This document shows, piece by piece, positions 1-64,000 of a stretch of 64,000 nt of DNA. The stretch spans positions 32,001 to 96,000 of the forward strand of contig CACPJC010000002.1 of NCBI GenBank assembly GCA_902634185.1, read 5' to 3'. The notes beneath the pieces were generated by a model. The model was not told the origin of the DNA. It saw nothing but the letters and a program-made list of their open reading frames with translations, and searched no databases. This DNA is from an uncultured Candidatus Actinomarina sp. Lineage in GTDB: Bacteria; Actinomycetota; Acidimicrobiia; Actinomarinales; Actinomarinaceae. Both the position numbers and the translations under genes were made by a program. The number at the start of each line of letters is the position of its first letter. Within the stretch, counting starts at the first letter, position 1.

Positions 1-626
1 ATTTCAAAATATTTATAATTAATCTCTCTTCTTGATAGTTCATCTAAAATGTAATTTCTTCTTTTTCCAGTCAAGATTATCTGAAGGTTTTCATTTTTTG
101 TATTTAAGTATTCAACAATTTCTAAAAATCTGTCAGGGCCTTTTGATAATTTTGGAGATACTAAGTCATTCCCTTCTGTATCTCTTTGAAATGAACCAAC
201 AAGGTAAGAATTAAGATCTACACTATACTTTTCTCTAAGTTGTTCTTTGTTTTTGATCTCAAACCATAAATTCTGATTAACCCAAAAAGGAATTTTATGA
301 ACTGGCTTATCTGTAAGTTTAATTACCTGATCGAAAGTTTTATTTGATATAACGTGATAGTAATCAACAAATTTATCACGATCTTTAAATTCTATTTCTT
401 CATTACTCTTAAATTTATCTTCGTCGATATGGTGTATGGTACAAACTACTTTATTTTTAATTAAATATTTTTTAGGAATTTTTCTCCATGTCCATGGAGC
501 AATTAACCAAACAATTTTATCTCCAAATCTAAAGTTTTTTGATTGTTTGAAATTGAACTTGTTCCACTCATCAATGAATCTATCAACGACCCAATTTTCT
601 TTTGCAGAGTTAATGTAAATTTTCAT
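1..626 (-). CDS. Glycosyltransferase, probably GT4 (3'-truncated by window edge; not in the ORF track)
   Basis: Open frame from ATG at 626 (ATGA overlap with the upstream gene's stop): MKIYINSAKENWVVDRF...VCTIHHID...GSFQRDTEG...KGPDRF, running off the window. Confidence 0.7.
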   Translation of the reverse strand, partial: MKIYINSAKENWVVDRFIDEWNKFNFKQSKNFRFGDKIVWLIAPWTWRKIPKKYLIKNKVVCTIHHIDEDKFKSNEEIEFKDRDKFVDYYHVISNKTFDQVIKLTDKPVHKIPFWVNQNLWFEIKNKEQLREKYSVDLNSYLVGSFQRDTEGNDLVSPKLSKGPDRFLEIVEYLNTKNENLQIILTGKRRNYILDELSRREINYKYFE

Positions 627-1324
627 ATTTTATATTGTGGCTTTATATTTTTCCTTACACAATTTGCGTAATAATTTTGTTCTGATTGTTTATTGGTTGA
701 AATATTATTTTTCATATTAAGTTGGTATAAAGGATTTTTGATTATTTCATATCTATAATCTTTGCTAATTAAATCTTTCATTAATTTGTAATCTTGAGCG
801 TAGTAAAAACTTTCATCATATTTTCCTACATCTAAAAGAACGGTCTTTTTAATAAATAAGGTACCGTGTATAAAAGGATTTTTATATTTCATAACCAATT
901 TTGTTGGCAAAAAATATGAGAAACCAGGTATTTTTTTTTGGGAGTTTAAGATTGTTGCTCTTGAAGAACAGAAATCTAATTTCTGGTTTTCAACTGATTC
1001 GTACTGAAACAATATTCTATCTTTACTGCTAATATCATCAGCATCTTGTCTAGCTATATATTCACCTGTTGATTTATCAATTAACATGTTTAATGACTTT
1101 GTTAATCCAAGATTTTTAGAATTTCTATATACCTTTATATGTTTGTTTGTTTTTTCAAATTTGGAAAGTACATCATATGTGTTGTCTGTAGAGCCATCAT
1201 CAATAATCAAGAATTCAATATGGTTATAAGTCTGATTTAAAATACTTTTTATAGAATCATCGACGGTGTTTTCACAATTGAAGCAGCTCATCAAAACTGA
1301 AACTAATTTATTATTAAAGTTCAT
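623..1324 (-). CDS. GT2 glycosyltransferase
   Basis: VSVLMSCFN, IIDDGSTD, YIARQDADD motifs. Confidence 0.92.
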   Translation of the reverse strand: MNFNNKLVSVLMSCFNCENTVDDSIKSILNQTYNHIEFLIIDDGSTDNTYDVLSKFEKTNKHIKVYRNSKNLGLTKSLNMLIDKSTGEYIARQDADDISSKDRILFQYESVENQKLDFCSSRATILNSQKKIPGFSYFLPTKLVMKYKNPFIHGTLFIKKTVLLDVGKYDESFYYAQDYKLMKDLISKDYRYEIIKNPLYQLNMKNNISTNKQSEQNYYANCVRKNIKPQYKI

Positions 1325-2462
1325 TAATTATTTTATTGAATATATCTATAAGTCTATCTTCATTTAAATTAGATTTAAGATATTCTTTATTTTTAATTCC
1401 TATATCTTCAATATATTCATTATTCTCCAATAGATTTATTTTTTCCGTCAAGTTCCTTATTTCATTTCGATCATACATAAGTTCATAATTAGATGGAAAA
1501 AACTCGCTTATTCCTCCGGTATCTGGAAAGATTGAAGGTACGCCAAAAGATGAGGCTTCACATAATAGAGTAGGTTGACCTTCAAAAAGTTTAGTTGCTG
1601 TTAAAACAGCTTTCGATTTTTTTATGATTTCTAAAGTTTCATAATTAGATTTTTGTCCACAAAATTCAATTAAATTTGTATTGTATTTATTCATTGCTTC
1701 GTTTAAATATGGCCCATCTCCAACAATCTTTAGTTTTGTATCTTTCAAATTACTAGCTAAAAATGCTTCAATTAAAGTTGCTATTCCTTTTTCATGGCTT
1801 ACTCTTCCTGCGTAGACTATATAGTTTTCAGAGACGTTTGATAAATCTTTTTCGATTTGAATATAGTTTTGAAATACATTTATTTTTTCTTCTTTAAAAC
1901 CTAAATTAATGAGATAATTTTTGTGAAATTTTGTCAAAACAAGTATTCTGTCTATGTCTTTTTTTAAAATTTGAAAATATTTTTTACCGTATCTATTTAC
2001 TAAAAAAGACTTTAAATAAGACTCTGTGAAGTATTTATTAAATATTTGAAATTTGAATTTCTCTCTTCCACATTTTCGACAAATTTGACCTTTCTCTTTA
2101 TTACATTGGATAAAATAACCTTTCGTACAGTCGTATCTAAAATTATGCAATTTTACAATCGTTTTTATATTTTTACTTTTTAGTATTTTAAATACTCCTA
2201 ACGAAGCTTTAAACCATGTGTTATGAACATATGCTAAATCAGGATTGAAAGAGTTTATTGTATCAGTTAATATTTTCATACTTGAGGTGTCTTTATTTAG
2301 TAAAAAACTTAAAATTTGAGATAAAAAATTGACTTCTTTATTTGAGAAATAAAGTGTGTGGACGTCGTATTGTCTTTCCAACAATTTTATTTCGTTCGTA
2401 ACCGCTATATCTTCACCACCCATATTTCTATAAGTGTTGTGTATCACAAGTATTTTTTTCAT
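1314..2462 (-). CDS. GT4 glycosyltransferase
   Basis: GGED, YAGRVSHEKG, FEGQPTLLCEA (EX7E). Confidence 0.9.
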   Translation of the reverse strand: MKKILVIHNTYRNMGGEDIAVTNEIKLLERQYDVHTLYFSNKEVNFLSQILSFLLNKDTSSMKILTDTINSFNPDLAYVHNTWFKASLGVFKILKSKNIKTIVKLHNFRYDCTKGYFIQCNKEKGQICRKCGREKFKFQIFNKYFTESYLKSFLVNRYGKKYFQILKKDIDRILVLTKFHKNYLINLGFKEEKINVFQNYIQIEKDLSNVSENYIVYAGRVSHEKGIATLIEAFLASNLKDTKLKIVGDGPYLNEAMNKYNTNLIEFCGQKSNYETLEIIKKSKAVLTATKLFEGQPTLLCEASSFGVPSIFPDTGGISEFFPSNYELMYDRNEIRNLTEKINLLENNEYIEDIGIKNKEYLKSNLNEDRLIDIFNKIINEL

Positions 2463-2495
2463 ATTTGTTAATCTATAATAGATTAATTTAAATAT

Positions 2496-3629
2496 TTGGA
2501 TTTAGAACAAATAATGAATGTAATTTTATTTTTCACATATGGAGTTTCCTTAAAAACATGGGAATCAACAGGTCTGTTAAGTAGAGAAATGGAATTTTAT
2601 AATCAGCTATCAAAAAAATATAATATTAGATTTACATTTGTGACATATGGTGACAAAGATGACTATCAGTATGAGAATTATTTTGATAACTTAAAAATTT
2701 TACCAATTTATGCATTATCGAAATATTCTGGATCAAAAGCTATTCGAATTTTAAAAACATTAATTATTCCATTCAGACTCAAGAAATTGATAAATAAAGA
2801 AAAAGTAATTATTAAAAGCAATCAAATGTATGGCGCCTGGGTTCCAATAATTTTTAAATTAATTACTAGAAACCCTCTTCTAATACGAACTGGTTATGAC
2901 CTCTTAGAATTTAGTATTCAAGAAAAAAAGAATTTATTAAAACTTTTTATTTATTACCTACTTACTTTTTTTGCATTAAATGTTTCTGATATTTTTGTCT
3001 CAACCTCAAAATACGATATAAAAAATTTAAGGAATAGATTTTTATTTAATAGAAGAAAAATATTTCATATACCTAATTGGGTTCCAACATTAGAAAATGA
3101 TTCTCAAGTCGCTCTAAATAAAAAAATAATTATGGTTGGAAGGATTGAGCAGCAAAAGAGGTTTGATTTAGCTTTAAAACTATTAAGCGATACTGATTTC
3201 ATTGTTGATATTTATGGTGAAGGCACCTTAAAAAATAGATTTATCCAAGAATCAAAATTTACAAATAATATTAATTTTTATGAAAAAGTAAACAATAAAA
3301 ACTTATTAAAAAAATATAAAGAATATGGTTTTTATTTATCATTGTCAGATTATGAGGGAAATTCAAAAACAATTCTAGAAGCATTGGCATCAGGTTGTAT
3401 AGTTATAGCCTCAAATATTTCAAATAATCTTGAAATAATAACTAATGGAAAAAATGGATTTATATTTGATAGAAGCAATGATAACTTAATTGAATTACTT
3501 AATAATATTTTTAGTGATCATGAAATTATGAAACAAATTTCAAGCGAGGCAAGGCTATATATTCAAAAAAATAATTCGATCGAAGTAATTACAGATAAAG
3601 AATTTGAAATATTAACTAAATTAATTTGA
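2496..3629 (+). CDS. GT4 glycosyltransferase (start may be ATG 2514)
   Basis: VGRIEQQK, YEGNSKTILEALASG. Confidence 0.88.
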   Translation: MDLEQIMNVILFFTYGVSLKTWESTGLLSREMEFYNQLSKKYNIRFTFVTYGDKDDYQYENYFDNLKILPIYALSKYSGSKAIRILKTLIIPFRLKKLINKEKVIIKSNQMYGAWVPIIFKLITRNPLLIRTGYDLLEFSIQEKKNLLKLFIYYLLTFFALNVSDIFVSTSKYDIKNLRNRFLFNRRKIFHIPNWVPTLENDSQVALNKKIIMVGRIEQQKRFDLALKLLSDTDFIVDIYGEGTLKNRFIQESKFTNNINFYEKVNNKNLLKKYKEYGFYLSLSDYEGNSKTILEALASGCIVIASNISNNLEIITNGKNGFIFDRSNDNLIELLNNIFSDHEIMKQISSEARLYIQKNNSIEVITDKEFEILTKLI

Positions 3630-5235
3630 ATTCTCGTTTGTTTTTTTCAACAAAAATTTTTAATTCAAAATCATAGTCAAAGTCATTTTTATTGTGTGTT
3701 GAGTTAATAATTGTAATATTTTCATCTTTTAGAATATCAAAAATTAGCTTTTTAGTCCTATCGTCTAGATTTGAAGTTGCTTCGTCCAGTAGTAAAATTT
3801 CTGAATCATTGAGCAGGGACCTTATAAAGGAAATTTTTTGCATCTGTCCAGACGAAAGCGTTTTATTATTAATTTGCTTATCCAAATCTATTTTATCTTC
3901 TTCGGTATAGAGTGAAAATTTGTTAACAATGTCATAGATTTCATCATCTGGTATTTCATTATCATTACCATAAAGTAAATTCTCTTTAATTGAACCATCA
4001 ATTATGAGAGGAGTGACACCAACATAACCTAATTTATTTGAATTAATATTTATATTTCCAGAAGTAGGTATATATAAACCAGAAATTAATCCCAACAATG
4101 TACTTTTACCAGACCCATTTGGACCTGTAATAATTGTGTGCTTGTTTTTTGGAAAGTTTAAATTAAGCTTATCAAAAATTGGTTCTTCAGAATTAAAATA
4201 TGAGAATTCAACATTTTTGAATTCAACAGATCCAGCCATTGATTCATCAACCTTATAATTTGAAATGTTTATGATCGGGCTTTCTTTATCAAGTTTATAT
4301 AGCTCTACAACATGAACGCTTGAATTTACAACCAAATTTAATCCATTATTCAATGTGCTAAGTGATTGAAAAAGTCTGAGTAAAACACCGATAAACTCAA
4401 TCGTAATTGCAGTTATAAATATAGAATTTGTAAACAATATTGATAATATAAAAATTGTTGCAAATGTTGGCATAATACTATTTAATGATCCAAATATTAT
4501 ATTTTTTGTTTGTCCTTCGGTATAGCCTTTGAGAGATTGTCTAAAGTTACTAAACTCATATTTCATACTTTTTAGTATTTTTACTAAAAATATATTGTCA
4601 ATTATTCGTTGAATTTTTGCATTTACATCCTTTGCCTCTAAAAAGGATATGTGTTGATAATGTTTTCCTCTGCTTAATAAATATTTAGTTGGAAAAATTA
4701 ATAGAATTGCTCCTCCTAGAAAAACAAGAAAAATACTGCTGTTAGATATAAACAAAAAGATTGAATATCCCAATATTTGAAGACAGCTATTAATAAAAAT
4801 TGCAAAGTACCTATAAAATGTCGATACATGTCCACTTACTTGATTTATATAAAAATAAGCATCGTTGGTTGATAAATTCCCTTTTTGAAATGCTTCTTGC
4901 ATAAGATGAAATTTTAAATTTTCAGCGACTGACAAACTTAGAGTTTCAATATTAAGTTTTTCAAAAAATAAAAAAACAAACCTAAATAATACTAAAACTG
5001 GAAGTAAAAACTTACTGTTTAAAAAATAATCAATTATATTTACGATTAATTTGTTTTCATAAAGTATTTCATTTGTGATTAATGATGAAAAAATAACAAT
5101 AATTGTTACATCAAGTAGTACCGCTAGATTTGATAAAATTATAGAAATAAAGACTCTTATTTTTTTGTTTGCAACTCCTGTTAGTTTTGAAACATATAAC
5201 GTTTTACCGTAAAGGTCTTTTACTTGTTCAAACAT
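3616..5235 (-). CDS. ABC exporter, fused permease/ATPase (MsbA/PglK-like, probably glycan export)
   Basis: N-terminal TM helices, Walker A GPNGSGKS, signature LSSGQ, Walker B LLLDEAT. Confidence 0.88.
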   Translation of the reverse strand: MFEQVKDLYGKTLYVSKLTGVANKKIRVFISIILSNLAVLLDVTIIVIFSSLITNEILYENKLIVNIIDYFLNSKFLLPVLVLFRFVFLFFEKLNIETLSLSVAENLKFHLMQEAFQKGNLSTNDAYFYINQVSGHVSTFYRYFAIFINSCLQILGYSIFLFISNSSIFLVFLGGAILLIFPTKYLLSRGKHYQHISFLEAKDVNAKIQRIIDNIFLVKILKSMKYEFSNFRQSLKGYTEGQTKNIIFGSLNSIMPTFATIFILSILFTNSIFITAITIEFIGVLLRLFQSLSTLNNGLNLVVNSSVHVVELYKLDKESPIINISNYKVDESMAGSVEFKNVEFSYFNSEEPIFDKLNLNFPKNKHTIITGPNGSGKSTLLGLISGLYIPTSGNININSNKLGYVGVTPLIIDGSIKENLLYGNDNEIPDDEIYDIVNKFSLYTEEDKIDLDKQINNKTLSSGQMQKISFIRSLLNDSEILLLDEATSNLDDRTKKLIFDILKDENITIINSTHNKNDFDYDFELKIFVEKNKREFKLI

Positions 5236-5358
5236 TCCATAATCATTCTAGATAAAAGAAAAGAGTAAAAATTAATTATCTTTTTAATTCTTAAAATAAA
5301 CCATAAACCAAAAAATATCGAAGTTTTTTATCACTATATTGCGTACTAATATATATGT

Positions 5359-6387
5359 ATGTCAAAAAATGTACTCTTAACCGGAGGTCCTGGCTTTATT
5401 GGCCATCAAGCTGTAAAGAAATTATTAGAAAAAACTGACTGGAAGATTACAGTTATTGACAGACTAAGTTATGCGGGTGATTTAAATAGAATTGAGGAAA
5501 TTCTTTTAGAGTTGGGTGATGATAGTAGAAAAAGATTAGAGTTTATATTTTTTGATCTAAAGTCACCCTTTAATGATCAAATAATTAAAAAGCTTGGAAA
5601 TATAAATTATATAGTTCATATTGGGGCCTCTTCTCACGTAAATAGATCTGTCGAGGATCCTTCATTGTTTATTCAAGACAATATTGTGGGAACTTTTAAT
5701 CTGCTAGAAGCAGCAAAAAAATTTGAACAACTTGAGCTATTTTATTATTTTAGTACTGATGAAGTTTTTGGGCCGTCTGATGAAGACTCTAAATTTAAAG
5801 AATGGGATCGTTACAATTCTAAAAACCCATATGCAGCAACGAAAGCTGCTGGAGAAGAGCTTACGATATCCTTTTCAAATACATACTCTATTCCATCTTT
5901 AATAAGTCATTGTTGTAATGTTTATGGTGAAAGACAACATTTCGAAAAGTTTATTCCAAATACCATAAAAAAAGTACTCAACAATGACGAAGTTATTGTG
6001 CATACTGATGATAACAACATTCCAGGAAGCAGATATTATTTACATAATGAAGATCTCGCAGAAACGATTCTTTTTTTATTAGAAAATTATCAAATGGTTA
6101 TGAGTGAATCTGAAAAACTTTTTAATAAAAAACCTGCAAAAGTAAATATTACTGGAAATAGCCTCATTACAAATCTAGAAGTTGTCGAAAACATTCAGTC
6201 TCTTCTCAAAAAAGAAGTAAACTATAAACTCATCAATAATGATCCAGATAGACCGGGACATGATATAAAGTATGGGCTTGATAACTCTTTTCTTAAACAA
6301 ATTGGTGGAGAGTTTGATAGGGGTTTTGAAGCTGGTATAGAACAGACAGTAAATTGGTTTCTAGATAATAAAGAGTGGTTACAATAG
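5359..6387 (+). CDS. rfbB: dTDP-glucose 4,6-dehydratase-like NDP-sugar dehydratase
   Basis: TGGPGFIG, IDRLSYAG, SHVNRS, STDEVFG, YAATK, DRPGHD. Confidence 0.85.
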   Translation: MSKNVLLTGGPGFIGHQAVKKLLEKTDWKITVIDRLSYAGDLNRIEEILLELGDDSRKRLEFIFFDLKSPFNDQIIKKLGNINYIVHIGASSHVNRSVEDPSLFIQDNIVGTFNLLEAAKKFEQLELFYYFSTDEVFGPSDEDSKFKEWDRYNSKNPYAATKAAGEELTISFSNTYSIPSLISHCCNVYGERQHFEKFIPNTIKKVLNNDEVIVHTDDNNIPGSRYYLHNEDLAETILFLLENYQMVMSESEKLFNKKPAKVNITGNSLITNLEVVENIQSLLKKEVNYKLINNDPDRPGHDIKYGLDNSFLKQIGGEFDRGFEAGIEQTVNWFLDNKEWLQ

Positions 6388-6397
6388 TTAAAAATAA

Positions 6398-7279
6398 GTG
6401 ATAAAAAATATAATTAAAAAATTTAAGATTCGTTTTTTTTGGATAACTTTGGAAAGATTCCCTAATTTATTTAGACCATCTAGCAAACCATATTTATCAG
6501 GTGATACTTTAAGGAATTTCTCAGATCATGTCTTTGATGAATCAAAGTCTATAAAGCCAAATAGTATAAAAAAGAAAGATGTTGTCTTTGTAAGCTCAGA
6601 TGTAATAGACATTTTTTTTAACACTGTTTATATGGATATAAAAAACGAATTTGTTCTAATAACACACAATTCTGATACAAATATAAATAAACATCATCTT
6701 GAAAAAATTGATTCTCGAGTTATCCACTGGTTTGCACAGAATTTAAGTCAACAATCATCAGAAAAAGTCTCATTTATACCAATTGGTTTGGAAAACCTAA
6801 GAAGATTAAAGCATGGAAGAAGAAAATGGTTTGCAAATCCTACAAATAGTAAAACAAAAAATATTTTGTCATCATTTAACGAATTTACAAATTTTAAAGA
6901 AAGAGGAGAGATAAATTCTTTTTTTGAACAAAATAAATTAGTAGATAACAAAACATATGATCAAGTTGAAAACTACTTTACTGACTTACGAAAGTATAAA
7001 TTTGTGGTCTGCCCTGAGGGTAACGGATGTGACACACACAGAATATGGGAAGGCATTCTACTAAACACATTTCCAATATTTAAAATTTCAAATTTTACAA
7101 AAATGCTTGAAAATGAAGGGATTCCAGGTGTTTATATCAATAAATGGAGTGATTTAAATAAATTTACGAAAGAAGATTTGAACGAAATTTATCAAAATCT
7201 TTTAAAGAAAAATAAAAAAGATTTAGTATTTTTCAACTTTTGGGAAGACAGGATTAACAATATTCGGAATAGTTTTTAG
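6398..7279 (+). CDS. Exostosin/GT47-like glycosyltransferase
   Basis: LITHNSD, PIGLEN, KFVVCPEGNGCDTHRIWE. Confidence 0.6.
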   Translation: MIKNIIKKFKIRFFWITLERFPNLFRPSSKPYLSGDTLRNFSDHVFDESKSIKPNSIKKKDVVFVSSDVIDIFFNTVYMDIKNEFVLITHNSDTNINKHHLEKIDSRVIHWFAQNLSQQSSEKVSFIPIGLENLRRLKHGRRKWFANPTNSKTKNILSSFNEFTNFKERGEINSFFEQNKLVDNKTYDQVENYFTDLRKYKFVVCPEGNGCDTHRIWEGILLNTFPIFKISNFTKMLENEGIPGVYINKWSDLNKFTKEDLNEIYQNLLKKNKKDLVFFNFWEDRINNIRNSF

Positions 7280-8138
7280 GTAAAAACTTTTTCAAATTTT
7301 TCGAGTGTATATGTAAGTTTGAAACCTCTATTTTTTTATTTTTATATTCCACATATGGAAAACTATTCAAGAATTTTGGAATTATCCTTTTTGCTTTAAT
7401 TTCTCGACCAACAATATCTTTAGTGTTTACCCACCTTCTTTTGAAAATATAATTACCACGTCTATGATGCATTCCATTAAAAAATTGGCCATAAGCTGCT
7501 GGATCAAAAATAATGTTTGAATCTAAATCATAAGGTAAAGTCGGTAAAATATTAAATAATTCATTATTCTTTTCTTTTATGATATTTAACATTCTCATTT
7601 CATGTAATGGGTTACCTCTTCCATAATGATCGGTGTAAGGTTTTATATCATCTAATATTTTATCTAAACCTTCTACTAGGTATTTAGTCAATATTTGTTT
7701 TGGAAAATACGAATATCCAAATATTAAATCGTTGAAATTATTCTGAGTTATGTTGATTTTATTCTTTGCAAATAAATTATTGTTGTCTAACTCTTTAAAT
7801 GATTTATAGATTAAAACATCATTGTCGAAATGTATAAAAGATTCTATATTTAATTTTTTCGATACCTCGTATAAAGAAAAAATTCTTAAGACAGATGTAT
7901 AAAATAATGGATATTTTTCTTTTGAATAGGGAGTATCTTCATAGTAATTTATTAGAAAATCTTTTTTTTCTTTTAATATCGGGAAATCCTCAAATGATAA
8001 ATTATTAATATTTTTATAGCTATTTTTTTTATTACTGAGAAAAAAAATCTCAGAATTTGTATCGACACTCTTTATAGTGTTGAATGTATATTCGATGTAA
8101 TCAGGAGTCTTTCCGTAATTGAATAATAAATATTTCAT
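7254..8138 (-). CDS. Putative GT-A fold glycosyltransferase
   Basis: HFDNDVLIY DxD-type motif, IFDPAAYGQ, NLHIHSK; island context. Confidence 0.55.
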   Translation of the reverse strand: MKYLLFNYGKTPDYIEYTFNTIKSVDTNSEIFFLSNKKNSYKNINNLSFEDFPILKEKKDFLINYYEDTPYSKEKYPLFYTSVLRIFSLYEVSKKLNIESFIHFDNDVLIYKSFKELDNNNLFAKNKINITQNNFNDLIFGYSYFPKQILTKYLVEGLDKILDDIKPYTDHYGRGNPLHEMRMLNIIKEKNNELFNILPTLPYDLDSNIIFDPAAYGQFFNGMHHRRGNYIFKRRWVNTKDIVGREIKAKRIIPKFLNSFPYVEYKNKKIEVSNLHIHSKNLKKFLPKNYSEYC

Positions 8139-8169
8139 TGAATACTCTACAATATTTTACCAATATTGA

Positions 8170-9072
8170 TTACGAATTTAAGACCTGATTTAAAAACTTT
8201 AAAACGCTCTTGGGTCGAACATAATCTGGAAATTCATTGTTTTTAAACCATGGTTGTCTAAGAAGCTCCACATATTTTTCTTTATCTTTTTCTAAATCAA
8301 GAATTTTTTCAATTAACGCTTCGTCATTTTCATAGTTTGAAGCATTGATAAATGATTTTGGATTAAAATCTTGATTAACAAAGTCAGATCCCCAATAAAT
8401 AGGAATACTGTTAACACTCATTGGATGAAGTATTTTTTCAGTAACGTAACCTTCGCCAATTTCGTTTTCAAAAGCAATATTAAATCTAAATTTTGATATA
8501 TACTTTATTTTCCATTTTTGATCTCCTCTACCCTTTATCTTTTTCCCAGTATTATTTAAAAGAGTTCCACCACAGTCAACATATTTTCTGGATTGTAATT
8601 TTGGTACAAAATCGAGGCGTCTTCCAGACGGATTAGTTGCAACAAATGAACAAAACTTATTATTTATTTTTAAATTTTTGTTATTTTCCAATAAACTTTC
8701 TTTATTAATTAAATATGATTGATCACGCTTTTTATTATATGGAACATCAAACCAATTTATAAATAGACTCCAAAGGGGAAGTCTATAATTTTTAGAATCT
8801 TCATTTTTTAGAAATGAAAATGATGCATCACATTCTTCATAGTTAGGTACAATATTTTCCCCAGTATAAAATATTTTTTTTGTATTTGAATTATCGTAAT
8901 ATCTGTGTTCTCTTTTTTTTGCATAGTCAACTGAAAAAAATAGAAGGTCGGGATTTTCTTGATCTATAACAACCTTGAAGTCATTACTTAGTAGATGAAA
9001 AAAATAATTGTCATCTTTAAAAAAATTTGGCCAAAAATCTACAAAATTAATTCTTAATACATCTTTATTCAT
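8170..9072 (-). CDS. GT10 alpha-1,3/4-fucosyltransferase-like
   Basis: FYTGEN, FCSFVATN, FNIAFEN..EGYVTEKI, IPIYWG. Confidence 0.9.
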   Translation of the reverse strand: MNKDVLRINFVDFWPNFFKDDNYFFHLLSNDFKVVIDQENPDLLFFSVDYAKKREHRYYDNSNTKKIFYTGENIVPNYEECDASFSFLKNEDSKNYRLPLWSLFINWFDVPYNKKRDQSYLINKESLLENNKNLKINNKFCSFVATNPSGRRLDFVPKLQSRKYVDCGGTLLNNTGKKIKGRGDQKWKIKYISKFRFNIAFENEIGEGYVTEKILHPMSVNSIPIYWGSDFVNQDFNPKSFINASNYENDEALIEKILDLEKDKEKYVELLRQPWFKNNEFPDYVRPKSVLKFLNQVLNS

Positions 9073-9096
9073 ATGCCGTCTAATACCACTTCCAAT

Positions 9097-10041
9097 TTAA
9101 TTGTTTTTATTTGTTTTTTTTAAAACATTTAAAAAATTCAAAATATAAAGCAAAGGCTTATCAATACTTAAAATGTTAAGATTCAAGATACTCTTGATCA
9201 GAGTAGTAATGTCACCTTTTTTAAACTCTATTTTTATATGATATTTATTAAAAGCATCTAAATGCTGCCTGTGGTAAAAGTTTGAAACTTTATCTAAACC
9301 ACCATAAGGGGTCCATGGTTTAGTGCTTCCCACATAATGTAAAAAGCTTACGTTTCTATCTATATATTGTATAGTCTCATTGTTAGCATCATGCTTAGCG
9401 TAATAATTTAATTCCTCTCCAATTTCATAAAATTCACCATCAAAATAAGAATTAAGTGCATCCTGATCAGCAAGAGACAAATTATCACCTAATTCAAGGA
9501 TTTTATTTTGAAGCTTTTTGGTTAGGCCAATTTTTCTCCATTCATTCAAGTTAATAAACATTACTCCAGCATTAAAATATTTATTTTTAATATTCAATTT
9601 TTTAAAAAGTTCAGGGGCATCTTTTTGTTCTCCATCAGTTTTTGCACCTAAAACATACTTGTTTACTATTAGTTTTTGAATTATATCATCATAATTTCTA
9701 CTGACATTTTTAAGGCATATTGTGTCTGGATCTAAATATAAAATGTGTTCAGTTTGATAATCAAGATAATCTTCTAAAAATATACGATAATAAGTAGCTT
9801 CTGAATAATGAGCATCAGCTACAGTAAGTGGTATCTTTTTTTTATTCTCAAATTTTTTTATTCTAAGACTTACATTTGTCAAATTCGATATTTTATCTTT
9901 GTATTCAATAAATGTAGAAGGTTTGTTGTGGATCACATTTATATTTATTTGTTCTTCATTGTTGTGTTGAATAAAACTTTTCATAGATAAAAAAGCTTGG
10001 ATATTGTAATTTTCATCAAAGCAATAGAGTAAATTAATCAT
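9097..10041 (-). CDS. GT8 glycosyltransferase
   Basis: ATYYRIF, LYLDPD, YFNAGV, DQDALN, HYVGSTKPW. Confidence 0.92.
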   Translation of the reverse strand: MINLLYCFDENYNIQAFLSMKSFIQHNNEEQININVIHNKPSTFIEYKDKISNLTNVSLRIKKFENKKKIPLTVADAHYSEATYYRIFLEDYLDYQTEHILYLDPDTICLKNVSRNYDDIIQKLIVNKYVLGAKTDGEQKDAPELFKKLNIKNKYFNAGVMFINLNEWRKIGLTKKLQNKILELGDNLSLADQDALNSYFDGEFYEIGEELNYYAKHDANNETIQYIDRNVSFLHYVGSTKPWTPYGGLDKVSNFYHRQHLDAFNKYHIKIEFKKGDITTLIKSILNLNILSIDKPLLYILNFLNVLKKTNKNN

Positions 10042-10092
10042 TGTTAGAATAAATAATCATTTTTTAATTGTGTTTTTAGTACAATACTCATT

Positions 10093-10800
10093 ATTAGTAA
10101 TAAGAATAACCAACTAAATGTTTATGTTGTTCACTATACAAAGTTAAGTGAAAGAAAAAAATCTATAATTTCTACTTTTAGTAGTGAACTTTTTAACTTG
10201 AGGTTTATTGATGAATACAATAAAGAAGACCTTGAAACCATAAATATGAATCAATATTATCAAAATGATATTGAATCGTATGAAAATAAATCTATTCTTT
10301 GGGATAAAGAAAGATCGTACAGAGAACTTACAAAAGCTGAAATTTCTTGTCAACTTAAACATATAAAGGCACTCGAATTGGCGGCAGTAAATGAGGGTAG
10401 CATAAGTTTAATTGTCGAAGATGATGTAATACCAAGTAAAAAAAATTATCAAAAAAAATTAGAAAAATTTTTAACAAAAGATAATGACTGGGATATTTTA
10501 TTTATAGGAGAGGGAATAGGAAAAAATTTTATTCTTAAAAAAATAAATAAAAAATTTAAAATCATCTCTAAAGAGTTTGATGTATCTGACCCTGCTACAA
10601 ATTGTGCTGAGTCTTATCTAATAAAAAGTGAGGCAGCAAAAAAATTATTTGAAAATTTTTATCCTTTTAGCCTTCCTTACGATTGGGAACTTGCTTACAA
10701 AATTAAAAGTGAAAAGATAAATGTTAAGTGGCTATACCCACCAATTTTTTTCCAAGGATCAATTTCTGGTAAATTTAAATCTGAAAATAGAATAAATTAA
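10093..10800 (+). CDS. GT25 glycosyltransferase; start probably upstream of the tracked TTG 10198 (candidate ATT 10093)
   Basis: AEISCQLKH, IVEDD, WDILFIG, SYLI; the in-frame upstream extension contains VYVVHYTKLSERKK, matching the GT25 N-terminus. Confidence 0.75.
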   Translation: MSNKNNQLNVYVVHYTKLSERKKSIISTFSSELFNLRFIDEYNKEDLETINMNQYYQNDIESYENKSILWDKERSYRELTKAEISCQLKHIKALELAAVNEGSISLIVEDDVIPSKKNYQKKLEKFLTKDNDWDILFIGEGIGKNFILKKINKKFKIISKEFDVSDPATNCAESYLIKSEAAKKLFENFYPFSLPYDWELAYKIKSEKINVKWLYPPIFFQGSISGKFKSENRIN

Positions 10801-10805
10801 ATTTT

Positions 10806-11687
10806 TTAATTTATATAACGTTTAATTTTTGCTGATAGTCGAAGATAAAAAATATAAATTTTGTATACAAAATTTTTAAATAAAGAATAATCTTCTAAAA
10901 GCTCTCTAAAGTATAAAGGGATTGGTTGAAGTTTTTTAGATCTATATTTTAAAAAATGCCATCTGAAGTTTATCTCATTTTCAGTAAAAATTAAGTCACC
11001 GTTATATCCATAAAATACGTTTATTCTAATTTCCTGGTCATCTCTTGATTCTTTAAGATCTAATTCATAAAAATTTGATTCATTAAAAATTTCATCTGTA
11101 ATTAAAAATAGATTTGTATCTGTAATAGCAACCGGTTTGTAACCTTTCTCGATACCAAGCATAATTAATGATTTAGCACTAGATCCATGTCTTCTTTTAA
11201 AATTTTCTGGTTGAATATATTCAACATCATTAGGAATAGTTGGATTATATTCAATAATTACAATTTTAGGCCTATATGACTGTAGGCTTCTAAAAATTTG
11301 ATAATCGTAACCATCAATGTCAATTGATAATATATCAAAATTTTCTGAAATATTATTTTCTTTAAGAATATTGTTCAAAGAATAATCTCCTTGTACAGAA
11401 ACAATTGAATTTATATTTTTACAGTTCATATTTTGAGTATTTGAATTCAATTTCTGAAATCTTTTTTTATCCGGTTCAATAAATAACCCAAAATATTTTT
11501 TTTCTTTTAGCAAATTAAAACAGTTTGAATTTGTTTTTCCATCATGCGCACCAAATTCTACAAATTCATTTGATTTTTGAACTTGGATATTTTCCAAGAT
11601 TTTTTTAATTATCCCATCTTCGCCAGATTGTGAATAAATATTATTTTTAAAATCGTGTAAATTTATATGTTTACTTTTTTTTGTCAT
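10806..11687 (-). CDS. FkbM-like SAM methyltransferase
   Basis: YSQSGEDGII, VEFGAHDG, LSIDIDGYD, IEYN. Confidence 0.8.
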   Translation of the reverse strand: MTKKSKHINLHDFKNNIYSQSGEDGIIKKILENIQVQKSNEFVEFGAHDGKTNSNCFNLLKEKKYFGLFIEPDKKRFQKLNSNTQNMNCKNINSIVSVQGDYSLNNILKENNISENFDILSIDIDGYDYQIFRSLQSYRPKIVIIEYNPTIPNDVEYIQPENFKRRHGSSAKSLIMLGIEKGYKPVAITDTNLFLITDEIFNESNFYELDLKESRDDQEIRINVFYGYNGDLIFTENEINFRWHFLKYRSKKLQPIPLYFRELLEDYSLFKNFVYKIYIFYLRLSAKIKRYIN

Positions 11688-11717
11688 AATCTTTTTAGAA
11701 GTGAAAGGGGAAGTTTT

Positions 11718-12437
11718 TTATAATTTTTTATTTTTAAATAATACATTTCCACCATTTTCCCATCTTATATCTTCAAAAACTATTTTAAAATTTTTTGAAA
11801 TCAGAAAATCTTTGAGTTCCGGATATAAAATCTGGTCTTTATAATTTTCAATTAATGAAACTTCCGTATATATATAATTGATTAAATCTAAACTCTTACT
11901 TTGCATTAAAATTTCTGGTTCTTTACCTTGGAGGTCGAACCAAAGTAAATCTATTCTTTCAATTTTATTTTGATTAAGAAAATCATCAAATGTAATTGTT
12001 TCTACTTCTTCTTTTTCATCAAAAGTTATGTCTGGATAAAGTTCTAAAACTTTTTCTGGCATCATTAAACTTGATGCTCCATAATATACTGAGTTAAGAT
12101 CTGTAGTAAAAATATTTGATTTGCCTGTAGAAGTATCGAAAGCAATTTTTTGTAAATTTACATTACTATATTTTTCAGTCTTAATTATTAATTCGTTAAA
12201 TAATTTTTCAACTGGCTCTAGAGCATATATTTGTGATTTAGAATATTTTTTAGCAAAAAATAATGTATCTCTACCGTCCGCTGCACCTGCTTCAATAATT
12301 AATGGATTCTCGTTAAGATTTTTACTCAAAAAATTATGAATATTAATCGGAAAATTTTTCTTTTTTTGTATGTGTTTTTTTAACCATATATATAAATTGG
12401 GATAATTATTATAAATTTTGCCTTTAATCTTTTTCAT
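11718..12437 (-). CDS. FkbM family methyltransferase
   Basis: IEAGAADG, ALEP, FDLQGKE, YTEV. Confidence 0.88.
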   Translation of the reverse strand: MKKIKGKIYNNYPNLYIWLKKHIQKKKNFPINIHNFLSKNLNENPLIIEAGAADGRDTLFFAKKYSKSQIYALEPVEKLFNELIIKTEKYSNVNLQKIAFDTSTGKSNIFTTDLNSVYYGASSLMMPEKVLELYPDITFDEKEEVETITFDDFLNQNKIERIDLLWFDLQGKEPEILMQSKSLDLINYIYTEVSLIENYKDQILYPELKDFLISKNFKIVFEDIRWENGGNVLFKNKKL

Positions 12438-12456
12438 AATATAAGCACCTCTTTAA

Positions 12457-13215
12457 TCATCCTAGTTTCTTTGATAGATATTTTTTAAAGATGTTTTTTA
12501 AATGAAAATTTAATTTCTTTAAGTCCTTGAAATAGTTTAAAAATATAAAAAATTTGGAAGTTTCGAGTAACGATTTAAATTTGTAAAAAGTAATCATGTA
12601 TTTAGACACAAGATTCTTATTAACATATAACGCATCTCCCATTGGGATATTACTTACTAGAGATGTTTTAACTCTAATGAAATTGTTTAAATCTAAATAA
12701 TCGTCTAATTCATTTATCAGTACTCCACCCTGATAGAACTCAACTAAATTTATTTCGGAGAAAATAAAATCTATCTCTTTCAATCTACGTTCAAATCCTC
12801 TAAGGACTTCTAGCTCATATCCTTGAACATCTATTACGAGAAAATTACCGACAATGTCATATAAAGATGAAAATTTTTTTATTGTAATTTTGGTTTTCTT
12901 ACTGAAAGTATATTCTGGAAAGAAATCTTTATGTAGTTTTGGCTCTAGTAATGATGAAGAAACTCCTTCTTTTATATCTGAGACATAAATATTTTCGATT
13001 CCATTTTTGTTTCCTAATCCAAAATTGAAACAAAAAACATTTGAATGTAATTCATATTTTTCTAAAAGTTTATAAGCCTCTTCCTGCGGTTCAAATAAAT
13101 AAATATTCTTATCTGTGTTTTCAAGAAATAGATTTACTTGTTGGCCAATATGGGCTCCAACCTGAATTATTCCGTTTATTTGATTACTATATTTCTTTAA
13201 GATTTTTGAAAGCAT
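12457..13215 (-). CDS. FkbM family methyltransferase
   Basis: QVGAHIG, FEP, IDVQGYELEVL. Confidence 0.88.
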   Translation of the reverse strand: MLSKILKKYSNQINGIIQVGAHIGQQVNLFLENTDKNIYLFEPQEEAYKLLEKYELHSNVFCFNFGLGNKNGIENIYVSDIKEGVSSSLLEPKLHKDFFPEYTFSKKTKITIKKFSSLYDIVGNFLVIDVQGYELEVLRGFERRLKEIDFIFSEINLVEFYQGGVLINELDDYLDLNNFIRVKTSLVSNIPMGDALYVNKNLVSKYMITFYKFKSLLETSKFFIFLNYFKDLKKLNFHLKNIFKKYLSKKLG

Positions 13216-13278
13216 TTGTGATTTATTAAATATGGTAACTGGTTAATTTTGTGAAAGAGTTTAAATATTCTCATAAAC

Positions 13279-13989
13279 TTAATTAATAATCTTATTTATT
13301 TTATATAAATCTTTCAACATTTTAAAAGTATCAGAGAATATGCTGACTTTTGATTCTTTATTATGAACATATCTAACAGGTATTTCTAAAACTTTGATAT
13401 CACTATTAATTGCAAGCATAATTAATTCAATATCAAATGAAAATCCATCAGTCTGAAATTCTGAGCAATTTAAAAATAAATTTTTATCGAGTGCCTTAAA
13501 ACCACATTGTGAGTCCTCAATTTCGACTTTAAAGAGGAATTTAATGAGTTTTAAATATAGCGTACCCGAAAGATTTCTAATAATTGGTGAATTAATATTT
13601 TCAGATTTTTTGTTTTTTCTATTTCCAATTACAAATCCAGATTTTAATTTTCCTCCAGAGACAAACTTTTTAAATTCTTTGATATCTACAGAACTGTCAG
13701 CATCAGTAAATAAAACATTATTAAACTTACTGTGTTTAATTCCAGTTTTAATTGCCAAACCTTTTCCAGAAGTTTGAATTGTTTTATGTGATATGAAATC
13801 AAAATTATAAGTTAGTTTGTTTATTGAGTCTACTGAATCAACAGTAGATCCATTTGAAACAATAATTATTTCATACTGTTTTATATTTTCACTTAAAAAT
13901 TGAATAATTAAATCTAAGTTTTCTTTTATACGTATATGATCATCTTTTGTTGGAATTACCACAGATAAGTTATCTAATATAAAATTCAT
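13279..13989 (-). CDS. GT2 polyprenyl-phosphate glycosyltransferase (DPM/DPG synthase-like)
   Basis: SVVIP, GKGLAI, FTDAD, DSQCGFK, FSFDIE; ATG 13989 avoids overlap with the upstream gene. Confidence 0.85.
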   Translation of the reverse strand: MNFILDNLSVVIPTKDDHIRIKENLDLIIQFLSENIKQYEIIIVSNGSTVDSVDSINKLTYNFDFISHKTIQTSGKGLAIKTGIKHSKFNNVLFTDADSSVDIKEFKKFVSGGKLKSGFVIGNRKNKKSENINSPIIRNLSGTLYLKLIKFLFKVEIEDSQCGFKALDKNLFLNCSEFQTDGFSFDIELIMLAINSDIKVLEIPVRYVHNKESKVSIFSDTFKMLKDLYKINKIIN

Positions 13990-13990
13990 T

Positions 13991-14695
13991 TCAAGTTTTC
14001 TTCTTTTTAAGTTTTGCATACAATGAAATTCCAAACTTTGGATTAATACCAATTTTTCTTAAAGCTGATTCAATAATTGAGACAGAGTAAAGAATATTGT
14101 TTGTAAGATTTCCACCTTCATTTGTAGTGGAGGTTTTGTTTAATAAAATTTGAAGATATCTTATTGGTAATAATAAATAATTAAATCCGTATCGCTCAGC
14201 GATATCAAATGAATTGCAATCAGAATAAATCATTTTCCAGTTGTATCTTCTGTAGTGATCGAGTTTTTCATCATGTGAACTCCACAATTGAGAGTAGGCT
14301 GGAACACCAAGTATAACTTCACCAGAGCTTTTTAATATTTGATTAACACTCAACATAAATTCTTGTGAATTTTCAATATGTTCTAAAACGTCAAGCATCA
14401 CAATAAAATCGTACTTTTCCTCAATTTTGTCAATATTGTTATAAATTTTATTAATATAATTTTCTCTATTCAATTCAATATATTTTATAAATTCTGGTTC
14501 TGTTTCAAGAATATCTACAACCCCTAATGAACTCAGATATTTTAAATTGTTTCCTAGGCCAGGACCAATTTCTAATATTTTATTAAAGCTTCTATCAATA
14601 GTTTGTCTTTTATTTTCAATAATAAATTTCAAAAGATTTGTTTTGGCTTTATACCACCACCAGTCAAGATTTTCTTCTAAGGGGATAGGGCTCAT
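13991..14695 (-). CDS. Class I SAM-dependent methyltransferase
   Basis: LEIGPGLG, LDVLEHI, VPAY..LWS.HDE..HYRRY. Confidence 0.85.
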   Translation of the reverse strand: MSPIPLEENLDWWWYKAKTNLLKFIIENKRQTIDRSFNKILEIGPGLGNNLKYLSSLGVVDILETEPEFIKYIELNRENYINKIYNNIDKIEEKYDFIVMLDVLEHIENSQEFMLSVNQILKSSGEVILGVPAYSQLWSSHDEKLDHYRRYNWKMIYSDCNSFDIAERYGFNYLLLPIRYLQILLNKTSTTNEGGNLTNNILYSVSIIESALRKIGINPKFGISLYAKLKKKKT

Positions 14696-14729
14696 TCTTA
14701 TATTTTATTTTATAAACAAAGGTTAAGGT

Positions 14730-15941
14730 TTATCGAAATAAATGAATTATTTTTTTTGTAATCTTGACTATCAGTTTAAGAAAATTTGAAGAATAAAAAA
14801 ATATAGTATTCCTTATATTCTGAATATAGTGAAGAAAAAGCTCATATTTTGAATAATCTTTAAATTCAATAGCTTCATCAAATAAATTGATATATTGTTT
14901 CATAACTGCATCCAATGAATAAATTGAATTAAATCTATCTTTTGAGTTTTGAACACATTGATTATAGAAGTCTTCCTTCTCCATAAATTTTTTCATAATT
15001 TCTGCATAATGAATTGATGATTCTGCAATTACACCTGCATTACTTATTTGCTCAACCTGACCCATACTTGGGGCAACATGACTTATCAATGGTAATCCGT
15101 GTGACATAGCCTCAATGATAGCGGTTGAACATTGCTCACCGTCTTTACGACCATGAGCGTAAACGGTCAAAGAATTTAAAAATTTGTGAATTTCAATAAT
15201 ATCCGGAGTTGTAGGAAGAAACATAATATTTTTAATATTAAGGTTTTGTGCTTGTTCTTTATATTTATCATTACCACCAAGCAATATAAAAAGAGTTTCA
15301 TCAGATTCAATCTTTTTATAAGCTTCTAAAGGTATGTGAGAAAATATATTTTCATCATCTCGTTGATGCATTCCAAAAACAAATTTATTATTTGTTTCAA
15401 GCTTCTCATCAGTTGAAACCGTATATACCGGATTTGGAATAATTGTCGACTTTTTTTTCCGACCACCAGATTTTATCCATTTTTTTCTTTGCTCAGATGA
15501 TATAAGAACTGTTTTATATACATTCAATTTATTTTCAGCAAATCCAGCAAGATGAATTGTGTCAATTATTTTTGTATCTTTGATTTTAGTAAATGGGTAT
15601 TCTGGATGGCCAGCTCTACCTGTAACAATTAATTCATATTTTCTTTCATCAAAATAATCCCAAAAATCAGTATTAATCCAATCATGTGTTGGGGTCGTAA
15701 TGTCCTTAAACTCAACATTAAATTTAATAACATTAACTCCATTTTCTAAACAATATTCAATTCTTGTTGGATCGGTGTCTATGTGTTTATAGTCTGACCC
15801 TATATAAGGTGCAGCATCACAATAGAAATAATCTACTTCGTATTTGTTTTTTGGAAGTTCAGATGCAATCGTTTGAAGAACTTTTTCAGTACCACCAAAT
15901 GCCATCCCACCAAATTTAATAAATGCTATCTTTGGTTTCAA
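14730..15941 (-). CDS. GT4 glycosyltransferase
   Basis: GGTEK, GEQCSTAIIEAM. Confidence 0.8.
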   Translation of the reverse strand: MKPKIAFIKFGGMAFGGTEKVLQTIASELPKNKYEVDYFYCDAAPYIGSDYKHIDTDPTRIEYCLENGVNVIKFNVEFKDITTPTHDWINTDFWDYFDERKYELIVTGRAGHPEYPFTKIKDTKIIDTIHLAGFAENKLNVYKTVLISSEQRKKWIKSGGRKKKSTIIPNPVYTVSTDEKLETNNKFVFGMHQRDDENIFSHIPLEAYKKIESDETLFILLGGNDKYKEQAQNLNIKNIMFLPTTPDIIEIHKFLNSLTVYAHGRKDGEQCSTAIIEAMSHGLPLISHVAPSMGQVEQISNAGVIAESSIHYAEIMKKFMEKEDFYNQCVQNSKDRFNSIYSLDAVMKQYINLFDEAIEFKDYSKYELFLHYIQNIRNTIFFYSSNFLKLIVKITKKIIHLFR

Positions 15942-16038
15942 ACTTTACCCCAATGATTTATTTAGAGAAGTAATAATTATTTCTCTACTTTAAATACTAC
16001 AACGAAAACGAAAATCGAGATGTTACTAATGTCCTGAA

Positions 16039-16632
16039 TCAGTCAACAGTTTTCCAAAGATGTAATGCTGCAATTGTCCTATATGGTGACCATTTTTTTG
16101 CATATTCATCATATTTAATCCAATCACTATCAGGCTGAACCATTTTTGAATTATTCATTGCTAATCTTAGGCCTGCATCTTTTGAAGAAAAAATATCTAA
16201 TCTACCGAGACAAAATATTTCAAACATATTTACAGACCAAGGGCCGATGCCAAAAACAGATACCAATCTTTTATTAAGTTCTTCATTATTTAATGTTGTT
16301 AAATCTTTGAAAGAACCACTTAAATATAGATTAGATAATTCTTTTATCGTTTTTGCTTTGTTGAGACTTAAACCTAGTTTTTGAATCTGACTAATTGTTA
16401 AATTTTTAAAATGTTTTTCATTTAAACTATCGGTACTAAAATTTTTTTTAATTTTTCGAAATATTGTATTTGCAGCATTTGTAGAAATAAATTGAGATAT
16501 AACTATGCCAACAAGGCTATCGAATTGGTTATCCATAGAATAGCTAAATGTTATGTGACCATTTTTTTCAATAATTTTTTTTAATTTTTTGTCTTTTTTT
16601 ATTAAATATTTTTCTTTTTTTGAAAATTTCAT
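16039..16632 (-). CDS. alkA: DNA-3-methyladenine glycosylase II (HhH-GPD)
   Basis: SQFIS, FGIGPWS, D.G, WSPYRTIAALHLW; start probably ATG 16632. Confidence 0.88.
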   Translation of the reverse strand: MKFSKKEKYLIKKDKKLKKIIEKNGHITFSYSMDNQFDSLVGIVISQFISTNAANTIFRKIKKNFSTDSLNEKHFKNLTISQIQKLGLSLNKAKTIKELSNLYLSGSFKDLTTLNNEELNKRLVSVFGIGPWSVNMFEIFCLGRLDIFSSKDAGLRLAMNNSKMVQPDSDWIKYDEYAKKWSPYRTIAALHLWKTVD

Positions 16633-16695
16633 AACACAAATTTTATAACTAAATTCATTCAATATGGTGTGATAAGATAACAATCAAGAAACAAT

Positions 16696-18390
16696 TTAAG
16701 ATTTTTTTATATAAACTCGAAGTTCTTTATAGGGATCAAAAAAATATTCTCTACTGCGATTTATTTCATAAATGCTTGTATCTAATTTAAAATAATTTTT
16801 CTTGTAATCTGATACTTCGCAATTGTAATCATCAAGCTTTACAACATTCCCGCTAACAATTGATTTTGAGTTACATATTATTACATCTGGTTCTTTTTCG
16901 ATGTAATAGCTGAAATGAGATGATTCGTTAGTTTGTAGAAGATTCAAATTAATTAATTCGTTCAGTATGTAATCTTCAAAATTATTAGAAGGATGAACCA
17001 AGTATGAAAAGTTCTGCTTTTGTAGATAGTGTAAAACTAATACATGATCAAATGCTAAAACTGTATAATTATCGTCCTCAAAATATGAATCAATGTCCTC
17101 TGAAAGTTGATAAAGAGGATACTGTTCTTGTATATCATCAATATTTGAAAGATTATTGAATGATGGTAAGAGACTATAACTTAAAATCTGAATAGAGGTT
17201 AAAACTATAAGGACTGCTGCTAAAGTAACTTTTTTATTGTTTGTCAATACTTCTGATAATAAAGCTAAAAAATAAAGGGTATAAAAGAGATGATGCTCAT
17301 AACTATGTCCAGCAATGACATAAATTAAAAACGCAGGAATTAAATAAAAAATAACATCAATAAATTCACTATTGCTATAAATTTTTGTTTTGGATAAAAA
17401 GCTCTGAAATAAAAATGAAATAAGTAAGAATATAAGCAAAAAATAAAGTAATTCTGAATATTCAAAATACCTCCTTGACCAAACAAGCAATTCATTAAAC
17501 TCAAATCTATCCGACCCAACATAATTAATTGGTAATACAAAGTAATTTGATAAATAAATGTTTAGAAGGCCAGAATTAAAATAAATAATAAGAAATACAA
17601 GATGCGGCATAAACATTCCAAGAAAAATTGATATTAGTTCTTTAATGTCTGGAAATGATTTTTTGCTTTTCACTAAAAAAAGAAAGAGACTTAAGTAAAA
17701 AATAAATGTTGCTTGATTAATTAATGTTGATAAAGAAAGTAAAACAGAAGCAAGAAAAATATTTTTAAGGGTCATTTCCTTATTTTTAACAAAATAGAAA
17801 TGCAACGATATAAAAACGAGACAATAAATCTCTGAAAACTCTGAGTGATACCAAACATAGCTAATTAAACAGATAAAAAATAATGAACCAAAAAATGCGC
17901 TTTGAACATTTTTATTAATAAAAATTGTCAAAAAAAGTATCGAAGCAATGAAGAATAGTATCACATCATTTAGGATCTTGAAAAATACAAAGTTTTCATT
18001 TGATAGAAACGAAATAAAATTGTACATATACATGAACAAAGGGCCTTTTGACTCCCATTGGGTTTCAAATGGTAATTCATTCATTCCAACTTTTTGAGAG
18101 GCAACCAGATATGAAGGGGTATCAAGTGAAATCATTTCATAATTTAGAAATTGATTCTGTGTAATTATTGTGACTATGAAAATTATAAATAAAGATACCT
18201 TAAGGTTTTTAAATGTTAAGAAAGGTAATTCAATATCATATCTCATATAGATTAATGAGAAAAGTACAAACAATAGTGTTTTAATCTCTATAGATACTTG
18301 AAGAAAATTTAGAATTAATATAGAAAAAATAATCAATGAAAAGTTTTTTAATATTGTTGGTTCATTAAGTTTATTTTTTATATCTACCAT
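16696..18390 (-). CDS. Polytopic membrane protein, GT-C (ArnT/PMT-like) glycosyltransferase candidate
   Basis: D...Y...WESKGPL loop after the first TMs, many TM helices, soluble C-terminal domain. Confidence 0.6.
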   Translation of the reverse strand: MVDIKNKLNEPTILKNFSLIIFSILILNFLQVSIEIKTLLFVLFSLIYMRYDIELPFLTFKNLKVSLFIIFIVTIITQNQFLNYEMISLDTPSYLVASQKVGMNELPFETQWESKGPLFMYMYNFISFLSNENFVFFKILNDVILFFIASILFLTIFINKNVQSAFFGSLFFICLISYVWYHSEFSEIYCLVFISLHFYFVKNKEMTLKNIFLASVLLSLSTLINQATFIFYLSLFLFLVKSKKSFPDIKELISIFLGMFMPHLVFLIIYFNSGLLNIYLSNYFVLPINYVGSDRFEFNELLVWSRRYFEYSELLYFLLIFLLISFLFQSFLSKTKIYSNSEFIDVIFYLIPAFLIYVIAGHSYEHHLFYTLYFLALLSEVLTNNKKVTLAAVLIVLTSIQILSYSLLPSFNNLSNIDDIQEQYPLYQLSEDIDSYFEDDNYTVLAFDHVLVLHYLQKQNFSYLVHPSNNFEDYILNELINLNLLQTNESSHFSYYIEKEPDVIICNSKSIVSGNVVKLDDYNCEVSDYKKNYFKLDTSIYEINRSREYFFDPYKELRVYIKKS

Positions 18391-18406
18391 ATAAGCAACT
18401 CACACA

Positions 18407-20086
18407 TTATTTTCTGTAGGCAACTTTAAATACTCCGTCATCAATAATGATTATATCCTGACTAGACATAGTGCAATTCAAATTTGCCCAACATTGATCG
18501 CCTTCACTTGGTCTAACCCAGTTACCAATGTATTTTTCATATCCAATATTTTCGTTAATCATCACATTTGCTCTTGGATCATCCAAAAATATTTCATTAT
18601 TAAAAAGAAGGGCTTCATACGACTGAAGTCTGACGACAAAAAATACTGATATAAAAATTAAAAAATATTTAAAGTATGTATTTATTGTAACTTTTGGGTT
18701 TCCTGAGAGAAAGCCAATTAATGATACTGCTAACAAACATACTCCAATTGCATATCTTGGAAGAGGCCCGTAAAACAAAAGATATAAGAAATTTAAAAAG
18801 ACAAATCCTACAGAGGTAAATTGCGTAACTAGTTTATTTTTTTGTCTTGAAAAGAAAATATATTTGAGAAAAAAAATTACCAACACAGATCCTATAAAGT
18901 TGTAAAAGATCTGAACACGTGCTTCAAAACTATTTTTAACTATACTCGCAATCCAATCCGCAAAGTTTGTTCCAAAAACATAGCTTCTACTTGTAAGCTT
19001 TGTATAGTTTTCAACCTCTGCTGTTGATCCACTTATATACCAATCAAAACTTGATAAACAAGTAGAGTCAACTGGATAAACCAAACATCCTGTTGTAAAA
19101 ATCGACTTTATAAACCATATTGCTGCAATGACTAGAACAGGTAAATGAAGATAAATATAGTCTCTCATCTTAAAAATATTGCCTTGAAAAATACTTACTA
19201 TAAATATGAAATACAATATAAAAATTAATACACCGGAAACTTTAATTTCATAAACAAAAAAACATAATAAAGAAATAAATACTATTTCACTTTTTGTTAT
19301 ATCTTTTTCTTTTATTTTTTTTAATAAAACAATTGCAATAAACCAAAATAAAATTCCAACAGTTGTGTCCTGTTTTGTTACATTTTGAATAAAGGGAAAT
19401 CCATTTCTCCCACCACCAATTCCAAAGTTATCAAGAAGAGAATATATTAATAAAACAAGGGCAATGTTGTACAAATCATTGTGTTTTTTGCTTATAAAAT
19501 AAGCTTTGATAATTAAATAAAAAAAATGAAAAAAATAGATATTAATAAAATGTAAAAATATAAAAGAACTATCAAACCACAAAATTGCTGATAGGTACTC
19601 ATAAATAGATGACATGCCAAAGGCAAAGAAAATGTTTACCATTCCAATAATTGCTTCCGAGTCACGTAACCAACTCTGATGTAAAATGTGATAGTATCCT
19701 GCATCATAATGAAAAGTGATATCAAGAGCTGAAACTAAAAGCAATCCAGGTATAAACAAATAGTTAAAAATATAATCAAATTTTTTTATTTTTTTTATTT
19801 CTATTTTGAAAGTTTTTAAAGTAAAGAGAGGCAGTAACAGCAAAATAATAGCTAGAACATTGTTACCTAAGGGAACAAAGAAATTAATTAATATAAGTAA
19901 ATTTCCAAAAACTAACAATCCAAAAAGTGGAGATAAATATTCAATTTTTGTAAACAGTAAATAATTATTTTTTTCTTCTTTAGTAAAGATAAAAATTTTT
20001 TCTATTGCATATTTTCCAAACAAATAGAAATACATATAAAAAAGTGTGTATTTCAAGTAGATGATTAGATATGTAGAAATTAACAC
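18407..20086 (-). CDS. Polytopic membrane protein, putative GT-C-like glycan modifier
   Basis: YDAGYYH loop, TGCLVYP, PRY, C-terminal DQCW..C; many TMs. Confidence 0.5.
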   Translation of the reverse strand: MLISTYLIIYLKYTLFYMYFYLFGKYAIEKIFIFTKEEKNNYLLFTKIEYLSPLFGLLVFGNLLILINFFVPLGNNVLAIILLLLPLFTLKTFKIEIKKIKKFDYIFNYLFIPGLLLVSALDITFHYDAGYYHILHQSWLRDSEAIIGMVNIFFAFGMSSIYEYLSAILWFDSSFIFLHFINIYFFHFFYLIIKAYFISKKHNDLYNIALVLLIYSLLDNFGIGGGRNGFPFIQNVTKQDTTVGILFWFIAIVLLKKIKEKDITKSEIVFISLLCFFVYEIKVSGVLIFILYFIFIVSIFQGNIFKMRDYIYLHLPVLVIAAIWFIKSIFTTGCLVYPVDSTCLSSFDWYISGSTAEVENYTKLTSRSYVFGTNFADWIASIVKNSFEARVQIFYNFIGSVLVIFFLKYIFFSRQKNKLVTQFTSVGFVFLNFLYLLFYGPLPRYAIGVCLLAVSLIGFLSGNPKVTINTYFKYFLIFISVFFVVRLQSYEALLFNNEIFLDDPRANVMINENIGYEKYIGNWVRPSEGDQCWANLNCTMSSQDIIIIDDGVFKVAYRK

Positions 20087-20091
20087 TTAAG

Positions 20092-20304
20092 TTAAATTAT
20101 TTTAAGAACTCTAAGCACTCTAAAGACTAAAAAGATTATTACAAGACAAATAGTCCAACCCAATATTATATCTCCCAAATCAGCGCCTACACCTATCTGT
20201 TTTGCGCTACCTGCACCTCCAATAAAAGCACAAAGGGAATAGCCGAGTACTTTATAAAGTTCTAATTTTTGTTTTTTATCTAAGTTTTTGAATCTATGAA
20301 ACAT
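20092..20304 (-). CDS. Small two-TM membrane protein
   Basis: 70 aa hydrophobic ORF; TAAGAT-6nt-ATG promoter geometry. Confidence 0.65.
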   Translation of the reverse strand: MFHRFKNLDKKQKLELYKVLGYSLCAFIGGAGSAKQIGVGADLGDIILGWTICLVIIFLVFRVLRVLKII

Positions 20305-20322
20305 ATATGTATCTTAATTGTT

Positions 20323-20571
20323 TTAAATAAGTTTAAAGTATTTTAAAGCCCGGAATACCACATATAAAGTTATAAAAAGAATTCCTAGAGCATAAATAAC
20401 TTCACTGACGCTTACATTTGGAGGTATATGAAGTCCGCCATATCCTAAAGCAAGTACAATTCCAAAAACTATTTTGATCCATTGTTTTTTTCTTTCATCC
20501 GAATCTTCTATTTCTTGAACGGTTTTAAGATTTTTTTTTATATAAGCATAAATAAGCTGAAAAAAATTCAT
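20323..20571 (-). CDS. Small two-TM membrane protein
   Basis: 82 aa; TATAAT-6nt-ATG geometry; C-terminus resembles the neighbour (VFRxLxxxKxI). Confidence 0.65.
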   Translation of the reverse strand: MNFFQLIYAYIKKNLKTVQEIEDSDERKKQWIKIVFGIVLALGYGGLHIPPNVSVSEVIYALGILFITLYVVFRALKYFKLI

Positions 20572-20655
20572 AAGTAAATTATATAAATTTGGACGACATA
20601 TCGCACGATGTTTTGTTTTTAAAGAAAGCTAGTAAGAAGTAACCCTTTTAGCTAT

Positions 20656-20701
20656 TGGTGGCCAGAGGCAGAATCGAACTGCCGACCCCTTGTTTTTCAG
20701 A
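20656..20701 (-). repeat. Displaced 3' half of tRNA-Phe (att-like direct repeat), ending in CCA
   Basis: 20658-20701 is identical to 21311-21354 (44 bp, from the anticodon loop to the acceptor end). Confidence 0.95.
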
Positions 20702-20819
20702 TAAAGGCAGACCACTTGACCTTATCTTATTGTAACTTATTCGTTGTTAGTTTTCGCTCATTACCTAGAGCTTGTATCAAGTAACGAGCAGTAAATAAAT
20801 CACAATAAAGAAACCTAAG

Positions 20820-20841
20820 TGGCACAGTTTTGGCACAGTTT
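20820..20841 (+). repeat. Perfect 11-bp tandem repeat TGGCACAGTTT x2, possible integrase arm site
   Basis: Directly visible, about 120 bp from the att-like repeat. Confidence 0.7.
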
Positions 20842-21225
20842 TTATTCTTTTTCAACTAACTTGTTAACCAGAATAAACAATGATCCACCTATAAGAGTCC
20901 ATAGTATATCATTCCAATCAAAAACACCTCTTCCAGGTGTGTATTTTGCAATGAATTCGTTACCTATTAGGCCAACCATAGAAATCACTACTGACCACTT
21001 CAATCTATTTTTGTAAACTGATGAATTAGATTTAAATACCTCTGGAATGCTTACATAAAAAAAACTTGGTATGCCGATGCCTGGAAAGAAGTTAGGAGCT
21101 ACTCCAAGAAAATAAATTACAAGATCGTTTCCACCAACATAACTGGGTCTAATGTAGCTTTGAACCAAGCCAAATAAAAAAAATGAGATTCCAAATATTG
21201 TGTAGTACAGAAAGTGTTTCTTCAT
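20842..21225 (-). CDS. Small membrane protein with VanZ-like C-terminal motif
   Basis: Several TMs; NEF...PGRGVFDWNDI...LIG motif; TATATT-6nt-ATG. Confidence 0.6.
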   Translation of the reverse strand: MKKHFLYYTIFGISFFLFGLVQSYIRPSYVGGNDLVIYFLGVAPNFFPGIGIPSFFYVSIPEVFKSNSSVYKNRLKWSVVISMVGLIGNEFIAKYTPGRGVFDWNDILWTLIGGSLFILVNKLVEKE

Positions 21226-21311
21226 ATATTGAATATATTACTTTATTGGCTATTACAAGTGTCTGTCGAGAAGTTTTGTGACAAAAGTCTTTAATTTGTT
21301 TAAAAACCTTG

Positions 21312-21384
21312 TGGCCAGAGGCAGAATCGAACTGCCGACCCCTTGTTTTTCAGACAAGTGCTCTACCGACTGAGCTATCTGGCC
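21312..21384 (-). tRNA. tRNA-Phe(GAA)
   Basis: Cloverleaf GGCCAGA.../CTTGT-CTGAAAA-ACAAG/GTTCGATTC; CCA not fully encoded. Confidence 0.97.
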
Positions 21385-21389
21385 TAAAG

Positions 21390-21464
21390 CGGGGACGACG
21401 GGATTCGAACCCGCGACCTCCTGCGTGACAGGCAGGCGTAAACTCCAGACTTTACCACGCCCCC
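21390..21464 (-). tRNA. tRNA-Asp(GTC)
   Basis: GGGGGCG acceptor, CCTGC-CTGTCAC-GCAGG anticodon arm, GGTTCGAATCC. Confidence 0.96.
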
Positions 21465-21533
21465 ATTAGGTATAAAAGATTATAATCCCAAAAAAACTCA
21501 AACCAATATATTTCATTACAATAATATAAGGAA

Positions 21534-22997
21534 ATGAAGTTAAGTAGTTTATTAAAATACTCGTCTAGATTTTTAGTTCTTCAGGTTGTTCTCACTTATA
21601 TAACAATTTTCTTTTTTAACAGTTTTTTAATTCCTACAAAATTTTGCGAATTGTGTATTGGTAATAGTTTCAGATTACAAATAAATAGTAATCTATGGGA
21701 AGATCGAAATAGATTTTTTACGTTCTTACCTGAAAGATTTACAGAAATTGAGTATTTTTTAGGTTTTTTTATTTTCATTTTTTTAATTATTCTCTATTCG
21801 ACTAAGTTTTACACTTATGTAAACGAATTAAGTTATTCACTTGATAGAAACTATCTAGACGAGTATATTTCAATATATTTATTGTGGACAAGCACATTCT
21901 TTATTTTCATAACAATCTTTAGAATTTCAAGTTTAATCTCTAGAGGATATCTTTTAGTATTTACATTTTTGATTCCAATAATTTTATTATTATTCAGAAA
22001 CAGCGAATATCTATCTTCTTTACTAGGAAGATCGGTAACTAATGAAAATTTCATAACTTTTAATTTAGAGGAAGACTCTATGTTTAGAAATTTGAGGATA
22101 ATGACATTTAGGAAAAATATAGGAAATTTCAATGTTGATAATACAAACGATACAAATTCAATTATCGAAAGAATTGATAGATTAAATAAAGAAATAAATG
22201 TTAACTTGATAGTTCTTAATATAAATTTTTCAAATAAGATCGATGAGAATTTAGAAAACTACTTAATAAAACTTAATAAAAAAGTTCTTATTATTTCAAA
22301 GGAAGAACTAAGTTTTAAAAACTACTTTATAAATCGAAAAGAAATCTTGTCAGATTATTATTTGACCTACTTTAATAATGATATCCAGTACGGATCGAAG
22401 TATATACTTAAGAGATTTCTTGATATAATTCTTGCTGTTATTGGTATAATTTTGTTTTCACCTCTGTATCTAGTAATAATGATTTATATTTATTTTCTTG
22501 ATGGTTCAGAAACCATAATTAAGCAGGACCGGGTTGGACTTCATGGTAGACAGTTTAAAATGTACAAATTCAGAACTATGAAGAAAGGTTCTCACAAATT
22601 GAGAGAAGAGTTGGAAGAATTAAATCAAAACGACAAAGCTATTTTTAAAATTGAAAATGATCCAAGAATAATTAATGGCACACAGTTTTTAAGAAATTAT
22701 AGTTTAGATGAATTACCACAGTTCTTTAATGTATTAAAAGGTGAAATGTCAATAGTTGGACCTAGGCCTCTATTTAATGAAGATACTAAATTATTTGATC
22801 GTAACTACATGAGAAGATTAAATGTAATGCCTGGTATTACGGGCCTACTGCAAATAAATGAGAGAAATACTTCAGATTTTGAAAGGTGGTACAAATATGA
22901 TATTGAATACATTGAAAATTGGTCATTGTTTCTTGATTTTAAAATAATTTTGAAAACCCCTTTCTCATTATTTAATAGCAGGTCAAAAGGAGTCTAG
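21534..22997 (+). CDS. Priming polyprenyl-phosphate sugar-1-P transferase (WbaP/WcaJ family)
   Basis: KRFLDI, FKMYKFRTM, DPRI, SLDELPQFFNVLKGEMSIVGPRP, PGITG. Confidence 0.93.
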   Translation: MKLSSLLKYSSRFLVLQVVLTYITIFFFNSFLIPTKFCELCIGNSFRLQINSNLWEDRNRFFTFLPERFTEIEYFLGFFIFIFLIILYSTKFYTYVNELSYSLDRNYLDEYISIYLLWTSTFFIFITIFRISSLISRGYLLVFTFLIPIILLLFRNSEYLSSLLGRSVTNENFITFNLEEDSMFRNLRIMTFRKNIGNFNVDNTNDTNSIIERIDRLNKEINVNLIVLNINFSNKIDENLENYLIKLNKKVLIISKEELSFKNYFINRKEILSDYYLTYFNNDIQYGSKYILKRFLDIILAVIGIILFSPLYLVIMIYIYFLDGSETIIKQDRVGLHGRQFKMYKFRTMKKGSHKLREELEELNQNDKAIFKIENDPRIINGTQFLRNYSLDELPQFFNVLKGEMSIVGPRPLFNEDTKLFDRNYMRRLNVMPGITGLLQINERNTSDFERWYKYDIEYIENWSLFLDFKIILKTPFSLFNSRSKGV

Positions 22998-23070
22998 TGG
23001 GTCGGGTGGGAATCGAACCCACGACCTTGAGCTTAAAAGGCTCCTGCTCTGCCGATTGAGCTACCGACCC
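22998..23070 (-). tRNA. tRNA-Lys(TTT)
   Basis: GGGTCGG acceptor, GAGC-CTTTTAA-GCTC, GGTTCGATTCC. Confidence 0.96.
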
Positions 23071-23109
23071 TGAATTATAATAATAATCTAAAAACGAAGT
23101 AAGTTAGTA

Positions 23110-23310
23110 TTATTCTTCTTCTGAAAATTCATAATTTTTTAAATCGTTTAATTGTTTAAAAGTTTTCTCAAGTACATTTGATATTTCTTGTAGTTCAGTA
23201 GCTTCATCAAATTTTTCACCTATTTCTTTTAAGTATCTTTTAAGTAAGTCTTCAGATTCAGATATGTTATCAAGTAATTTTTTGAGTAGCTCATCATTTT
23301 CACTTTTCAT
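23110..23310 (-). CDS. Small acidic helical hypothetical protein
   Basis: 66 aa ORF filling the gap, coiled-coil-like composition. Confidence 0.6.
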   Translation of the reverse strand: MKSENDELLKKLLDNISESEDLLKRYLKEIGEKFDEATELQEISNVLEKTFKQLNDLKNYEFSEEE

Positions 23311-23323
23311 AATTCACCTTAAA

Positions 23324-24184
23324 CTAAATTCGTGATTTATCTTCGAATTTTAAATTTGGTTTTTTATTTAATCTTTGCCTAGCCCACCTGGCAGGAGGAA
23401 TAAGCCTAAAAAAAGGTGGCAAAAAGGGTCTTGTAAATTTTAGTAAGTTTAAGTTAAATGAAAGAACAAGTGACTTAAATATATTTGAATTAACACCATA
23501 AATCTTTTTGAATTCTGGAGGTAAAGTGTTGAAAGCAGTGAAAGAAATAAAGGGCCAAATAGGTTTAATGTGTTTAGGTACTGGTCCTCCTGAAATAATT
23601 TCTTGAACGTCTATGGCAACATCAGTTAATTTAAGATAGTTTTCAGTTCTGCTTTTTTTGGTTACCCATGTCTTTAAATCTTTGTGAGTTTGAGGCATTT
23701 TATCAATATCAACTAATACAAGTTTTGCAGCAAGCATATTTTCTTTGTGATATAAATTTTTTTCTTCATCGGTCAATTTTTTAACTGTTTTTTCGTAAAA
23801 ATATATCGAAGACAATTGCAAACATGCATGAACCCACAAAAGTTGTTCATGATCTAGTGCATCGTAATATCCACCTGTAATAGGGTCTTCACCTTTAATT
23901 ACTTCGTGTAATCTATTTATTCTTGTAGCACTATCATCAGCCTCATCTTTTGTGCCAAATGTTACGGAGTTCTGTAATGATAATGTTCTTATAAGTCTTT
24001 TCCATGGGTCTCTCTGGTAAAAAGAAGTTTGACGTGCTCCTGCAGCAATTAATGGATGAGCAGCATGCATTAATAAAGCTCTCGCTCCTCCAAAGAGTAC
24101 GGTAATTTCCTTATTTATTTTCCACATCATGGAATTTGGACCAAAATAGCCTGGATCACCTTTCATATTAATAAATTTTATCAA
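23324..24184 (-). CDS. MpaB/DUF2236 (rubber oxygenase-like) heme oxygenase family protein
   Basis: GYFGPNSMMWKI, ALLMHAAHP, DPWKRL.RT, INRLH, LLWVHA. Confidence 0.85.
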   Translation of the reverse strand: MIKFINMKGDPGYFGPNSMMWKINKEITVLFGGARALLMHAAHPLIAAGARQTSFYQRDPWKRLIRTLSLQNSVTFGTKDEADDSATRINRLHEVIKGEDPITGGYYDALDHEQLLWVHACLQLSSIYFYEKTVKKLTDEEKNLYHKENMLAAKLVLVDIDKMPQTHKDLKTWVTKKSRTENYLKLTDVAIDVQEIISGGPVPKHIKPIWPFISFTAFNTLPPEFKKIYGVNSNIFKSLVLSFNLNLLKFTRPFLPPFFRLIPPARWARQRLNKKPNLKFEDKSRI

Positions 24185-24272
24185 TATAAAAAAAGAATGA
24201 TTACATGAATAATGAAATTAATTATTACTCATCAATGAATACATTGATAATATAATTTAATTTAATAAGAAA

Positions 24273-24581
24273 ATGGAAATTGATTTAAATTTAATTGAAG
24301 AAAGCTGTGGTAAACAGCCTGAAAATCAAGAATTCTTTATTGTTGGAAATGATCCTAATTTTGTCTTTGAAAATGATCCTAATTTTGAAACTCTAAGATT
24401 GTTTGATATTGATGGAAATATAATTAACGTAAATTCATGGTTTGAGTGTGCAAATTACGTGAATGGTGGATGGACCTTAAATTATAGTAGCTTTAGTGGT
24501 GATGTATTTTTCTTTGGTGCTACGTGTGGATTGCTGCTTCTGTATTTTTCTATAAAAATATTTGTAAGTAAAAAAACATGA
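24273..24581 (+). CDS. Hypothetical protein with C-terminal TM helix
   Basis: 102 aa; ATGA-coupled to the next gene. Confidence 0.65.
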   Translation: MEIDLNLIEESCGKQPENQEFFIVGNDPNFVFENDPNFETLRLFDIDGNIINVNSWFECANYVNGGWTLNYSSFSGDVFFFGATCGLLLLYFSIKIFVSKKT

Positions 24582-26599
24582 GAACAAAAACAATATCTGG
24601 TTTTATTTTTTTTCTTATAATTTTATTGCCATTTACAATTTCTGATAGAAGTGATGATATTGCCCCTAAAACTTTAGACGAATCTACTGTAGGTTTTTAT
24701 CAATCTACTACATGCAGTATTTCATTATTTGAATTTGTTATCAAAAATTTAAATAATGAAATATCAATTTATTACAACAATAATGATTACGTTGATATCA
24801 ATTGCTATGGAAAGATTACAGGTGTTGACTTAAACGGTGAAACTTTTTTTGTTTCAATTGGAACAAACACAGCGATAAACCTAATATTACAGTCAAGTAT
24901 TTGGTTGCTACTATTTTATTTGATTCCAAAACACAAAAACAGCAATACATTAAATTTCTTATCTTCCCTCCTCATACCTTTGATTTTTATATTTCAATTA
25001 ATTTCAGAGGAAAGGTTCTATAGTAGAACGAACGTGTTGTATGATTCTAAATTAGAAATCAATAACTATTACATTTTTGGAAATCTAATTATATTCTTAC
25101 TTATTGGATTAATTTGTTACGATCTTTTGTCTTGGAGATATAAAAACTTAATAAATTATTTGCCATTTACATTTATTTTTGTAGGTACATATTCAGGTAT
25201 GAACTTGAATATATTTTTGATCATTCTTTCATTCTTTGGGGTAAATAGTTTACTCTCAAAAAAGCTAAACAAATATGACTTTATATATTTTTTATTTTCA
25301 ATATTTTGGATGTTAAATATAGAATCAAATGATTATTTCTTTGATGGAGATAAATTAAGAGGATTTATTAATTCAAACTATACAATTTATTCACAATTTT
25401 TTTGGTTAGTAATTTTCTACCTATTTGTTAAAGGATTAAATTTTCTTATTGATGAGGGTAAGCAATATTTTAATAATAAATTATTTCTTAATAATCTATT
25501 GATATCTGGATCATTGGTTCTCTTTTTTGGAGTTTTAGGTTCTAACAGTTCAGTTATAAATTTTTTAAATTTCTTTGTTTTTGGTCAAAATAAAAGAGGT
25601 ATGAAGACCTTTGAAAGTGTAGATGGAAATACTTGGAGAGGCTTTTCGGCAAGTGCGGAATCTGTAGGTGAATTTTATGGATTTATTATTTTGTTCTTTT
25701 TTATATTTTCGTTTATTAAAAAAGAAACTTATGATTCAAAAATGATTGTTCTTTTGATTCCAATTATTTATGGACTTTACAAATCAAATAATTTTGCTTC
25801 GTTTTCATCTTTGACAATTTTTATCATTTTAATTGTTTCGTATCAATTTTTAGCTAAAAGAAACCTTCATAATCACTTTTTTAAAATACTCATATTTTTT
25901 ATAATTTCACTAACAAGTGTATATCTAATTAATTCAGATTATAAATATCTAAGTACAGAACTACTATTTGAGTCAACTTTACATCAGGGTTTTTACGAAA
26001 ATCCTGGTACTTACGAAAATTATCAAGTTATTGAAAAGAAAATGTATGAGAGAGATTTGAAAACAATATTGTTAAATGAAAAAAACTTTAATGAAGCTTC
26101 CAATAGTTATAAGTTTCTTGTAAGTAGATTTACAAGCAACTTTAATCTCCCAATGGTCCCAAATTTAGTTGCTTTTATCTCAGTGATATCGCTATTAATA
26201 AATAGAACAGAAATGTGGGGGATATTTATTGCCAAATACGATCCAAATTTAATAGAGACAATTTTTGGAAATGGACCTTTTCAGCTTAATGAATATCTTT
26301 ATGGAGAGAAGGTTTTTCTGGATGTTCCATATTATAAATTAGAATCTTTATTCTTACCCCATTCCTCTTTATTAGATGTACTTATTTTTTTTGGATCTGG
26401 AGGACTGTTTATCCTTGTTTCTTATATTCTTTTTGCTTTATATAGATCAAGCAAAGTAAATATATTCTTTTTCCCATCGATTTTTTTGATCATAAATTTA
26501 TTAAAAAGTGACTCAATTCTTTACTTAAATTCATTTCTATTAATTGCATTTTGCATAAACACGCTATCAAGAAATTTGGAGCAAAGTAATGAAAACTAA
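24578..26599 (+). CDS. Polytopic membrane protein, O-antigen ligase/polymerase (WaaL/Wzy_C)-like
   Basis: Many TMs, R..MW, IFGNGP, LPHSSLLDVL..FG motif. Confidence 0.55.
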   Translation: MRTKTISGFIFFLIILLPFTISDRSDDIAPKTLDESTVGFYQSTTCSISLFEFVIKNLNNEISIYYNNNDYVDINCYGKITGVDLNGETFFVSIGTNTAINLILQSSIWLLLFYLIPKHKNSNTLNFLSSLLIPLIFIFQLISEERFYSRTNVLYDSKLEINNYYIFGNLIIFLLIGLICYDLLSWRYKNLINYLPFTFIFVGTYSGMNLNIFLIILSFFGVNSLLSKKLNKYDFIYFLFSIFWMLNIESNDYFFDGDKLRGFINSNYTIYSQFFWLVIFYLFVKGLNFLIDEGKQYFNNKLFLNNLLISGSLVLFFGVLGSNSSVINFLNFFVFGQNKRGMKTFESVDGNTWRGFSASAESVGEFYGFIILFFFIFSFIKKETYDSKMIVLLIPIIYGLYKSNNFASFSSLTIFIILIVSYQFLAKRNLHNHFFKILIFFIISLTSVYLINSDYKYLSTELLFESTLHQGFYENPGTYENYQVIEKKMYERDLKTILLNEKNFNEASNSYKFLVSRFTSNFNLPMVPNLVAFISVISLLINRTEMWGIFIAKYDPNLIETIFGNGPFQLNEYLYGEKVFLDVPYYKLESLFLPHSSLLDVLIFFGSGGLFILVSYILFALYRSSKVNIFFFPSIFLIINLLKSDSILYLNSFLLIAFCINTLSRNLEQSNEN

Positions 26600-27704
26600 C
26601 TTAAAGTATGTAACTTATCAAAGTTTTCCTTCTGAAAAAGCAAATACAATTCAGACTATTGATAATGTGAACTATTTAACAAAATATTTTCAAGTTGAAC
26701 TCATTTTTCCGTTAAGAGAAAAAAATAGCTCTGATGATATGAATATATTAAAAAATTACTATCAAATAGACAAAAATGTGAAAGTTCGTGGAGTATTACA
26801 TAATTATCCGTTTGGGAAAATTAAAATATTTCAGAACCTTTTATTTATTATCAGTCAGTTACTGTGGTCAAAAAAAATAGTAAAAAAAATAGGAAGTAGT
26901 AATAAAGACTATTTTTTTACTAGATCTGACTGGGTTTTTTATTTCCTTGCTAGAAAAAACAAAAGAGTGGTTTTTGAATGTCATCAATTATCAAAAACAA
27001 GAAAGTTCGTAATGAAAAAATCTATTGAGTATGATCATTCAAAAATAATTTTTCTAAATAACTTATTGAAAGCTGATTCTGGGATCGATAATAAAAAGTT
27101 TGAAGATAAATTAATAGTTTTACATAATGGTGTCGATTCTAATTTATTTAAGTCGAATACTGCTAAAGATAAAAAAAGAGTAATTTTTATTGGAAACCTA
27201 AAAAGATTTGGAGAGAATAGAAATCTTGACTTCTATATCTCTACATTCAAAAATAAAAATATGCCAATCGATTTTAAATTCACAATAATTGGGACACCAA
27301 GAGCTGAAGTTGATAGATTAAATAAATATATAAAAAAAACTGGGTTGCAGAAAAATGTTGAAGTAAAACACTGGGTCAAACGTCAAGAAGCAATTGAAGC
27401 ATTGAATAAATCAAGTATTGGGTTGTTACTAAATACAAAAAATAATGAACATTCAGTAAAATATACTTCTCCTTTAAAATATTTTGAATACATTTATGGA
27501 AAACTAAAAGTAGTAGCAACTAACTATCCAGCACATAATGACTTACCTTTTTCAAATAAGATATGTTTTTTTGAAAATGAAAATGTGGAAAGTTTTATAT
27601 CATCTTTGAAAAAAGCTGATCAAGAAGATCCCTTAAATCCTGAAGAATTGGAATCAGTAACTTTAAGAAAAAGAGCTGAGGAAATATTTAAATTTATTCT
27701 TTAG
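26589..27704 (+). CDS. GT4 glycosyltransferase
   Basis: FPSEKANTIQ, HNGVD, YTSPLKYFEY. Confidence 0.85.
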   Translation: MKTNLKYVTYQSFPSEKANTIQTIDNVNYLTKYFQVELIFPLREKNSSDDMNILKNYYQIDKNVKVRGVLHNYPFGKIKIFQNLLFIISQLLWSKKIVKKIGSSNKDYFFTRSDWVFYFLARKNKRVVFECHQLSKTRKFVMKKSIEYDHSKIIFLNNLLKADSGIDNKKFEDKLIVLHNGVDSNLFKSNTAKDKKRVIFIGNLKRFGENRNLDFYISTFKNKNMPIDFKFTIIGTPRAEVDRLNKYIKKTGLQKNVEVKHWVKRQEAIEALNKSSIGLLLNTKNNEHSVKYTSPLKYFEYIYGKLKVVATNYPAHNDLPFSNKICFFENENVESFISSLKKADQEDPLNPEELESVTLRKRAEEIFKFIL

Positions 27705-27778
27705 CACGCCTGGAGGGATTCGAACCCCCAACCCTCTGATCCGAAGTCAGATGCTCTATCCAGTTAAGCTACAGGCGC
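27705..27778 (-). tRNA. tRNA-Arg(TCG)
   Basis: GCGCCTG acceptor, TCTGA-CTTCGGA-TCAGA anticodon arm, GGTTCGAATCC. Confidence 0.95.
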
Positions 27779-27835
27779 AAGGCAAAATAAAAAATATATT
27801 CTTTGCATATTTTTATTTCTATAATAGTTTCAACA

Positions 27836-28570
27836 ATGAATAGTGTATTAGTACTAAAGACAGAAATCACTTCAACTACTGTTGAATTTATCTCAAAATA
27901 TTTAAAAAATGAAAATTCGAAAACAGTCGCTATTTGTAATGCCAATACACTAGTAAGATCCTATCGCAATTCTGAAATTCAAGAAAAGATAAATTCATTT
28001 GATATCAAGGCACCTGACGGATTTCCAGTTGCAAAAGCATCTAAGATTTTATATAAAAATAATCAAAAAAGAGTAGACGGTTATAAAGTTTTTCATGAAA
28101 CAATAAAAAATGGAATTGATTCAAACTTATCTCATTATTTTTATGGAAGCAATGAAAAGGTTATTACTTTGATGACTAAAAATTTAAAAAAAGAATATCC
28201 CAAAATAAATATCTCTGGTTACAAATGTCCCCCAATAAAGACCTACAAAGAGCTTTGTGAAAAAGAGTATGTAGAGGACATGATAAAGCAAAATCCTGAC
28301 ATAATTTGGGTGTCTTTAGGATTTCCAAAACAAGAAGAATTTATATTAATGTTAAAAAATAAATACAAGATAAATTCAAATATTGTAGGAATAGGAGCTG
28401 TTTTTGAATGGGTTGCTGAAACAAAAATAAAAGCTCCTGAGTGGGTTGCTAATATTGGTTTTGAGTGGATATTGAGATTAATGCAAGAACCAAAAAGATT
28501 ATTTAGACGTTATTTGATTGATAACTTTTTATTTATAATTTATTTTATAAGACAATATTTAAGTAAATAA
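27836..28570 (+). CDS. WecG/TagA/CpsF (GT26) glycosyltransferase
   Basis: PDGFPV, RVDG, IIWVSLGFPKQE, EW..RL.QEPKRLFRRY. Confidence 0.92.
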   Translation: MNSVLVLKTEITSTTVEFISKYLKNENSKTVAICNANTLVRSYRNSEIQEKINSFDIKAPDGFPVAKASKILYKNNQKRVDGYKVFHETIKNGIDSNLSHYFYGSNEKVITLMTKNLKKEYPKINISGYKCPPIKTYKELCEKEYVEDMIKQNPDIIWVSLGFPKQEEFILMLKNKYKINSNIVGIGAVFEWVAETKIKAPEWVANIGFEWILRLMQEPKRLFRRYLIDNFLFIIYFIRQYLSK

Positions 28571-30214
28571 ATGTATCTACTAAAAAATTTAATAAGAAAT
28601 TTAGAAAATGATTTAAGCGATAAAGGTGTATCAGAGTCCATTGTTTTACGAACATCAAACGTACCAAACTTTGATTTTCAAATTAATAATTTAGTTAAAC
28701 TCGAAAAAAGTAGTGAGATAGAAGATATTGAAAAATCATTTTCAAAAATACTTCATGATGACCCAATAATAAAAAATTTTGAATTTACAAAGAACTATTT
28801 TATAAACCTTGAAATTAATATTCAAATGTATTTAAGTAATCATGAAAATTTAATTGAAAATATTAAAGTTTCTCATCAAAAAAATATAATTCTTGACTAT
28901 GGAGGACCAAATATTGGAAAACCTTTACATGTAGGTCATCTAAGATCATTAAATATTGGAAGAAGCCTTTATAACATTAATAAATTGGCTGGACATAATG
29001 TAGCTAACGATATACATCTGGGCGACTGGGGAATGCCAATCGCTCAAATTATTTGCTTTATCAATGAAAATAATATTAACTTAGAAGATATAAAAATAGA
29101 AGATCTAGAAGAAATTTATCCTAAAGCATCAAAACTATATCAACAAGATGAGGATTTTAAATCTTTGGCTCAAAATATAAATAAAGAATTAAACGAAAAT
29201 AAAGCTGATCTTATAAATAAATGGGAATTTATAAAAGAAGTTTCCATAAAAGCAATAAAAGAAACTTTGTCGTTACTCGATCATAATTTTGATCTTTGGA
29301 TGGGTGAAAGTGATGTCAATAGATTAATTCCAGAAATGATTGTCAACTTAAAAGATAATGAAAAAATATCCTTAGATAATGGAGCTTATATTTCTAATCT
29401 GGATACTGATCCAAAAATTCTTATTACAAAGTCAGATGGATCTTATCTTTATTTAACAACCGATCTTGCAACAGTTCTAAAGAGAAAAAAAGAGAATGAG
29501 GTTGATAAAACCTTATACATTGTCGACAAAAGACAAAAATTACACTTTGAACAACTTTTCGATTCCATAAAGTATTTTGAGTTAGGCAAAGAAGAATATA
29601 CTCATGTAGAATTTGGAACCGTAAATGATTTGAATGGCAATCCATTTAAAACAAGAGATGGGGATACAAAAAAGTTGATGGATTTGTTTGAAGAAACCTT
29701 ATCTAAACTAAAAACTATAAATAAAGATTTAGACGAAGAAACAAATAAAGTGCTTGCAAATACTGTTTTAACTTTTAGCGATCTAATAACCAATAGAAGG
29801 ACTGATTATAAATTTGATCTCGATAAATTTACAAACATTAGTGGTAAAACCGGTATCTATGTTCAGTACGCTTATGTCAGAGCTAGAAAACTTATTCAAG
29901 ATTCAAATATAGATATAAGTACTACAAATTTAGTTTTTTCAGAATTAGACGAAACAGACAATAATTTGTTAAAAAGTTTTCTAAAATTTGAATATTACTT
30001 TATCCAAGCTTTAAATAACAATGAACCTCATCATCTTGCTGACTATTTGTATGAGTTATCAAATCTTTTTAATTCAATGTATCAAAATGAGAGTATTTTA
30101 GAAAATAAAAATGAAACAAAAACGTTTAATAAACTTAAAATCACTCATTACTTTCAAAATTATTCAAAATTACTTATGAAATCATTAGGGATTCAACCAG
30201 TGGAAAAAATGTAG
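28571..30214 (+). CDS. argS: Arginyl-tRNA synthetase
   Basis: PNIGKPLHVGHLRS, HLGDWG, KSDGSYLYLTTD, FKTRDG, YVQYAYVR, C-terminal EKM. Confidence 0.97.
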   Translation: MYLLKNLIRNLENDLSDKGVSESIVLRTSNVPNFDFQINNLVKLEKSSEIEDIEKSFSKILHDDPIIKNFEFTKNYFINLEINIQMYLSNHENLIENIKVSHQKNIILDYGGPNIGKPLHVGHLRSLNIGRSLYNINKLAGHNVANDIHLGDWGMPIAQIICFINENNINLEDIKIEDLEEIYPKASKLYQQDEDFKSLAQNINKELNENKADLINKWEFIKEVSIKAIKETLSLLDHNFDLWMGESDVNRLIPEMIVNLKDNEKISLDNGAYISNLDTDPKILITKSDGSYLYLTTDLATVLKRKKENEVDKTLYIVDKRQKLHFEQLFDSIKYFELGKEEYTHVEFGTVNDLNGNPFKTRDGDTKKLMDLFEETLSKLKTINKDLDEETNKVLANTVLTFSDLITNRRTDYKFDLDKFTNISGKTGIYVQYAYVRARKLIQDSNIDISTTNLVFSELDETDNNLLKSFLKFEYYFIQALNNNEPHHLADYLYELSNLFNSMYQNESILENKNETKTFNKLKITHYFQNYSKLLMKSLGIQPVEKM

Positions 30215-30216
30215 AT

Positions 30217-30759
30217 CTAAAGAAATATTTGGGAAGATATTATCCAGGCAAAATAAATTAGACTGTATGAAAAAGTGTCAGAAAAATCTATGGTTCTTTT
30301 TAAATTATGCTGTAAAAACAAAATTAGGGGAATTGCAATGAATCCAGAAAAAGAAACTGCTTTTCCGATGTCAATGATGTCACTTATTATTAAATTAGAA
30401 GGATTTAAAAAGAATTGAAAGAAAATTAACGTAATAAGTGAAGTCAAAATAACAAAAATAATATTGATTATCAAGTCTTTAAAAGTTAGGTTATAAATTT
30501 TGAATACATTTAAAAATTCTACAGGCACAAACAAAACGAATAAAGCAACACAAAATAAAATTAAAAACCAAAATAAACCTTGAGCATTCCAGGTAATTAC
30601 TGATTTGTCTACTATACCAATTGATTCAAGTAAAAGATATACAGAATAACCCAAGATAGTGGTTCCCAGAGAAAATAAATATAATCCAAAAATACTAAAG
30701 AAATATTTTTTTTGAAAATTTAAACTGTTTAATTCCTGATTTAAATTTTGATAATTCAT
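30217..30759 (-). CDS. Hypothetical membrane protein
   Basis: About 5 TM helices. Confidence 0.7.
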   Translation of the reverse strand: MNYQNLNQELNSLNFQKKYFFSIFGLYLFSLGTTILGYSVYLLLESIGIVDKSVITWNAQGLFWFLILFCVALFVLFVPVEFLNVFKIYNLTFKDLIINIIFVILTSLITLIFFQFFLNPSNLIISDIIDIGKAVSFSGFIAIPLILFLQHNLKRTIDFSDTFSYSLIYFAWIISSQIFL

Positions 30760-30803
30760 ACTGTCATATATTAATGATTTTTATATTAAAATTAACTATA
30801 TAT

Positions 30804-31007
30804 ATGGAATTAATTGATACACCAAATCCAAATGCTAAAAAGATTGAAGTGGATATTCTAGATGATGAAATAATGAACAGTCTTAATAGTATCGAAGGTG
30901 TATCTTCAGTATTTTTAGGTCCCGGCTTTGTAACAATTACAAAATATGAAGATGTTGATTGGGAATTAATAACTCAAGATATTACCAACATCTTTGATAA
31001 ACTGTAA
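30804..31007 (+). CDS. Stand-alone NifU/Nfu N-terminal domain protein
   Basis: TPNPNAKK, IEGVSSVF..FVTITK..DW. Confidence 0.85.
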   Translation: MELIDTPNPNAKKIEVDILDDEIMNSLNSIEGVSSVFLGPGFVTITKYEDVDWELITQDITNIFDKL

Positions 31008-31009
31008 AC

Positions 31010-31621
31010 ATGGAAACATTTAACGAAGACCCTAAACCAGGAAGATTAGTTTTACCCTTAGTCCTTATAGGTATGATTGCAACAACTTATACCTTCATAA
31101 ACAGAGTTTCATCAAACAATGATTTAGAAATTCAGCCTGTTACTGAAGAGGTTGTAGAGACAATAGTAGAAGATTCTACCCCAGAAGATACCACTACAAC
31201 TACTACTACAACTCTTCCAGATGAAGTAATTACCTATTTAGAAGAAATATCATCAGAAAAAATTCAATCTATAGATTTAGCAACTAAAGTTTTAGAAGCC
31301 AATGATAATTGGGACAATGACTCGATTACATATCAAGAAGCAAAAGACGAATTTGCCGAATTCATAGAAGATGCTCAACAATTTGTTGAGACAGTAGCAG
31401 AACCTGGTCCTCCATCAACTTTTGCTGGTCTAGTAAAAAGTCATGAAGAATTAAAATCTCTAGCTGAGCTAATATATGCCGATACTCAAGAGCTTTTAGA
31501 GGGACTAACTTCTTCAGACACAGGAGAACAAAGAGCTGCTGCTCTTGAATCATTTAATAATAATATAAATGGTTTTCAAGAAAAAATTGAAGAAATAGTT
31601 GCTATAAATACTTCAGGTTAA
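31010..31621 (+). CDS. Membrane-anchored acidic surface protein with poly-Thr linker
   Basis: N-terminal TM, DTTTTTTTTLP linker, helical acidic ectodomain. Confidence 0.75.
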   Translation: METFNEDPKPGRLVLPLVLIGMIATTYTFINRVSSNNDLEIQPVTEEVVETIVEDSTPEDTTTTTTTTLPDEVITYLEEISSEKIQSIDLATKVLEANDNWDNDSITYQEAKDEFAEFIEDAQQFVETVAEPGPPSTFAGLVKSHEELKSLAELIYADTQELLEGLTSSDTGEQRAAALESFNNNINGFQEKIEEIVAINTSG

Positions 31622-32646
31622 GCTGAAGCGGCTGAACAAACTGTATCAATCATTACAGTTGCAATAACGTATGGATCTGCATTAGCATTTGGTCTTCTAT
31701 CTTCTAAATAGCCTTTTTTATCAACTTCTACTTGCCATGGTATACGTATTGATGCACCTCTATCACTGACACCGTAAGAAAAAGTGTCAAATCTTTGTGT
31801 TTCGTGGTCACCAGTTAGACGATCTTCTATTCCAGCACCATAGTTTTGTACATGAAATTCAGCGTTTTTACCTAGTGCTTCACAGCCGGCAACAATTGCA
31901 TCATAACCACCATCTTCTCTCATTTGCTTGGTTGAAAAGTTAGTGTGCATTCCAGCTCCATTCCAATCCCCTTTTACAGGTTTTGGAGTGAGAGTTGCTG
32001 AAATGTTATAATCTTCAGCAATTCTATATAACAACCACCTTGCAATCCAAATTTGATCTCCTATATCTGGAGCTCCTACAGGTCCAATTTGAAACTCCCA
32101 TTGTCCAGGCATAACTTCTGCATTTGTTCCAGAAATATTTAACCCAGCTTCCATACAAGCAGTTGCATGATCTTCTGAAATTGAACGACCATATACTTCA
32201 TCTGCTCCTACACCACAATAGTATCCACCTTGTGGTGCTGGATAGCCTGAAGGAGGAAATCCTAATGGTTGTCCATACTTTAGCGAATCATATGATTGCT
32301 CATAAAATGTATATTCTTGTTCCAAACCAAACATTGGTTCAAACTCAGAAAAGTTTTCAGCAGAAGCAACACATGCTGCTCTTGTGTTTGAGGCATGTGG
32401 TGTCATGTCTACATTCAAAACTTCACACATAACTAGTATGTTATCTCCACCTCTTATAGAATCAGGGAACTGTGCTACAGGTTTTAATACACAATCCGAT
32501 TGATCTCCTGTTGCTTGTTCAGTACTAGATCCATCAAATCCCCAGATTGGAGGTTCTGTCCCTTGGTCCATAATTTTGGTTTTACTTCTTAACTTTGCAG
32601 TTGGTGTTTTACCGTCTATCCATATATATTCAGCTTTAATTTTCAT
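31618..32646 (-). CDS. glnII: Glutamine synthetase type II
   Basis: AEYIWIDG, WGFDGSST, NAEVMPGQWEFQIGP, DWNGAGMHTNFS, GYLEDRRP; 342 aa. Confidence 0.95.
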   Translation of the reverse strand: MKIKAEYIWIDGKTPTAKLRSKTKIMDQGTEPPIWGFDGSSTEQATGDQSDCVLKPVAQFPDSIRGGDNILVMCEVLNVDMTPHASNTRAACVASAENFSEFEPMFGLEQEYTFYEQSYDSLKYGQPLGFPPSGYPAPQGGYYCGVGADEVYGRSISEDHATACMEAGLNISGTNAEVMPGQWEFQIGPVGAPDIGDQIWIARWLLYRIAEDYNISATLTPKPVKGDWNGAGMHTNFSTKQMREDGGYDAIVAGCEALGKNAEFHVQNYGAGIEDRLTGDHETQRFDTFSYGVSDRGASIRIPWQVEVDKKGYLEDRRPNANADPYVIATVMIDTVCSAASA

Positions 32647-32740
32647 TGTTTTTAATACCTCTTTTAATATTCTCGTTAATAATGTAGTATTTATTTAAAA
32701 TATTGGTTACTCGGAAATATTAAATATTTGTTTCAAGATT

Positions 32741-33370
32741 ATGGTAAAAGCGTATATAAATGTAGAGAAAGAGCATGAAAAGGTAATATCGTGCCTAAAT
32801 TCTTATGATTTAAATTCAGTTGATCTAGGTAAAATAGCAACTCAAAATGAAGTTCACTTAGTATGTACCTCTTTTTCAATGTATGGAGAAACTAAAAAAA
32901 ACCTATCGGACATTGAAACAGCATCAAAACCTATCCCTGAACTAATAATTGCTAATGAAGAAGAATTTAAACAAAGTATCGATTTAATTAAAAATCCAAA
33001 AATTGAAGTAATATCAAATGATTGTAAGGAAGAGGAAGTAATTGCAAGATTTCAATCTTTAATTGGAGATAGTTCATCAGAAAAAATCGAGTTTGATGAT
33101 CTTGTAATCAATTTGAAAACTTATGAGGCTAAAATCGATGATCAATTATTGGATCTAACCTTCATGGAATATGAATTATTAAAATTCTTTGTTGTGAACC
33201 AAGAAAATGTATGGTCTAGAGAAGAGTTATTAGAAAAAGTATGGGGATATGATTATTTTGGAGGGGCTAGAACAGTAGACGTTCATGTTAGAAGACTTAG
33301 ATCAAAGTTGGGTGAAAAAAGATCTGATTGGATAAAAACAGTACATTCAGTTGGATATAAGTTTAACTAA
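32741..33370 (+). CDS. glnR: GlnR-like OmpR-family regulator with degenerate receiver domain
   Basis: LDLTFMEYELL...VWGYDYFGGARTVDVHVRRLRSKLG, the GlnR-type wHTH; divergent from glnII. Confidence 0.85.
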   Translation: MVKAYINVEKEHEKVISCLNSYDLNSVDLGKIATQNEVHLVCTSFSMYGETKKNLSDIETASKPIPELIIANEEEFKQSIDLIKNPKIEVISNDCKEEEVIARFQSLIGDSSSEKIEFDDLVINLKTYEAKIDDQLLDLTFMEYELLKFFVVNQENVWSREELLEKVWGYDYFGGARTVDVHVRRLRSKLGEKRSDWIKTVHSVGYKFN

Positions 33371-33710
33371 AACTATCTCCACATCCACAAGTTCTTGTTG
33401 CGTTTGGATTGTCGATTGAAAATCCGGTCTCCATTAAACCTTCTTTGTAATCTAAAGTTGATCCCTTAATATGCTCAAGGCTTTGTGAGTCAATACCAAT
33501 ATCTACGCCATCATATGACTCGAAAACATCATTTTGTAGTCTTTCTGTATCGAAGAACATCTCATAAGATAGTCCTGAACAACCGCCTGGCTTAACTCCC
33601 ATTCTTAGAAAGCTATCTTCACTAGATTCCTCACCTTTAAGTTCAACGAGTTTTTTTACAGCACTATCAGTTGCTAAAACTGATCGAGATGATTTTATTT
33701 GTATATCCAT
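33363..33710 (-). CDS. A-type Fe-S carrier (IscA/ErpA/HesB)
   Basis: GGCSGLSY, NPNA..TCGCGDSF. Confidence 0.93.
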   Translation of the reverse strand: MDIQIKSSRSVLATDSAVKKLVELKGEESSEDSFLRMGVKPGGCSGLSYEMFFDTERLQNDVFESYDGVDIGIDSQSLEHIKGSTLDYKEGLMETGFSIDNPNATRTCGCGDSFS

Positions 33711-33786
33711 AATTTAATTATATCGTATATCAAATTATTCAAAAAATTTATTGTTACATGAAATTTTTTCACTTTAAGATATAAAC

Positions 33787-33825
33787 ATGAGTTTTAAACC
33801 AATAAAAGTAGGAATATATGGATAA
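33787..33825 (+). CDS. Candidate leaderless 12-codon ORF overlapping the selA start
   Basis: TAAGAT-6nt-ATG; MSFKPIKVGIYG*; stop lies within ATGGATAA of selA. Confidence 0.3.
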   Translation: MSFKPIKVGIYG

Positions 33826-35113
33826 AATATCTGTAAATAAACTGGTCGAAGAAGTGAAATCTAATCTTCCAAGAGAAATATTGGTTTTAATAGCTCAAAA
33901 TTGTCTTAACAAAAACACGGATATTCAAACAACTATTAAAAATTTTGAAAACGAAGTGTATAAATATACATTAAAAGTTCAAAAAAAAGTTATCAACTGT
34001 ACTGGGACGTTGTTACATACAAACCTTGGAAGAGCACAAACTGATATTGACTTTAATGGAGAAAGTACAAATGTCGAATACGATATTTTTAATAACAGAA
34101 GAGGTAAAAGAAATGAATTCTTAAGTGAGTCAATGAACTTACTTCTAGGGTCTGATGATGTTTGCTTTGTCAACAACAATGCTTCATCGCTCTTTATAAC
34201 ACTAAAGACACTTAAAAATATTTATGGGAAAAAAACAGTAATTATTTCTAGAGGAGAAATAATTGAAATCGGTGGATCTTATAGGCTTCCAGAGATAATT
34301 CAAGAAACAGATTTGAAGATGGTCGAAATTGGAACAACAAATAAAACTAAAATAACTGACTATGAAAAAGCCCTAAAAGAAAATAAAGATGCTTTAATTT
34401 TAAAAGTCCATAGATCAAATTTTTCAATTGATGGTTTTGTAGAAGAGGTAAATTTAAAAGATTTAAAGTCTTTAACCGAAAGTCAAAATAGTATTTTGAT
34501 TCATGATCTCGGAAGTGGTCTAGTTGCAAGTAAAAAATTTCTGGAAAAAGAAAATATTGATATCTTTGATGATGAGCCAACAGTGCAGGAATCGTTGAGA
34601 CAAGGTGCAGATTTAGTTATGTTTTCAGGTGACAAACTATTTGGATCTTTACAGTCGGGAATAATAGCTGGAGATAAAAAAATGATTCAATCAATAAAGG
34701 AGTCTCCATTATTTAGGACATACCGCTGTTCTCCTTTAACTCTTTTTCAACTTCAAGAAACTACAAGTAAATATGTATCCAAAAAAGAAATAGAAATACC
34801 CTTATGGAAAATGATTTCAATGAAATATGAGAATCTAGAAAATAGAATCAGAAATGTATGTGAAAATCTTGAAATAAAACATGAAGTTGTCAATGATTAT
34901 TCTGTAATGGGTGGGGGTACTTTACCAAATAAGACTATTCCTTCACCAGTAGTAAAAATAAGTGAACTAGAAAATAAAGATCTGATGAGCAAATTAATGC
35001 TTAATGAGATCCCAATAATTCCTAGAATTAATAAAAACAATATAATAATTGATTTAAGAAGCACTTCAGAAAAAAACGATATATACATCAAAGATTTTTT
35101 TACTAAGTTATGA
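33818..35113 (+). CDS. selA: L-seryl-tRNA(Sec) selenium transferase
   Basis: VINCTGTLLHTNLGRA, VNNNA, SRGEIIEIGGSYR, LKVHRSNF, DLGSG, FSGDKL. Confidence 0.95.
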   Translation: MDKISVNKLVEEVKSNLPREILVLIAQNCLNKNTDIQTTIKNFENEVYKYTLKVQKKVINCTGTLLHTNLGRAQTDIDFNGESTNVEYDIFNNRRGKRNEFLSESMNLLLGSDDVCFVNNNASSLFITLKTLKNIYGKKTVIISRGEIIEIGGSYRLPEIIQETDLKMVEIGTTNKTKITDYEKALKENKDALILKVHRSNFSIDGFVEEVNLKDLKSLTESQNSILIHDLGSGLVASKKFLEKENIDIFDDEPTVQESLRQGADLVMFSGDKLFGSLQSGIIAGDKKMIQSIKESPLFRTYRCSPLTLFQLQETTSKYVSKKEIEIPLWKMISMKYENLENRIRNVCENLEIKHEVVNDYSVMGGGTLPNKTIPSPVVKISELENKDLMSKLMLNEIPIIPRINKNNIIIDLRSTSEKNDIYIKDFFTKL

Positions 35114-36789
35114 CAGTTATCGCTACTGCTGGACATGTAGATCATGGCAAATCTACGTTTGTAAATTTTTTAACTAAACAAGAAACTGATAGATTGCCGG
35201 AAGAAAAAAAAAGGGGCCTTACGATAAATTTGGGTTATACCTATTTTACAATTGAGGACAAAACTTATTCAATAGTTGATGTGCCTGGTCACAAAGATTT
35301 TTATAAAAACACAATATCTGGATTTGCTAATGTAGATGTAATTCTGTTTGTGATAGATTCAATTCAAAACTGGTCTGAGCAGTCCGAACAGCATTTTCAA
35401 TCATTAGTTTCACTAAACAAAAAAAATTTTATATTTGTATTTACAAAAATTGATCTACTTGAAGGTGAGATAAAAAAAGAATTCTTAAGTGAAAAACTAG
35501 ATAATAATCAAGATATTAATTATCTCATTTTGGAGTTCAACAAAGAAACCTCTAGCAGAAGAGCATTTTGTGAATCTATTCATAATTTTGTTAAAACTTG
35601 TAAATTTGAGAAAAAAACACCGCGACTATGGGTCGATAGAAGTTTCACAATTGATGGAACTGGAAAAGTTGTTACCGGTACAGCAAGTAAAGATCTGGAT
35701 TATGAAAATATTATATACAATCTACATAACGAAGAACTTCAAATAAAAGAAGTTCAGAGCAGAAATCAGAAGAATGATAAAAATGATGTAACAAAAAGAG
35801 TGGCATTGTCTTTAAAAAAAACAAACAAAAATTTTCCCAGTAGAGGCGACCTGCTAACAAATGAAAAAATTAATTTTTCAAACAATTTATTTATCGAATT
35901 AAACAATCGAGATGTGGATAGATCCATTTTCAAAGGAACCTTAAGACTTTTTTTTGGAACAAATAATGCACATATATCAAAAATAAAATTGATAAATTCT
36001 GAAAATGAGACTTTTGCAATTTTAAGTCTATCCAAAGCAGTACCAATTCCAATTTTTGAAAATCTACTAATTCAAAATATAGACAGAGATAAATATATCG
36101 GTGGAAAGTTCTTACTATACCCTGATAAAAACCAATTTTTAAAGCTGAACAAAAAGATTAAAGATAAAATCAAAATAAATAATTTATTAGATATTTTTGA
36201 CTTTTTAGATATGAAATTCTTCAAGATTAATGAAAACTTCAAACAAATAGAAAATCTATATGTCAATGAATCAGTTGTTGAAAAGATTTTTGAAGATTTA
36301 AAAAGTAATACAGATTCAATAAATAAGGCTGGTGTAAAAGATTTCTTTCAAGATAACTATCAAATATCAATAGAAATATTAGAACAATTGACAAAAGATA
36401 AAGAAAATATAACTATTTCAAATAACCAAGTAATTAAAAAAATAGATAACTTTGAAGCACTAGAAAATCAATACATAAAAATTAAAGAACTACTTGGTAA
36501 AACATTGGAAGTAAACATTATTAATACAAAAGAATTTGATAGGGATGAATTAAAAGATCTTTTTTTATCCAAAAAAATTTACAGAGTTGATTCTAAAATC
36601 ATTATCTCCGATACACATTTGAAACAATTAGTTGAGATTGTTGGATTTATGTCTGATGAATTTTCTGTAAAAGATTTTAAAGATAAATCTAATCTTTCAA
36701 GAAAGTATGCAATTCCTTATCTGGAATTGCTTGACAAGATCGGAGTGACTCAAAAAATTGATAAAGCTGGATCGAGAAAAAAACTTTAA
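35110..36789 (+). CDS. selB: Selenocysteine-specific elongation factor
   Basis: ATAGHVDHGKST, EEKKRGLTINLGY, DVPGH, DRSFTIDGTG, C-terminal LSRKYAIPYLE winged helix. Confidence 0.93.
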   Translation: MTVIATAGHVDHGKSTFVNFLTKQETDRLPEEKKRGLTINLGYTYFTIEDKTYSIVDVPGHKDFYKNTISGFANVDVILFVIDSIQNWSEQSEQHFQSLVSLNKKNFIFVFTKIDLLEGEIKKEFLSEKLDNNQDINYLILEFNKETSSRRAFCESIHNFVKTCKFEKKTPRLWVDRSFTIDGTGKVVTGTASKDLDYENIIYNLHNEELQIKEVQSRNQKNDKNDVTKRVALSLKKTNKNFPSRGDLLTNEKINFSNNLFIELNNRDVDRSIFKGTLRLFFGTNNAHISKIKLINSENETFAILSLSKAVPIPIFENLLIQNIDRDKYIGGKFLLYPDKNQFLKLNKKIKDKIKINNLLDIFDFLDMKFFKINENFKQIENLYVNESVVEKIFEDLKSNTDSINKAGVKDFFQDNYQISIEILEQLTKDKENITISNNQVIKKIDNFEALENQYIKIKELLGKTLEVNIINTKEFDRDELKDLFLSKKIYRVDSKIIISDTHLKQLVEIVGFMSDEFSVKDFKDKSNLSRKYAIPYLELLDKIGVTQKIDKAGSRKKL

Positions 36790-37040
36790 GAAAATATTAG
36801 GTTTCGTTTTCTTTCGACTTCGTTTAGGCCTCCCCAAATTCCAAAAGGTTCTTCAATCTCTTTAGCTTCCTCTAAACAATTGACTTTGACAGGACAGCCA
36901 TTACAAACAGCTTTTGCTTTTGCCTCTCTTTTTTCTCTATCTTCTTTCTTTTCAAAAGTGGCGGGAGGAAAGAATAAATTTGAACTATGTTGCCTACAGA
37001 GAGCATTGTATTGCCAAGTTGAAATTTTTATTTCTAACAT
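36786..37040 (-). CDS. whiB: WhiB-family Fe-S transcription factor (WhiB3/WhiD-like)
   Basis: C..LFFP..AKAVCNGCPVKVNC..EPFGIWGGL. Confidence 0.93.
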   Translation of the reverse strand: MLEIKISTWQYNALCRQHSSNLFFPPATFEKKEDREKREAKAKAVCNGCPVKVNCLEEAKEIEEPFGIWGGLNEVERKRNLIFS

Positions 37041-37104
37041 ATAGGAACGTTATTTCAAAAAAAACAAATGGCAAAAGGTTTTTTTCGCGAAGTTTTATGG
37101 ATAT

Positions 37105-38223
37105 TTAGATATAAAGATTTCCATCTTTTTCTAAAAAGATATAATTTTGTTTTTCCTTATATGATTTATCAATTTCTAAATTAACCCTAAGTTTTGTATC
37201 CTTATACAAAACAAGGCCTGTGTCAGATTCTAGAATTTCTATTAATTCACATTCTTTATCAACCAAAGAAGTTCCACCACTGGTATCAGTTGTAAGCCTT
37301 GATCTTATAACTGTAGGTATTGCTACAAAATAAAATAATGCCAAAGCAACTGAAACTAAAAATAAAAGAAGGAAATTTACGCTAATTTGGTAGTTACTAA
37401 ACATCACAAATGAAGAGCTAAATAGAACTAGGAATGCAACAACTCCAAGAATTGAAAAGTATCCTCTTGATAAGATTTTTATATACATTAAAAATGAAAT
37501 GCCGAATATAAGAATTCCATAATAATTTATTCCAAACTCTTGAAATGGCAAAGTAGAAGATATTACAAGTAGTGACCCTACAACTGCCATCAAACCTGGA
37601 CCTATAGCAAATAGCTCAAGACCAATTAATGCAAAACCTAGAACAAAAAACATATATGTGAATATCGGGTTAGAAATTGCAATATAGAAGCGCTCAAACA
37701 ATGAGGGTTTAAAAAATTCGATTGATTGATCGGATATTACGAAATCTATATTCTCGATAAATGACCCAAGTGTACCAACAATTAAATAGTTATCATAGAT
37801 ACCTTCGTTTGTAGAAACAATAATTTTTCTTTCTTCAAAATTACAAATGTTAATCGTACAATATTTTTTTTCTACTGATTCATCAAAACTAACATTGTTA
37901 ATTTCCAGTCCTGGAGAAAAGCCTATGTAATCAAAATTGTTAAGTTGTTTAAAATCTATGGATATTTTATATGGACCAAACCAAACTCCTATCAGAAAAT
38001 CATATCCTGATAATAAGCTATTTAATTCTGCAATACTCTCTGCGCTTCCTTCTTGAGAGCTATATTGAAGAATCAATAAATCGTCATCTGTATATTCATA
38101 TTCTTCAATGTGGCCTTCAAGAGCATTTATATGGGCATTAGAAAAAATACCTTCGATTTCAAATATGTTTAGTTGCGCAGTTCCGACCACTGCAAAAATT
38201 AAGGTAGAAATCAAATATGTCAT
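37105..38223 (-). CDS. NfeD-family membrane protein with degenerate N-terminal domain
   Basis: ISNP...LIGLELFAIGPG TM region, C-terminal G.SLV OB-like domain. Confidence 0.7.
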   Translation of the reverse strand: MTYLISTLIFAVVGTAQLNIFEIEGIFSNAHINALEGHIEEYEYTDDDLLILQYSSQEGSAESIAELNSLLSGYDFLIGVWFGPYKISIDFKQLNNFDYIGFSPGLEINNVSFDESVEKKYCTINICNFEERKIIVSTNEGIYDNYLIVGTLGSFIENIDFVISDQSIEFFKPSLFERFYIAISNPIFTYMFFVLGFALIGLELFAIGPGLMAVVGSLLVISSTLPFQEFGINYYGILIFGISFLMYIKILSRGYFSILGVVAFLVLFSSSFVMFSNYQISVNFLLLFLVSVALALFYFVAIPTVIRSRLTTDTSGGTSLVDKECELIEILESDTGLVLYKDTKLRVNLEIDKSYKEKQNYIFLEKDGNLYI

Positions 38224-38261
38224 TATTATTTAAAATTACAGAATAGTATGCTTTTAAAACT

Positions 38262-38591
38262 GTGAAAATTTTAATTTATAGCGACAATCAATGGGTTATA
38301 GAATCTATTGAAAAATATATTGATTTTGAATATGAACTGCTTAAAAACGTTGATTTAGAAAGCTTGAATCAGCGAATAGATTATATATTTGTTGACATGC
38401 AAGTTAAAAATAATGGTGGGCCATCAATAATAAGAGATTTGAAAAGAGACAAAATAACTAAAAATACACCAATAGCCTTAATAGCAGACAGGGACGCTGA
38501 TGAGTTTCAAGCAAAAAGAGTTGGTGCCGATTTTTTTGCAGTAAAACCGGTTTCAAAAACTAAATTAAATAAATTCTTTAATTTAAAATAA
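38262..38591 (+). CDS. Single-domain response regulator (receiver)
   Basis: IFVDMQ, TPIALI, GADFFAVKP. Confidence 0.8.
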   Translation: MKILIYSDNQWVIESIEKYIDFEYELLKNVDLESLNQRIDYIFVDMQVKNNGGPSIIRDLKRDKITKNTPIALIADRDADEFQAKRVGADFFAVKPVSKTKLNKFFNLK

Positions 38592-38616
38592 AATCCTCTA
38601 GAATCATATATACAAA

Positions 38617-39864
38617 TTGAGTATTAATTTCGACTTCGTTTTATATATAGTATTTTTTATCTGCCTTGTTCTATCTGGTATGCTATCTGGTTCTGAAACG
38701 GCAATTACATCTATACCTAAACAGAAAGTGCATCAGTTAGATGACTCCAAAAAAAATAATAGGATTAAAAAAGCTAAAGAGAACTTAGAAAAAACAATTG
38801 GCGGAATTCTGGTTGGAAATAATTTTGTAAATATATTAATGGCTTCTGTTGCAACATTAATTTTTGTGAGAAGATTTGGGGAAAGTGCTGGAAGTGCGAT
38901 TGCCACAGTATTTACGACAATAATTGTATTGATATTTGGTGATATTACTCCAAAGACACTAGCTACTAAACTACCAATAGCATTTTTATCAAGAACAACA
39001 TTTTTAGTTGAAATACTATCAAAAATTTTTGCTCCCTTTACAGAGGGAATAACTAAATTAATTATGAGATTTGCAAAAACTTCAGAAGATGAGGATGCTG
39101 AAGTTACAGAAGCAGATATTCAAGCATTAACAGCACTTGGGGAAATTGAGGGACAAATTTTGCCAGCTGAAAGAGAAATAATAAATGCTCTCCTTGATTT
39201 TTCTGACAGACCTATAAAAGAAATTATGACGCCTAGGGTAGATGTTTTATTTCTTTCCTTACCAATTAACATCGCGGATGTTAAATCGTTAGTTGAAGAT
39301 AAAAGAATTTCAAGAATGCCTGTTTCAAAATCAGAATCCCTTGATGACACTTTTGGAATCGTGTACGTTAAAGATTTGTTTAATATGAAAGCAAACTCAG
39401 ATTCAGTTGAAATAGAAAATTTAGTAAAAGATGTAATCTACTTACCCGAATATACAACTGTTTTATCTGCATTAAATATTTTACGAGAAAACAAATCGAG
39501 TTTTGCATGTGTTATTGATGAGAATGGTGGTATTGAGGGTGTAATAACTATTAAAGATGTATTGTCTGAATTTGTAGGTGAACTTCCTGACGAACATGAT
39601 CAAAGATTCCTAGGTATAAGAAGACTTGGACCAGGTCAATGGACTATTGAAGGTAAAACAGATATAGATGATTTTGAGGAATTTTTTGGTTTAGAGCCTT
39701 ATGATAAAGATATTGCAACAGTTGGTGGACTGTTCTTAAGTCACTCAGAACAACTTCCTTCTATTGGTGAAAAAATTACACTTGATGGATTGGAAATCAC
39801 AGTAATGGAGATTGATAATAGAAGAATAGATACAGTTGTTGTTAAAAAAATTGCTAAAAAATAA
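38617..39864 (+). CDS. CNNM/CorC-TlyC (DUF21-CBS-CBS-CorC) protein
   Basis: SGSETA, LVGNN, FGDITPK, IMTPRVD, SRMPV, DENGG. Confidence 0.92.
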   Translation: MSINFDFVLYIVFFICLVLSGMLSGSETAITSIPKQKVHQLDDSKKNNRIKKAKENLEKTIGGILVGNNFVNILMASVATLIFVRRFGESAGSAIATVFTTIIVLIFGDITPKTLATKLPIAFLSRTTFLVEILSKIFAPFTEGITKLIMRFAKTSEDEDAEVTEADIQALTALGEIEGQILPAEREIINALLDFSDRPIKEIMTPRVDVLFLSLPINIADVKSLVEDKRISRMPVSKSESLDDTFGIVYVKDLFNMKANSDSVEIENLVKDVIYLPEYTTVLSALNILRENKSSFACVIDENGGIEGVITIKDVLSEFVGELPDEHDQRFLGIRRLGPGQWTIEGKTDIDDFEEFFGLEPYDKDIATVGGLFLSHSEQLPSIGEKITLDGLEITVMEIDNRRIDTVVVKKIAKK

Positions 39865-39891
39865 TTCAATTATCTTGATTAAAATATAACT

Positions 39892-40170
39892 ATGGGTGCA
39901 ATTTGGGCAGTTATTTCTTTGTTGGCAGTTTGGCTAATTTATGGATTGATTGCTTCAATATTTGTAAAAGGTGTCACAAGTAGAGATGGCTTAAAATTAA
40001 TTTTTGCTGGAATGTTGGGTGGATATTTGGGTGGTCAAGTTGGAATATTCATGGATGTTCCAGAAAATTTATGGTGGATGAGAGAAGTAACAAAATTATT
40101 ACTTACAATAGGAAGCTTGAATGTTATTCATCGACTTGGATTTATTAAAAAAAGAGGAGAGCAAGCTTAA
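39892..40170 (+). CDS. Small membrane protein, GlsB/YeaQ (transglycosylase-associated)-like
   Basis: YGLIAS, GMLGGYLGG; 3 TMs. Confidence 0.55.
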   Translation: MGAIWAVISLLAVWLIYGLIASIFVKGVTSRDGLKLIFAGMLGGYLGGQVGIFMDVPENLWWMREVTKLLLTIGSLNVIHRLGFIKKRGEQA

Positions 40171-40445
40171 TTTTTTGGAATCCTTGCTGCTTTTAGCAAG
40201 TTTCCATTTTCATCAATAACACCACATCGTTTTGATAAAAGTTTTGTATTAAATAAGAAAAGATTTTTTTTCCAAATAGCTAAGTATCCGTAGCCTCCAA
40301 CAGTATCTAATTTTTCAAGGGCTTGTACTAACGAAGAAGTATCTTCTGCAATAACTACAGGTAATTCTTGATATGTTGCATCCCATTCTTCTGAAGTTTT
40401 GACTCTTCCAGAATTGAGTAAGTGATCTTTTAAACTACTCATCAT
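40167..40445 (-). CDS. Hypothetical protein at the end of the PTS operon
   Basis: Start probably MMSSLKDH (40445), overlapping the HPr stop. Confidence 0.6.
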   Translation of the reverse strand: MMSSLKDHLLNSGRVKTSEEWDATYQELPVVIAEDTSSLVQALEKLDTVGGYGYLAIWKKNLFLFNTKLLSKRCGVIDENGNLLKAARIPKN

Positions 40446-40782
40446 CAACTGTTTCAAATACTTGTAATTCATCTTCTTCAATATTTTCATTATCAAAGTC
40501 ATCTTTACTGCTGTAGGCTTCTGTTCTCCAGTTTATTAAATTTTCCATAAGTTTTTCCTCGTCACTACCAGTTATATGTAAATCAATAATTGAAAATTGC
40601 TTAGGTTCTATCTTGAATAAACTAAGTAAACTTTTACCATTTGCTACTTTATCACCAACTTTTATTTCAACGTCACTATCAAATTGCTGGCAATATTTTA
40701 CAAATTCACTTCCAGGTCTTGCGTGAAGACCAGGATAAATTAATATTTTTAGTTTTTGTGAAACAGAAATTTTAGCCTCCAA
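40435..40782 (-). CDS. ptsH: Phosphocarrier HPr with acidic C-terminal tail
   Basis: GLHARP (phospho-His), NGKSLLSL (regulatory Ser), GSDE. Confidence 0.92.
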   Translation of the reverse strand: MEAKISVSQKLKILIYPGLHARPGSEFVKYCQQFDSDVEIKVGDKVANGKSLLSLFKIEPKQFSIIDLHITGSDEEKLMENLINWRTEAYSSKDDFDNENIEEDELQVFETVDDE

Positions 40783-41851
40783 GCATGTTCAAATATTTTT
40801 CATAATTTTTATCTTGATTCCAAAAATTTTTATAAAAATTTGATCTTCCTAAGTTTAATACTTCTTTTTTAAAGTCGTTAAAACCTTCAATATCCTCAAA
40901 TGAATCATTAAAAATAATATCTAATACTTTCTTAAATCCAGTAACACTTTTATCATTGTTTATCAAAATATCTAATGGTTCTTGGAATCTCTCATTGTAA
41001 GAAAATTTAATTCCTGGATTTCTTGCAACTCTAAATAGTTGATCTTTAACTTCTGTATTTGAGAATCGATCATTTATAGTATTTTTAAATTTAGTTAATT
41101 CCTCTATTTCATCTTTACCAAGCAAAAATATACTTTCTAAAATTTCCAGAGATATTTGATCTATAAATATTTTTGAAGCATCATTTTGATATAACTCGTG
41201 CATATATTCATATTTTTCTGATAGTCCATAATAAGCAAGACACAAATGAAGGCCATTTAACATCCATAGCTTTTTTTTAAATTCATAATCATATTCACCT
41301 TGCTTTATAACGCCTGATGGTTTCAAAGGTAATGGGCCCTCTTTATCAAATACAATTGAACCATACTCTTCAACGTAAACATCCAAGTTATCTTTTGACT
41401 GTAAAGGAATAATTTTATCGATGACTACATCAATGAAAGTAATATTTTTGTTATCAATATCTGACTCGTTTTTTGCAGTTGTAGAAGCTCTGTATTTATT
41501 TTCAAATGCAACAAAATTTATACTTTTAGGGAGATCTAAATTAGATATCAAGTATAAAACACTATTTACATACTGTGGTCCAACCGATGTAGATACAAAA
41601 TCACAGTTACTAATTAATGATTGAATTTCGCTGGAGTCAGATAGATTCAGTGCTTTTATATTTGAGACCTTGATGCTTTCTTTACTAGATCCAATAAAAT
41701 TTACACTATATTCTTGGTTTGTATTTAATTTATTTACAAGATCAGAATCTACATCAACTAAAACTACTTCGTAGCCATTTTCCTGAAGTATGGGTGTTAT
41801 GAAGCCTCTTCCTATGTTGCCAGCGCCAAAATGTAATGCAGTTTTAGGCAT
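40772..41851 (-). CDS. mtlD: Mannitol-1-phosphate 5-dehydrogenase
   Basis: ALHFGAGNIGRGFI, KLWMLNGLH, RFSN, RVARNP..K. Confidence 0.92.
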   Translation of the reverse strand: MPKTALHFGAGNIGRGFITPILQENGYEVVLVDVDSDLVNKLNTNQEYSVNFIGSSKESIKVSNIKALNLSDSSEIQSLISNCDFVSTSVGPQYVNSVLYLISNLDLPKSINFVAFENKYRASTTAKNESDIDNKNITFIDVVIDKIIPLQSKDNLDVYVEEYGSIVFDKEGPLPLKPSGVIKQGEYDYEFKKKLWMLNGLHLCLAYYGLSEKYEYMHELYQNDASKIFIDQISLEILESIFLLGKDEIEELTKFKNTINDRFSNTEVKDQLFRVARNPGIKFSYNERFQEPLDILINNDKSVTGFKKVLDIIFNDSFEDIEGFNDFKKEVLNLGRSNFYKNFWNQDKNYEKYLNMLGG

Positions 41852-42294
41852 TATTCACTGCTAAGTATCGTGAATAGCTCATCTACTGAATCTGTTCTCC
41901 ATAGTTTTTGTGCATCTTCTTCTGATTCAAGAGCATCACTTAATGATGCTAGTACATTCATATGTTCATCACTATTTGCTGCAATTGCTATGACTATGTA
42001 AACTTTTTCATCAAGCCAATCTACTCCATTAGGTATTTGTAATACACTAATACCGGTGTTTTTGATATGTTTAAACCCATCTGACATTCCATGAGGTATT
42101 GCAACTCCTGCTCCTGGAAGATAAGTTGTATATGGATGTTCTAAGACTTTTTCTTTCATTGATTCGATATATTCTTGTTCAATATACCCATTATCTAACA
42201 ACAATTTTCCAGCTATATCAATACTTTCATTTAGATCATTGAAATTTTGATCTACCAATATGGATTCTTTAATTAATACTGGTTTAGATGTCAT
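41851..42294 (-). CDS. mtlF: PTS EIIA, mannitol/fructose family
   Basis: TTYL..GVAIPHG, QIPNGVDW, IAA..DEH. Confidence 0.9.
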   Translation of the reverse strand: MTSKPVLIKESILVDQNFNDLNESIDIAGKLLLDNGYIEQEYIESMKEKVLEHPYTTYLPGAGVAIPHGMSDGFKHIKNTGISVLQIPNGVDWLDEKVYIVIAIAANSDEHMNVLASLSDALESEEDAQKLWRTDSVDELFTILSSE

Positions 42295-42611
42295 GTAGAA
42301 GTTATGGTGTTTCCTTCTGCCAAGTCTTTAATTAGTTTATTCAAAGATGGATCATTCATGAACATTATGTATTGAATTAACACTGCATTATCAGGTGCAG
42401 ACTGCTTAGCAACTCCAGCCAATCCTTGATGTGTCACAACAATATCTGTATCGCTTGGTATTTGTGTGGCTGGAGAGTGAACGATTTCAACTTCCAAACC
42501 AGCTTTCTTTGCTTTCTTAATAAGACTGTTCTTTACCATTAAACTTGATCCGGCTCCTGCTTCACAGGCTAAACATATTTTTTTTACATCCGCCGCTTCG
42601 ATTGAACTCAT
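42291..42611 (-). CDS. Stand-alone PTS EIIB, mannitol type
   Basis: ACEAGAGSSLM phospho-Cys motif; SD GAAAGGA before ATG 42611. Confidence 0.88.
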   Translation of the reverse strand: MSSIEAADVKKICLACEAGAGSSLMVKNSLIKKAKKAGLEVEIVHSPATQIPSDTDIVVTHQGLAGVAKQSAPDNAVLIQYIMFMNDPSLNKLIKDLAEGNTITST

Positions 42612-42623
42612 TGTATTCCTTTC

Positions 42624-42661
42624 AAAAAAAATTGGCTTGGAAGTCTCCTCCCAAGCCAATT
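42624..42661 (-). terminator. Intrinsic terminator-like hairpin between EIIC and EIIB
   Basis: AATTGGCTTGG-10nt-CCAAGCCAATT followed by a T-run on the minus strand. Confidence 0.75.
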
Positions 42662-42682
42662 ATAACTAATTTTTTTTAGTTC

Positions 42683-43750
42683 TTATACATCAACTCCTGG
42701 AATTGAAGTATCGATAGCTTCGTCGACTCCAGCGTCTGTTTCTTTAATTGGTCGAACTCTCAATAAGATCGTTCCAACTACTGCAGCTGCAACAGCTCCA
42801 ATAGCAACACCAATCAGAACATTCGCACCACCACTTCTAGGTAACATTGCTAAGTATGCAAAAATACTACCCGGTGATGGAGGTCCAATAAGACCAGCGT
42901 CTGTGGCTACCCACCATAGATCGGCAGAAATTCCACCAGCCCACATTGCAACGATCATAATTGGATGACCTAATACATATGGGAAGTAAATTTCATGAAT
43001 TCCACCGAAGAAATGAATAATTATAGAACCCGGTGCTGATTGTTTCCACATTCCAGTTCCTGCAATGTAGTATGCAATAAGCAATCCTAGACCTGGTCCA
43101 GGATTTGATTCAAGCATGTAATATATTGACTTTCCTTCTTCTGCAGCTTGTGCAGCTCCAAGAGGTGTCAACACACCGTGGTTCACAGCATTGTTTAAGA
43201 ACAACACTTTTGCAACTTCAATAGGTATGTCAGCTAAAGGAACTAGACCGGCATCAACGATACCAGCAGCAAAGTTTCCTAAGCCGTCTGCAATTGCTTG
43301 GAGAATGTTTGCAAGAAATGAATAAACAAATACTGCAAGTCCCCAACCAAGGATACCTGATGAGAAGTTGTCATATAACATCTCAAAACCTTCCGGTACA
43401 TTATCACGGAGTCTTGCATCAAGTTCTTTAAGAACTTTTGCTGCTCCAGGTCCAACTAACATAGCACCAAAGAATTGTGGACTGTCTGTTCCGACAATAG
43501 CTGCCATTGTGACAACTGCGCCGATAACTCCACCTCTGTGGCCATATATCATTTTTCCACCGGTATAACCGATTAATAATGGGAGAAGGTTCACAATCAT
43601 TGGTCCGACCATGGAGAACAAATCTCCATTTGGTACCCAGCCATTTTCATGGTACAGGGATGTAATTAATCCCCAAGCGATGAAGGCACCAATGTTAGGA
43701 ATAACCATTCCTGACGCAGCACCACCAACGCGTTGTATGAATTCTTTCAT
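42683..43750 (-). CDS. mtlA: Stand-alone PTS EIIC, mannitol family
   Basis: SGMVIPNIGAFIAWGLITS, AKVLFLNNAVNHG, ESNPGPGLG, HFFGGIHEIYFPYVL. Confidence 0.93.
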   Translation of the reverse strand: MKEFIQRVGGAASGMVIPNIGAFIAWGLITSLYHENGWVPNGDLFSMVGPMIVNLLPLLIGYTGGKMIYGHRGGVIGAVVTMAAIVGTDSPQFFGAMLVGPGAAKVLKELDARLRDNVPEGFEMLYDNFSSGILGWGLAVFVYSFLANILQAIADGLGNFAAGIVDAGLVPLADIPIEVAKVLFLNNAVNHGVLTPLGAAQAAEEGKSIYYMLESNPGPGLGLLIAYYIAGTGMWKQSAPGSIIIHFFGGIHEIYFPYVLGHPIMIVAMWAGGISADLWWVATDAGLIGPPSPGSIFAYLAMLPRSGGANVLIGVAIGAVAAAVVGTILLRVRPIKETDAGVDEAIDTSIPGVDV

Positions 43751-43769
43751 ATTTTTTCAATCCCCCTTT

Positions 43770-43825
43770 AGATTGATCAATCTGTCACTCTTTGTAACAA
43801 ATATGTGACATTGGTAATATCACAT
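43770..43825. promoter_or_regulatory. Cluster of candidate operators upstream of mtlA
   Basis: Perfect palindrome AGATTGATCAATCT (43770-43783); GTCAC-n5-GTAAC-n6-GTGAC (43784-43809); ATGTGA-n11-TCACAT (43803-43825). Confidence 0.5.
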
Positions 43826-43962
43826 ACTCTAATTATAAAAAATAAAACTTTGCCTTTCATACGTCTTCAAAAATTTTTTATTTATAAGTTGTAACTTTGG
43901 ATTAAGTTGGCAGTCATTTAAACCTAATTTTCGCTTATAATTTAATGAAATAGGAGGTTTAA

Positions 43963-44556
43963 ATGGATGTTGAATCAACAATGTTACCGTTAGGAACGAA
44001 AATGCCAAGCTTTAATTTACTAGGCATTGACGGTGAAATGTATGCAAGTGAAATGTTTGATGGAAAAAAAGGTTCTCTTGTGATGTTTATATGCAATCAT
44101 TGTCCTTTTGTTAAGCACGTTAATGAAGAGATAGTAAATTTAAGCAATGAAATAATGGGAAACGATATCGGTGTAATAGGGATTAATTCAAATGACAGTA
44201 GTCAAGAAAAATATGCAGAAGATAGCATTGATAAAATGAGAGAGTATGCAGATAACTTAGGATACAATTTTCCATATGTTGTTGATGAAGATCAATCTGT
44301 TGCAAAAAATTTTACGGCGCAATGTACACCTGATTTTTTTCTTTTTGATAGTGATCAAAATCTTGTTTATAGAGGTCAACTTGATGGCTCTAGACCTGGC
44401 AACGATGTGCCAACAAATGGGGAAAGCCTAAGAAGCGCTATTCAGGCCTTGTTAAAAAATGAAGATCCAATCTCTGAGCAACTTCCAAGTATGGGGTGCA
44501 ACATTAAATGGAGAGTGGGCGAAGAGCCGGATTATTTTTTGAAAGTAAAAGGTTAA
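43963..44556 (+). CDS. Thioredoxin-fold AhpC/TSA (peroxiredoxin-like) protein
   Basis: FICNHCPFV, AQCTPDFF, YRGQLD, SMGCNIKW; SD AGGAGG. Confidence 0.9.
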   Translation: MDVESTMLPLGTKMPSFNLLGIDGEMYASEMFDGKKGSLVMFICNHCPFVKHVNEEIVNLSNEIMGNDIGVIGINSNDSSQEKYAEDSIDKMREYADNLGYNFPYVVDEDQSVAKNFTAQCTPDFFLFDSDQNLVYRGQLDGSRPGNDVPTNGESLRSAIQALLKNEDPISEQLPSMGCNIKWRVGEEPDYFLKVKG

Positions 44557-45077
44557 TCTAAATCTTGAATCTGAATAAAAAGTCTTCTTGGACGCGCACA
44601 ATCTAATTCAACAAAAAAGAGACGTTGCCATCTTCCTAAAATAATTTCAGAATCTACAACAGGTAAAGAAACTGAGGTTGAACCAATAATAGAACCTCTT
44701 ACGTGAGATCTCCCATTTACATTTTCATCTTCTTGCATGTTTTCTGTTCTTAAATCCCAATCATCATGCTCGTAGTATGAATCTGAAGGTATGAGTTCTT
44801 CTAATTTTCTTTTAAAGTCATTAATGTACCCTGTTTCGGATTCGTTAATAATTATTGCTGTAGTTGTATGTGGGGTTGATATTGTTACGGAACCATGTGA
44901 AACTTTTGAAGCTAAAATTAAGTTTTGAATATTTTCAGTAAAATCACAGAACTGATTTGTTTCCTGTGTATCAAAATGTAAAGCGTAAGTTGCAGATTTG
45001 TTTGATGTTGATTTGTTAAGTTCTACCAAATCAGATTTAACAACATCTGCACCAATTCTTTGATTAGGTTTTTTCAT
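44553..45077 (-). CDS. yjbQ: YjbQ/UPF0047 family protein
   Basis: PHTTTAIIINE, YEHD, NGRSH, LGRWQRLFFVELD. Confidence 0.9.
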   Translation of the reverse strand: MKKPNQRIGADVVKSDLVELNKSTSNKSATYALHFDTQETNQFCDFTENIQNLILASKVSHGSVTISTPHTTTAIIINESETGYINDFKRKLEELIPSDSYYEHDDWDLRTENMQEDENVNGRSHVRGSIIGSTSVSLPVVDSEIILGRWQRLFFVELDCARPRRLFIQIQDLD

Positions 45078-45127
45078 AGTAAACTCAAATTTTATAATAA
45101 CAATTTGATAATTTATTCAGTATTTAT

Positions 45128-46336
45128 TCAACTATTTTGTGATAACCAATACTTATAAAGCTGATTGTCGGTTATATCGATATTCTCAATCTCAATTGGT
45201 TCACCTTTTTTAACTTCAGAGTTCACGATATTGTTCTCGGCTATACCTAATGGAGCAAGATTTTTTGAATTTTCTACTCTCATGGCCTTTCCATATATAT
45301 TTTCTCCGCCGATTGAACCAAGATTTGTTCCAGCTTTTAGATCTTTTTTTGAATGCGCAACCACTTCAACGTTCCATTTTTTTGCACTTAGTTGTGTTTC
45401 TTTCTCAACCATTAACTTCATGATTGTTCTTGGAATCTCTAAGCTTGTTAAGTGATAAGGTCTATATAAAGTCCAGTATGGACCTTTTCCCATTTTTAAA
45501 TACTCCATTTCATAATTTACATAATCATCTTCTGAATAAACTATTGCAAAAACACCTGGTGCTACCCCAAACGCAAAATCAACAACATTTGTATTTTCTA
45601 GTATCCCTCCAGATGTTTTAGGAATAAAAATAGAATTTAGTTCATCATAAGTAGAGTTAGGTCCGTGCATTCCATCAATATCAATATCAAAATCAAGATA
45701 ATTTGCTAACGCTGCCATCTCAATCATTGTTTTACTGCCATCAACAAAGCTTGTTAGCATATAGGGGTTCATTTTCTTTTCTTTGGCTTCTTTTTCAAGA
45801 TCCATTGGAGTTTTAAAGACATCAAAAGGATTATTCTTACCTTTACCAATTGCAACTACATCGAGGGAAATTTCTCTTGCAAAATTAAATAACTCAACTG
45901 CTGCAACTGGTTCATCTCCATCTCCAACAGTCACGATGGTGTTGTTTTTCTCTGCCTCTCTATTTAAAGCTAAACCTATCGTTGCTTCTGTCTCGACATT
46001 TAATAAAATCAAATTAATGTTTCTATTTAAAACCTTAAATGCAACTTCAGCTCCTGAGGAAGGTGTTCCTGTTGCTTCTATGACTATATCTAAATCCTGA
46101 TCATCGAGTGAATCAAGATTAGTTGAAATTGTAATATTATTTTTCTGGTTGTATTTGCTTCGAGCCATATCTAATTTGTTTTCGTTTTTGTCAACAATTA
46201 GAACAAGATCTGTATCTGGCATTTTGTTGATTTGAGTGACAATACCCTGACCCATTTGTCCAGCACCAACTAAGGCAACTTTTGTTTTTTTACCTCTTTC
46301 TTGAACAAAATCTGAATATCTATCTAATAAACTCAT
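45128..46336 (-). CDS. NAD(P)-dependent oxidoreductase with C-terminal SAF domain (homoserine dehydrogenase-like, COG4091 type)
   Basis: VGAGQMGQG, EATG, NVETE, GDEP, SFVDGSKTMIEM, YRPYHL, KKDLKAG. Confidence 0.85.
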   Translation of the reverse strand: MSLLDRYSDFVQERGKKTKVALVGAGQMGQGIVTQINKMPDTDLVLIVDKNENKLDMARSKYNQKNNITISTNLDSLDDQDLDIVIEATGTPSSGAEVAFKVLNRNINLILLNVETEATIGLALNREAEKNNTIVTVGDGDEPVAAVELFNFAREISLDVVAIGKGKNNPFDVFKTPMDLEKEAKEKKMNPYMLTSFVDGSKTMIEMAALANYLDFDIDIDGMHGPNSTYDELNSIFIPKTSGGILENTNVVDFAFGVAPGVFAIVYSEDDYVNYEMEYLKMGKGPYWTLYRPYHLTSLEIPRTIMKLMVEKETQLSAKKWNVEVVAHSKKDLKAGTNLGSIGGENIYGKAMRVENSKNLAPLGIAENNIVNSEVKKGEPIEIENIDITDNQLYKYWLSQNS

Positions 46337-47013
46337 TTATTTCCATACTCTTCTAGTTTTAATTTAATAGTTTCTAGATCTTCTTTATATGTTATTTTCA
46401 GATTGAGGTCAGAGCCTAAAATAACTTTTGATTCAATATTCAAATTTTTTGAAACTTGTTGAGTTGTATCGTGTGAAATCATTTCATCTTCAACATTAAT
46501 AAGGTAGGCCTTTTCTAAAATTTCATATTCAAATATTTGGGGAGTTTGAATTTCAACAAGATTATCTTTTAAAAGCTTTTGCGATGTTTTACTGTATAGG
46601 CTGGTCTCTATGTAAGGAGAGCAAGATCCATGTGTTTTTGCTTCTGTAATTAGTTCCTTCAATAAGTCTTCTGGTAGAAAAGATCTTGCACAATCATGAA
46701 TTGCAACTAAATCATTATTATCTACGTCCATTAATTTTAAAGTATTTAGAGCAAAAATCTCGCTTTCTTGTCTTGTCTTGCCTCCTAGAATTAATTCAAA
46801 TTTCTTATCAATTACATATGAATTTAGAATTTCTTTTGTTTTTTCTATATTGGTTTCATTACAAACAATAACTATTGAGTCGATATCGTCACAGTTTAAA
46901 AAAGTTTCGATTGGATATCTAATAAGCTCTTTATCTTTGTATAAAGCAAATAGTTTATCTGACTCAAATCTTTCACTTAAGCCAGCTGCAAGCAGTATTC
47001 CAAAAACTTTCAA
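46333..47013 (-). CDS. IspD/TarI-family cytidylyltransferase with a shortened arm region
   Basis: LLAAGLSERF..DK, GGKTRQES, HDCAR, QTPQ, NLKITYKED; no DTxK or DR arm motifs. Confidence 0.85.
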   Translation of the reverse strand: MKVFGILLAAGLSERFESDKLFALYKDKELIRYPIETFLNCDDIDSIVIVCNETNIEKTKEILNSYVIDKKFELILGGKTRQESEIFALNTLKLMDVDNNDLVAIHDCARSFLPEDLLKELITEAKTHGSCSPYIETSLYSKTSQKLLKDNLVEIQTPQIFEYEILEKAYLINVEDEMISHDTTQQVSKNLNIESKVILGSDLNLKITYKEDLETIKLKLEEYGNK

Positions 47014-47020
47014 TATATTT

Positions 47021-48634
47021 TTATGATATGAGTTTTCTTAAACTTTGAGAATCTGTTGAAGAAAGAATTTCCTCTTTTTTTATATGGGATAAATTTTCTT
47101 TTGCATGAATAAGTGAATTGATTATCTTTGGTCCTTGAGATGGAGCAATACTAAATACTCTAAGTCCAAGTAGGTATAAGATAATTGATGAGTCTTTATC
47201 CGAAGCCATATCTCCACATACAGAGACTTCGATATCATTCTTAAGTCCATTATCGATTACATTACTAATTAGTCTAAGTACAGACACATCAAGAGGGTCT
47301 TGATATTTGTTTAGTGTGGAAAGACCCCGATCAGCTGCATATGTGTATTGAATTAAGTCATTAGTTCCTATTGAAAAGAAATCAACATGTTGAATGTATT
47401 GATCAGTATTTAATGCAACAGAGGGTGTTTCAACCATTATCCCTAAAGGAGGTGGGTTAACATTTAATTTTTTAGATTCATCTGTGACTATTTTTTTAGC
47501 ATCCAGAAAATCATCAAGAATAGAAACCATTGGAAACATTATTTTTACTTTTTCTATCAGATCTGAACTAAGAATTGAAATTATTTGTTCTCTAAAAAGA
47601 TCTTTTTCATCTAAAGAATATCTTATTCCTCTTACCCCAAGAAATGGGTTTTCTTCTTTAGGTAAATTTAAATATGGAACTTGTTTGTCGCCACCTATGT
47701 CTAAAGTTCTAAAAACAATAGTGTTAGAAAATTTTGTATTTAATTCATTATTAATTTCTATTTGTTCTTTTAATGTAGGTTTTGAGGATCTATCAATATA
47801 CACAAATTCAGATCTAAATAGGCCAACTGATTTTATATGGTCATCATTAAAAGCATTTATCTCTTCACTGCTACCTATATTTGCTCTAAGTTCAATACCT
47901 AAGTCTTTGATTGAATCTTGATTATATGACTCTCTTAATTTGTTTATTTTATTCAAACCTTCTTCAACTTTTTTGAGAACATCCGATGTTGGATCTAAGA
48001 AAATTTCTCCTGTATCTCCATCTAATACAACACTTTTATTAAAATCTGTATCGATTTTTGTAATATCAAAATTTATCACACAGGGTATTCCTAAATTTTT
48101 AGCAACAATTACAGCATGAGATGTAGGTCCTGCATTGGATACAACGAAACCCTTTACTTTTGTGAGGTCTATAGATGAAGTATCATTTGGTGTTAAATCA
48201 TCAGCGAAAATAATTACATCCTCATTTAAATTTTTATCTATAACAATATCCTGCATTGTAAAAATGATTTCTTTACCTAAAGAAATTATGTCTTCGGCTC
48301 TTTGTTTAAAATACTCATCTTCAAAACTAAGCATTTGATCTGATATGTCTTTAAAAACTTGAAAAACCTCTAAAAGATTTTGGTCTTCATCGACCATTTC
48401 AACTATCTCAGGGTCATTTATTAGCAGACGATATGCATCTAAAACTTTTGATTCATCTTCTCTGTTTTCTTTTTCTAGTTCACTAATAAGCTGTTCATAT
48501 CGCATATCTAATTTGCTTTGACTTTCTTTAAAACTCAGCTTCTTAGGAATTGAAAAATCTATTTCATTATTAATAACGTAAAATTTACCAAGACCAATAC
48601 CGGGAGAAACTCCTGATCCTTTGTAAGTGTCCAT
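47021..48634 (-). CDS. ptsI: PTS enzyme I
   Basis: GPTSHAVI, GLFRSEF, RTLDIGGDK, ENPFLGVRGIR, SIGTNDL, VCGDMA. Confidence 0.96.
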   Translation of the reverse strand: MDTYKGSGVSPGIGLGKFYVINNEIDFSIPKKLSFKESQSKLDMRYEQLISELEKENREDESKVLDAYRLLINDPEIVEMVDEDQNLLEVFQVFKDISDQMLSFEDEYFKQRAEDIISLGKEIIFTMQDIVIDKNLNEDVIIFADDLTPNDTSSIDLTKVKGFVVSNAGPTSHAVIVAKNLGIPCVINFDITKIDTDFNKSVVLDGDTGEIFLDPTSDVLKKVEEGLNKINKLRESYNQDSIKDLGIELRANIGSSEEINAFNDDHIKSVGLFRSEFVYIDRSSKPTLKEQIEINNELNTKFSNTIVFRTLDIGGDKQVPYLNLPKEENPFLGVRGIRYSLDEKDLFREQIISILSSDLIEKVKIMFPMVSILDDFLDAKKIVTDESKKLNVNPPPLGIMVETPSVALNTDQYIQHVDFFSIGTNDLIQYTYAADRGLSTLNKYQDPLDVSVLRLISNVIDNGLKNDIEVSVCGDMASDKDSSIILYLLGLRVFSIAPSQGPKIINSLIHAKENLSHIKKEEILSSTDSQSLRKLIS

Positions 48635-48704
48635 AGAGTAAAGTTAGTGAAATATTTTTATATTGCAATACTTCTTAGTTGTTAAAGATTGTATCTTTGT
48701 ATTA

Positions 48705-49070
48705 ATGGAAATATTAGAAATTATTATTGATAAAAAATTGTTATCTTCTAAAGATATTGAGGAGCTTGGAATAGTTGAAAATCAATGCTTAAAGCTTGTT
48801 AACTTTAAAAACAGTAGTGATTTAACAGTTGATGATGAAGTTCTTGAAAATTTTGATTGTGTCGTAACTGCAAATGAATTAGGCAGTGCAATCAAAAAAA
48901 TTTCAGATGGAAAAATTGTTGAACATCTGAATAGAGAAAACTATAAAAAACTTACTTATCCATTGTTTCTAAAAAGTGAAACTTTTTTAAAGTTCTTGAA
49001 GGAAAATAATTCAGAATGGAATATGATTAAATTCTTAGAAAATCATACTTTTTCGATTAATCAGATTTAA
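48705..49070 (+). CDS. Non-catalytic IspD-like fragment protein (arm region only)
   Basis: VVTANELGSAIKKISDGKIVEHLNRENYKKLTYPLFL aligns by eye to the IspD arm (APVRDTMKR...HTVDRNGLWHALTPQFF); no N-terminal AAGxGxR. Confidence 0.55.
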   Translation: MEILEIIIDKKLLSSKDIEELGIVENQCLKLVNFKNSSDLTVDDEVLENFDCVVTANELGSAIKKISDGKIVEHLNRENYKKLTYPLFLKSETFLKFLKENNSEWNMIKFLENHTFSINQI

Positions 49071-49899
49071 TCCTTGAATCATAAATCACTTGGGATATTC
49101 CGACAAAAATAATAAGAACAAAACCTATTAACTGGCTTAGAGATATTACTTCATCTAATAAAATAATCCCTAAAATAACTCCAGAAGTTGGCTCTAAATA
49201 GGTAATGGTGCTTACGGATAAAGGTTTAATAATTTTTACTACATACCAATATGTTGTAAGGCCTATGGCTGTTAAAAAAATTCCAAGAAAAAGACTTATG
49301 CCTATATTCTCTATCATCCATCCAAAGCCTTGAGTTGTAAAATAAAGCATCACGAATCCTGCAGAAATCAATTGTGCAAATGCAATATTTAAACCGCCAA
49401 ATACAGATGTATAATATTCGCCAATTGTTATCAAAAAAGATAAACTTATTGCACTTAAAATCCCAAAAATTAATCCACTTATCGAATTGATAGATCTAAC
49501 CTCTAGCAAAATTATCAAGCCACTAAATCCAATTAAAATAATTAAAATTTGAATTATTGTTAATTTCTTTCCACGAATTCTTTCAATAATTAGAACAAAA
49601 ATAGGATAAGAAAAAACTAAACCTATTCCAACGGCTACGCTATTTCTATCTATAGATTCAAACATTGTTGCCCAGTGGATCGCTAACAAAGGTCCTAAAA
49701 TTAATCCTGGCTTAATTAAAGCTTTAAAATTTACTTTTTTGTTGATAAAGAATAATGAAAGAAAAATAGAGCCGATAAATGTTCTTATTCCCACGAGACT
49801 TAATGGGCTTATATCAGTGGTTTTGATAATTATGGGTATGGTTCCCCATGAAATAGCTAAAACTGTTATTGCAGCGTAAGCTCCAAAAGTTTTATTCAC
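49057..49899 (-). CDS. EamA/DMT transporter
   Basis: About 10 TMs, SWG, YPIF, YLEP repeats. Confidence 0.88.
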   Translation of the reverse strand: MNKTFGAYAAITVLAISWGTIPIIIKTTDISPLSLVGIRTFIGSIFLSLFFINKKVNFKALIKPGLILGPLLAIHWATMFESIDRNSVAVGIGLVFSYPIFVLIIERIRGKKLTIIQILIILIGFSGLIILLEVRSINSISGLIFGILSAISLSFLITIGEYYTSVFGGLNIAFAQLISAGFVMLYFTTQGFGWMIENIGISLFLGIFLTAIGLTTYWYVVKIIKPLSVSTITYLEPTSGVILGIILLDEVISLSQLIGFVLIIFVGISQVIYDSRIKSD

Positions 49900-51257
49900 T
49901 AATCTTGTTGTCTTGAATAATTAGAAAACTGTGTATATTCCTTACTAAAGTAAAGATCTACTTTTCCTGTTGATCCAGATCTATGCTTTACAATATTAAC
50001 TTCGGCAACACCTGGGGTTTCTGTAGCTGGATTGTAATAATCATCTCTATAAAGCATCATCACAATATCAGCATCTTGTTCAATAGCTCCTGATTCTCGA
50101 AGATCACCTAATCGTGGTCTTTTATCTTCTCTTGCTTCCGCTGCACGATTTAACTGTGATAGAGCAATGATTGGAACTTTTAACTCACGGGCTAGATTCT
50201 TTAAGTTTCTACTTATTTCCGCGATTTCTTGCTGTCTATTGTCTCCAGACATACCCTGCATTAATTGAAGATAGTCTACAACAATAAGATCAAGACCTTT
50301 TGAGGATTTAAGCCTTCTAGATTTTGCTCTAATGTCTGTCACTGTGATTACAGAAGCATCATCAAAATATAGAGGCATATTGTTTACTTTTGAAGCTGCT
50401 TCAACAACACGGGACCACTTTTCAGGACCAAGTTGACCTTTTCTTGCATCTCCTGAGGTAACCTTTGCTTCAGAAAATAATACTCTTTGAACTAATTCTT
50501 CTTTTGTCATTTCAAGTGAGAAGAAAGCTGTGACTTTGTCTTCTTTTGAAACATTTGTCGCAATGTTTAATGCAAGCGATGATTTACCCATACTTGGTCT
50601 TGCAGCGATTACAACAAGGTTTCCTTCTTGAAGCCCAGCAAGTACTGAGTCAAGATCTGCAAAATTTGTTGCTAAACCTGAAAGACCAGTACCCCTATTT
50701 TCAATTTCTTCAATTCTCTCAATTGCATCATTTAATACATCTGAGACCCCAATAAGTCCATCTCCAATAGCATCATCTGAGGCGGTAAATATTGACTGCT
50801 CAGCCTCATCCATAACATTTGATATATCCTTATCAAGGGCATAAGCTAAAAGCTCTATCCTTCCACTAGCTTTGAGTAGTTTTCTTCTGTTTGAATGTTC
50901 GAGAACAATTTCAATATATCTCTCAAAGTTTGCTGAACTAGGTACATTTTCTATCAATCTTGCAATAGATGAAGTTTTTAAACTTGTAGTATTTTTATTA
51001 TCTTTAAAAACAGTCTCTGAAACAGTAACGCTATCAATTGGTTTTCCTGAATCAAACAAGTCTTTCATTGCCTCAAAAATTGTTTGATTTGTAGGACTAT
51101 AAAAATCTGATGATTTAACTGATTCCATTAATCTATTTGCAGCATCTCGAGATAAAAGTGCACTTCCCAGTAGTGCCTCTTCAGCCTCAATACTATTTGG
51201 AGGTGCTTTTTGAAGGCCGTCTAAATCTCTATTTGATACTGCTTCCGGTCCAGCCAT
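49899..51257 (-). CDS. dnaB: Replicative DNA helicase
   Basis: AARPSMGKS, FFSLEM, IVVDYLQLM, LSQLNR, DLRESGAIEQDAD. Confidence 0.98.
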   Translation of the reverse strand: MAGPEAVSNRDLDGLQKAPPNSIEAEEALLGSALLSRDAANRLMESVKSSDFYSPTNQTIFEAMKDLFDSGKPIDSVTVSETVFKDNKNTTSLKTSSIARLIENVPSSANFERYIEIVLEHSNRRKLLKASGRIELLAYALDKDISNVMDEAEQSIFTASDDAIGDGLIGVSDVLNDAIERIEEIENRGTGLSGLATNFADLDSVLAGLQEGNLVVIAARPSMGKSSLALNIATNVSKEDKVTAFFSLEMTKEELVQRVLFSEAKVTSGDARKGQLGPEKWSRVVEAASKVNNMPLYFDDASVITVTDIRAKSRRLKSSKGLDLIVVDYLQLMQGMSGDNRQQEIAEISRNLKNLARELKVPIIALSQLNRAAEAREDKRPRLGDLRESGAIEQDADIVMMLYRDDYYNPATETPGVAEVNIVKHRSGSTGKVDLYFSKEYTQFSNYSRQQD

Positions 51258-51259
51258 AT

Positions 51260-51706
51260 TTATGTCTCCGGAACAATTTCTAGAGTTACTTCAAATGAAA
51301 CATCCCCACTTAGATTGATAGCAATGTTGTGTAAACCTATTTCTTTAATTGAGTTTTCAGCTATTTGATCTTCTTCAATTTTATACCCCGAAAATTTTTC
51401 GATTGCTTCGATTATTGAATCATTTGAAATTGCAGCATAAAGTGTGCCTTCGTCTGTTGAATTTGCAGCAATTACAATTTTTGCATCGGCAAGGCCTTCC
51501 TTGATAGAATTTGCTAACTCAATATTTTCTTCAATAGAGGCTTGTCTCTTTTCTTGCATTTTTTCTGCAAGCAAAATATTTTTTGGAGTAGCTTTTATAC
51601 CTAAGTTCTTAGGAAGTAGATAATTTCTTGCATAACCTTTAGCAACCTCGACAACGTCTCCTTTTTTACCAAGTTTCTTGATATCTTGATTTAAAATTAC
51701 TTTCAT
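51260..51706 (-). CDS. rplI: 50S ribosomal protein L9
   Basis: MKVIL..LGKKGDVVEVAKGYARNYLLP. Confidence 0.98.
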   Translation of the reverse strand: MKVILNQDIKKLGKKGDVVEVAKGYARNYLLPKNLGIKATPKNILLAEKMQEKRQASIEENIELANSIKEGLADAKIVIAANSTDEGTLYAAISNDSIIEAIEKFSGYKIEEDQIAENSIKEIGLHNIAINLSGDVSFEVTLEIVPET

Positions 51707-51987
51707 CTTCTGTTGTAGGATTGTTTATAAGAACTTGTTGTTACATAAGGCAAAAGAGCTAACTCTCTTCCAATTTTTACAAGTCTGGCAATTTTTGCTT
51801 GTTCTTGTTTAGTTATCCCTGTAATTAAGCTGGATCTGATTTTTCCTCTATCAGATAAAAATTTTTCTAAAAGTTTTACATCTTTATATGTTGCATTTTC
51901 TATCTGCTCTTTTGTAATTCTCCTTTGTTTTGGAGCTTCATATTTTGATAACTTTGGCTTACTTGGTCTGTTGTTTGATTTACCCAT
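51703..51987 (-). CDS. rpsR: 30S ribosomal protein S18 (Cys-free form)
   Basis: YKDVKLLEKFLSDRGKI..TG..Q..A..K..RELALLPY; operon context. Confidence 0.95.
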   Translation of the reverse strand: MGKSNNRPSKPKLSKYEAPKQRRITKEQIENATYKDVKLLEKFLSDRGKIRSSLITGITKQEQAKIARLVKIGRELALLPYVTTSSYKQSYNRR

Positions 51988-51995
51988 GATATACC

Positions 51996-52421
51996 TTAAA
52001 ACGGGGCTTCGTTCTCTTCGAAATCATCTCTTGCTTTAGGTGCTTCTGATACGCTCCCTCCACCTGATGTTCTCTCAACATTTGCTCTTGCCCATCTCAA
52101 ACTAGGTGCAATTTCATCGATGGCTATATCGACTACTGATCTGTTCTGTCCGTCTTGTGTCTCCCAAGATCTGTAATTTAATCTACCAACAACGATTACT
52201 CTCATTCCTTTTTGTAATGTTGAAGATGCATTTTCTGCCATATCGTTCCAAACTGTTCCCTGGAAGAACATTGGCTCACCTTCGTCCCAAGATCCGTCAT
52301 TGTTTCTTTTTCTTTTGTTTTGTGCAATTCTTATCTCAGCTAATGTTGCACCAGAGTCTGTGACTCTTACTTCTGGATCAGCTGTTAAATTTCCAATTAT
52401 TGTTACTGTGTTATCTACCAT
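51996..52421 (-). CDS. ssb: Single-stranded DNA-binding protein
   Basis: IIGNLTADPE, KGMRVIVVGRL, C-terminal EAPF. Confidence 0.97.
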   Translation of the reverse strand: MVDNTVTIIGNLTADPEVRVTDSGATLAEIRIAQNKRKRNNDGSWDEGEPMFFQGTVWNDMAENASSTLQKGMRVIVVGRLNYRSWETQDGQNRSVVDIAIDEIAPSLRWARANVERTSGGGSVSEAPKARDDFEENEAPF

Positions 52422-52431
52422 TTCTCTACCT

Positions 52432-52719
52432 CTAGCTTTCCATCTTTAACACTTTGTGTCTAATAACATCATCAGATATTTTTAGCACTCTATCTAACTC
52501 TCCAGGAATATTTCCAGGACCTTCAAATGAAGTAATTGTATAAATACCTTCATTGAAAGTATCAATTTGATAAGCAAGTTTTCTTTTTTGCCAAACTCCT
52601 TGATCTGATACGTTACCACCATTAGTGGTAATTAAATCAGTTATAGTTTTGTGTAGTTCTTCAACAACGCTGTCTTCAGCGGTCGGTCTCACAATTGAGA
52701 CTAAATCATATTTACTCAT
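52432..52719 (-). CDS. rpsF: 30S ribosomal protein S6
   Basis: YD..IVRP, W.KRKLAYQI, EGIY, VIRH. Confidence 0.97.
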   Translation of the reverse strand: MSKYDLVSIVRPTAEDSVVEELHKTITDLITTNGGNVSDQGVWQKRKLAYQIDTFNEGIYTITSFEGPGNIPGELDRVLKISDDVIRHKVLKMES

Positions 52720-52768
52720 ATATCTCCTATGGACACTTGTACGTGGCTTCTTACGAAGCAGGTACTTA
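52720..52768 (-). promoter_or_regulatory. Probable S6:S18 autoregulatory leader RNA
   Basis: GTAC-CT-GCTTC-GTAA-GAAGC-CAC-GTAC hairpin with GNRA loop and CCA at the internal loop, upstream of SD AGGAG of rpsF. Confidence 0.6.
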
Positions 52769-52790
52769 TTAATTTAATACTAGATATGGG

Positions 52791-53654
52791 TTATGACAGA
52801 ATTTTTTTAACTTCTTTTTTCCACTCTTCAAGGTTTTCTAGTAAAGAATCACCCGAATCATAGGAGTGATCATCAGTAGGAAACTCTTTATTTTCAATGT
52901 CTTTTTTGAAATTTTTCATCGTATCAACAACCCTGTCATATTGGTTGTCATACCTTTTCACAAATTTTGCATCTATATACTCTTTAGATTTCATACCAAG
53001 AAGATCATGATAAACAAGTACTTGTCCGTCTACATGTACCCCAGCTCCAATTCCAATTGTAGGAATAGAAACTTGTTCGGTTATAGTTTGAGCAACTATC
53101 TTTGGAACTCCCTCTAAGACAAAAGAAAAGCATCCCAAAGAATCTAGGAGGATTGCGTCTTCTAATAATTCTTTTGCAAGTTCTAAAGTTTTTCCTTGAA
53201 TTTTATAACCACCCATTACATTTTTAGATTGTGGAGTTAATCCAAGATGACCCATTACAGGAATTTCAGCATTAATTAATGCTTTAATCATATTTTCTCT
53301 TTTTTTCCCACCCTCAATTTTTACGGCATCTGCCTTTCCCTCTTGGATGAATCTTGCTGCGTTCTTAATTGTCTCTTCTTCAGAAACGTGATAACTCATA
53401 TAAGGCATATCTGCTACAACAAGGGAGTTTGGATTTGCTCTGGTAACAGCTTTAACATGATGGAGCATTTCATCAACGGTAACTGAGAGAGTGTCATCAT
53501 AGCCTAAAACTACCTGGGCAAGTGAGTCTCCTACGAGAATAATATCTATTTCTGCATCAGATATTGCTTTTGAAGAAGGATAATCATAAGCAGTCATCAT
53601 GGATATGACACGATTATTCTTTAACCCAATTATTTTAGGTACTGTTATTTTCAT
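52791..53654 (-). CDS. panB: 3-methyl-2-oxobutanoate hydroxymethyltransferase
   Basis: TAYD, LVGDSLA, ADMPYMSY, VKIEGG, GHLGLTPQ, IGIGAG..DGQVLV. Confidence 0.97.
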   Translation of the reverse strand: MKITVPKIIGLKNNRVISMMTAYDYPSSKAISDAEIDIILVGDSLAQVVLGYDDTLSVTVDEMLHHVKAVTRANPNSLVVADMPYMSYHVSEEETIKNAARFIQEGKADAVKIEGGKKRENMIKALINAEIPVMGHLGLTPQSKNVMGGYKIQGKTLELAKELLEDAILLDSLGCFSFVLEGVPKIVAQTITEQVSIPTIGIGAGVHVDGQVLVYHDLLGMKSKEYIDAKFVKRYDNQYDRVVDTMKNFKKDIENKEFPTDDHSYDSGDSLLENLEEWKKEVKKILS

Positions 53655-53805
53655 ATTTCTCTCCGCCTTTTGGTCGAAGGATTAATTTAATAATATACAA
53701 TTATTGTTTATATACAAGGCAGTTTTCAATTAACAAAAAATTCACAATTTTATCAACATACTTAGTGCCATATTTATAGTATGAGTAAAAGAAAGGAAAG
53801 TTAGT

Positions 53806-54120
53806 ATGAGTGTCACAAATTTTGCTATATACACTGTGGCAGTAGGAAGAATCGCTGAAGCAGAGGCTTGGATGGCCGAAATGGGTTCTTTATTTAACGA
53901 AATCACAGGTAAAAAAGTAAAAATACTTAAAGAGGGCTGGGGAGATGCATACAAAATGATTTTCATCACAGAGTATGAAAACATTGGTGAAACTGAAGTT
54001 GTTGGAGAAAAAGTATTTTCTGATAAAAGAGTTGCTGATGGTCTGGAAAAAGGAATGAAAGAAACTCAGTTATTTACAAATGTAGAGAATAAATTTTATA
54101 CGACAATTATGGAAAGTTAA
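53806..54120 (+). CDS. Hypothetical dimeric alpha/beta-barrel (NIPSNAP-like) protein
   Basis: Pattern Y.V..GR..EA...FITEYENI; strong SD GAAAGGA. Confidence 0.55.
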   Translation: MSVTNFAIYTVAVGRIAEAEAWMAEMGSLFNEITGKKVKILKEGWGDAYKMIFITEYENIGETEVVGEKVFSDKRVADGLEKGMKETQLFTNVENKFYTTIMES

Positions 54121-54136
54121 AAAAAGAAAGGAAAAA

Positions 54137-54772
54137 ATGTATTTTAGAATAACAATTCCCGCTTTACAGGACGGAAAAAAAGACGAAGCTATTACTTTTG
54201 TAAAAGACAAAGTAATGCCTGAATTTGATGGTACGCCCGGATTAATTTCAATGACGGCCGCAATAACTGGTGAGACATCTGGAATAAATATGTCAGCTTA
54301 TGAAAGCAAAGAAGCTAGTGATGCAGTTACCGAAAAAGTTCAAGCAACTCTAGCTGAAGCTGCTTCTTTCATGGCGGCACCACCAGTTATTTATGAAGGT
54401 GAAGCTGTTTTTGGAAAAGTGTATCAAAACATCAGCAAAGATGAGAAAAAGCCAGGTTATATGAGGCTTGTAGTTGGTGTTGCCAAAGAGACAGATGCTG
54501 TCTTAAATTTCTTAAAAGAAAAAGTGGAACCTATATATGAAGATTCAGACGGACTTCAAATAACTGGTGCATTATTTGATGGTAATAGTGCGATCAGTTG
54601 GAATATATGGGATACACAAGAAGCTATGGACAGTGCTGTAGAAAAATTACAAGGGGCACTTGATAGTGAGTCAGAAAGTGATTTATTTGATGGTAGTACG
54701 GTTGCCTACATGGGTCCTGTATACGCCGGTAAATTATTTGTTGATTTCAAAGAAGGTGAAACACCAAATTAA
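54137..54772 (+). CDS. Tandem-duplicated ABM-like alpha/beta-barrel protein
   Basis: Internal repeat: YFR/YMR, FVKDKVMP/FLKEKVEP, YESKEASD/WDTQEAMD, EKVQ/EKLQ. Confidence 0.65.
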   Translation: MYFRITIPALQDGKKDEAITFVKDKVMPEFDGTPGLISMTAAITGETSGINMSAYESKEASDAVTEKVQATLAEAASFMAAPPVIYEGEAVFGKVYQNISKDEKKPGYMRLVVGVAKETDAVLNFLKEKVEPIYEDSDGLQITGALFDGNSAISWNIWDTQEAMDSAVEKLQGALDSESESDLFDGSTVAYMGPVYAGKLFVDFKEGETPN

Positions 54773-54795
54773 TATTGTTTAATCAGTGTTTAATT

Positions 54796-54824
54796 AAAAA
54801 GAGCCCAGCATGGGCTCTTTTTTT
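54796..54824 (+). terminator. Intrinsic (potentially bidirectional) terminator
   Basis: AAAAA-GAGCCCA-GCA-TGGGCTC-TTTTTTT. Confidence 0.92.
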
Positions 54825-54866
54825 GTAAAATTAAGTAAGTAAATATTTAATATATAGGAGGAAATT

Positions 54867-55484
54867 TTGTTAACAGCAAAAGAAGCTCAACTTGGAACTC
54901 TAATGGCAAGGATCGCTGCATTAGGAACTATTGTTATCTTTGCAGTCCAGGCATTGCTTATTGGACCTGATGAAGTTGGTTACAGCGAACAATATGGTGC
55001 AATTGTTGATATAGTTTCATTTATTCAAAGTTTTGGAATTTTATTTACAATATCATTAACTCAAAAATTATTTGGAGATAATAACCCGTATTTTAGAATT
55101 GTAAGTGCAATTTTATTTGTAGCAGCAGTAATTCAATTAACTGGATCATTATCTTCAACAGGTAATGCCAACAGTGTTTTTGAAAGTGTTTTATCTACAG
55201 ATCAAGTTAATTCTGTAGCTAATGTTGGACAACTTGTTACATTTATACTTTTTGGAATATGGGCGTTATGTCTAATAAGTGCAGATGAAAATAATCTTGT
55301 TCCCTCATGGGGCAGAATTTCTGGTCAAGGTGCTGCATATTTAGTTATTGCGGTACAGATTGGTAGTTTATTTGGTTTAATACCTTTAAGTGCTTTTGTA
55401 CCAGTCTTTATTCTTGGTGGAGTAATATTGTTTCCAGTATTTGTATTCGGAATAAGTGTCGCTTTTAGTTCATCTGGTAATTAA
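54867..55484 (+). CDS. Hypothetical ~6-TM membrane protein
   Basis: SD AGGAGG, TTG start, hydrophobic helices. Confidence 0.75.
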   Translation: MLTAKEAQLGTLMARIAALGTIVIFAVQALLIGPDEVGYSEQYGAIVDIVSFIQSFGILFTISLTQKLFGDNNPYFRIVSAILFVAAVIQLTGSLSSTGNANSVFESVLSTDQVNSVANVGQLVTFILFGIWALCLISADENNLVPSWGRISGQGAAYLVIAVQIGSLFGLIPLSAFVPVFILGGVILFPVFVFGISVAFSSSGN

Positions 55485-55514
55485 CAAGTAAGAAAAGACC
55501 GGTTCAAAGGTTTT

Positions 55515-55556
55515 AAGTATAGGAATTTAATTGTAAATATTTAAATTCCTATGCTT
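55515..55556. repeat. 16-bp inverted repeat upstream of msrA
   Basis: AAGTATAGGAATTTAA-10nt-TTAAATTCCTATGCTT, one G.T wobble. Confidence 0.75.
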
Positions 55557-55563
55557 GCGTGTT

Positions 55564-56163
55564 ATGAAAAATTTAAAATTTGTTTTTCTACTAATATTGT
55601 TTTCATGCATAAGTTTAGAAACATCAAATATGTCTCAAGATACTGAAAAAGCTTACTTTGCTGGTGGATGTTTTTGGTGTATGGAACCACCATTTGAAGC
55701 TCTGGATGGTGTACTTGAAGCAACCTCAGGATATATGGGTGGAGAAACTGAAAATCCAACTTATGAACAGGTGAGTATGGGTAATACTGGTCATGCTGAA
55801 GTGGTTGAAATAGAGTACGACCCAAATATTATTACATACAGTGAGCTCTTAGAGGTTTTTTGGCGAAACATAGATCCTACTGCGTTGAATTATCAATTTG
55901 CAGATGTTGGATCACAATATAGAACCGAAATATTTACAGTTGGACCTAATCAAATGGAAGAAGCACTTAATTCTAAAGATGAGTTAGAAAAGTCAAACAA
56001 ATTTGATAAGCCTATTGTTACTGCAATTACAGAGGCACCTGTGTTTTATATTGCAGAGGAATATCATCAAGACTTCTATAAGAAACAAAGTGCTCGTTAT
56101 AAAATATATGCAGAAGCAAGTGGGAGAAAAGGCTTCTTAGAAGATACATGGGGAGACGAGTAA
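55564..56163 (+). CDS. msrA: Peptide methionine sulfoxide reductase A with signal/lipoprotein-like N-terminus
   Basis: FAGGCFWCME, SGYMGG, PTYEQV, GHAE, GSQYR, AEEYHQDFY. Confidence 0.95.
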   Translation: MKNLKFVFLLILFSCISLETSNMSQDTEKAYFAGGCFWCMEPPFEALDGVLEATSGYMGGETENPTYEQVSMGNTGHAEVVEIEYDPNIITYSELLEVFWRNIDPTALNYQFADVGSQYRTEIFTVGPNQMEEALNSKDELEKSNKFDKPIVTAITEAPVFYIAEEYHQDFYKKQSARYKIYAEASGRKGFLEDTWGDE

Positions 56164-56170
56164 CTTATCG

Positions 56171-57046
56171 ATGAACAAAAAGATATGTGTCATTGGAAGT
56201 TCAAATATAGATCAATTTTCTTACATCTCTGAATTCCCTTCAAGTGGAGAAACCTTGATAGGTGATTCATTTGAAACTGGATTTGGTGGTAAAGGGGCAA
56301 ATCAAGCAGTGATGGCTGGACTATTAGGTGCTGATGTCTACATGATTTCTTGCTTGGGAAATGATATTTTTGGGGATTCAACAATCAACAATTTTATTGA
56401 GAACAATGTAAATGTTGATCATATTCAAAGAGTAAAAGTATCAAGTGGTGTTGCTCCAATATGGGTAAATGCTAAGGGTGAAAATAAAATCATTGTAATT
56501 CCTGGGGCAAACAATGAAATTGATTCAAATAAAGCAAAAGCCTCTCTTCAAGAAATAGAAAATGTATCTTATCTTGTCGGACAAGCTGAAATCCCAATGG
56601 ATGTGAATCATGAAGTATTTGATTATGCAAAACAAAATAATATAACTACAGTTTTTAATCCCGCTCCTGGAAAGATTTTAAAGAGTACCTTTCTTAAAAA
56701 AATTGACTGGCTTATTCCAAATGAAAATGAATTTCAAATAATTAGTGGATTAGATGTGACAGATGAAAATATATTGGAATTCTCAAAATCAATTCCATGT
56801 AATCTACTTGTCACATACGGAGAACAAGGTGTTTTATATGTTGAAGATGATGAAATTATAAAATTTAAAGCACCAAAAGTCGACGCCGTTGATACCACAG
56901 GTGCGGGAGATGCTTTTGTTGGTTCTTTTGTATATGCACTATCGAAAGATTTAAAAGTTAAAGACGCTATAAATTTGGCAATTGATAAAGCTAGTTTGTC
57001 TGTTACAAAAAGAGGAACTCAATCCTCATATTCTTCATCTGAATAG
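56171..57046 (+). CDS. rbsK: Ribokinase
   Basis: GSSNID, GGKGANQAV, NPAP, PNENE, DTTGAGDAF. Confidence 0.92.
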   Translation: MNKKICVIGSSNIDQFSYISEFPSSGETLIGDSFETGFGGKGANQAVMAGLLGADVYMISCLGNDIFGDSTINNFIENNVNVDHIQRVKVSSGVAPIWVNAKGENKIIVIPGANNEIDSNKAKASLQEIENVSYLVGQAEIPMDVNHEVFDYAKQNNITTVFNPAPGKILKSTFLKKIDWLIPNENEFQIISGLDVTDENILEFSKSIPCNLLVTYGEQGVLYVEDDEIIKFKAPKVDAVDTTGAGDAFVGSFVYALSKDLKVKDAINLAIDKASLSVTKRGTQSSYSSSE

Positions 57047-57243
57047 CTTTTATTGAACATCCAAAAGACTGTATAAATTAACGCAACTACAAATAAATAT
57101 ATATTAAAGTTTTCAATTTCATTTATTTCTAAACCAAAAACACCATCAACTAGGGCAACTGCAATTCTTAATACAATCCCACAACCAATTAGTCTGCCAA
57201 AACTAAATTTTTTTAAAAATGCGATTAGATTTCCAGAATCCAT
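57019..57243 (-). CDS. Small two-TM membrane protein
   Basis: 74 aa; TATAAT-6nt-ATG. Confidence 0.6.
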   Translation of the reverse strand: MDSGNLIAFLKKFSFGRLIGCGIVLRIAVALVDGVFGLEINEIENFNIYLFVVALIYTVFWMFNKSYSDEEYED

Positions 57244-57250
57244 AATTAAA

Positions 57251-58015
57251 TTATATCTTCAAACTTGATTCAAGAATGATCTTTGTTGCTTTGTTTACTG
57301 AATCTAAATAATCTTCTTTTGAAAGTGCTTCTTGTCTATTTTGATCACCATATACAACAAGTAAAGCCCCGGTTCTGATTCTTCTATAACTACCAACTAC
57401 AAACAAAGTTGATACTTCCATTTCTGAACATAAAACACCACCTTTAACCCAAGCATCCCATTTTTGATTTAATTCATAGGAAACAGGCATAGAGTCAGGG
57501 TCATGTTGTCCGTAAAATGAATCTTTTGATTGAACTACCCCAATATGATACGTTGATTTACTTTCAATTGCGGCAGCTTCTAGTGCTGAAACCATATCAG
57601 CTGATGGAACAGCAGGGAATTCTATAGGCATATATTGAGGTGATGTTCCTTCTTGACGTACAGCTCCATTTGCAATTACCAAATCACCAACTCTTGTATG
57701 TTCTTGCATTGCACCTGAGGTTCCTAATCGAACTAAAGTTTTTGCTCCAATATTTGCTAATTCTTCTATTGCTATTGCAGCAGAGGGACATCCAATTCCA
57801 GTCGAGGTTACGCTCACTGGTCGTCCTTTATAAGTTCCAGTAACTGTTTTATACTCTCGATTAAAAGCTATTTCTTTTGCATCATCAAAGTGTTTTGCAA
57901 TAAAATCTACTCTTCCTGGATCACCTGGAAGGATAACAAAATCAGCTATATCACCTTCTTTTAATTGAATATGGTATTGCCTTTCACCATCTAGCATTGA
58001 TTTTTTTTCTGTCAT
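57251..58015 (-). CDS. udp: Uridine phosphorylase
   Basis: YHI, LPGDPGRV, NREY, STGIGCPSAAIA, RLGTSG, DSFYGQ, SEME. Confidence 0.93.
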   Translation of the reverse strand: MTEKKSMLDGERQYHIQLKEGDIADFVILPGDPGRVDFIAKHFDDAKEIAFNREYKTVTGTYKGRPVSVTSTGIGCPSAAIAIEELANIGAKTLVRLGTSGAMQEHTRVGDLVIANGAVRQEGTSPQYMPIEFPAVPSADMVSALEAAAIESKSTYHIGVVQSKDSFYGQHDPDSMPVSYELNQKWDAWVKGGVLCSEMEVSTLFVVGSYRRIRTGALLVVYGDQNRQEALSKEDYLDSVNKATKIILESSLKI

Positions 58016-58106
58016 AAGTTTGATGATATCAACGTATTTCAAACTGGTCACTAAGAATTTTTTATAAATATATAGAAAATATTGCTAAAACTGATAATTT
58101 AGTGAT

Positions 58107-59309
58107 ATGAACATTCCAGAAATAACCTTTCCAAATGAAGATAAAGACTTTATAAAAAACCCCTATCCATATTTAAAAGAGTTAAGAAATAGTTCTCCCA
58201 TTCATTATGACAAACTGTCCGGGTTGAATTTAATTACACATTTTGAAGACGTTAAAGAAATACAAAAAAGCAAGAATTTTTCATCTTCAGAACCGGAGGA
58301 TTACGTGAAAGACTCAGGTGAAAAATTGATTAACCCAAAAGATTACGATTATTTTTGGAAAACAGAAGAGTTTAATTTATTGAATCTTGAGGGAAAAATC
58401 CATGATGAGCTTAGAGGGTTAGTTGCTAAAGCATTTTTGAATAGACAAGTACAAGAGTTGAGACCTTTTATGGAAACAAAATCAAATGAACTTCTTAATA
58501 AAATTAATCATGAAAAATTCGATCTTCTTGCAGATTATGCTCAACCTTATTCAATAGCAGTGATTGGAGAGCTACTTGGGGTACCAGAAGAGGATTATGA
58601 AAAATTTCTTTACTGGTCACATGCAATTGTAAAAATGTATGACTTGAAAGTCTCTAATGAAAATGCAAATGAAGCCGAAGCTGCAGCAAAAGATTTCTAT
58701 ATTTATATGAGTGATTTAATTGATGAGAAAAACAACAATCCGCAAAATGACATGATATCTAGATTGTCACAAGTTTCTGAAAACAACCAACAACTAACAA
58801 AAGATCAAATAATTTGCACAGTAATACTACTTTTAAATGCTGGTCATGAAGCAACAGTTAATACAATTGGAAATTCAATAGTTGCATTGTTGTTGAATAA
58901 CGTCTCAACAAAAAATTTGGATAAAAAACATGACATTAAAAACATCATCGAAGAGTTAATTCGTTGGGATAGTCCTCTTCAGTTTTTTCAAAGATGGGTT
59001 TTAGAAGAAACTGTTGTTTCAGGTATAAATCTTTCAAAGAATTCAAAAATTGCCATTCTTCTTGGATCAGCAAATAGAGATGAAACAGCATTTGAAAATC
59101 CAGAAAAAATAGATTTTGAAAGAAGTAATTTAAGTCATACGAGTTTCGGAGGTGGTGTTCATTTTTGTTTAGGAGCTCATCTTGCAAGATTAGAATTAGA
59201 AGTCTCATTTCAAAATTTATTTAAACACGAAGTTGCTTTGGTTGAAGAACCTGAAAGAACTGGCGCATTTGGTATTAGAGGGTTTAAAGAAATTAAAGTA
59301 TCGATTTAA
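58107..59309 (+). CDS. Cytochrome P450
   Basis: LLNAGHEAT I-helix, EELIR, FGGGVHFCLGAHLARLE. Confidence 0.96.
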   Translation: MNIPEITFPNEDKDFIKNPYPYLKELRNSSPIHYDKLSGLNLITHFEDVKEIQKSKNFSSSEPEDYVKDSGEKLINPKDYDYFWKTEEFNLLNLEGKIHDELRGLVAKAFLNRQVQELRPFMETKSNELLNKINHEKFDLLADYAQPYSIAVIGELLGVPEEDYEKFLYWSHAIVKMYDLKVSNENANEAEAAAKDFYIYMSDLIDEKNNNPQNDMISRLSQVSENNQQLTKDQIICTVILLLNAGHEATVNTIGNSIVALLLNNVSTKNLDKKHDIKNIIEELIRWDSPLQFFQRWVLEETVVSGINLSKNSKIAILLGSANRDETAFENPEKIDFERSNLSHTSFGGGVHFCLGAHLARLELEVSFQNLFKHEVALVEEPERTGAFGIRGFKEIKVSI

Positions 59310-59369
59310 TTCTTCGTAAAAGAGATATTTGTTGGTGCATATCAATACAAACCGATATACAATTCTCAC

Positions 59370-60557
59370 ATGGAGGAATCAAAAAAATATGGCATAAATA
59401 CAAGAGCCATACATACTCAAAAAAAATTTAAGTTACCAACTGGCGATGTCATGCCTCCTATCCATATGTCTACAACCTATGAAAATTTAGAACCTGGTGA
59501 ATCTGAATATTTTTATGGAAGAATGAACAACCCAACAAGAGAGATTTTTGAGAGAACTATGGCTTCATTAGAAGGCATTGATGATCATGAAACTTTGCAT
59601 GGTTTTGCTATGGCTTCTGGAATGGCTTGTGTGACAATGATTGCAGAGTTGGTCAAACCAGGTGAAAATGTTTTAATTACCCAAGAAGTTTACGGTGGCA
59701 CAACAAGATTTTTTACACAGATTGCAACAAAGAGGGGCATAGAAGTAAATTTTTGCAATTTTAATGAAACAGAAAAATTAGAATCTTTGATTAATGAGAA
59801 TACAAAACTTGTTTGGATAGAATCTCCATCTAATCCAAATATAAATCTTTATGATATGTCTTCTATTGCGAAGATTGTACATGATAAAGGCTCACTTTTA
59901 GTTGCTGACAGTACTTTCTCAACACCATTTATCACAAGACCTTTTGAACATGGTGTCGACATTATTATGCACTCAACAACTAAATATATTGGGGGACACA
60001 GTGATACTCTTGGAGGAGTTGTAGTAACAAATAATTCTGAAGTACACGAATATTTACATTTAGTGCAAAAAGCAAGTGGTGCAGTAATGTCACCATTTGA
60101 TGCCTATCTTGCACAAAGAGGTTTATATACGCTTGGACCTCGAATACAAATGCATTCAAAAAATGCCCATCAACTTGCTGAATATTTATTGAATTCTGAA
60201 CATATTAAAGAAGTCAGATATCCAGGTCTTACAAATTTTAAAAATCACGAGATTGCTGTAAAGCAAATGGATTATTTTGGTGGAATGCTCAGCTTTTACA
60301 CAGAGGATCACATAGACGATCAAAAATTGTTTTCTAATTTAGATTTATATAAATTGGCCGTAAGTTTAGGTGGTGTAGAGTCATTAATTGAAGTCCCTTC
60401 GTTAATGACACATGATTCAGCAGCTGGAACAGATGCTGAAGCACCAGATGATTTAATTAGAATTTCTGTAGGCCTAGAGAATATTGAGGATTTAATATCT
60501 GATATGGATAGATCCTTGACTGCGTCAATAAAATCTCTTGATGAATCTAAAAAATAA
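59370..60557 (+). CDS. Cys/Met metabolism PLP enzyme (cystathionine gamma-synthase/lyase family)
   Basis: PPIHMSTTY, YGRMNNPT, SGMA, ESPSNP, HSTTKYIGGHSD, SLGGVESL, RISVGLE. Confidence 0.93.
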   Translation: MEESKKYGINTRAIHTQKKFKLPTGDVMPPIHMSTTYENLEPGESEYFYGRMNNPTREIFERTMASLEGIDDHETLHGFAMASGMACVTMIAELVKPGENVLITQEVYGGTTRFFTQIATKRGIEVNFCNFNETEKLESLINENTKLVWIESPSNPNINLYDMSSIAKIVHDKGSLLVADSTFSTPFITRPFEHGVDIIMHSTTKYIGGHSDTLGGVVVTNNSEVHEYLHLVQKASGAVMSPFDAYLAQRGLYTLGPRIQMHSKNAHQLAEYLLNSEHIKEVRYPGLTNFKNHEIAVKQMDYFGGMLSFYTEDHIDDQKLFSNLDLYKLAVSLGGVESLIEVPSLMTHDSAAGTDAEAPDDLIRISVGLENIEDLISDMDRSLTASIKSLDESKK

Positions 60558-61509
60558 CCTTAAAAATTATTTTCCTTTAAAAGTTGCTATTTCATCCGTC
60601 TTTGGATTCTTCATTATTTATATACTCTTTGGTCTTGATGGCTGGGGTGATAGAGCTTCAAATGAAAATGCTATAGGGGAAGTCTCAAGATGGTGTGAGC
60701 GGGTAAGTGATGGTTTACTTAGAGAACCTTCAAATACATTAGGAAATTTGGGATTTGTAATTGTTGGTCTTTATATGTTCTATAAATTGTCTCAAGATGC
60801 AACTTCTGACAACGGAATAACTATGTTTAGCTCTCCAAGTATTGCAGTCATATATGCCGGGGCTTCAACTTTTCTTGGACCGGGTTCAATGGCAATGCAT
60901 GGAACGAATACTGAATTTGGTGCATGGCTTGATAATTTATCAATGATTATGTACATAGTGATCTTATGGATTTACAACCTAAAAAAACTTATTGGTTTTT
61001 CAACAAGAGTATATCTTGTTCTTTACTTTTTACTAGTTACAGTATATGCCTTTGATTCATGGTTTTTGAATGGAGGATTTGGGGTTGGAATCAGTTTGTT
61101 CGAATTGAGTATTGGGCTTTGGATAGCTACTGAAATAGTTGTAAAGTTTCCAAACATTTATGGAAGAATTAGTTCTGGTATTTCAGTATTAGTAATTCAG
61201 CAACTTTTTGGAAGTCCTGTAATAGAGTCTTTTCAAAACTTCCAGAATAATTGGGAAATGCTACTTTATTTTGCTCCCGCATTAATTCCAAATTTAAATA
61301 AACCATCTGAAATAAAGTACTCTCCTTGGTTTTTCTTAGGATTTCTCTCCTTCTTTGGTGCCTTACTTATTTGGGAAACAGGAGTTCCAGATCATCCTTG
61401 GTGCAATCCCGACTCGTGGTTACAAGCACATATGATATGGCATTTACTATGTTCGGCTGCAACCTTTTCATTTTTTAAGCTTTATAGAACTGAGTACTAC
61501 TTAAATTAA
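60538..61509 (+). CDS. Alkaline ceramidase-like CREST-superfamily membrane hydrolase
   Basis: WCE...REPSNT, GSMAMH (SxxxH), WLD, HMIWH (HxxxH). Confidence 0.8.
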   Translation: MMNLKNNLKNYFPLKVAISSVFGFFIIYILFGLDGWGDRASNENAIGEVSRWCERVSDGLLREPSNTLGNLGFVIVGLYMFYKLSQDATSDNGITMFSSPSIAVIYAGASTFLGPGSMAMHGTNTEFGAWLDNLSMIMYIVILWIYNLKKLIGFSTRVYLVLYFLLVTVYAFDSWFLNGGFGVGISLFELSIGLWIATEIVVKFPNIYGRISSGISVLVIQQLFGSPVIESFQNFQNNWEMLLYFAPALIPNLNKPSEIKYSPWFFLGFLSFFGALLIWETGVPDHPWCNPDSWLQAHMIWHLLCSAATFSFFKLYRTEYYLN

Positions 61510-61910
61510 AAATCTAATTGTTCAATCCAATTACTTATATCTTTGACAGTTTGATTATATATTTCCATAGCATGCTCGTCTGATTCATATGAGTCTTTGC
61601 TTGGGTCCTCAAAAGAGTTATGTATTTTATTTTTTGCATTGTGAAAGGTCGGACAAATTTCATTTGCAGAATCACAGACGGTAAGTACATAATCGAACTC
61701 TTGATCAACAAAATCATCCACTAATTTTGGATAGTTGTTAGATATATCAATGTTTGCATCTTTCATGGCTCTTATTGCATAAGGGTTGACGTTTAACTCT
61801 GGTTTTGTTCCAGCTGAATGTATTTCGTAATCTGGATATTTTGATTTTAGTAATCCTTCAGCAATTTGAGATCTACAGGAGTTTCCCGTACAGAGGACAA
61901 TAATTTTCAT
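61506..61910 (-). CDS. arsC: Thioredoxin-dependent arsenate reductase (LMW-PTP fold)
   Basis: LCTGNSCRSQIAEG, SAGT, TVCD....CP, FEDP. Confidence 0.93.
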   Translation of the reverse strand: MKIIVLCTGNSCRSQIAEGLLKSKYPDYEIHSAGTKPELNVNPYAIRAMKDANIDISNNYPKLVDDFVDQEFDYVLTVCDSANEICPTFHNAKNKIHNSFEDPSKDSYESDEHAMEIYNQTVKDISNWIEQLDF

Positions 61911-61943
61911 GTTTCTATTTTAAATCACAGGTATTCTTTAAGT

Positions 61944-62240
61944 ATGACTTCTGAAGAAAAGAAAGAGAAAAAAATTACAAGAACAATGGAAAAAGTAATT
62001 ATGTCATTCATGTACTTACTTTTTGGATTTATGTTTTTAGGAGTAGCATTTAGTAGAGAGCTATCAGGTCTTTTTGTAGTTGTACCCCTGAGTGCCTTCA
62101 GCATAGGTTTAACAAAATGGGGTTTAAAATGGCAGAATGATCGCTATCTAAGATCTGCAAAAAATGTTGATGACATTCAAGAACTATCAAAAAAAATAGA
62201 TGATATTCATATAAGATTAAATAGACTTGAGTCAGAATGA
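61944..62240 (+). CDS. Small membrane protein with C-terminal coiled coil
   Basis: Start probably ATG 61944 (TATTCT-6nt-ATG); 2 TMs. Confidence 0.65.
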   Translation: MTSEEKKEKKITRTMEKVIMSFMYLLFGFMFLGVAFSRELSGLFVVVPLSAFSIGLTKWGLKWQNDRYLRSAKNVDDIQELSKKIDDIHIRLNRLESE

Positions 62241-62719
62241 TTTCCATTGAACTTTTAACAAAACATATGGCTTGGGCAAACCAAGAGATCTATAAAGAGA
62301 TAAAAAAACTTGACCCGGAAGTGCTGGATTACTATGTCATTGATAAAGAATGGACAGTTAGAACAATTATGGTTCATATTGTTACTGCATCATATTTATA
62401 CAGTCAAAGGCTGCAAGAAAAACCATTTTCTAAAATTGAATTTGATATGGAGAGTCCAGATTTAATTGATGATCTAATCGATGCACTTGAAAATATCGAT
62501 AAAGATTTAATTGAACAGTCTTACAGAGAAGATGAAGAGGTTACGTTTGAAACATCAAAGGGAGAAAGTTCTGGAAAAGTCTCGGTTATATTATCTATGA
62601 TGATATTTCACGCTACAGAACATAGAGCTCAAATAGTTGCTGCTTTGGATAAAAATAACGAAAGAAGTATAAATCTTGATGAATATAGTATTTTTGGATA
62701 TCTTCGGGAAAATAATTAA
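62237..62719 (+). CDS. DinB family protein
   Basis: HMAWAN, HI, HATEHRAQ metal triad. Confidence 0.88.
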   Translation: MISIELLTKHMAWANQEIYKEIKKLDPEVLDYYVIDKEWTVRTIMVHIVTASYLYSQRLQEKPFSKIEFDMESPDLIDDLIDALENIDKDLIEQSYREDEEVTFETSKGESSGKVSVILSMMIFHATEHRAQIVAALDKNNERSINLDEYSIFGYLRENN

Positions 62720-63021
62720 ATAGTTTCTTTATTTACCCAATCATCATATTCAGGCAAAGTATAAGTGGGTTTTATCGTAGTAATCTTTGGAAGTTCATAA
62801 GTGTGCTTTTCTTGTAATGTTTCAATCAACTGATCATGTAGTGACTCTTTTGAGTAAAGATTAATTTCATATTCAGATTCTTGTTGGATTTTCCCTTCCC
62901 ATTTGTAAATGGATTGAATTTTGGTAAAGGTCCCACATGCAATAAGTTGTTTGTTGACAAGATAATTTGTTAACTCTCTTGCGTCCTCTTCGGATCCAAT
63001 TGTTGTTTGAATTATTATCAC
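62716..63021 (-). CDS. cutA: Divalent-cation tolerance protein CutA
   Basis: LIAC, SIYKWEGKI, HTYELP, Y..W. Confidence 0.93.
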   Translation of the reverse strand: MIIIQTTIGSEEDARELTNYLVNKQLIACGTFTKIQSIYKWEGKIQQESEYEINLYSKESLHDQLIETLQEKHTYELPKITTIKPTYTLPEYDDWVNKETI

Positions 63022-63863
63022 AAGATATCTTTCATCCCAATTTTATCTAAAGTATAGTTCCATAATGTTTCTCTCTCTTGAAGGTTATAGGCAAGTTTGT
63101 TTGCTTTATATGTTGAAGGTTTTCCATATTGATGAATTATTTTTGGAGCATAAACTCTTTCTTTTTCTAATTCAGCTGTTGTGCTTGCTTCAATCACAGG
63201 AGCTACTCCTGTAGATACATTTGTCTTAAATTTATCGATTATTTTATAGCTCAAGCTTGGATTACTCCTTCTGTATAGTCTTGACCTAGTAACCCCTGGG
63301 TGAGCAACTACAACATCTGTTTCAAAATTTGTTATGTTTTTATCGAGTTCAAATGAAAACATTGTTCTATATAGGTTTGAATAGTTGTACCAAGTCCAGG
63401 GACTATATATGGACTCATCTTCTAGCCTCTCGTATCTCATCTCCTTTATAAAATACATTGCGATACTTGAAATTTGAACAATTCTAGAGCTCACGACATT
63501 CTTCATTAGATCCAACATCATTAAAGTTAAGTAAGTTGAGCCAAAATAGTTTGTCGCCAGTGTGGATTCAAGCCCTTCTTTAGTTTTTGAAAAAGGAACA
63601 TACATTATTCCAGCGTTGCTATAAAAAATATCAATATTTTTAAAATTACTGGTTAGGTTATTGTAAAAATTATCAATACTTTCATAGTCGGTCATATCCA
63701 GTTTTATAAATTTTGAATTTTTACCAATCTCTTTTTCAGCAGCTATTCCTTTTTCTTGATTCCTACAACCCAAAACTACAAAATACCCTTTGCTTTCGTA
63801 TATTTTTGCAGCTGCATATCCAATTCCTGAATTTGCACCGGTGATTACAACAACCTTATCCAT
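63018..63863 (-). CDS. SDR oxidoreductase (retinol dehydrogenase/WWOX-like)
   Basis: ITGANSGIG, NAGIM, TNYFG, ISS, HPG; catalytic YxxxK appears as YNYSN. Confidence 0.88.
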   Translation of the reverse strand: MDKVVVITGANSGIGYAAAKIYESKGYFVVLGCRNQEKGIAAEKEIGKNSKFIKLDMTDYESIDNFYNNLTSNFKNIDIFYSNAGIMYVPFSKTKEGLESTLATNYFGSTYLTLMMLDLMKNVVSSRIVQISSIAMYFIKEMRYERLEDESIYSPWTWYNYSNLYRTMFSFELDKNITNFETDVVVAHPGVTRSRLYRRSNPSLSYKIIDKFKTNVSTGVAPVIEASTTAELEKERVYAPKIIHQYGKPSTYKANKLAYNLQERETLWNYTLDKIGMKDIL

Positions 63864-63903
63864 GTAATTTGATTGTAATTCCTGAAGTGCTTTAATTTAT
63901 ACT

Positions 63904-64000
63904 ATGTATTATCTAATTGTCTTTGTTGCAGTAATTCTTGTACTTAGGCTGTTTAATCTACTACCTAAATTATCGAATAAGTTTTGGAGATACGTTGACT
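63904..64000 (+). CDS. 5' end of a probable membrane protein (truncated by window edge)
   Basis: MYYLIVFVAVILVLRLFNLLPK... open to the end of the window. Confidence 0.45.
   Translation, partial: MYYLIVFVAVILVLRLFNLLPKLSNKFWRYVD

Follow-up and report, generated by a model that had tools for sequence, protein, structure and literature searches.

Gene organization of the locus

The window analysed here is a stretch of 64,000 nucleotides from an uncultured Candidatus Actinomarina sp. (GCA_902634185.1 CACPJC010000002.1:32001-96000). The genome that holds it, G000, is roughly 1 Mb and is 83% complete by marker genes. Four genes on the minus strand follow one another in the order ptsI, ispD-like, oxidoreductase and yjbQ, and ORF calling confirmed the tight coupling described for them in the initial annotation. 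The ptsI gene (47021..48634) encodes a PTS Enzyme I of 537 aa with three PEP-utiliser domains (TIGR01417, 397.3 bits; cut-off 341.7). It is followed after 7 bases by ispD, a gene of the MEP cytidylyltransferase family (46333..47013, 226 aa; PF01128, 97.9 bits), which overlaps by 4 bases the gene of a DRL/DXR-II type DXP reductoisomerase-like oxidoreductase of 402 aa, referred to below as DRL (45128..46336; PF21135 DRL_cat, 205.6 bits). The run ends, 50 bases past DRL, with a UPF0047/YjbQ-family gene (44553..45077, 174 aa; PF01894, 97.6 bits; TIGR00149, 91.7 bits, cut-off 67.75). A redoxin/AhpC-TSA family gene on the plus strand (43963..44556; PF08534, 61.2 bits) is convergent with yjbQ and overlaps it by 4 bases.

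The mannitol-family PTS operon (40435..43750, minus strand throughout) comprises IIC (42683-43750; TIGR00851, 396.5 bits, cut-off 468.4), IIB (42291-42659; PTS_IIB domain), IIA (41851-42294; PTS_EIIA_2 domain), an MtlD-like dehydrogenase (40772-41851; NF002651, 212 bits, cut-off 269) and HPr (40435-40782; TIGR01003, 50.5 bits, cut-off 47.9). The run had been placed just upstream of this operon. The operon does share the strand of yjbQ and the rest of the run, but the two do not abut directly, as the opposite-strand redoxin gene intervenes. The TIGR01417 score over the cut-off, together with the HPr and mannitol-family EII genes of the same locus, identifies the ptsI product as a PTS Enzyme I. 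The gene is single copy in G000, the only other tblastn match being a 27%-identical PEP-utiliser on contig C6, and its product is predicted to be the single general Enzyme I of the cell. Divergent from ptsI, across a 28-base gap, lies a conserved 135-aa ORF (48663..49070, plus strand) that matches no Pfam or NCBIfam model. A positional counterpart, 31-68% identical, was found in 13 of 14 loci, and the remaining one, L039, stops short of this position.

RNA-library contigs from three studies cover the locus and span all three gene junctions. Such contigs are not proof of a single transcript, and the run is probably co-transcribed. The scan for promoters and terminators in 40000-50000 is uninformative, because it returned fewer promoter-like sites (31) than expected (48.6). 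At the Rfam gathering threshold only tRNAs were found, with no riboswitch near the locus. As the initial annotation had noted, no ORF of the window carries a YgbB/IspF domain; IspF is encoded on another contig.

The oxidoreductase

The oxidoreductase had been taken for a SAF-type protein of COG4091, a group said to have no established substrate. This statement has to be revised, since DRL_cat and Brucella DRL matches place the protein with DRL/DXR-II, an alternative DXP reductoisomerase. The DRL_cat score compares with a cut-off of 27 bits, and the Brucella DRL structures 3UPY/3UPL are matched over residues 12-385 with 267 bits (E 2e-78). The NAD(P)-binding GxGxxG motif is present as GAGQMG at residues 24-29 and is invariant in eight aligned Actinomarina sequences. 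K191, K193 and T229 (Brucella numbering) are the residues that anchor the substrate and fosmidomycin in DXR-II, according to the available text of PMC3847144. All three are identical to those of 3UPY and are invariant across the eight aligned sequences, which include both of the locus types, A and B, described below. Also kept are R320, Y322 and two residues diagnostic against DLO1/DLO2, G121 and H250. Of the residues separating DXR-II from the non-complementing clades DLO1 and DLO2, G121, T229 and H250 are present and V351 is replaced by Asn; position 250 is Asn in the type B relatives.

In a family tree of 121 rows, with clades named by residue signature and not by the sequences of PMC3847144, two clades, one of 19 rows at 98 and one of 35 rows at 100, lack K193 or T229. 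Both exclude the window DRL, which is among the 67 rows outside them, in the T229/H250 part of the tree. It belongs to a 12-row clade at 98, nested in a 31-row group (SH-aLRT 89) that contains P0133, the tree representative nearest Brucella DRL (528.7 bits). Look-alikes in the Atlas agree on the DRL_cat family. A homologue search with the type B DRL retrieved near-identical marine variants and no distant relatives. Assignment of the protein to the DRL/DXR-II family, in place of its status as an orphan, is well supported by these sequence comparisons, and it probably acts in the direction from DXP to MEP. A functional DXR-II, however, occurs in bacteria without any MEP pathway (PMC3847144, in the part available), and membership of this family is therefore no proof of a role in isoprenoid synthesis.

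The cytidylyltransferase

The IspD-like protein exceeds the PF01128 cut-off of 27 bits, and falls under that of the NCBIfam equivalog TIGR00453 (127.3 vs 181.3 bits). All 28 Actinomarina IspD matches score 127-150 bits with the latter model. No other strong match to the IspD family occurs in G000, where the runner-up reaches 31.6 bits. Its best solved relatives are the IspD structures 1VPA (72.8 bits) and 5DDT (67.8 bits), and the ribitol-5-P enzymes 6XHP (59 bits) and 4JIS (55.8 bits) score just below. The TarI model NF001183 gives 90.2 bits vs a cut-off of 166. The catalytic Arg/Lys/Lys and the HDxxR substrate motif of E. coli IspD comprise R20, K27, K213, D106 and R109. The alignment with 1VPA reveals matching R, K, HDxAR and C-terminal K-[IV]-T in the window protein; these residues occur in ribitol-5-P enzymes too and do not discriminate between substrates. 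MEP is the probable substrate of this enzyme.

Isoprenoid genes of the genome

G000 encodes the MEP enzymes that act downstream: IspF (144.5 bits), IspE (137.2), IspG (401.8) and IspH (257.8). The classical DXR-I was found neither in G000 nor in any of 22 genus relatives, vs 16 of 16 class relatives. Where a class relative has frr-cdsA-dxr-rseP, G000 has frr-cdsA, 16 bases, and rseP-ispG. Class relatives carry carD-ispD, ispD-ispF or a fused IspDF at the native ispD site, and G000 has carD, 23 bases, and ispF-cysS. Classical dxr and ispD have both been cleanly deleted from their ancestral sites. DRL is present in 29 of 38 genus genomes. A canonical ispD-ispF pair or a mevalonate pathway, which the initial annotation proposed to look for elsewhere in the genome, was not found: native ispD is gone from between carD and ispF, and the mevalonate route was rejected, as HMG-CoA reductase was detected in 0 of 12 genus genomes. 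Because this ispD is the sole one, IspE through IspH are kept, HMG-CoA reductase is missing and classical dxr and ispD are deleted, the ispD-DRL pair appears to constitute the entry module that leads through MEP to CDP-ME. Most likely, the two genes encode the organism's only enzymes for these two early isoprenoid steps.

DXS was found in none of 23 genus genomes (G000 and 22 relatives), and the proposed substrate DXP is therefore without a known source here. Among the 16 class relatives with DXR-I, five likewise have no DXS over the cut-off, a sign that the class may possess an endogenous source independent of DXS. Our best guess is that DXP comes from such a source, for example from a side reaction catalysed by the fused E1αβ 2-oxoacid dehydrogenase. 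G000 encodes a fused E1αβ, and in type B strains a further E1αβ lies next to DRL. The MTA-isoprenoid shunt was rejected as a source of DXP, the RuBisCO-like protein being found in 0 of 12 genus genomes.

Conservation of the locus

The linkage to PTS genes is conserved, as the initial annotation required, not only within the genus but also among distant Actinomycetota. Synteny extends to all 14 relatives fetched. An IspD match was obtained in 28 genus genomes, and in 27 of these ptsI lies next to ispD on the same contig; a distant family (L133) shows this adjacency too. The synteny, the adjacency and the RNA-library contigs that bridge the junctions indicate that the gene arrangement is not due to chance.

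Two forms of the locus exist in the genus, type A (10 of 14 loci) and type B (4 of 14). Type A loci all contain yjbQ, with which the redoxin gene co-occurs, and no type B locus does. The type B cluster has glucitol-type EII genes between ispD and DRL: GutM, SrlA, SrlE and SrlB stand beside DRL, and E1α, E1β and a stand-alone lipoyl protein follow. DRL thereby occupies what we take to be the place of SrlD in the E. coli gut operon. The E1αβ of the fuller cluster is acetoin-dehydrogenase-like, and a SorC-type regulator is present in the fuller clusters. Of this set the window has ptsI, ispD and DRL only, and no glucitol-type EII. Beyond the genus, 20 other actinobacterial loci were compared; six have the cluster of PTS genes and DRL, three of them with IspD.

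The association also comes apart. In genome G021, ptsI and the entire mtl/HPr block have been lost and ispD-DRL-yjbQ is retained, and in L132, a 1.7 Mb actinobacterium, IspD adjoins DRL without PTS genes. A low-GC actinobacterial family always has DRL (28 of 28), but there its neighbours are ApbE and Rnf genes, and it is linked to neither MEP nor PTS genes. PtsI, IspD and DRL are jointly missing from seven genus genomes (G001, G006-G009, G011 and G015), and an accessory island was considered and rejected. The essential flanking DnaB was not found in any of the five that were tested for it, and the CNNM neighbour is missing in four of five; dnaB lies at a contig end in G007 and G015. As the flanks are missing too, the region is simply not in those seven assemblies, and absence of the genes is not shown.

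Proposed role and alternative explanations

On the strength of the gene identities, conserved residues, losses of genes and synteny observed above, we consider it probable, with room for doubt, that ispD-DRL is the only route from DXP to CDP-methylerythritol in this organism, that it displaced native dxr and ispD, and that the locus is the reduced type A form of a larger PTS-linked cluster. DRL, as an enzyme of the DXR-II type, would convert 1-deoxy-D-xylulose 5-phosphate to MEP with NAD(P)H, and IspD would turn MEP into CDP-ME for IspE, IspF, IspG and IspH encoded elsewhere. The pair would have replaced both of the cleanly deleted native genes. HPr and the mannitol-family EII encoded at this locus would be the partners of the single Enzyme I, and the place of ptsI ahead of ispD would reflect descent of the pair from the larger actinobacterial cluster of glucitol-type PTS, DRL, E1αβ, lipoyl carrier and IspD. 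YjbQ and the redoxin would be passengers specific to type A. Retention of ispD-DRL in G021 and L132, where the PTS genes are gone, argues for independence of the pair from the PTS. Counting against this explanation are the lack of DXS, the 83% completeness of G000, the Asn at V351, the position of IspD below the NCBIfam cut-off and only marginally nearer to solved IspDs than to ribitol-5-P cytidylyltransferases, and the ptsI-ispD adjacency in 27 of 28 genus genomes and L133, which exceeds what a historical accident needs.

The fuller cluster suggests an undescribed route of methylerythritol uptake and utilisation, of which the window would hold a reduced form. In its extended version, which we regard as tentative and on balance doubtful, the locus is a stripped-down remnant of an actinobacterial 2-C-methyl-D-erythritol pathway. 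A glucitol-family PTS would deliver MEP, a reversed DXR-II would turn it into DXP, the acetoin-dehydrogenase-like E1αβ with its own lipoyl carrier would cleave DXP to an acetyl unit and glyceraldehyde-3-P, and the cluster-borne IspD would channel MEP into isoprenoids. Actinomarina would have dropped DXS, DXR-I and native IspD and would depend on the module, using methylerythritol or deoxyxylulose scavenged from other plankton or an unknown source of DXP.

An unlikely alternative is that the cell makes no DXP of its own and lives by salvage: imported 2-C-methyl-D-erythritol (or 1-deoxy-D-xylulose) would be phosphorylated by the PTS to MEP (or DXP), IspD would use MEP, and DRL would interconvert MEP and DXP. 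Absence of DXS from 23 genus genomes, and of HMG-CoA reductase and the RuBisCO-like protein from 12 each, is as expected under salvage, as are the nearly universal ptsI-ispD adjacency, the type B EII genes between ispD and DRL, the SrlD-like position of DRL and the six actinobacterial PTS-DRL clusters, three with IspD. In the available text of PMC3994034, moreover, a Salmonella dxr mutant lives on imported ME phosphorylated to MEP. Yet the window has no glucitol-type EII, so that a mannitol-family EII would have to import the substrate, and G021 keeps ispD-DRL without ptsI, HPr and every EII found here. In that genome ptsI was lost along with the mtl operon, which ties ptsI to the latter, and the five DXS-less class relatives hint at an endogenous source. 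Considerably less probable is that DRL serves catabolism as a dehydrogenase of PTS-derived polyol phosphates (of a hexitol or pentitol, for example) and not as a DXP reductoisomerase, with IspD its neighbour by history. The fuller clusters resemble a catabolic operon, with DRL after the EII genes, a SorC-type regulator and E1αβ/lipoyl genes, and DXR-II is found in bacteria without MEP genes (PMC3847144, in the part available). The genome would then, however, keep IspD through IspH but no MEP-making enzyme; all three fosmidomycin anchors and the DXR-II diagnostic residues G121 and H250 are retained, the window DRL is outside both clades without the signature, and IspD-DRL adjacency persists without the PTS in G021 and L132.

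The interpretation originally offered, that the IspD-like enzyme makes a CDP-polyol and that the oxidoreductase modifies it for surface glycan genes, now appears highly improbable, whether on the model of TarI or on that of Campylobacter CDP-6-glucitol synthesis. Enzymes of PF01128 are indeed able to form CDP-ribitol and CDP-6-fructose/glucitol (PMC10918830, in the part available), the window IspD is nearly as close to solved TarI as to IspD, and the window has a large glycan island (623-28570) with a weak RXYLT1_C match of 29 bits at 6398-7279. A CDP-polyol pathway is nevertheless contradicted on genomic grounds, since this IspD is the sole one, IspE through IspH are kept, native ispD is deleted and HMG-CoA reductase was not detected, and the TarI model scores about 90 bits vs its cut-off of 166. 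The partner is a DXR-II, with no TarJ-like or SDR (PF01370) protein adjacent, and the glycan island lies 16 kb off, across housekeeping genes. At E<=1e-6, scans of 55 window ORFs and of 17 locus ORFs gave neither a Glyphos_transf nor a LicD match, and nothing connects the pair with the glycan island. As a whole the initial interpretation is partly supported, in the tight coupling and the conserved PTS linkage; a PTS-made polyol phosphate feeding IspD survives as a hypothesis with methylerythritol and CDP-ME, but not with the original wall polyol.

Comparison with known systems

DRL/DXR-II of Brucella abortus reportedly goes back to Sangari and coworkers in 2010. The window protein resembles it in the Pfam family, in the 267-bit match and in the substrate-anchoring and dimer-interface residues. 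It differs in belonging to Actinomycetota, in overlapping ispD and following ptsI, and in the Asn at V351; the window genome, unlike the Brucella system, is also without DXS. The 'class A' bacteria, including B. abortus, have an MEP pathway without DXR-I and use DRL/DXR-II (Carretero-Paulet et al. 2013, PMC3847144, in the part available). The window genome is similar in having the later MEP enzymes and no DXR-I. In the available portion of the same paper, Actinomycetota table entries stand under DLO1/DLO2 and none under DXR-II, and the text on DXR-II names other groups only.

Formation of DXP without DXS has a precedent in E. coli suppressors with aceE and ribB mutations (PMC3424233, in the part available). 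As in the aceE suppressors, in which pyruvate-dehydrogenase E1 can supply DXP, an E1 is at hand in G000 in the form of the fused E1αβ. Those suppressors are laboratory mutants; here the genomes are natural and the E1 solution is only proposed.

To judge from its title, a 2004 study by Testa, Cornish and Poulter is said to concern transport of 2-C-methyl-D-erythritol by the sorbitol PTS. The Salmonella paper on ME rescue cites it in the text available (PMC3994034). In Salmonella, MEP supplied by a PTS bypasses DXS and DXR, and in sister strains of Actinomarina and in other Actinomycetota the genes of a glucitol-family EII are immediate neighbours of IspD and DRL. The Salmonella case, as far as the available text goes, is a laboratory rescue via the sorbitol transporter with no dedicated genes, in contrast to the conserved genomic linkage found here; the window, for its part, carries a mannitol-family EII only.

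TarI and TarJ form the CDP-ribitol route. A PF01128 enzyme also serves the Campylobacter CDP-6-D-glucitol route (PMC10918830, in the part available). Both resemble the window in the pairing of an IspD-family cytidylyltransferase with an NAD(P)-dependent oxidoreductase. Their partner is a TarJ-type or SDR (PF01370) reductase in a capsule or teichoic acid locus, unlike the window, where a DXR-II takes this place, glycan genes are not adjacent and the cytidylyltransferase has to be the housekeeping IspD.

Our literature search, which included the text of PMC3847144 and few of the subscription journals, returned nothing on a DXR-II-PTS link or methylerythritol catabolism beyond the Salmonella work on ME uptake. 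The Actinomarina genome paper (PMC7771536), in the part available, mentions PTS uptake of mannitol and sorbitol, and its main text does not contain the words isoprenoid or MEP; the terms searched are all missing from the main text of a 2026 Actinomarina genome preprint. Should these identifications be correct, the essential isoprenoid pathway of a streamlined and very abundant marine actinobacterium depends on the rare DXR-II, and the lack of a recognisable DXP synthase makes this organism a concrete example from nature of an MEP pathway without DXS. The conserved association of DXR-II with a glucitol-type PTS, E1αβ/lipoyl genes and IspD offers a testable hypothesis for the role of DXR-II where isoprenoids do not need it, and bears on whether methylerythritol or deoxyxylulose are exchanged metabolites. 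The methylerythritol pathway, if true, would explain functional DXR-II in bacteria without the MEP pathway. The sources label these DRL proteins 'predicted homoserine dehydrogenase-like protein', an annotation that is corrected here to the DRL/DXR-II family.

Organization and expression of the locus

The locus is a run of four genes on the reverse strand. It begins with ptsI (47021-48634), which is followed after 7 bases by an IspD-family gene (46333-47013), after a 4-base overlap by the gene of a 402-residue oxidoreductase (45128-46336), and 50 bases further by a UPF0047/YjbQ gene (44553-45077). The oxidoreductase, described in the initial annotation as a SAF-domain enzyme, belongs to the family of DRL, or DXR-II, the alternative DXP reductoisomerase. 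The ORF list agrees with the gene order and spacing first described and, as had also been stated, no IspF domain was found in a Pfam domain scan of the window ORFs. The mannitol-family PTS operon (reverse strand; IIC, IIB, IIA, an MtlD-like dehydrogenase and HPr, the last at 40435-40782) is indeed near yjbQ and on the same strand, but a redoxin gene on the opposite strand (43963-44556, forward) sits between yjbQ and the mtl genes. Within the operon, in the gap from the IIC stop to the probable start of IIB, is a 14-pair hairpin with a T run after it (42630-42661, reverse strand), terminator- or attenuator-like. The source genome has no Enzyme I other than PtsI, and HPr and the only EII genes seen are at the same locus.

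A conserved 135-residue ORF of no known family (48663-49070, forward strand) is divergent from ptsI, from which it is separated by 28 bases. Beyond it, in the upstream direction, are EamA, dnaB, rplI, rpsR, ssb and rpsF. An ORF occupies the same position in 13 of 14 related loci, the remaining one (L039) stopping short of it. The identity across loci is only 31-68%, which suggests that this ORF evolves faster than its neighbours.

The locus is covered, at 90-100% likeness, by RNA contigs from four libraries, which come from three studies. They span each of the three junctions: yjbQ-DRL (44491-46268 in library X14 and 44446-45708 in X19, among others), DRL-ispD (45459-46586 in X16) and ispD-ptsI (46823-47418 in X14). 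Such contigs are no proof of one transcript, and DNA carry-over is possible, but they are consistent with transcription of the locus in the sea.

Probable displacement of the native dxr and ispD

The source assembly (974 kb in 16 contigs, no N, marker-gene completeness 83%) retains the later genes of the MEP pathway. IspF (144.5 bits), IspG (401.8) and IspH (257.8) score over their cut-offs, and IspE reaches 137.2 bits against a cut-off of 138.7. DXR-I, the classical dxr product, was not found by profile search of this 83% complete assembly. Neither a mevalonate pathway nor a second ispD, both raised in the initial annotation, came to light: HMG-CoA reductase was found in none of the 12 genomes of the genus Actinomarina searched, and the window ispD is the only strong IspD-family match of the source genome, the runner-up scoring 31.6 bits.

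Two ancestral sites are empty. A relative from the class Acidimicrobiia has the order frr-cdsA-dxr-rseP (locus L026); in the source genome frr-cdsA is followed, after 16 bases, by rseP-ispG. Class relatives carry ispD as carD-ispD (L084), as ispD-ispF (L086, L087) or as a fused IspDF (L077, L089); in the source genome disA-carD is followed, after 23 bases, by ispF-cysS. DXR-I is present in none of 22 genus relatives versus all 16 class relatives, and DRL in 29 of 38 genus genomes versus none of the 16. Identity between the window IspD and the IspDs of class relatives is 23-27%. In an IspD tree of 22 rows, from which four rows were left out because their matches spanned fewer than 180 residues and in which composition bias was flagged, a branch with support of 99 parts 11 housekeeping IspDs of the class from eight Actinomarina and three cluster-linked IspDs. 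Taken together, the retained later genes, the two empty sites, the distribution and the tree lead to the conclusion that ispD and DRL displaced the native dxr and ispD, and that they are now the sole encoded, predicted route from DXP to CDP-methylerythritol (CDP-ME).

Identity of the oxidoreductase

DRL is present as a single copy in the source genome. It matches the Pfam family PF21135 (DRL_cat, "Oxidoreductase DRL, catalytic domain") with 205.6 bits and the solved Brucella DRL (3UPY/3UPL) with 267 bits (E 2e-78, residues 12-385). Carretero-Paulet et al. (2013, PMC3847144) describe a DXR-II clade of 53 sequences, 11 of them verified by complementation, and two sister clades, DLO1 and DLO2, that gave no complementation. 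They name K191, K193 and T229 as fosmidomycin and substrate anchors, G121, T229, H250 and V351 as characteristic of DXR-II, and E174, F178, R320 and Y322 as residues of the dimer interface. When the window DRL is aligned to 3UPY, every one of these residues is kept but for V351, where the window protein has Asn. Across eight aligned Actinomarina DRLs, K191, K193, T229, G121, R320 and Y322 are invariant, and position 250 is His in five sequences from window-like loci (type A) and Asn in three from the second locus form described below (type B).

The family was searched in a library of 50%-identity representatives at E<=1e-30, and the best 150 of 154 clusters were considered. The DRL tree has 121 rows: 96 of these 150 representatives, kept at lengths of 380-480 residues (54 were left out for length), five Actinomarina sequences and 20 from other Actinomycetota. 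Its clades are labelled by residue signature rather than by the sequences of PMC3847144 themselves. Two well-supported clades, of 19 rows (support 98) and 35 rows (support 100), do not have K193 or T229; position 229 holds S/T/A/H/N in the one clade and L/M/Q/V/I in the second, a pattern similar to that reported for the DLO clades in that study. Outside both clades are 67 rows, 60 of which carry K-K-T/S-H/N at positions 191, 193, 229 and 250. The window DRL is among the 67, in a clade of 12 (support 98) that also holds the type B DRLs and those of three loci from outside the genus (L132, L133, L138). This clade is inside a 31-row group (SH-aLRT 89) that includes P0133, the nearest to the Brucella DRL of four representatives compared (528.7 bits; the others 314, 399 and 300).

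The PTS-linked cluster and its two forms

Two forms of the locus were found among 14 relatives fetched: type A (10 loci), which is window-like with yjbQ and the redoxin gene, and type B (four loci). Type B, found in sister strains (L035 5481-12069 of genome G022, L036, L038 and L039), has the order ptsI, ispD, gutM, srlA, srlE (in two pieces), srlB, DRL, E1α, E1β, lipoyl protein and mtl operon, and thus includes a glucitol-type PTS. Its DRL is 45% identical to that of the window, and its lipoyl protein, of 101 residues, has the lipoyl-lysine motif TDKV. Of the 28 genus genomes having an IspD match, 27 have ptsI and ispD side by side. In the exception, G021 (L041 6574-10192), ptsI and all of the mtl/HPr block are cleanly gone while ispD-DRL-yjbQ-redoxin remains, and no PtsI turned up in any part of the assembly.

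In a sample of 401 Actinomycetota genomes, 66 have DRL_cat, a tally that takes in two unpublished genomes (G084 and G179), on which nothing else here depends. Twenty loci outside the genus, picked for family spread and contig span, were probed by tblastn with Actinomarina proteins. The glucitol-PTS, DRL, E1αβ and lipoyl cluster recurs in other actinobacterial families (L126, L129, L130, L133, L134 and L138): SrlA, SrlE, SrlB, DRL, E1α, E1β and the lipoyl protein are together in six of the 20 loci, and DRL, E1αβ and the lipoyl protein in two more. Four loci include an IspD homologue within the stretch, three of them being complete clusters; three have PtsI in the vicinity, four have HPr, and in 11 DRL is alone among the queried proteins. 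The cluster is often accompanied by IspD, PtsI, HPr and a SorC-type regulator. By Pfam, L133 contains a SorC-type regulator, EII genes, DRL, E1α, E1β and HPr as well as a ptsI-ispD-HAD hydrolase operon, its lipoyl protein being assigned by tblastn match. In L132, from a 1.7 Mb genome, IspD adjoins DRL and there are no PTS genes. The recurrence of the cluster outside the genus and the common DRL clade indicate that the ancestral form is type B, which is widespread, and that the window has a reduced derivative of it.

In a low-GC actinobacterial family DRL is present in 28 of 28 genomes; in two loci of this family (L122, L139) it has Ser at position 229, its neighbours are ApbE and the operon of an Rnf complex, and neither PTS nor MEP genes are near it. 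One Actinomarina assembly, G046, holds type A and type B copies of IspD and DRL together, on contigs C5 and C26, and may be a strain mixture. DnaB was not found in five assemblies (G008, G009, G001, G006 and G011), one of them consisting of a single contig; the window-syntenic region seems to be missing as a whole from all five, and may be hard to assemble owing to variable islands.

The source of DXP

DXP synthase (DXS; TIGR00204 over cut-off) was found neither in the source genome nor in 22 genus relatives. Among the 16 class relatives, 11 have it, and the other five (G025, G030, G033, G035 and G037) have DXR-I all the same, a hint that the class at large has a source independent of DXS. When the true DXS of six class relatives was compared with the source genome by tblastn, only two genes matched, at 22-30% identity. 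One is transketolase (TIGR00232, 703 bits). The other is a fused E1α-β 2-oxoacid dehydrogenase of 668 residues, followed by E2 (contig C3, L006 1432-3438), which shares the domain order of DXS and may therefore form DXP as a side activity. The MTA-isoprenoid shunt requires a RuBisCO-like protein, and was rejected as the source since none was found in 12 genomes. Acidimicrobiia may have an unrecognised source of DXP.

Proposed function of the pair

In the best-supported reading, DRL would convert DXP to MEP and IspD would convert MEP to CDP-ME. The role of PtsI would be that of general Enzyme I, with its place before ispD a legacy of the PTS-linked cluster. Genome G021 and locus L132 argue for a pair that functions in the absence of the PTS. 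The enzymes are of known kinds, IspD and DXR-II, to which Actinomarina adds a DXR-II member. What is new is that a DXR-II/IspD pair joined to ptsI replaces both native genes in a genus in which DXS was not found, and that the pair descends from a conserved cluster of PTS, DRL, E1αβ, lipoyl and IspD genes, of which no description was found in the literature searched.

The main rival is a PTS-fed salvage of methylerythritol (ME). Testa et al. (2004), which PMC3994034 cites, ascribe methylerythritol transport in their title to the sorbitol PTS. The type B DRL occupies the slot that in a gut operon belongs to the polyol-phosphate dehydrogenase, and acetoin-dehydrogenase-like E1αβ and a lipoyl carrier come after it. 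DXP being an acetoin-like hydroxy-ketone, we infer from this arrangement a chemically coherent order from ME through MEP and DXP to acetyl and glyceraldehyde-3-P, with IspD as a branch. Such a route, if true, would account for the functional DXR-II of Finegoldia, for which PMC3847144 reports no other MEP or MVA genes. The precedent for salvage is a Salmonella dxr mutant, which grows on exogenous methylerythritol that is imported and phosphorylated to MEP (PMC3994034). The initial annotation had instead proposed a CDP-polyol pathway, in which IspD and the oxidoreductase possibly feed the glycan genes of the window. Enzymes of PF01128 do make CDP-ribitol and CDP-6-fructose/glucitol, and their partner is then a TarJ-type or SDR (PF01370) reductase within a glycan locus (PMC10918830), whereas the partner of the window ispD is a DXR-II. 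On the TarI model the window IspD reaches 90 bits, where the cut-off is 166. The large glycan-synthesis island (623-28570), which comprises many glycosyltransferases together with three FkbM methyltransferases, WecG/TagA, a Bac_transf sugar transferase and an ABC transporter, is 16 kb off, beyond argS, a glnA-like gene, selA, selB and a WhiB gene. It has no Glyphos_transf or LicD match at E<=1e-6, and the only hint in favour is a weak RXYLT1_C match (29.4 bits, 6398-7279). The CDP-polyol proposal is thus not supported, and the conversion of DXP to CDP-ME by DRL and IspD is favoured.

The selenocysteine genes selA and selB (33818-36789) are present in a genome of about 1 Mb, with no tRNA-Sec reported in the window. 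Five tRNA genes lie within the glycan island, at 20656-27778.

Follow-up and report, generated by a model that had tools for sequence, protein, structure and literature searches.

An arm-deficient IspD and a divergently encoded, catalytically dead paralogue suggest a two-gene version of a homodimeric enzyme

A locus in an uncultured Candidatus Actinomarina sp. raises the question of whether the work of IspD can be divided between two genes. IspD belongs to the isoprenoid pathway and is the MEP cytidylyltransferase, converting CTP and MEP into CDP-ME. It has been much studied and is a drug and herbicide target. To our knowledge, it has always been described as a homodimer whose two active sites are equivalent. 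In the canonical homodimer, the arm of each subunit enters the site of the other, where its Thr and Arg hold the methylerythritol phosphate part of the substrate; in E. coli IspD, both residues work in trans. One study reports that the ME hydroxyls are bound by the arm Thr and that mutating this residue kills activity (PMC3111433), and another describes the beta-meander as the main dimer contact (PMC5099578). We analyzed a 64,000-nucleotide stretch of contig CACPJC010000002.1 (positions 32,001 to 96,000; hereafter the window). A preliminary description of this DNA proposed that an IspD-like gene and a small ORF, flanking ptsI, had lost complementary parts and formed an obligate heterodimer. 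The ORF positions we found at the locus agree with that description (IspD-like gene, ptsI, and small ORF).

The large gene (ispD, 46333..47013, minus strand) begins with a TTG start, codes for 226 aa, and is the only full-length IspD gene in the genome. The Pfam IspD profile (PF01128) covers the protein end to end (97.9 bits versus a cut-off of 27), aligning residues 5-217 with profile positions 3-216 of 221. TarI and human ISPD are among its best sequence matches. The protein did not reach the cut-off of the NCBIfam equivalog TIGR00453 (127.3 versus 181.3). Every catalytic motif is retained: the CTP-binding loop, the catalytic lysines, HDxxR, QTPQ, and NxK(I/V)T. Invariant residues in a 49-sequence alignment include G11, R15, K20, G77, G78, R81, S84, D107, and R110, as well as T157, P158, Q159, N204, K206, and T208. 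The fold and catalytic motifs are common to canonical homodimeric IspDs (1INI, 5DDT, and 1VPA).

The arm, or beta-meander, of this protein (residues 134-155; 46549..46614, minus strand) is variable and contains neither a DT.K nor a DR motif. Gaps against the solved IspD structures show that the segment preceding QTPQ is approximately 5 residues shorter. The arm Asp, Thr, and Arg are present in 0/26 sequences from the genus, versus 19/20, 20/20, and 19/20 class outgroups, respectively. Sequence identity is 0.32 in the arm versus 0.50 across the remaining protein. The Arg position is occupied by Lys in this genome, which could partly substitute. The preliminary account of this gene, an IspD catalytic core with a short segment before QTPQ and no DTxK or DR, is borne out.

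The small ORF (48705..49070, plus strand) codes for a 121-aa protein; an alternative upstream TTG start at 48663 is possible and would extend it to 135 aa. It matched no Pfam family at E<=1 and no NCBIfam or PDB sequence, and our Pfam and NCBIfam searches detected no DNA-binding or other domain in it. Relatives of the small protein score 16.9-26 bits with the Pfam IspD profile, under the cut-off of 27, and the profile touches the partner from genome G034 at 20.1 bits. Searching 1.84 billion proteins with a small-family profile (hmmsearch) recovered true IspDs in the correct region at E-values of 3e-4 to 1e-3, and the full-length IspDs P0150, P0152, P0154, and P0155 were retrieved in this way. 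hhalign matched the small family to an IspD alignment with a probability of 80.8% (E 1.3e-5), and K, R, and P line up between the two. The partner family from high-GC relatives was matched over 70 columns with a probability of 91.4% (E 8.9e-7). Structural comparisons gave the same answer. An AlphaFold model of the small protein (pLDDT 85.8) yielded 28 Foldseek matches at E<=1e-3, the best being 4nai (E 1.4e-5); nearly all of the matches listed are IspD, TarI, or ISPD, and one is a glucose-1-P thymidylyltransferase. The top 9 rows from VIA are likewise IspD, TarI, or ISPD (Z 8.0-7.1), and the best alignment spans 120 residues with an rmsd of 3.4 Å at Z 8.0, a moderate value that VIA itself places within the range of common arrangements. 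For the homologue P0168, an independent Atlas model has IspD as its nearest structure (TM 0.76-0.80). The resemblance of the small ORF to the IspD arm is not due to chance.

The small protein lacks the nucleotide-binding loop and the catalytic lysines, and its family alignment contains no G-x-G-x-R. It stops short of the NxKIT position, and the profile alignment of its family spans only IspD columns 116-169. After Met1, the only invariant residues in the family are A62, K64, H74, R77, and P86, all of which lie in the arm-homologous segment (residues 60-86; 48882..48962, plus strand). K64, R77, and P86 are also invariant in a wider family of small proteins; they align with the arm K, R, and P and have the canonical spacing. 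The substrate-binding Thr of the canonical arm is replaced by Ala. Identity is 0.52 in the arm versus 0.26 elsewhere in the protein, and the arm of the partner is selectively conserved. As a paralogue of IspD, the small protein is reduced in size and catalytically dead. The preliminary description had already recognized the missing nucleotide loop and the arm copy with its Arg, and its proposal of complementary losses holds: one paralogue has the core without the arm residues, and the other has the arm residues without the core. Its view of the small ORF as an arm piece was right about the residues kept but too narrow about the protein, which by Foldseek and VIA is not an arm alone but a whole, reduced IspD fold.

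The divergent pairing of ispD and the small gene is conserved. Every assembled locus has both genes as a pair, and they have stayed together over deep divergence. Across the order, the small gene is present in 46/62 genomes and IspD in 47/62, and the three discordant cases are at the ends of contigs. Both genes are missing in 14/62. We considered the both-absent genomes as a co-occurrence test and dropped them: in G001, G006, and G007 the matching contig stops next to the locus or inside it, the DRL gene of G027 begins at base 103 of its contig, and five others that were tested lack even DnaB_C (0/5 versus 14/14 controls). The contig ends and the absence of DnaB_C indicate that the locus is missing from the data, which does not show it to be missing from the cells.

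Outside the genus, we located partners with a profile of high-GC partners, which replaced a regex search that gave obvious false matches. An adjacent divergent partner is present in 20/23 genomes with an arm-deficient IspD versus 0/39 canonical IspD loci. These 20 genomes are high-GC and belong to other families, and the other neighbors of the pair vary between high-GC lineages. A related-locus search of genome contigs starting from P0142 gave no match. Pairwise distances of the small and large proteins covary among 24 genomes (r 0.92, or a partial r of 0.83 when eamA is taken into account); the relatedness of these genomes makes this weak evidence. In a quick tree, one well-supported split (SH-aLRT 100) has every arm-deficient IspD on the same side, so the association reflects one origin plus retention and not repeated events.

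The gene between the pair in the window is ptsI (PTS enzyme I; 47021..48634, minus strand; TIGR01417, 397 bits). It is absent from this position at loci L019, L089, and L090. The small gene directly adjoins ispD in G021 and in two metagenome relatives, with no ptsI between them, and ptsI was not found in G021. High-GC relatives also have no ptsI near the pair (20 loci). ptsI is a later, lineage-specific insertion outside the system, and the flanking arrangement in the window is incidental.

A dead partner that keeps exactly the residues lost by IspD suggests a two-gene version of a homodimeric enzyme. We infer from the sequences that the two proteins bind each other and complement in trans. 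The small protein would pair with the arm-deficient IspD through its beta-meander arm, the usual IspD dimer contact, and would supply the Ala-x-Lys ... Arg ... Pro residues to a catalytic subunit without them. With the arm residues gone from the large protein and kept in the small one, a 1:1 heterodimer would have a single complete site, formed from the CTP site and catalytic lysines of the large subunit and the arm of the small subunit. We put the chances at about even that the pseudoenzyme partner completes one active site in trans. A stronger version, which we hold tentatively and at a little below even chances, is that an obligate two-gene enzyme performs the IspD step of the MEP pathway throughout a clade of Acidimicrobiia-like actinobacteria, comprising the window's streamlined marine genus and at least three high-GC families. 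Here the large protein would be unable to bind MEP alone, and the arm of its half-size dead paralogue would provide Lys and Arg to one composite site per heterodimer. The word obligate, used in the preliminary description, is doubtful. In the three genomes of genus g60 (96-99% complete), an arm-deficient IspD is the sole full-length IspD and IspF is present. A genome-wide search with the high-GC partner profile detected a partner in 0/3 of these genomes, and the positive control G132 scored 1.2e-20. An arm-deficient IspD without a detectable partner may therefore work alone.

The neighborhood of ispD bears on the substrate. The start of a gene for DXR-II (DRL; 45128..46336, minus strand; PF21135, 205.6 bits) shares 4 bases with the end of ispD. 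Its product matches the B. abortus DRL structure 3upy (E 2e-78), and K191, K193, T229, E174, F178, R320, and Y322, named as key DXR-II residues in PMC3847144, are conserved. At 83% completeness, the genome yielded no DXR-I. IspF is encoded away from the ispD locus, and the carD-ispF-cysS cluster does not include ispD. We saw no teichoic-acid genes near the locus. The neighboring DXR-II produces MEP. Because the DXR-II gene follows ispD and ispF is present elsewhere in the genome, MEP is the most likely substrate, and the pair would follow the neighboring DXR-II and catalyze the MEP pathway's third step.

We weighed this model against other explanations for the locus. The most serious holds that the large IspD is a self-sufficient homodimer and that the small protein is, for example, an MEP/CDP-ME sensor or forms a regulatory (inhibitory or stabilizing) complex with it. 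Divergent gene pairs often couple a regulator to its target, the partner arm has Ala in place of Thr, and g60 has both an arm-deficient IspD and IspF with no detectable partner. The most conserved part of the partner, however, is exactly the set of arm positions lost by the large subunit; partners occur only beside arm-deficient IspDs (the 20/23 versus 0/39 above); and neither Pfam nor NCBIfam identifies a DNA-binding or other domain in the partner. We consider the self-sufficient homodimer unlikely, though well worth keeping in mind.

The pair could also act on another polyol phosphate from a neighboring PTS, with the small subunit setting specificity for mannitol-1-P or a similar compound, as had been suggested at the outset. 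This idea draws on the ptsI between the genes, a mannitol-type EIIC at 42683-43750, and the score of the large protein under the NCBIfam equivalog cut-off. It found no support in the wider comparison: ptsI is missing at the three related loci and near the 20 high-GC pairs, the large protein is the sole IspD of a genome that has IspF, and a DXR-II with all the named key residues overlaps the end of ispD. A polyol phosphate other than MEP is improbable. Still less probable, to the point that we give it very little weight, is that an ispD duplicate is decaying and that the small ORF is what remains of it, without function. The ORF does evolve rapidly (its mean pairwise distance is 0.68, versus 0.52 for IspD and 0.34 for eamA) and matches no curated family, but its frame is open in 45/60 genus genomes and also where GC content is 60-66%, 121 open codons would arise by chance at this composition with a probability of 1.4e-4, and the partner arm residues are invariant across families. 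RNA-library contigs from two studies also cover the ORF, with the strand not shown and DNA carry-over possible.

We compared the proposed pair with known systems. In canonical IspD, a single gene encodes both the core and the arm that makes the dimer contact (PMC5099578), whereas here the catalytic gene has lost the arm Asp, Thr, and Arg, and a separate 121-aa paralogue keeps the arm residues. The ribitol-5-phosphate cytidylyltransferases TarI and human ISPD belong to the same family and are the best fold matches of the small protein, but they are single-gene enzymes, and the context here (DXR-II and IspF) points to MEP. Catalytic and non-catalytic paralogues are paired in GMPPA/GMPPB and in plant ADP-glucose pyrophosphorylase. 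These heteromeric sugar-nucleotide pyrophosphorylases share with IspD a broad nucleotidyltransferase fold class, and the VIA list includes 7d72 and 5l6s; their partners are full-length and regulatory, whereas the IspD partner is about half-size and retains the arm residues alone. The IspD step is rearranged in another way in bifunctional IspDF fusions, where IspD stays intact and gains IspF; here, the functions of IspD itself seem to be divided between two genes. Several relatives in the class have IspD within ORFs of 406-431 aa, and some Atlas clusters have both IspD and YgbB domains.

The closest parallel in logic comes from the trypanosomatid prozymes (AdoMetDC/prozyme and PRMT1 ENZ/PRO), in which, according to published accounts, a weak enzyme needs a dead paralogue (PMC5201418, PMC6221367, 10.1101/776112). 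Prozymes have other folds and occur in another domain of life, and their mechanism is relief of autoinhibition, whereas the IspD pair, known from sequences, is proposed to donate site residues in trans. Judging by titles, we found no description of a heteromeric IspD or an IspD pseudoenzyme in the literature, in line with the preliminary statement that none was known. If the two-gene model is true, the pair would offer a clean example, in bacteria, of duplicated genes degenerating in complementary ways and would reveal which arm residues are truly required in trans. It would also explain why abundant marine bacteria carry an IspD that scores below the cut-offs used in annotation, beside a partner called hypothetical.

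The IspD-family product encoded at 46333-47013 (-) retains the catalytic core of the enzyme and has lost its arm motifs, as the preliminary description had observed. It matches the Pfam IspD model along its entire length (97.9 bits), scores below the NCBIfam equivalog cut-off (127.3 vs 181.3), and gives full-length alignments with IspDs and TarIs of solved structure (22 PDB sequences; best 1vpa, E 3e-19). The two small gaps relative to the solved structures both fall within the arm, the beta-meander of IspD. An alignment of this large protein to 25 relatives from the genus, 20 outgroups from the class, and three IspDs from databases shows no variation in the CTP loop, the catalytic lysines, or the HDxxR, QTPQ, and NxK(I/V)T motifs. 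The arm Asp, Thr, and Arg are present in 19/20, 20/20, and 19/20 outgroups, respectively, but in none of the 26 genus sequences, where the Arg position is occupied by Gln, Asn, Lys, Ser, Thr, His, and other residues. The arm is also the least conserved part of the large protein (identity 0.32 vs 0.50 elsewhere). This arm-deficient IspD is the sole full-length IspD of the genome; two other Pfam IspD matches cover the N-terminal part only and lie in ORFs of 457 and 197 aa.

The original structure paper on the E. coli enzyme is said to describe the arm Thr and Arg as extending into the active site of the other subunit. Passages of PMC5099578 identify the beta-meander as the main dimer contact, and in passages of PMC3111433 the arm Thr is reported to form hydrogen bonds with the hydroxyls of ME, with activity mostly or wholly lost in the T141D and T141E mutants.

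The small ORF at 48705-49070 (+) is a real gene, despite having no match in Pfam, NCBIfam, or PDB sequences. Its frame is uninterrupted in 45 of the 60 genus genomes, and the gene lies in conserved synteny at all 27 loci inspected, with identity falling to 25-30% among family members. At the local base composition, a run of 121 open codons has a probability of 1.4e-4. RNA-library contigs from two studies cover the ORF, but they do not reveal the strand, so this evidence is weak. The ORF has an ATG at 48705 and may instead start at a TTG at 48663. In the nearest species, the 14 codons preceding the ATG (48663-48704) show conservation at the amino-acid level, with TTG or ATG as the first codon, and database calls for the gene are 135 aa in some cases and 121 aa in others. 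One record in the databases lists a near-identical protein under 'Acidimicrobiaceae bacterium'.

Four lines of evidence indicate that the small protein is a reduced IspD comprising the whole fold rather than the arm alone. A profile built from 24 members of the family returned 39 proteins from a search of 1.84 billion representatives, and 13 of the 39 were scanned with Pfam. Four of these are full-length IspDs, matched over IspD residues ~80-177 (E 3e-4 to 1e-3), and another four are small members with sub-threshold Pfam IspD matches at profile columns 84-173. The hits also include one unrelated OEP protein and one protein with an epimerase-like N-terminus. Alignment of the small family to IspD with hhalign gave a probability of 80.8% (E 1.3e-5, 60 columns), in a register that places the small-family Lys, Arg, and Pro on the DT.K Lys, DR Arg, and QTPQ Pro of IspD. 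Foldseek searches with an AlphaFold model of the small protein (pLDDT 85.8, pTM 0.76) gave 28 matches at E<=1e-3 (best 1.4e-5); the best were nearly all IspD, TarI, and human ISPD, with a glucose-1-P thymidylyltransferase as the one exception among those listed. The nine best VIA matches of the model were again IspD, TarI, and human ISPD, over ~120 residues spanning chain residues ~3-209, at Z 8.0-7.1, values that by themselves may reflect a common arrangement. An independent Atlas model of a homologue (P0168) has IspD clusters as its closest neighbors (TM 0.76-0.80), and JGI annotates two members of one small-protein cluster as MEP cytidylyltransferase.

The small protein lacks a nucleotide loop, and its C-terminus precedes the position of the NxKIT lysine; it therefore cannot itself be a cytidylyltransferase. 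Its arm segment is the best conserved part (0.52 vs 0.26) and holds every invariant residue after Met1 (A62, K64, H74, R77, and P86). The K, R, and P remain invariant in a wider family alignment.

We searched 62 genomes of the order (60 genus members, one from a second genus, and the window's genome, which is ~1 Mb, ~30% GC, and 83% complete) for both genes. The small gene is present in 46 and ispD in 47. Three genomes are discordant because contig ends cut the locus: contigs begin within ptsI (G059) or just before ispD (G079), or end within ptsI (G085). Both genes are absent from 14 genomes. The matching contig ends beside or inside the locus in G001, G006, and G007, and the gene for DRL (DXR-II) begins at base 103 of its contig in G027. 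DnaB_C is also missing from the tested subset of these genomes (0/5 positive, vs 14/14 controls). The whole neighborhood thus appears to be missing from the data, and the both-absent genomes are uninformative on co-occurrence. The five genomes without a DnaB_C match are G008, G009, G078, G082, and G084, one of which is a single ~1 Mb contig; in G008 and G009, a 19-kb stretch of the window has no DNA match either.

A survey of 150 genomes across the class divided IspD scores into two populations, and we compared 40 further IspD loci, three loci from family f2, and 22 outgroup loci. In twenty genomes with 60-66% GC (families f2, f15, and f25), the gene for an arm-deficient IspD is directly preceded by a small ORF in divergent orientation. 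The arm signature recurs in these ORFs as (T/V)(D/E)A-x-K followed after ~12 residues by (V/L/I)DR. The low-GC profile found 17 of the 20 partners (E 2.7e-5 to 0.24 in a set of 3653 six-frame ORFs), and a profile of those seventeen found the other three (E 5e-30, 2e-29, and 6e-21). No partner-type neighbor was found by profile searches at 39 canonical IspD loci. The high-GC partner profile also matches canonical IspDs over the region that begins with the arm and runs through the last strand (E values as low as 1.8e-9; 91.4% probability and E 8.9e-7 in hhalign), and its matches to the low-GC small proteins (E 3e-6 to 4e-3) tie the two partner groups together. None of DRL, ptsI, eamA, or dnaB lies near the high-GC pair, leaving the partner as the only constant neighbor. 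In a quick tree of 36 rows, one of them a long-branch extra copy, all arm-deficient IspDs group on the same side of a single split (SH-aLRT 100), which argues for one origin followed by retention rather than many independent events. Two high-GC genomes encode an extra, very divergent IspD-like paralogue without QTPQ, on long branches (L108, G093:C4; L122, G115:C81).

The PTS genes, which flank the ispD locus in this genus, appear to have been inserted in a lineage-specific manner into an older pair of ispD and partner. In the window, ptsI (47021-48634, -) separates the two genes and is divergent from the small ORF, and a mannitol-type EIIC lies at 42683-43750. Genome G021 has drl and ispD back to back with the small gene, with no ptsI in the available sequence and no mannitol-type EIIC at this place. 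In two metagenome relatives (DnaB ~70% identical), yjbQ-drl-ispD and small-eamA-dnaB are divergently oriented, and the locus contains no ptsI or mannitol-type PTS genes. In the window, the small ORF overlaps the 3' end of a convergent EamA-family gene by 14 bases (49057-49070), and dnaB comes after it. We conclude that ptsI is not part of the ispD/partner unit, and the PTS link looks accidental.

MEP is most likely the substrate of the pair, and the polyol substrate suggested by the PTS neighbors has no support. The start of the DRL gene (45128-46336, -) shares 4 bases with the end of ispD. The DRL product resembles 3upy (E 2e-78), with conservation of all seven residues named in passages of PMC3847144 for substrate binding and dimer contacts in B. 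abortus DXR-II. DXR-I was not found in the 83% complete genome. IspF is encoded in a disA-carD-ispF-cysS cluster (L004, G000:C1:214736-218194). Together, these features favor MEP. DRL adjoins ispD in the low-GC family only, not in the high-GC relatives. A YjbQ/UPF0047 gene (44553-45077, -) lies downstream of drl here and at L089, L090, and L101, and may share its operon. Only 23 bases separate carD and ispF, so no ispD lies there, and in several relatives from the class the ORF containing IspD spans 406-431 aa, sufficient for an IspD-IspF fusion. These observations suggest that the canonical copy was replaced in this genome.

The preliminary description had proposed an obligate heterodimer. 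Genus g60 weakens the word obligate: its three genomes (G147, G141, and G135; loci L109, L114, and L116; 96-99% complete) have an arm-deficient IspD of the same clade as their only full-length IspD, together with IspF, and a genome-wide search with the high-GC profile found no partner (positive control 1.2e-20). This genus is a natural test case for the need of a partner. No heteromeric IspD is described among the titles of the literature searched. Our results confirm the preliminary observation on the two genes and extend it to a whole reduced fold and to a pair found in several families. The best explanation for this pairing is a putative heterodimer of the arm-deficient IspD and its small partner.
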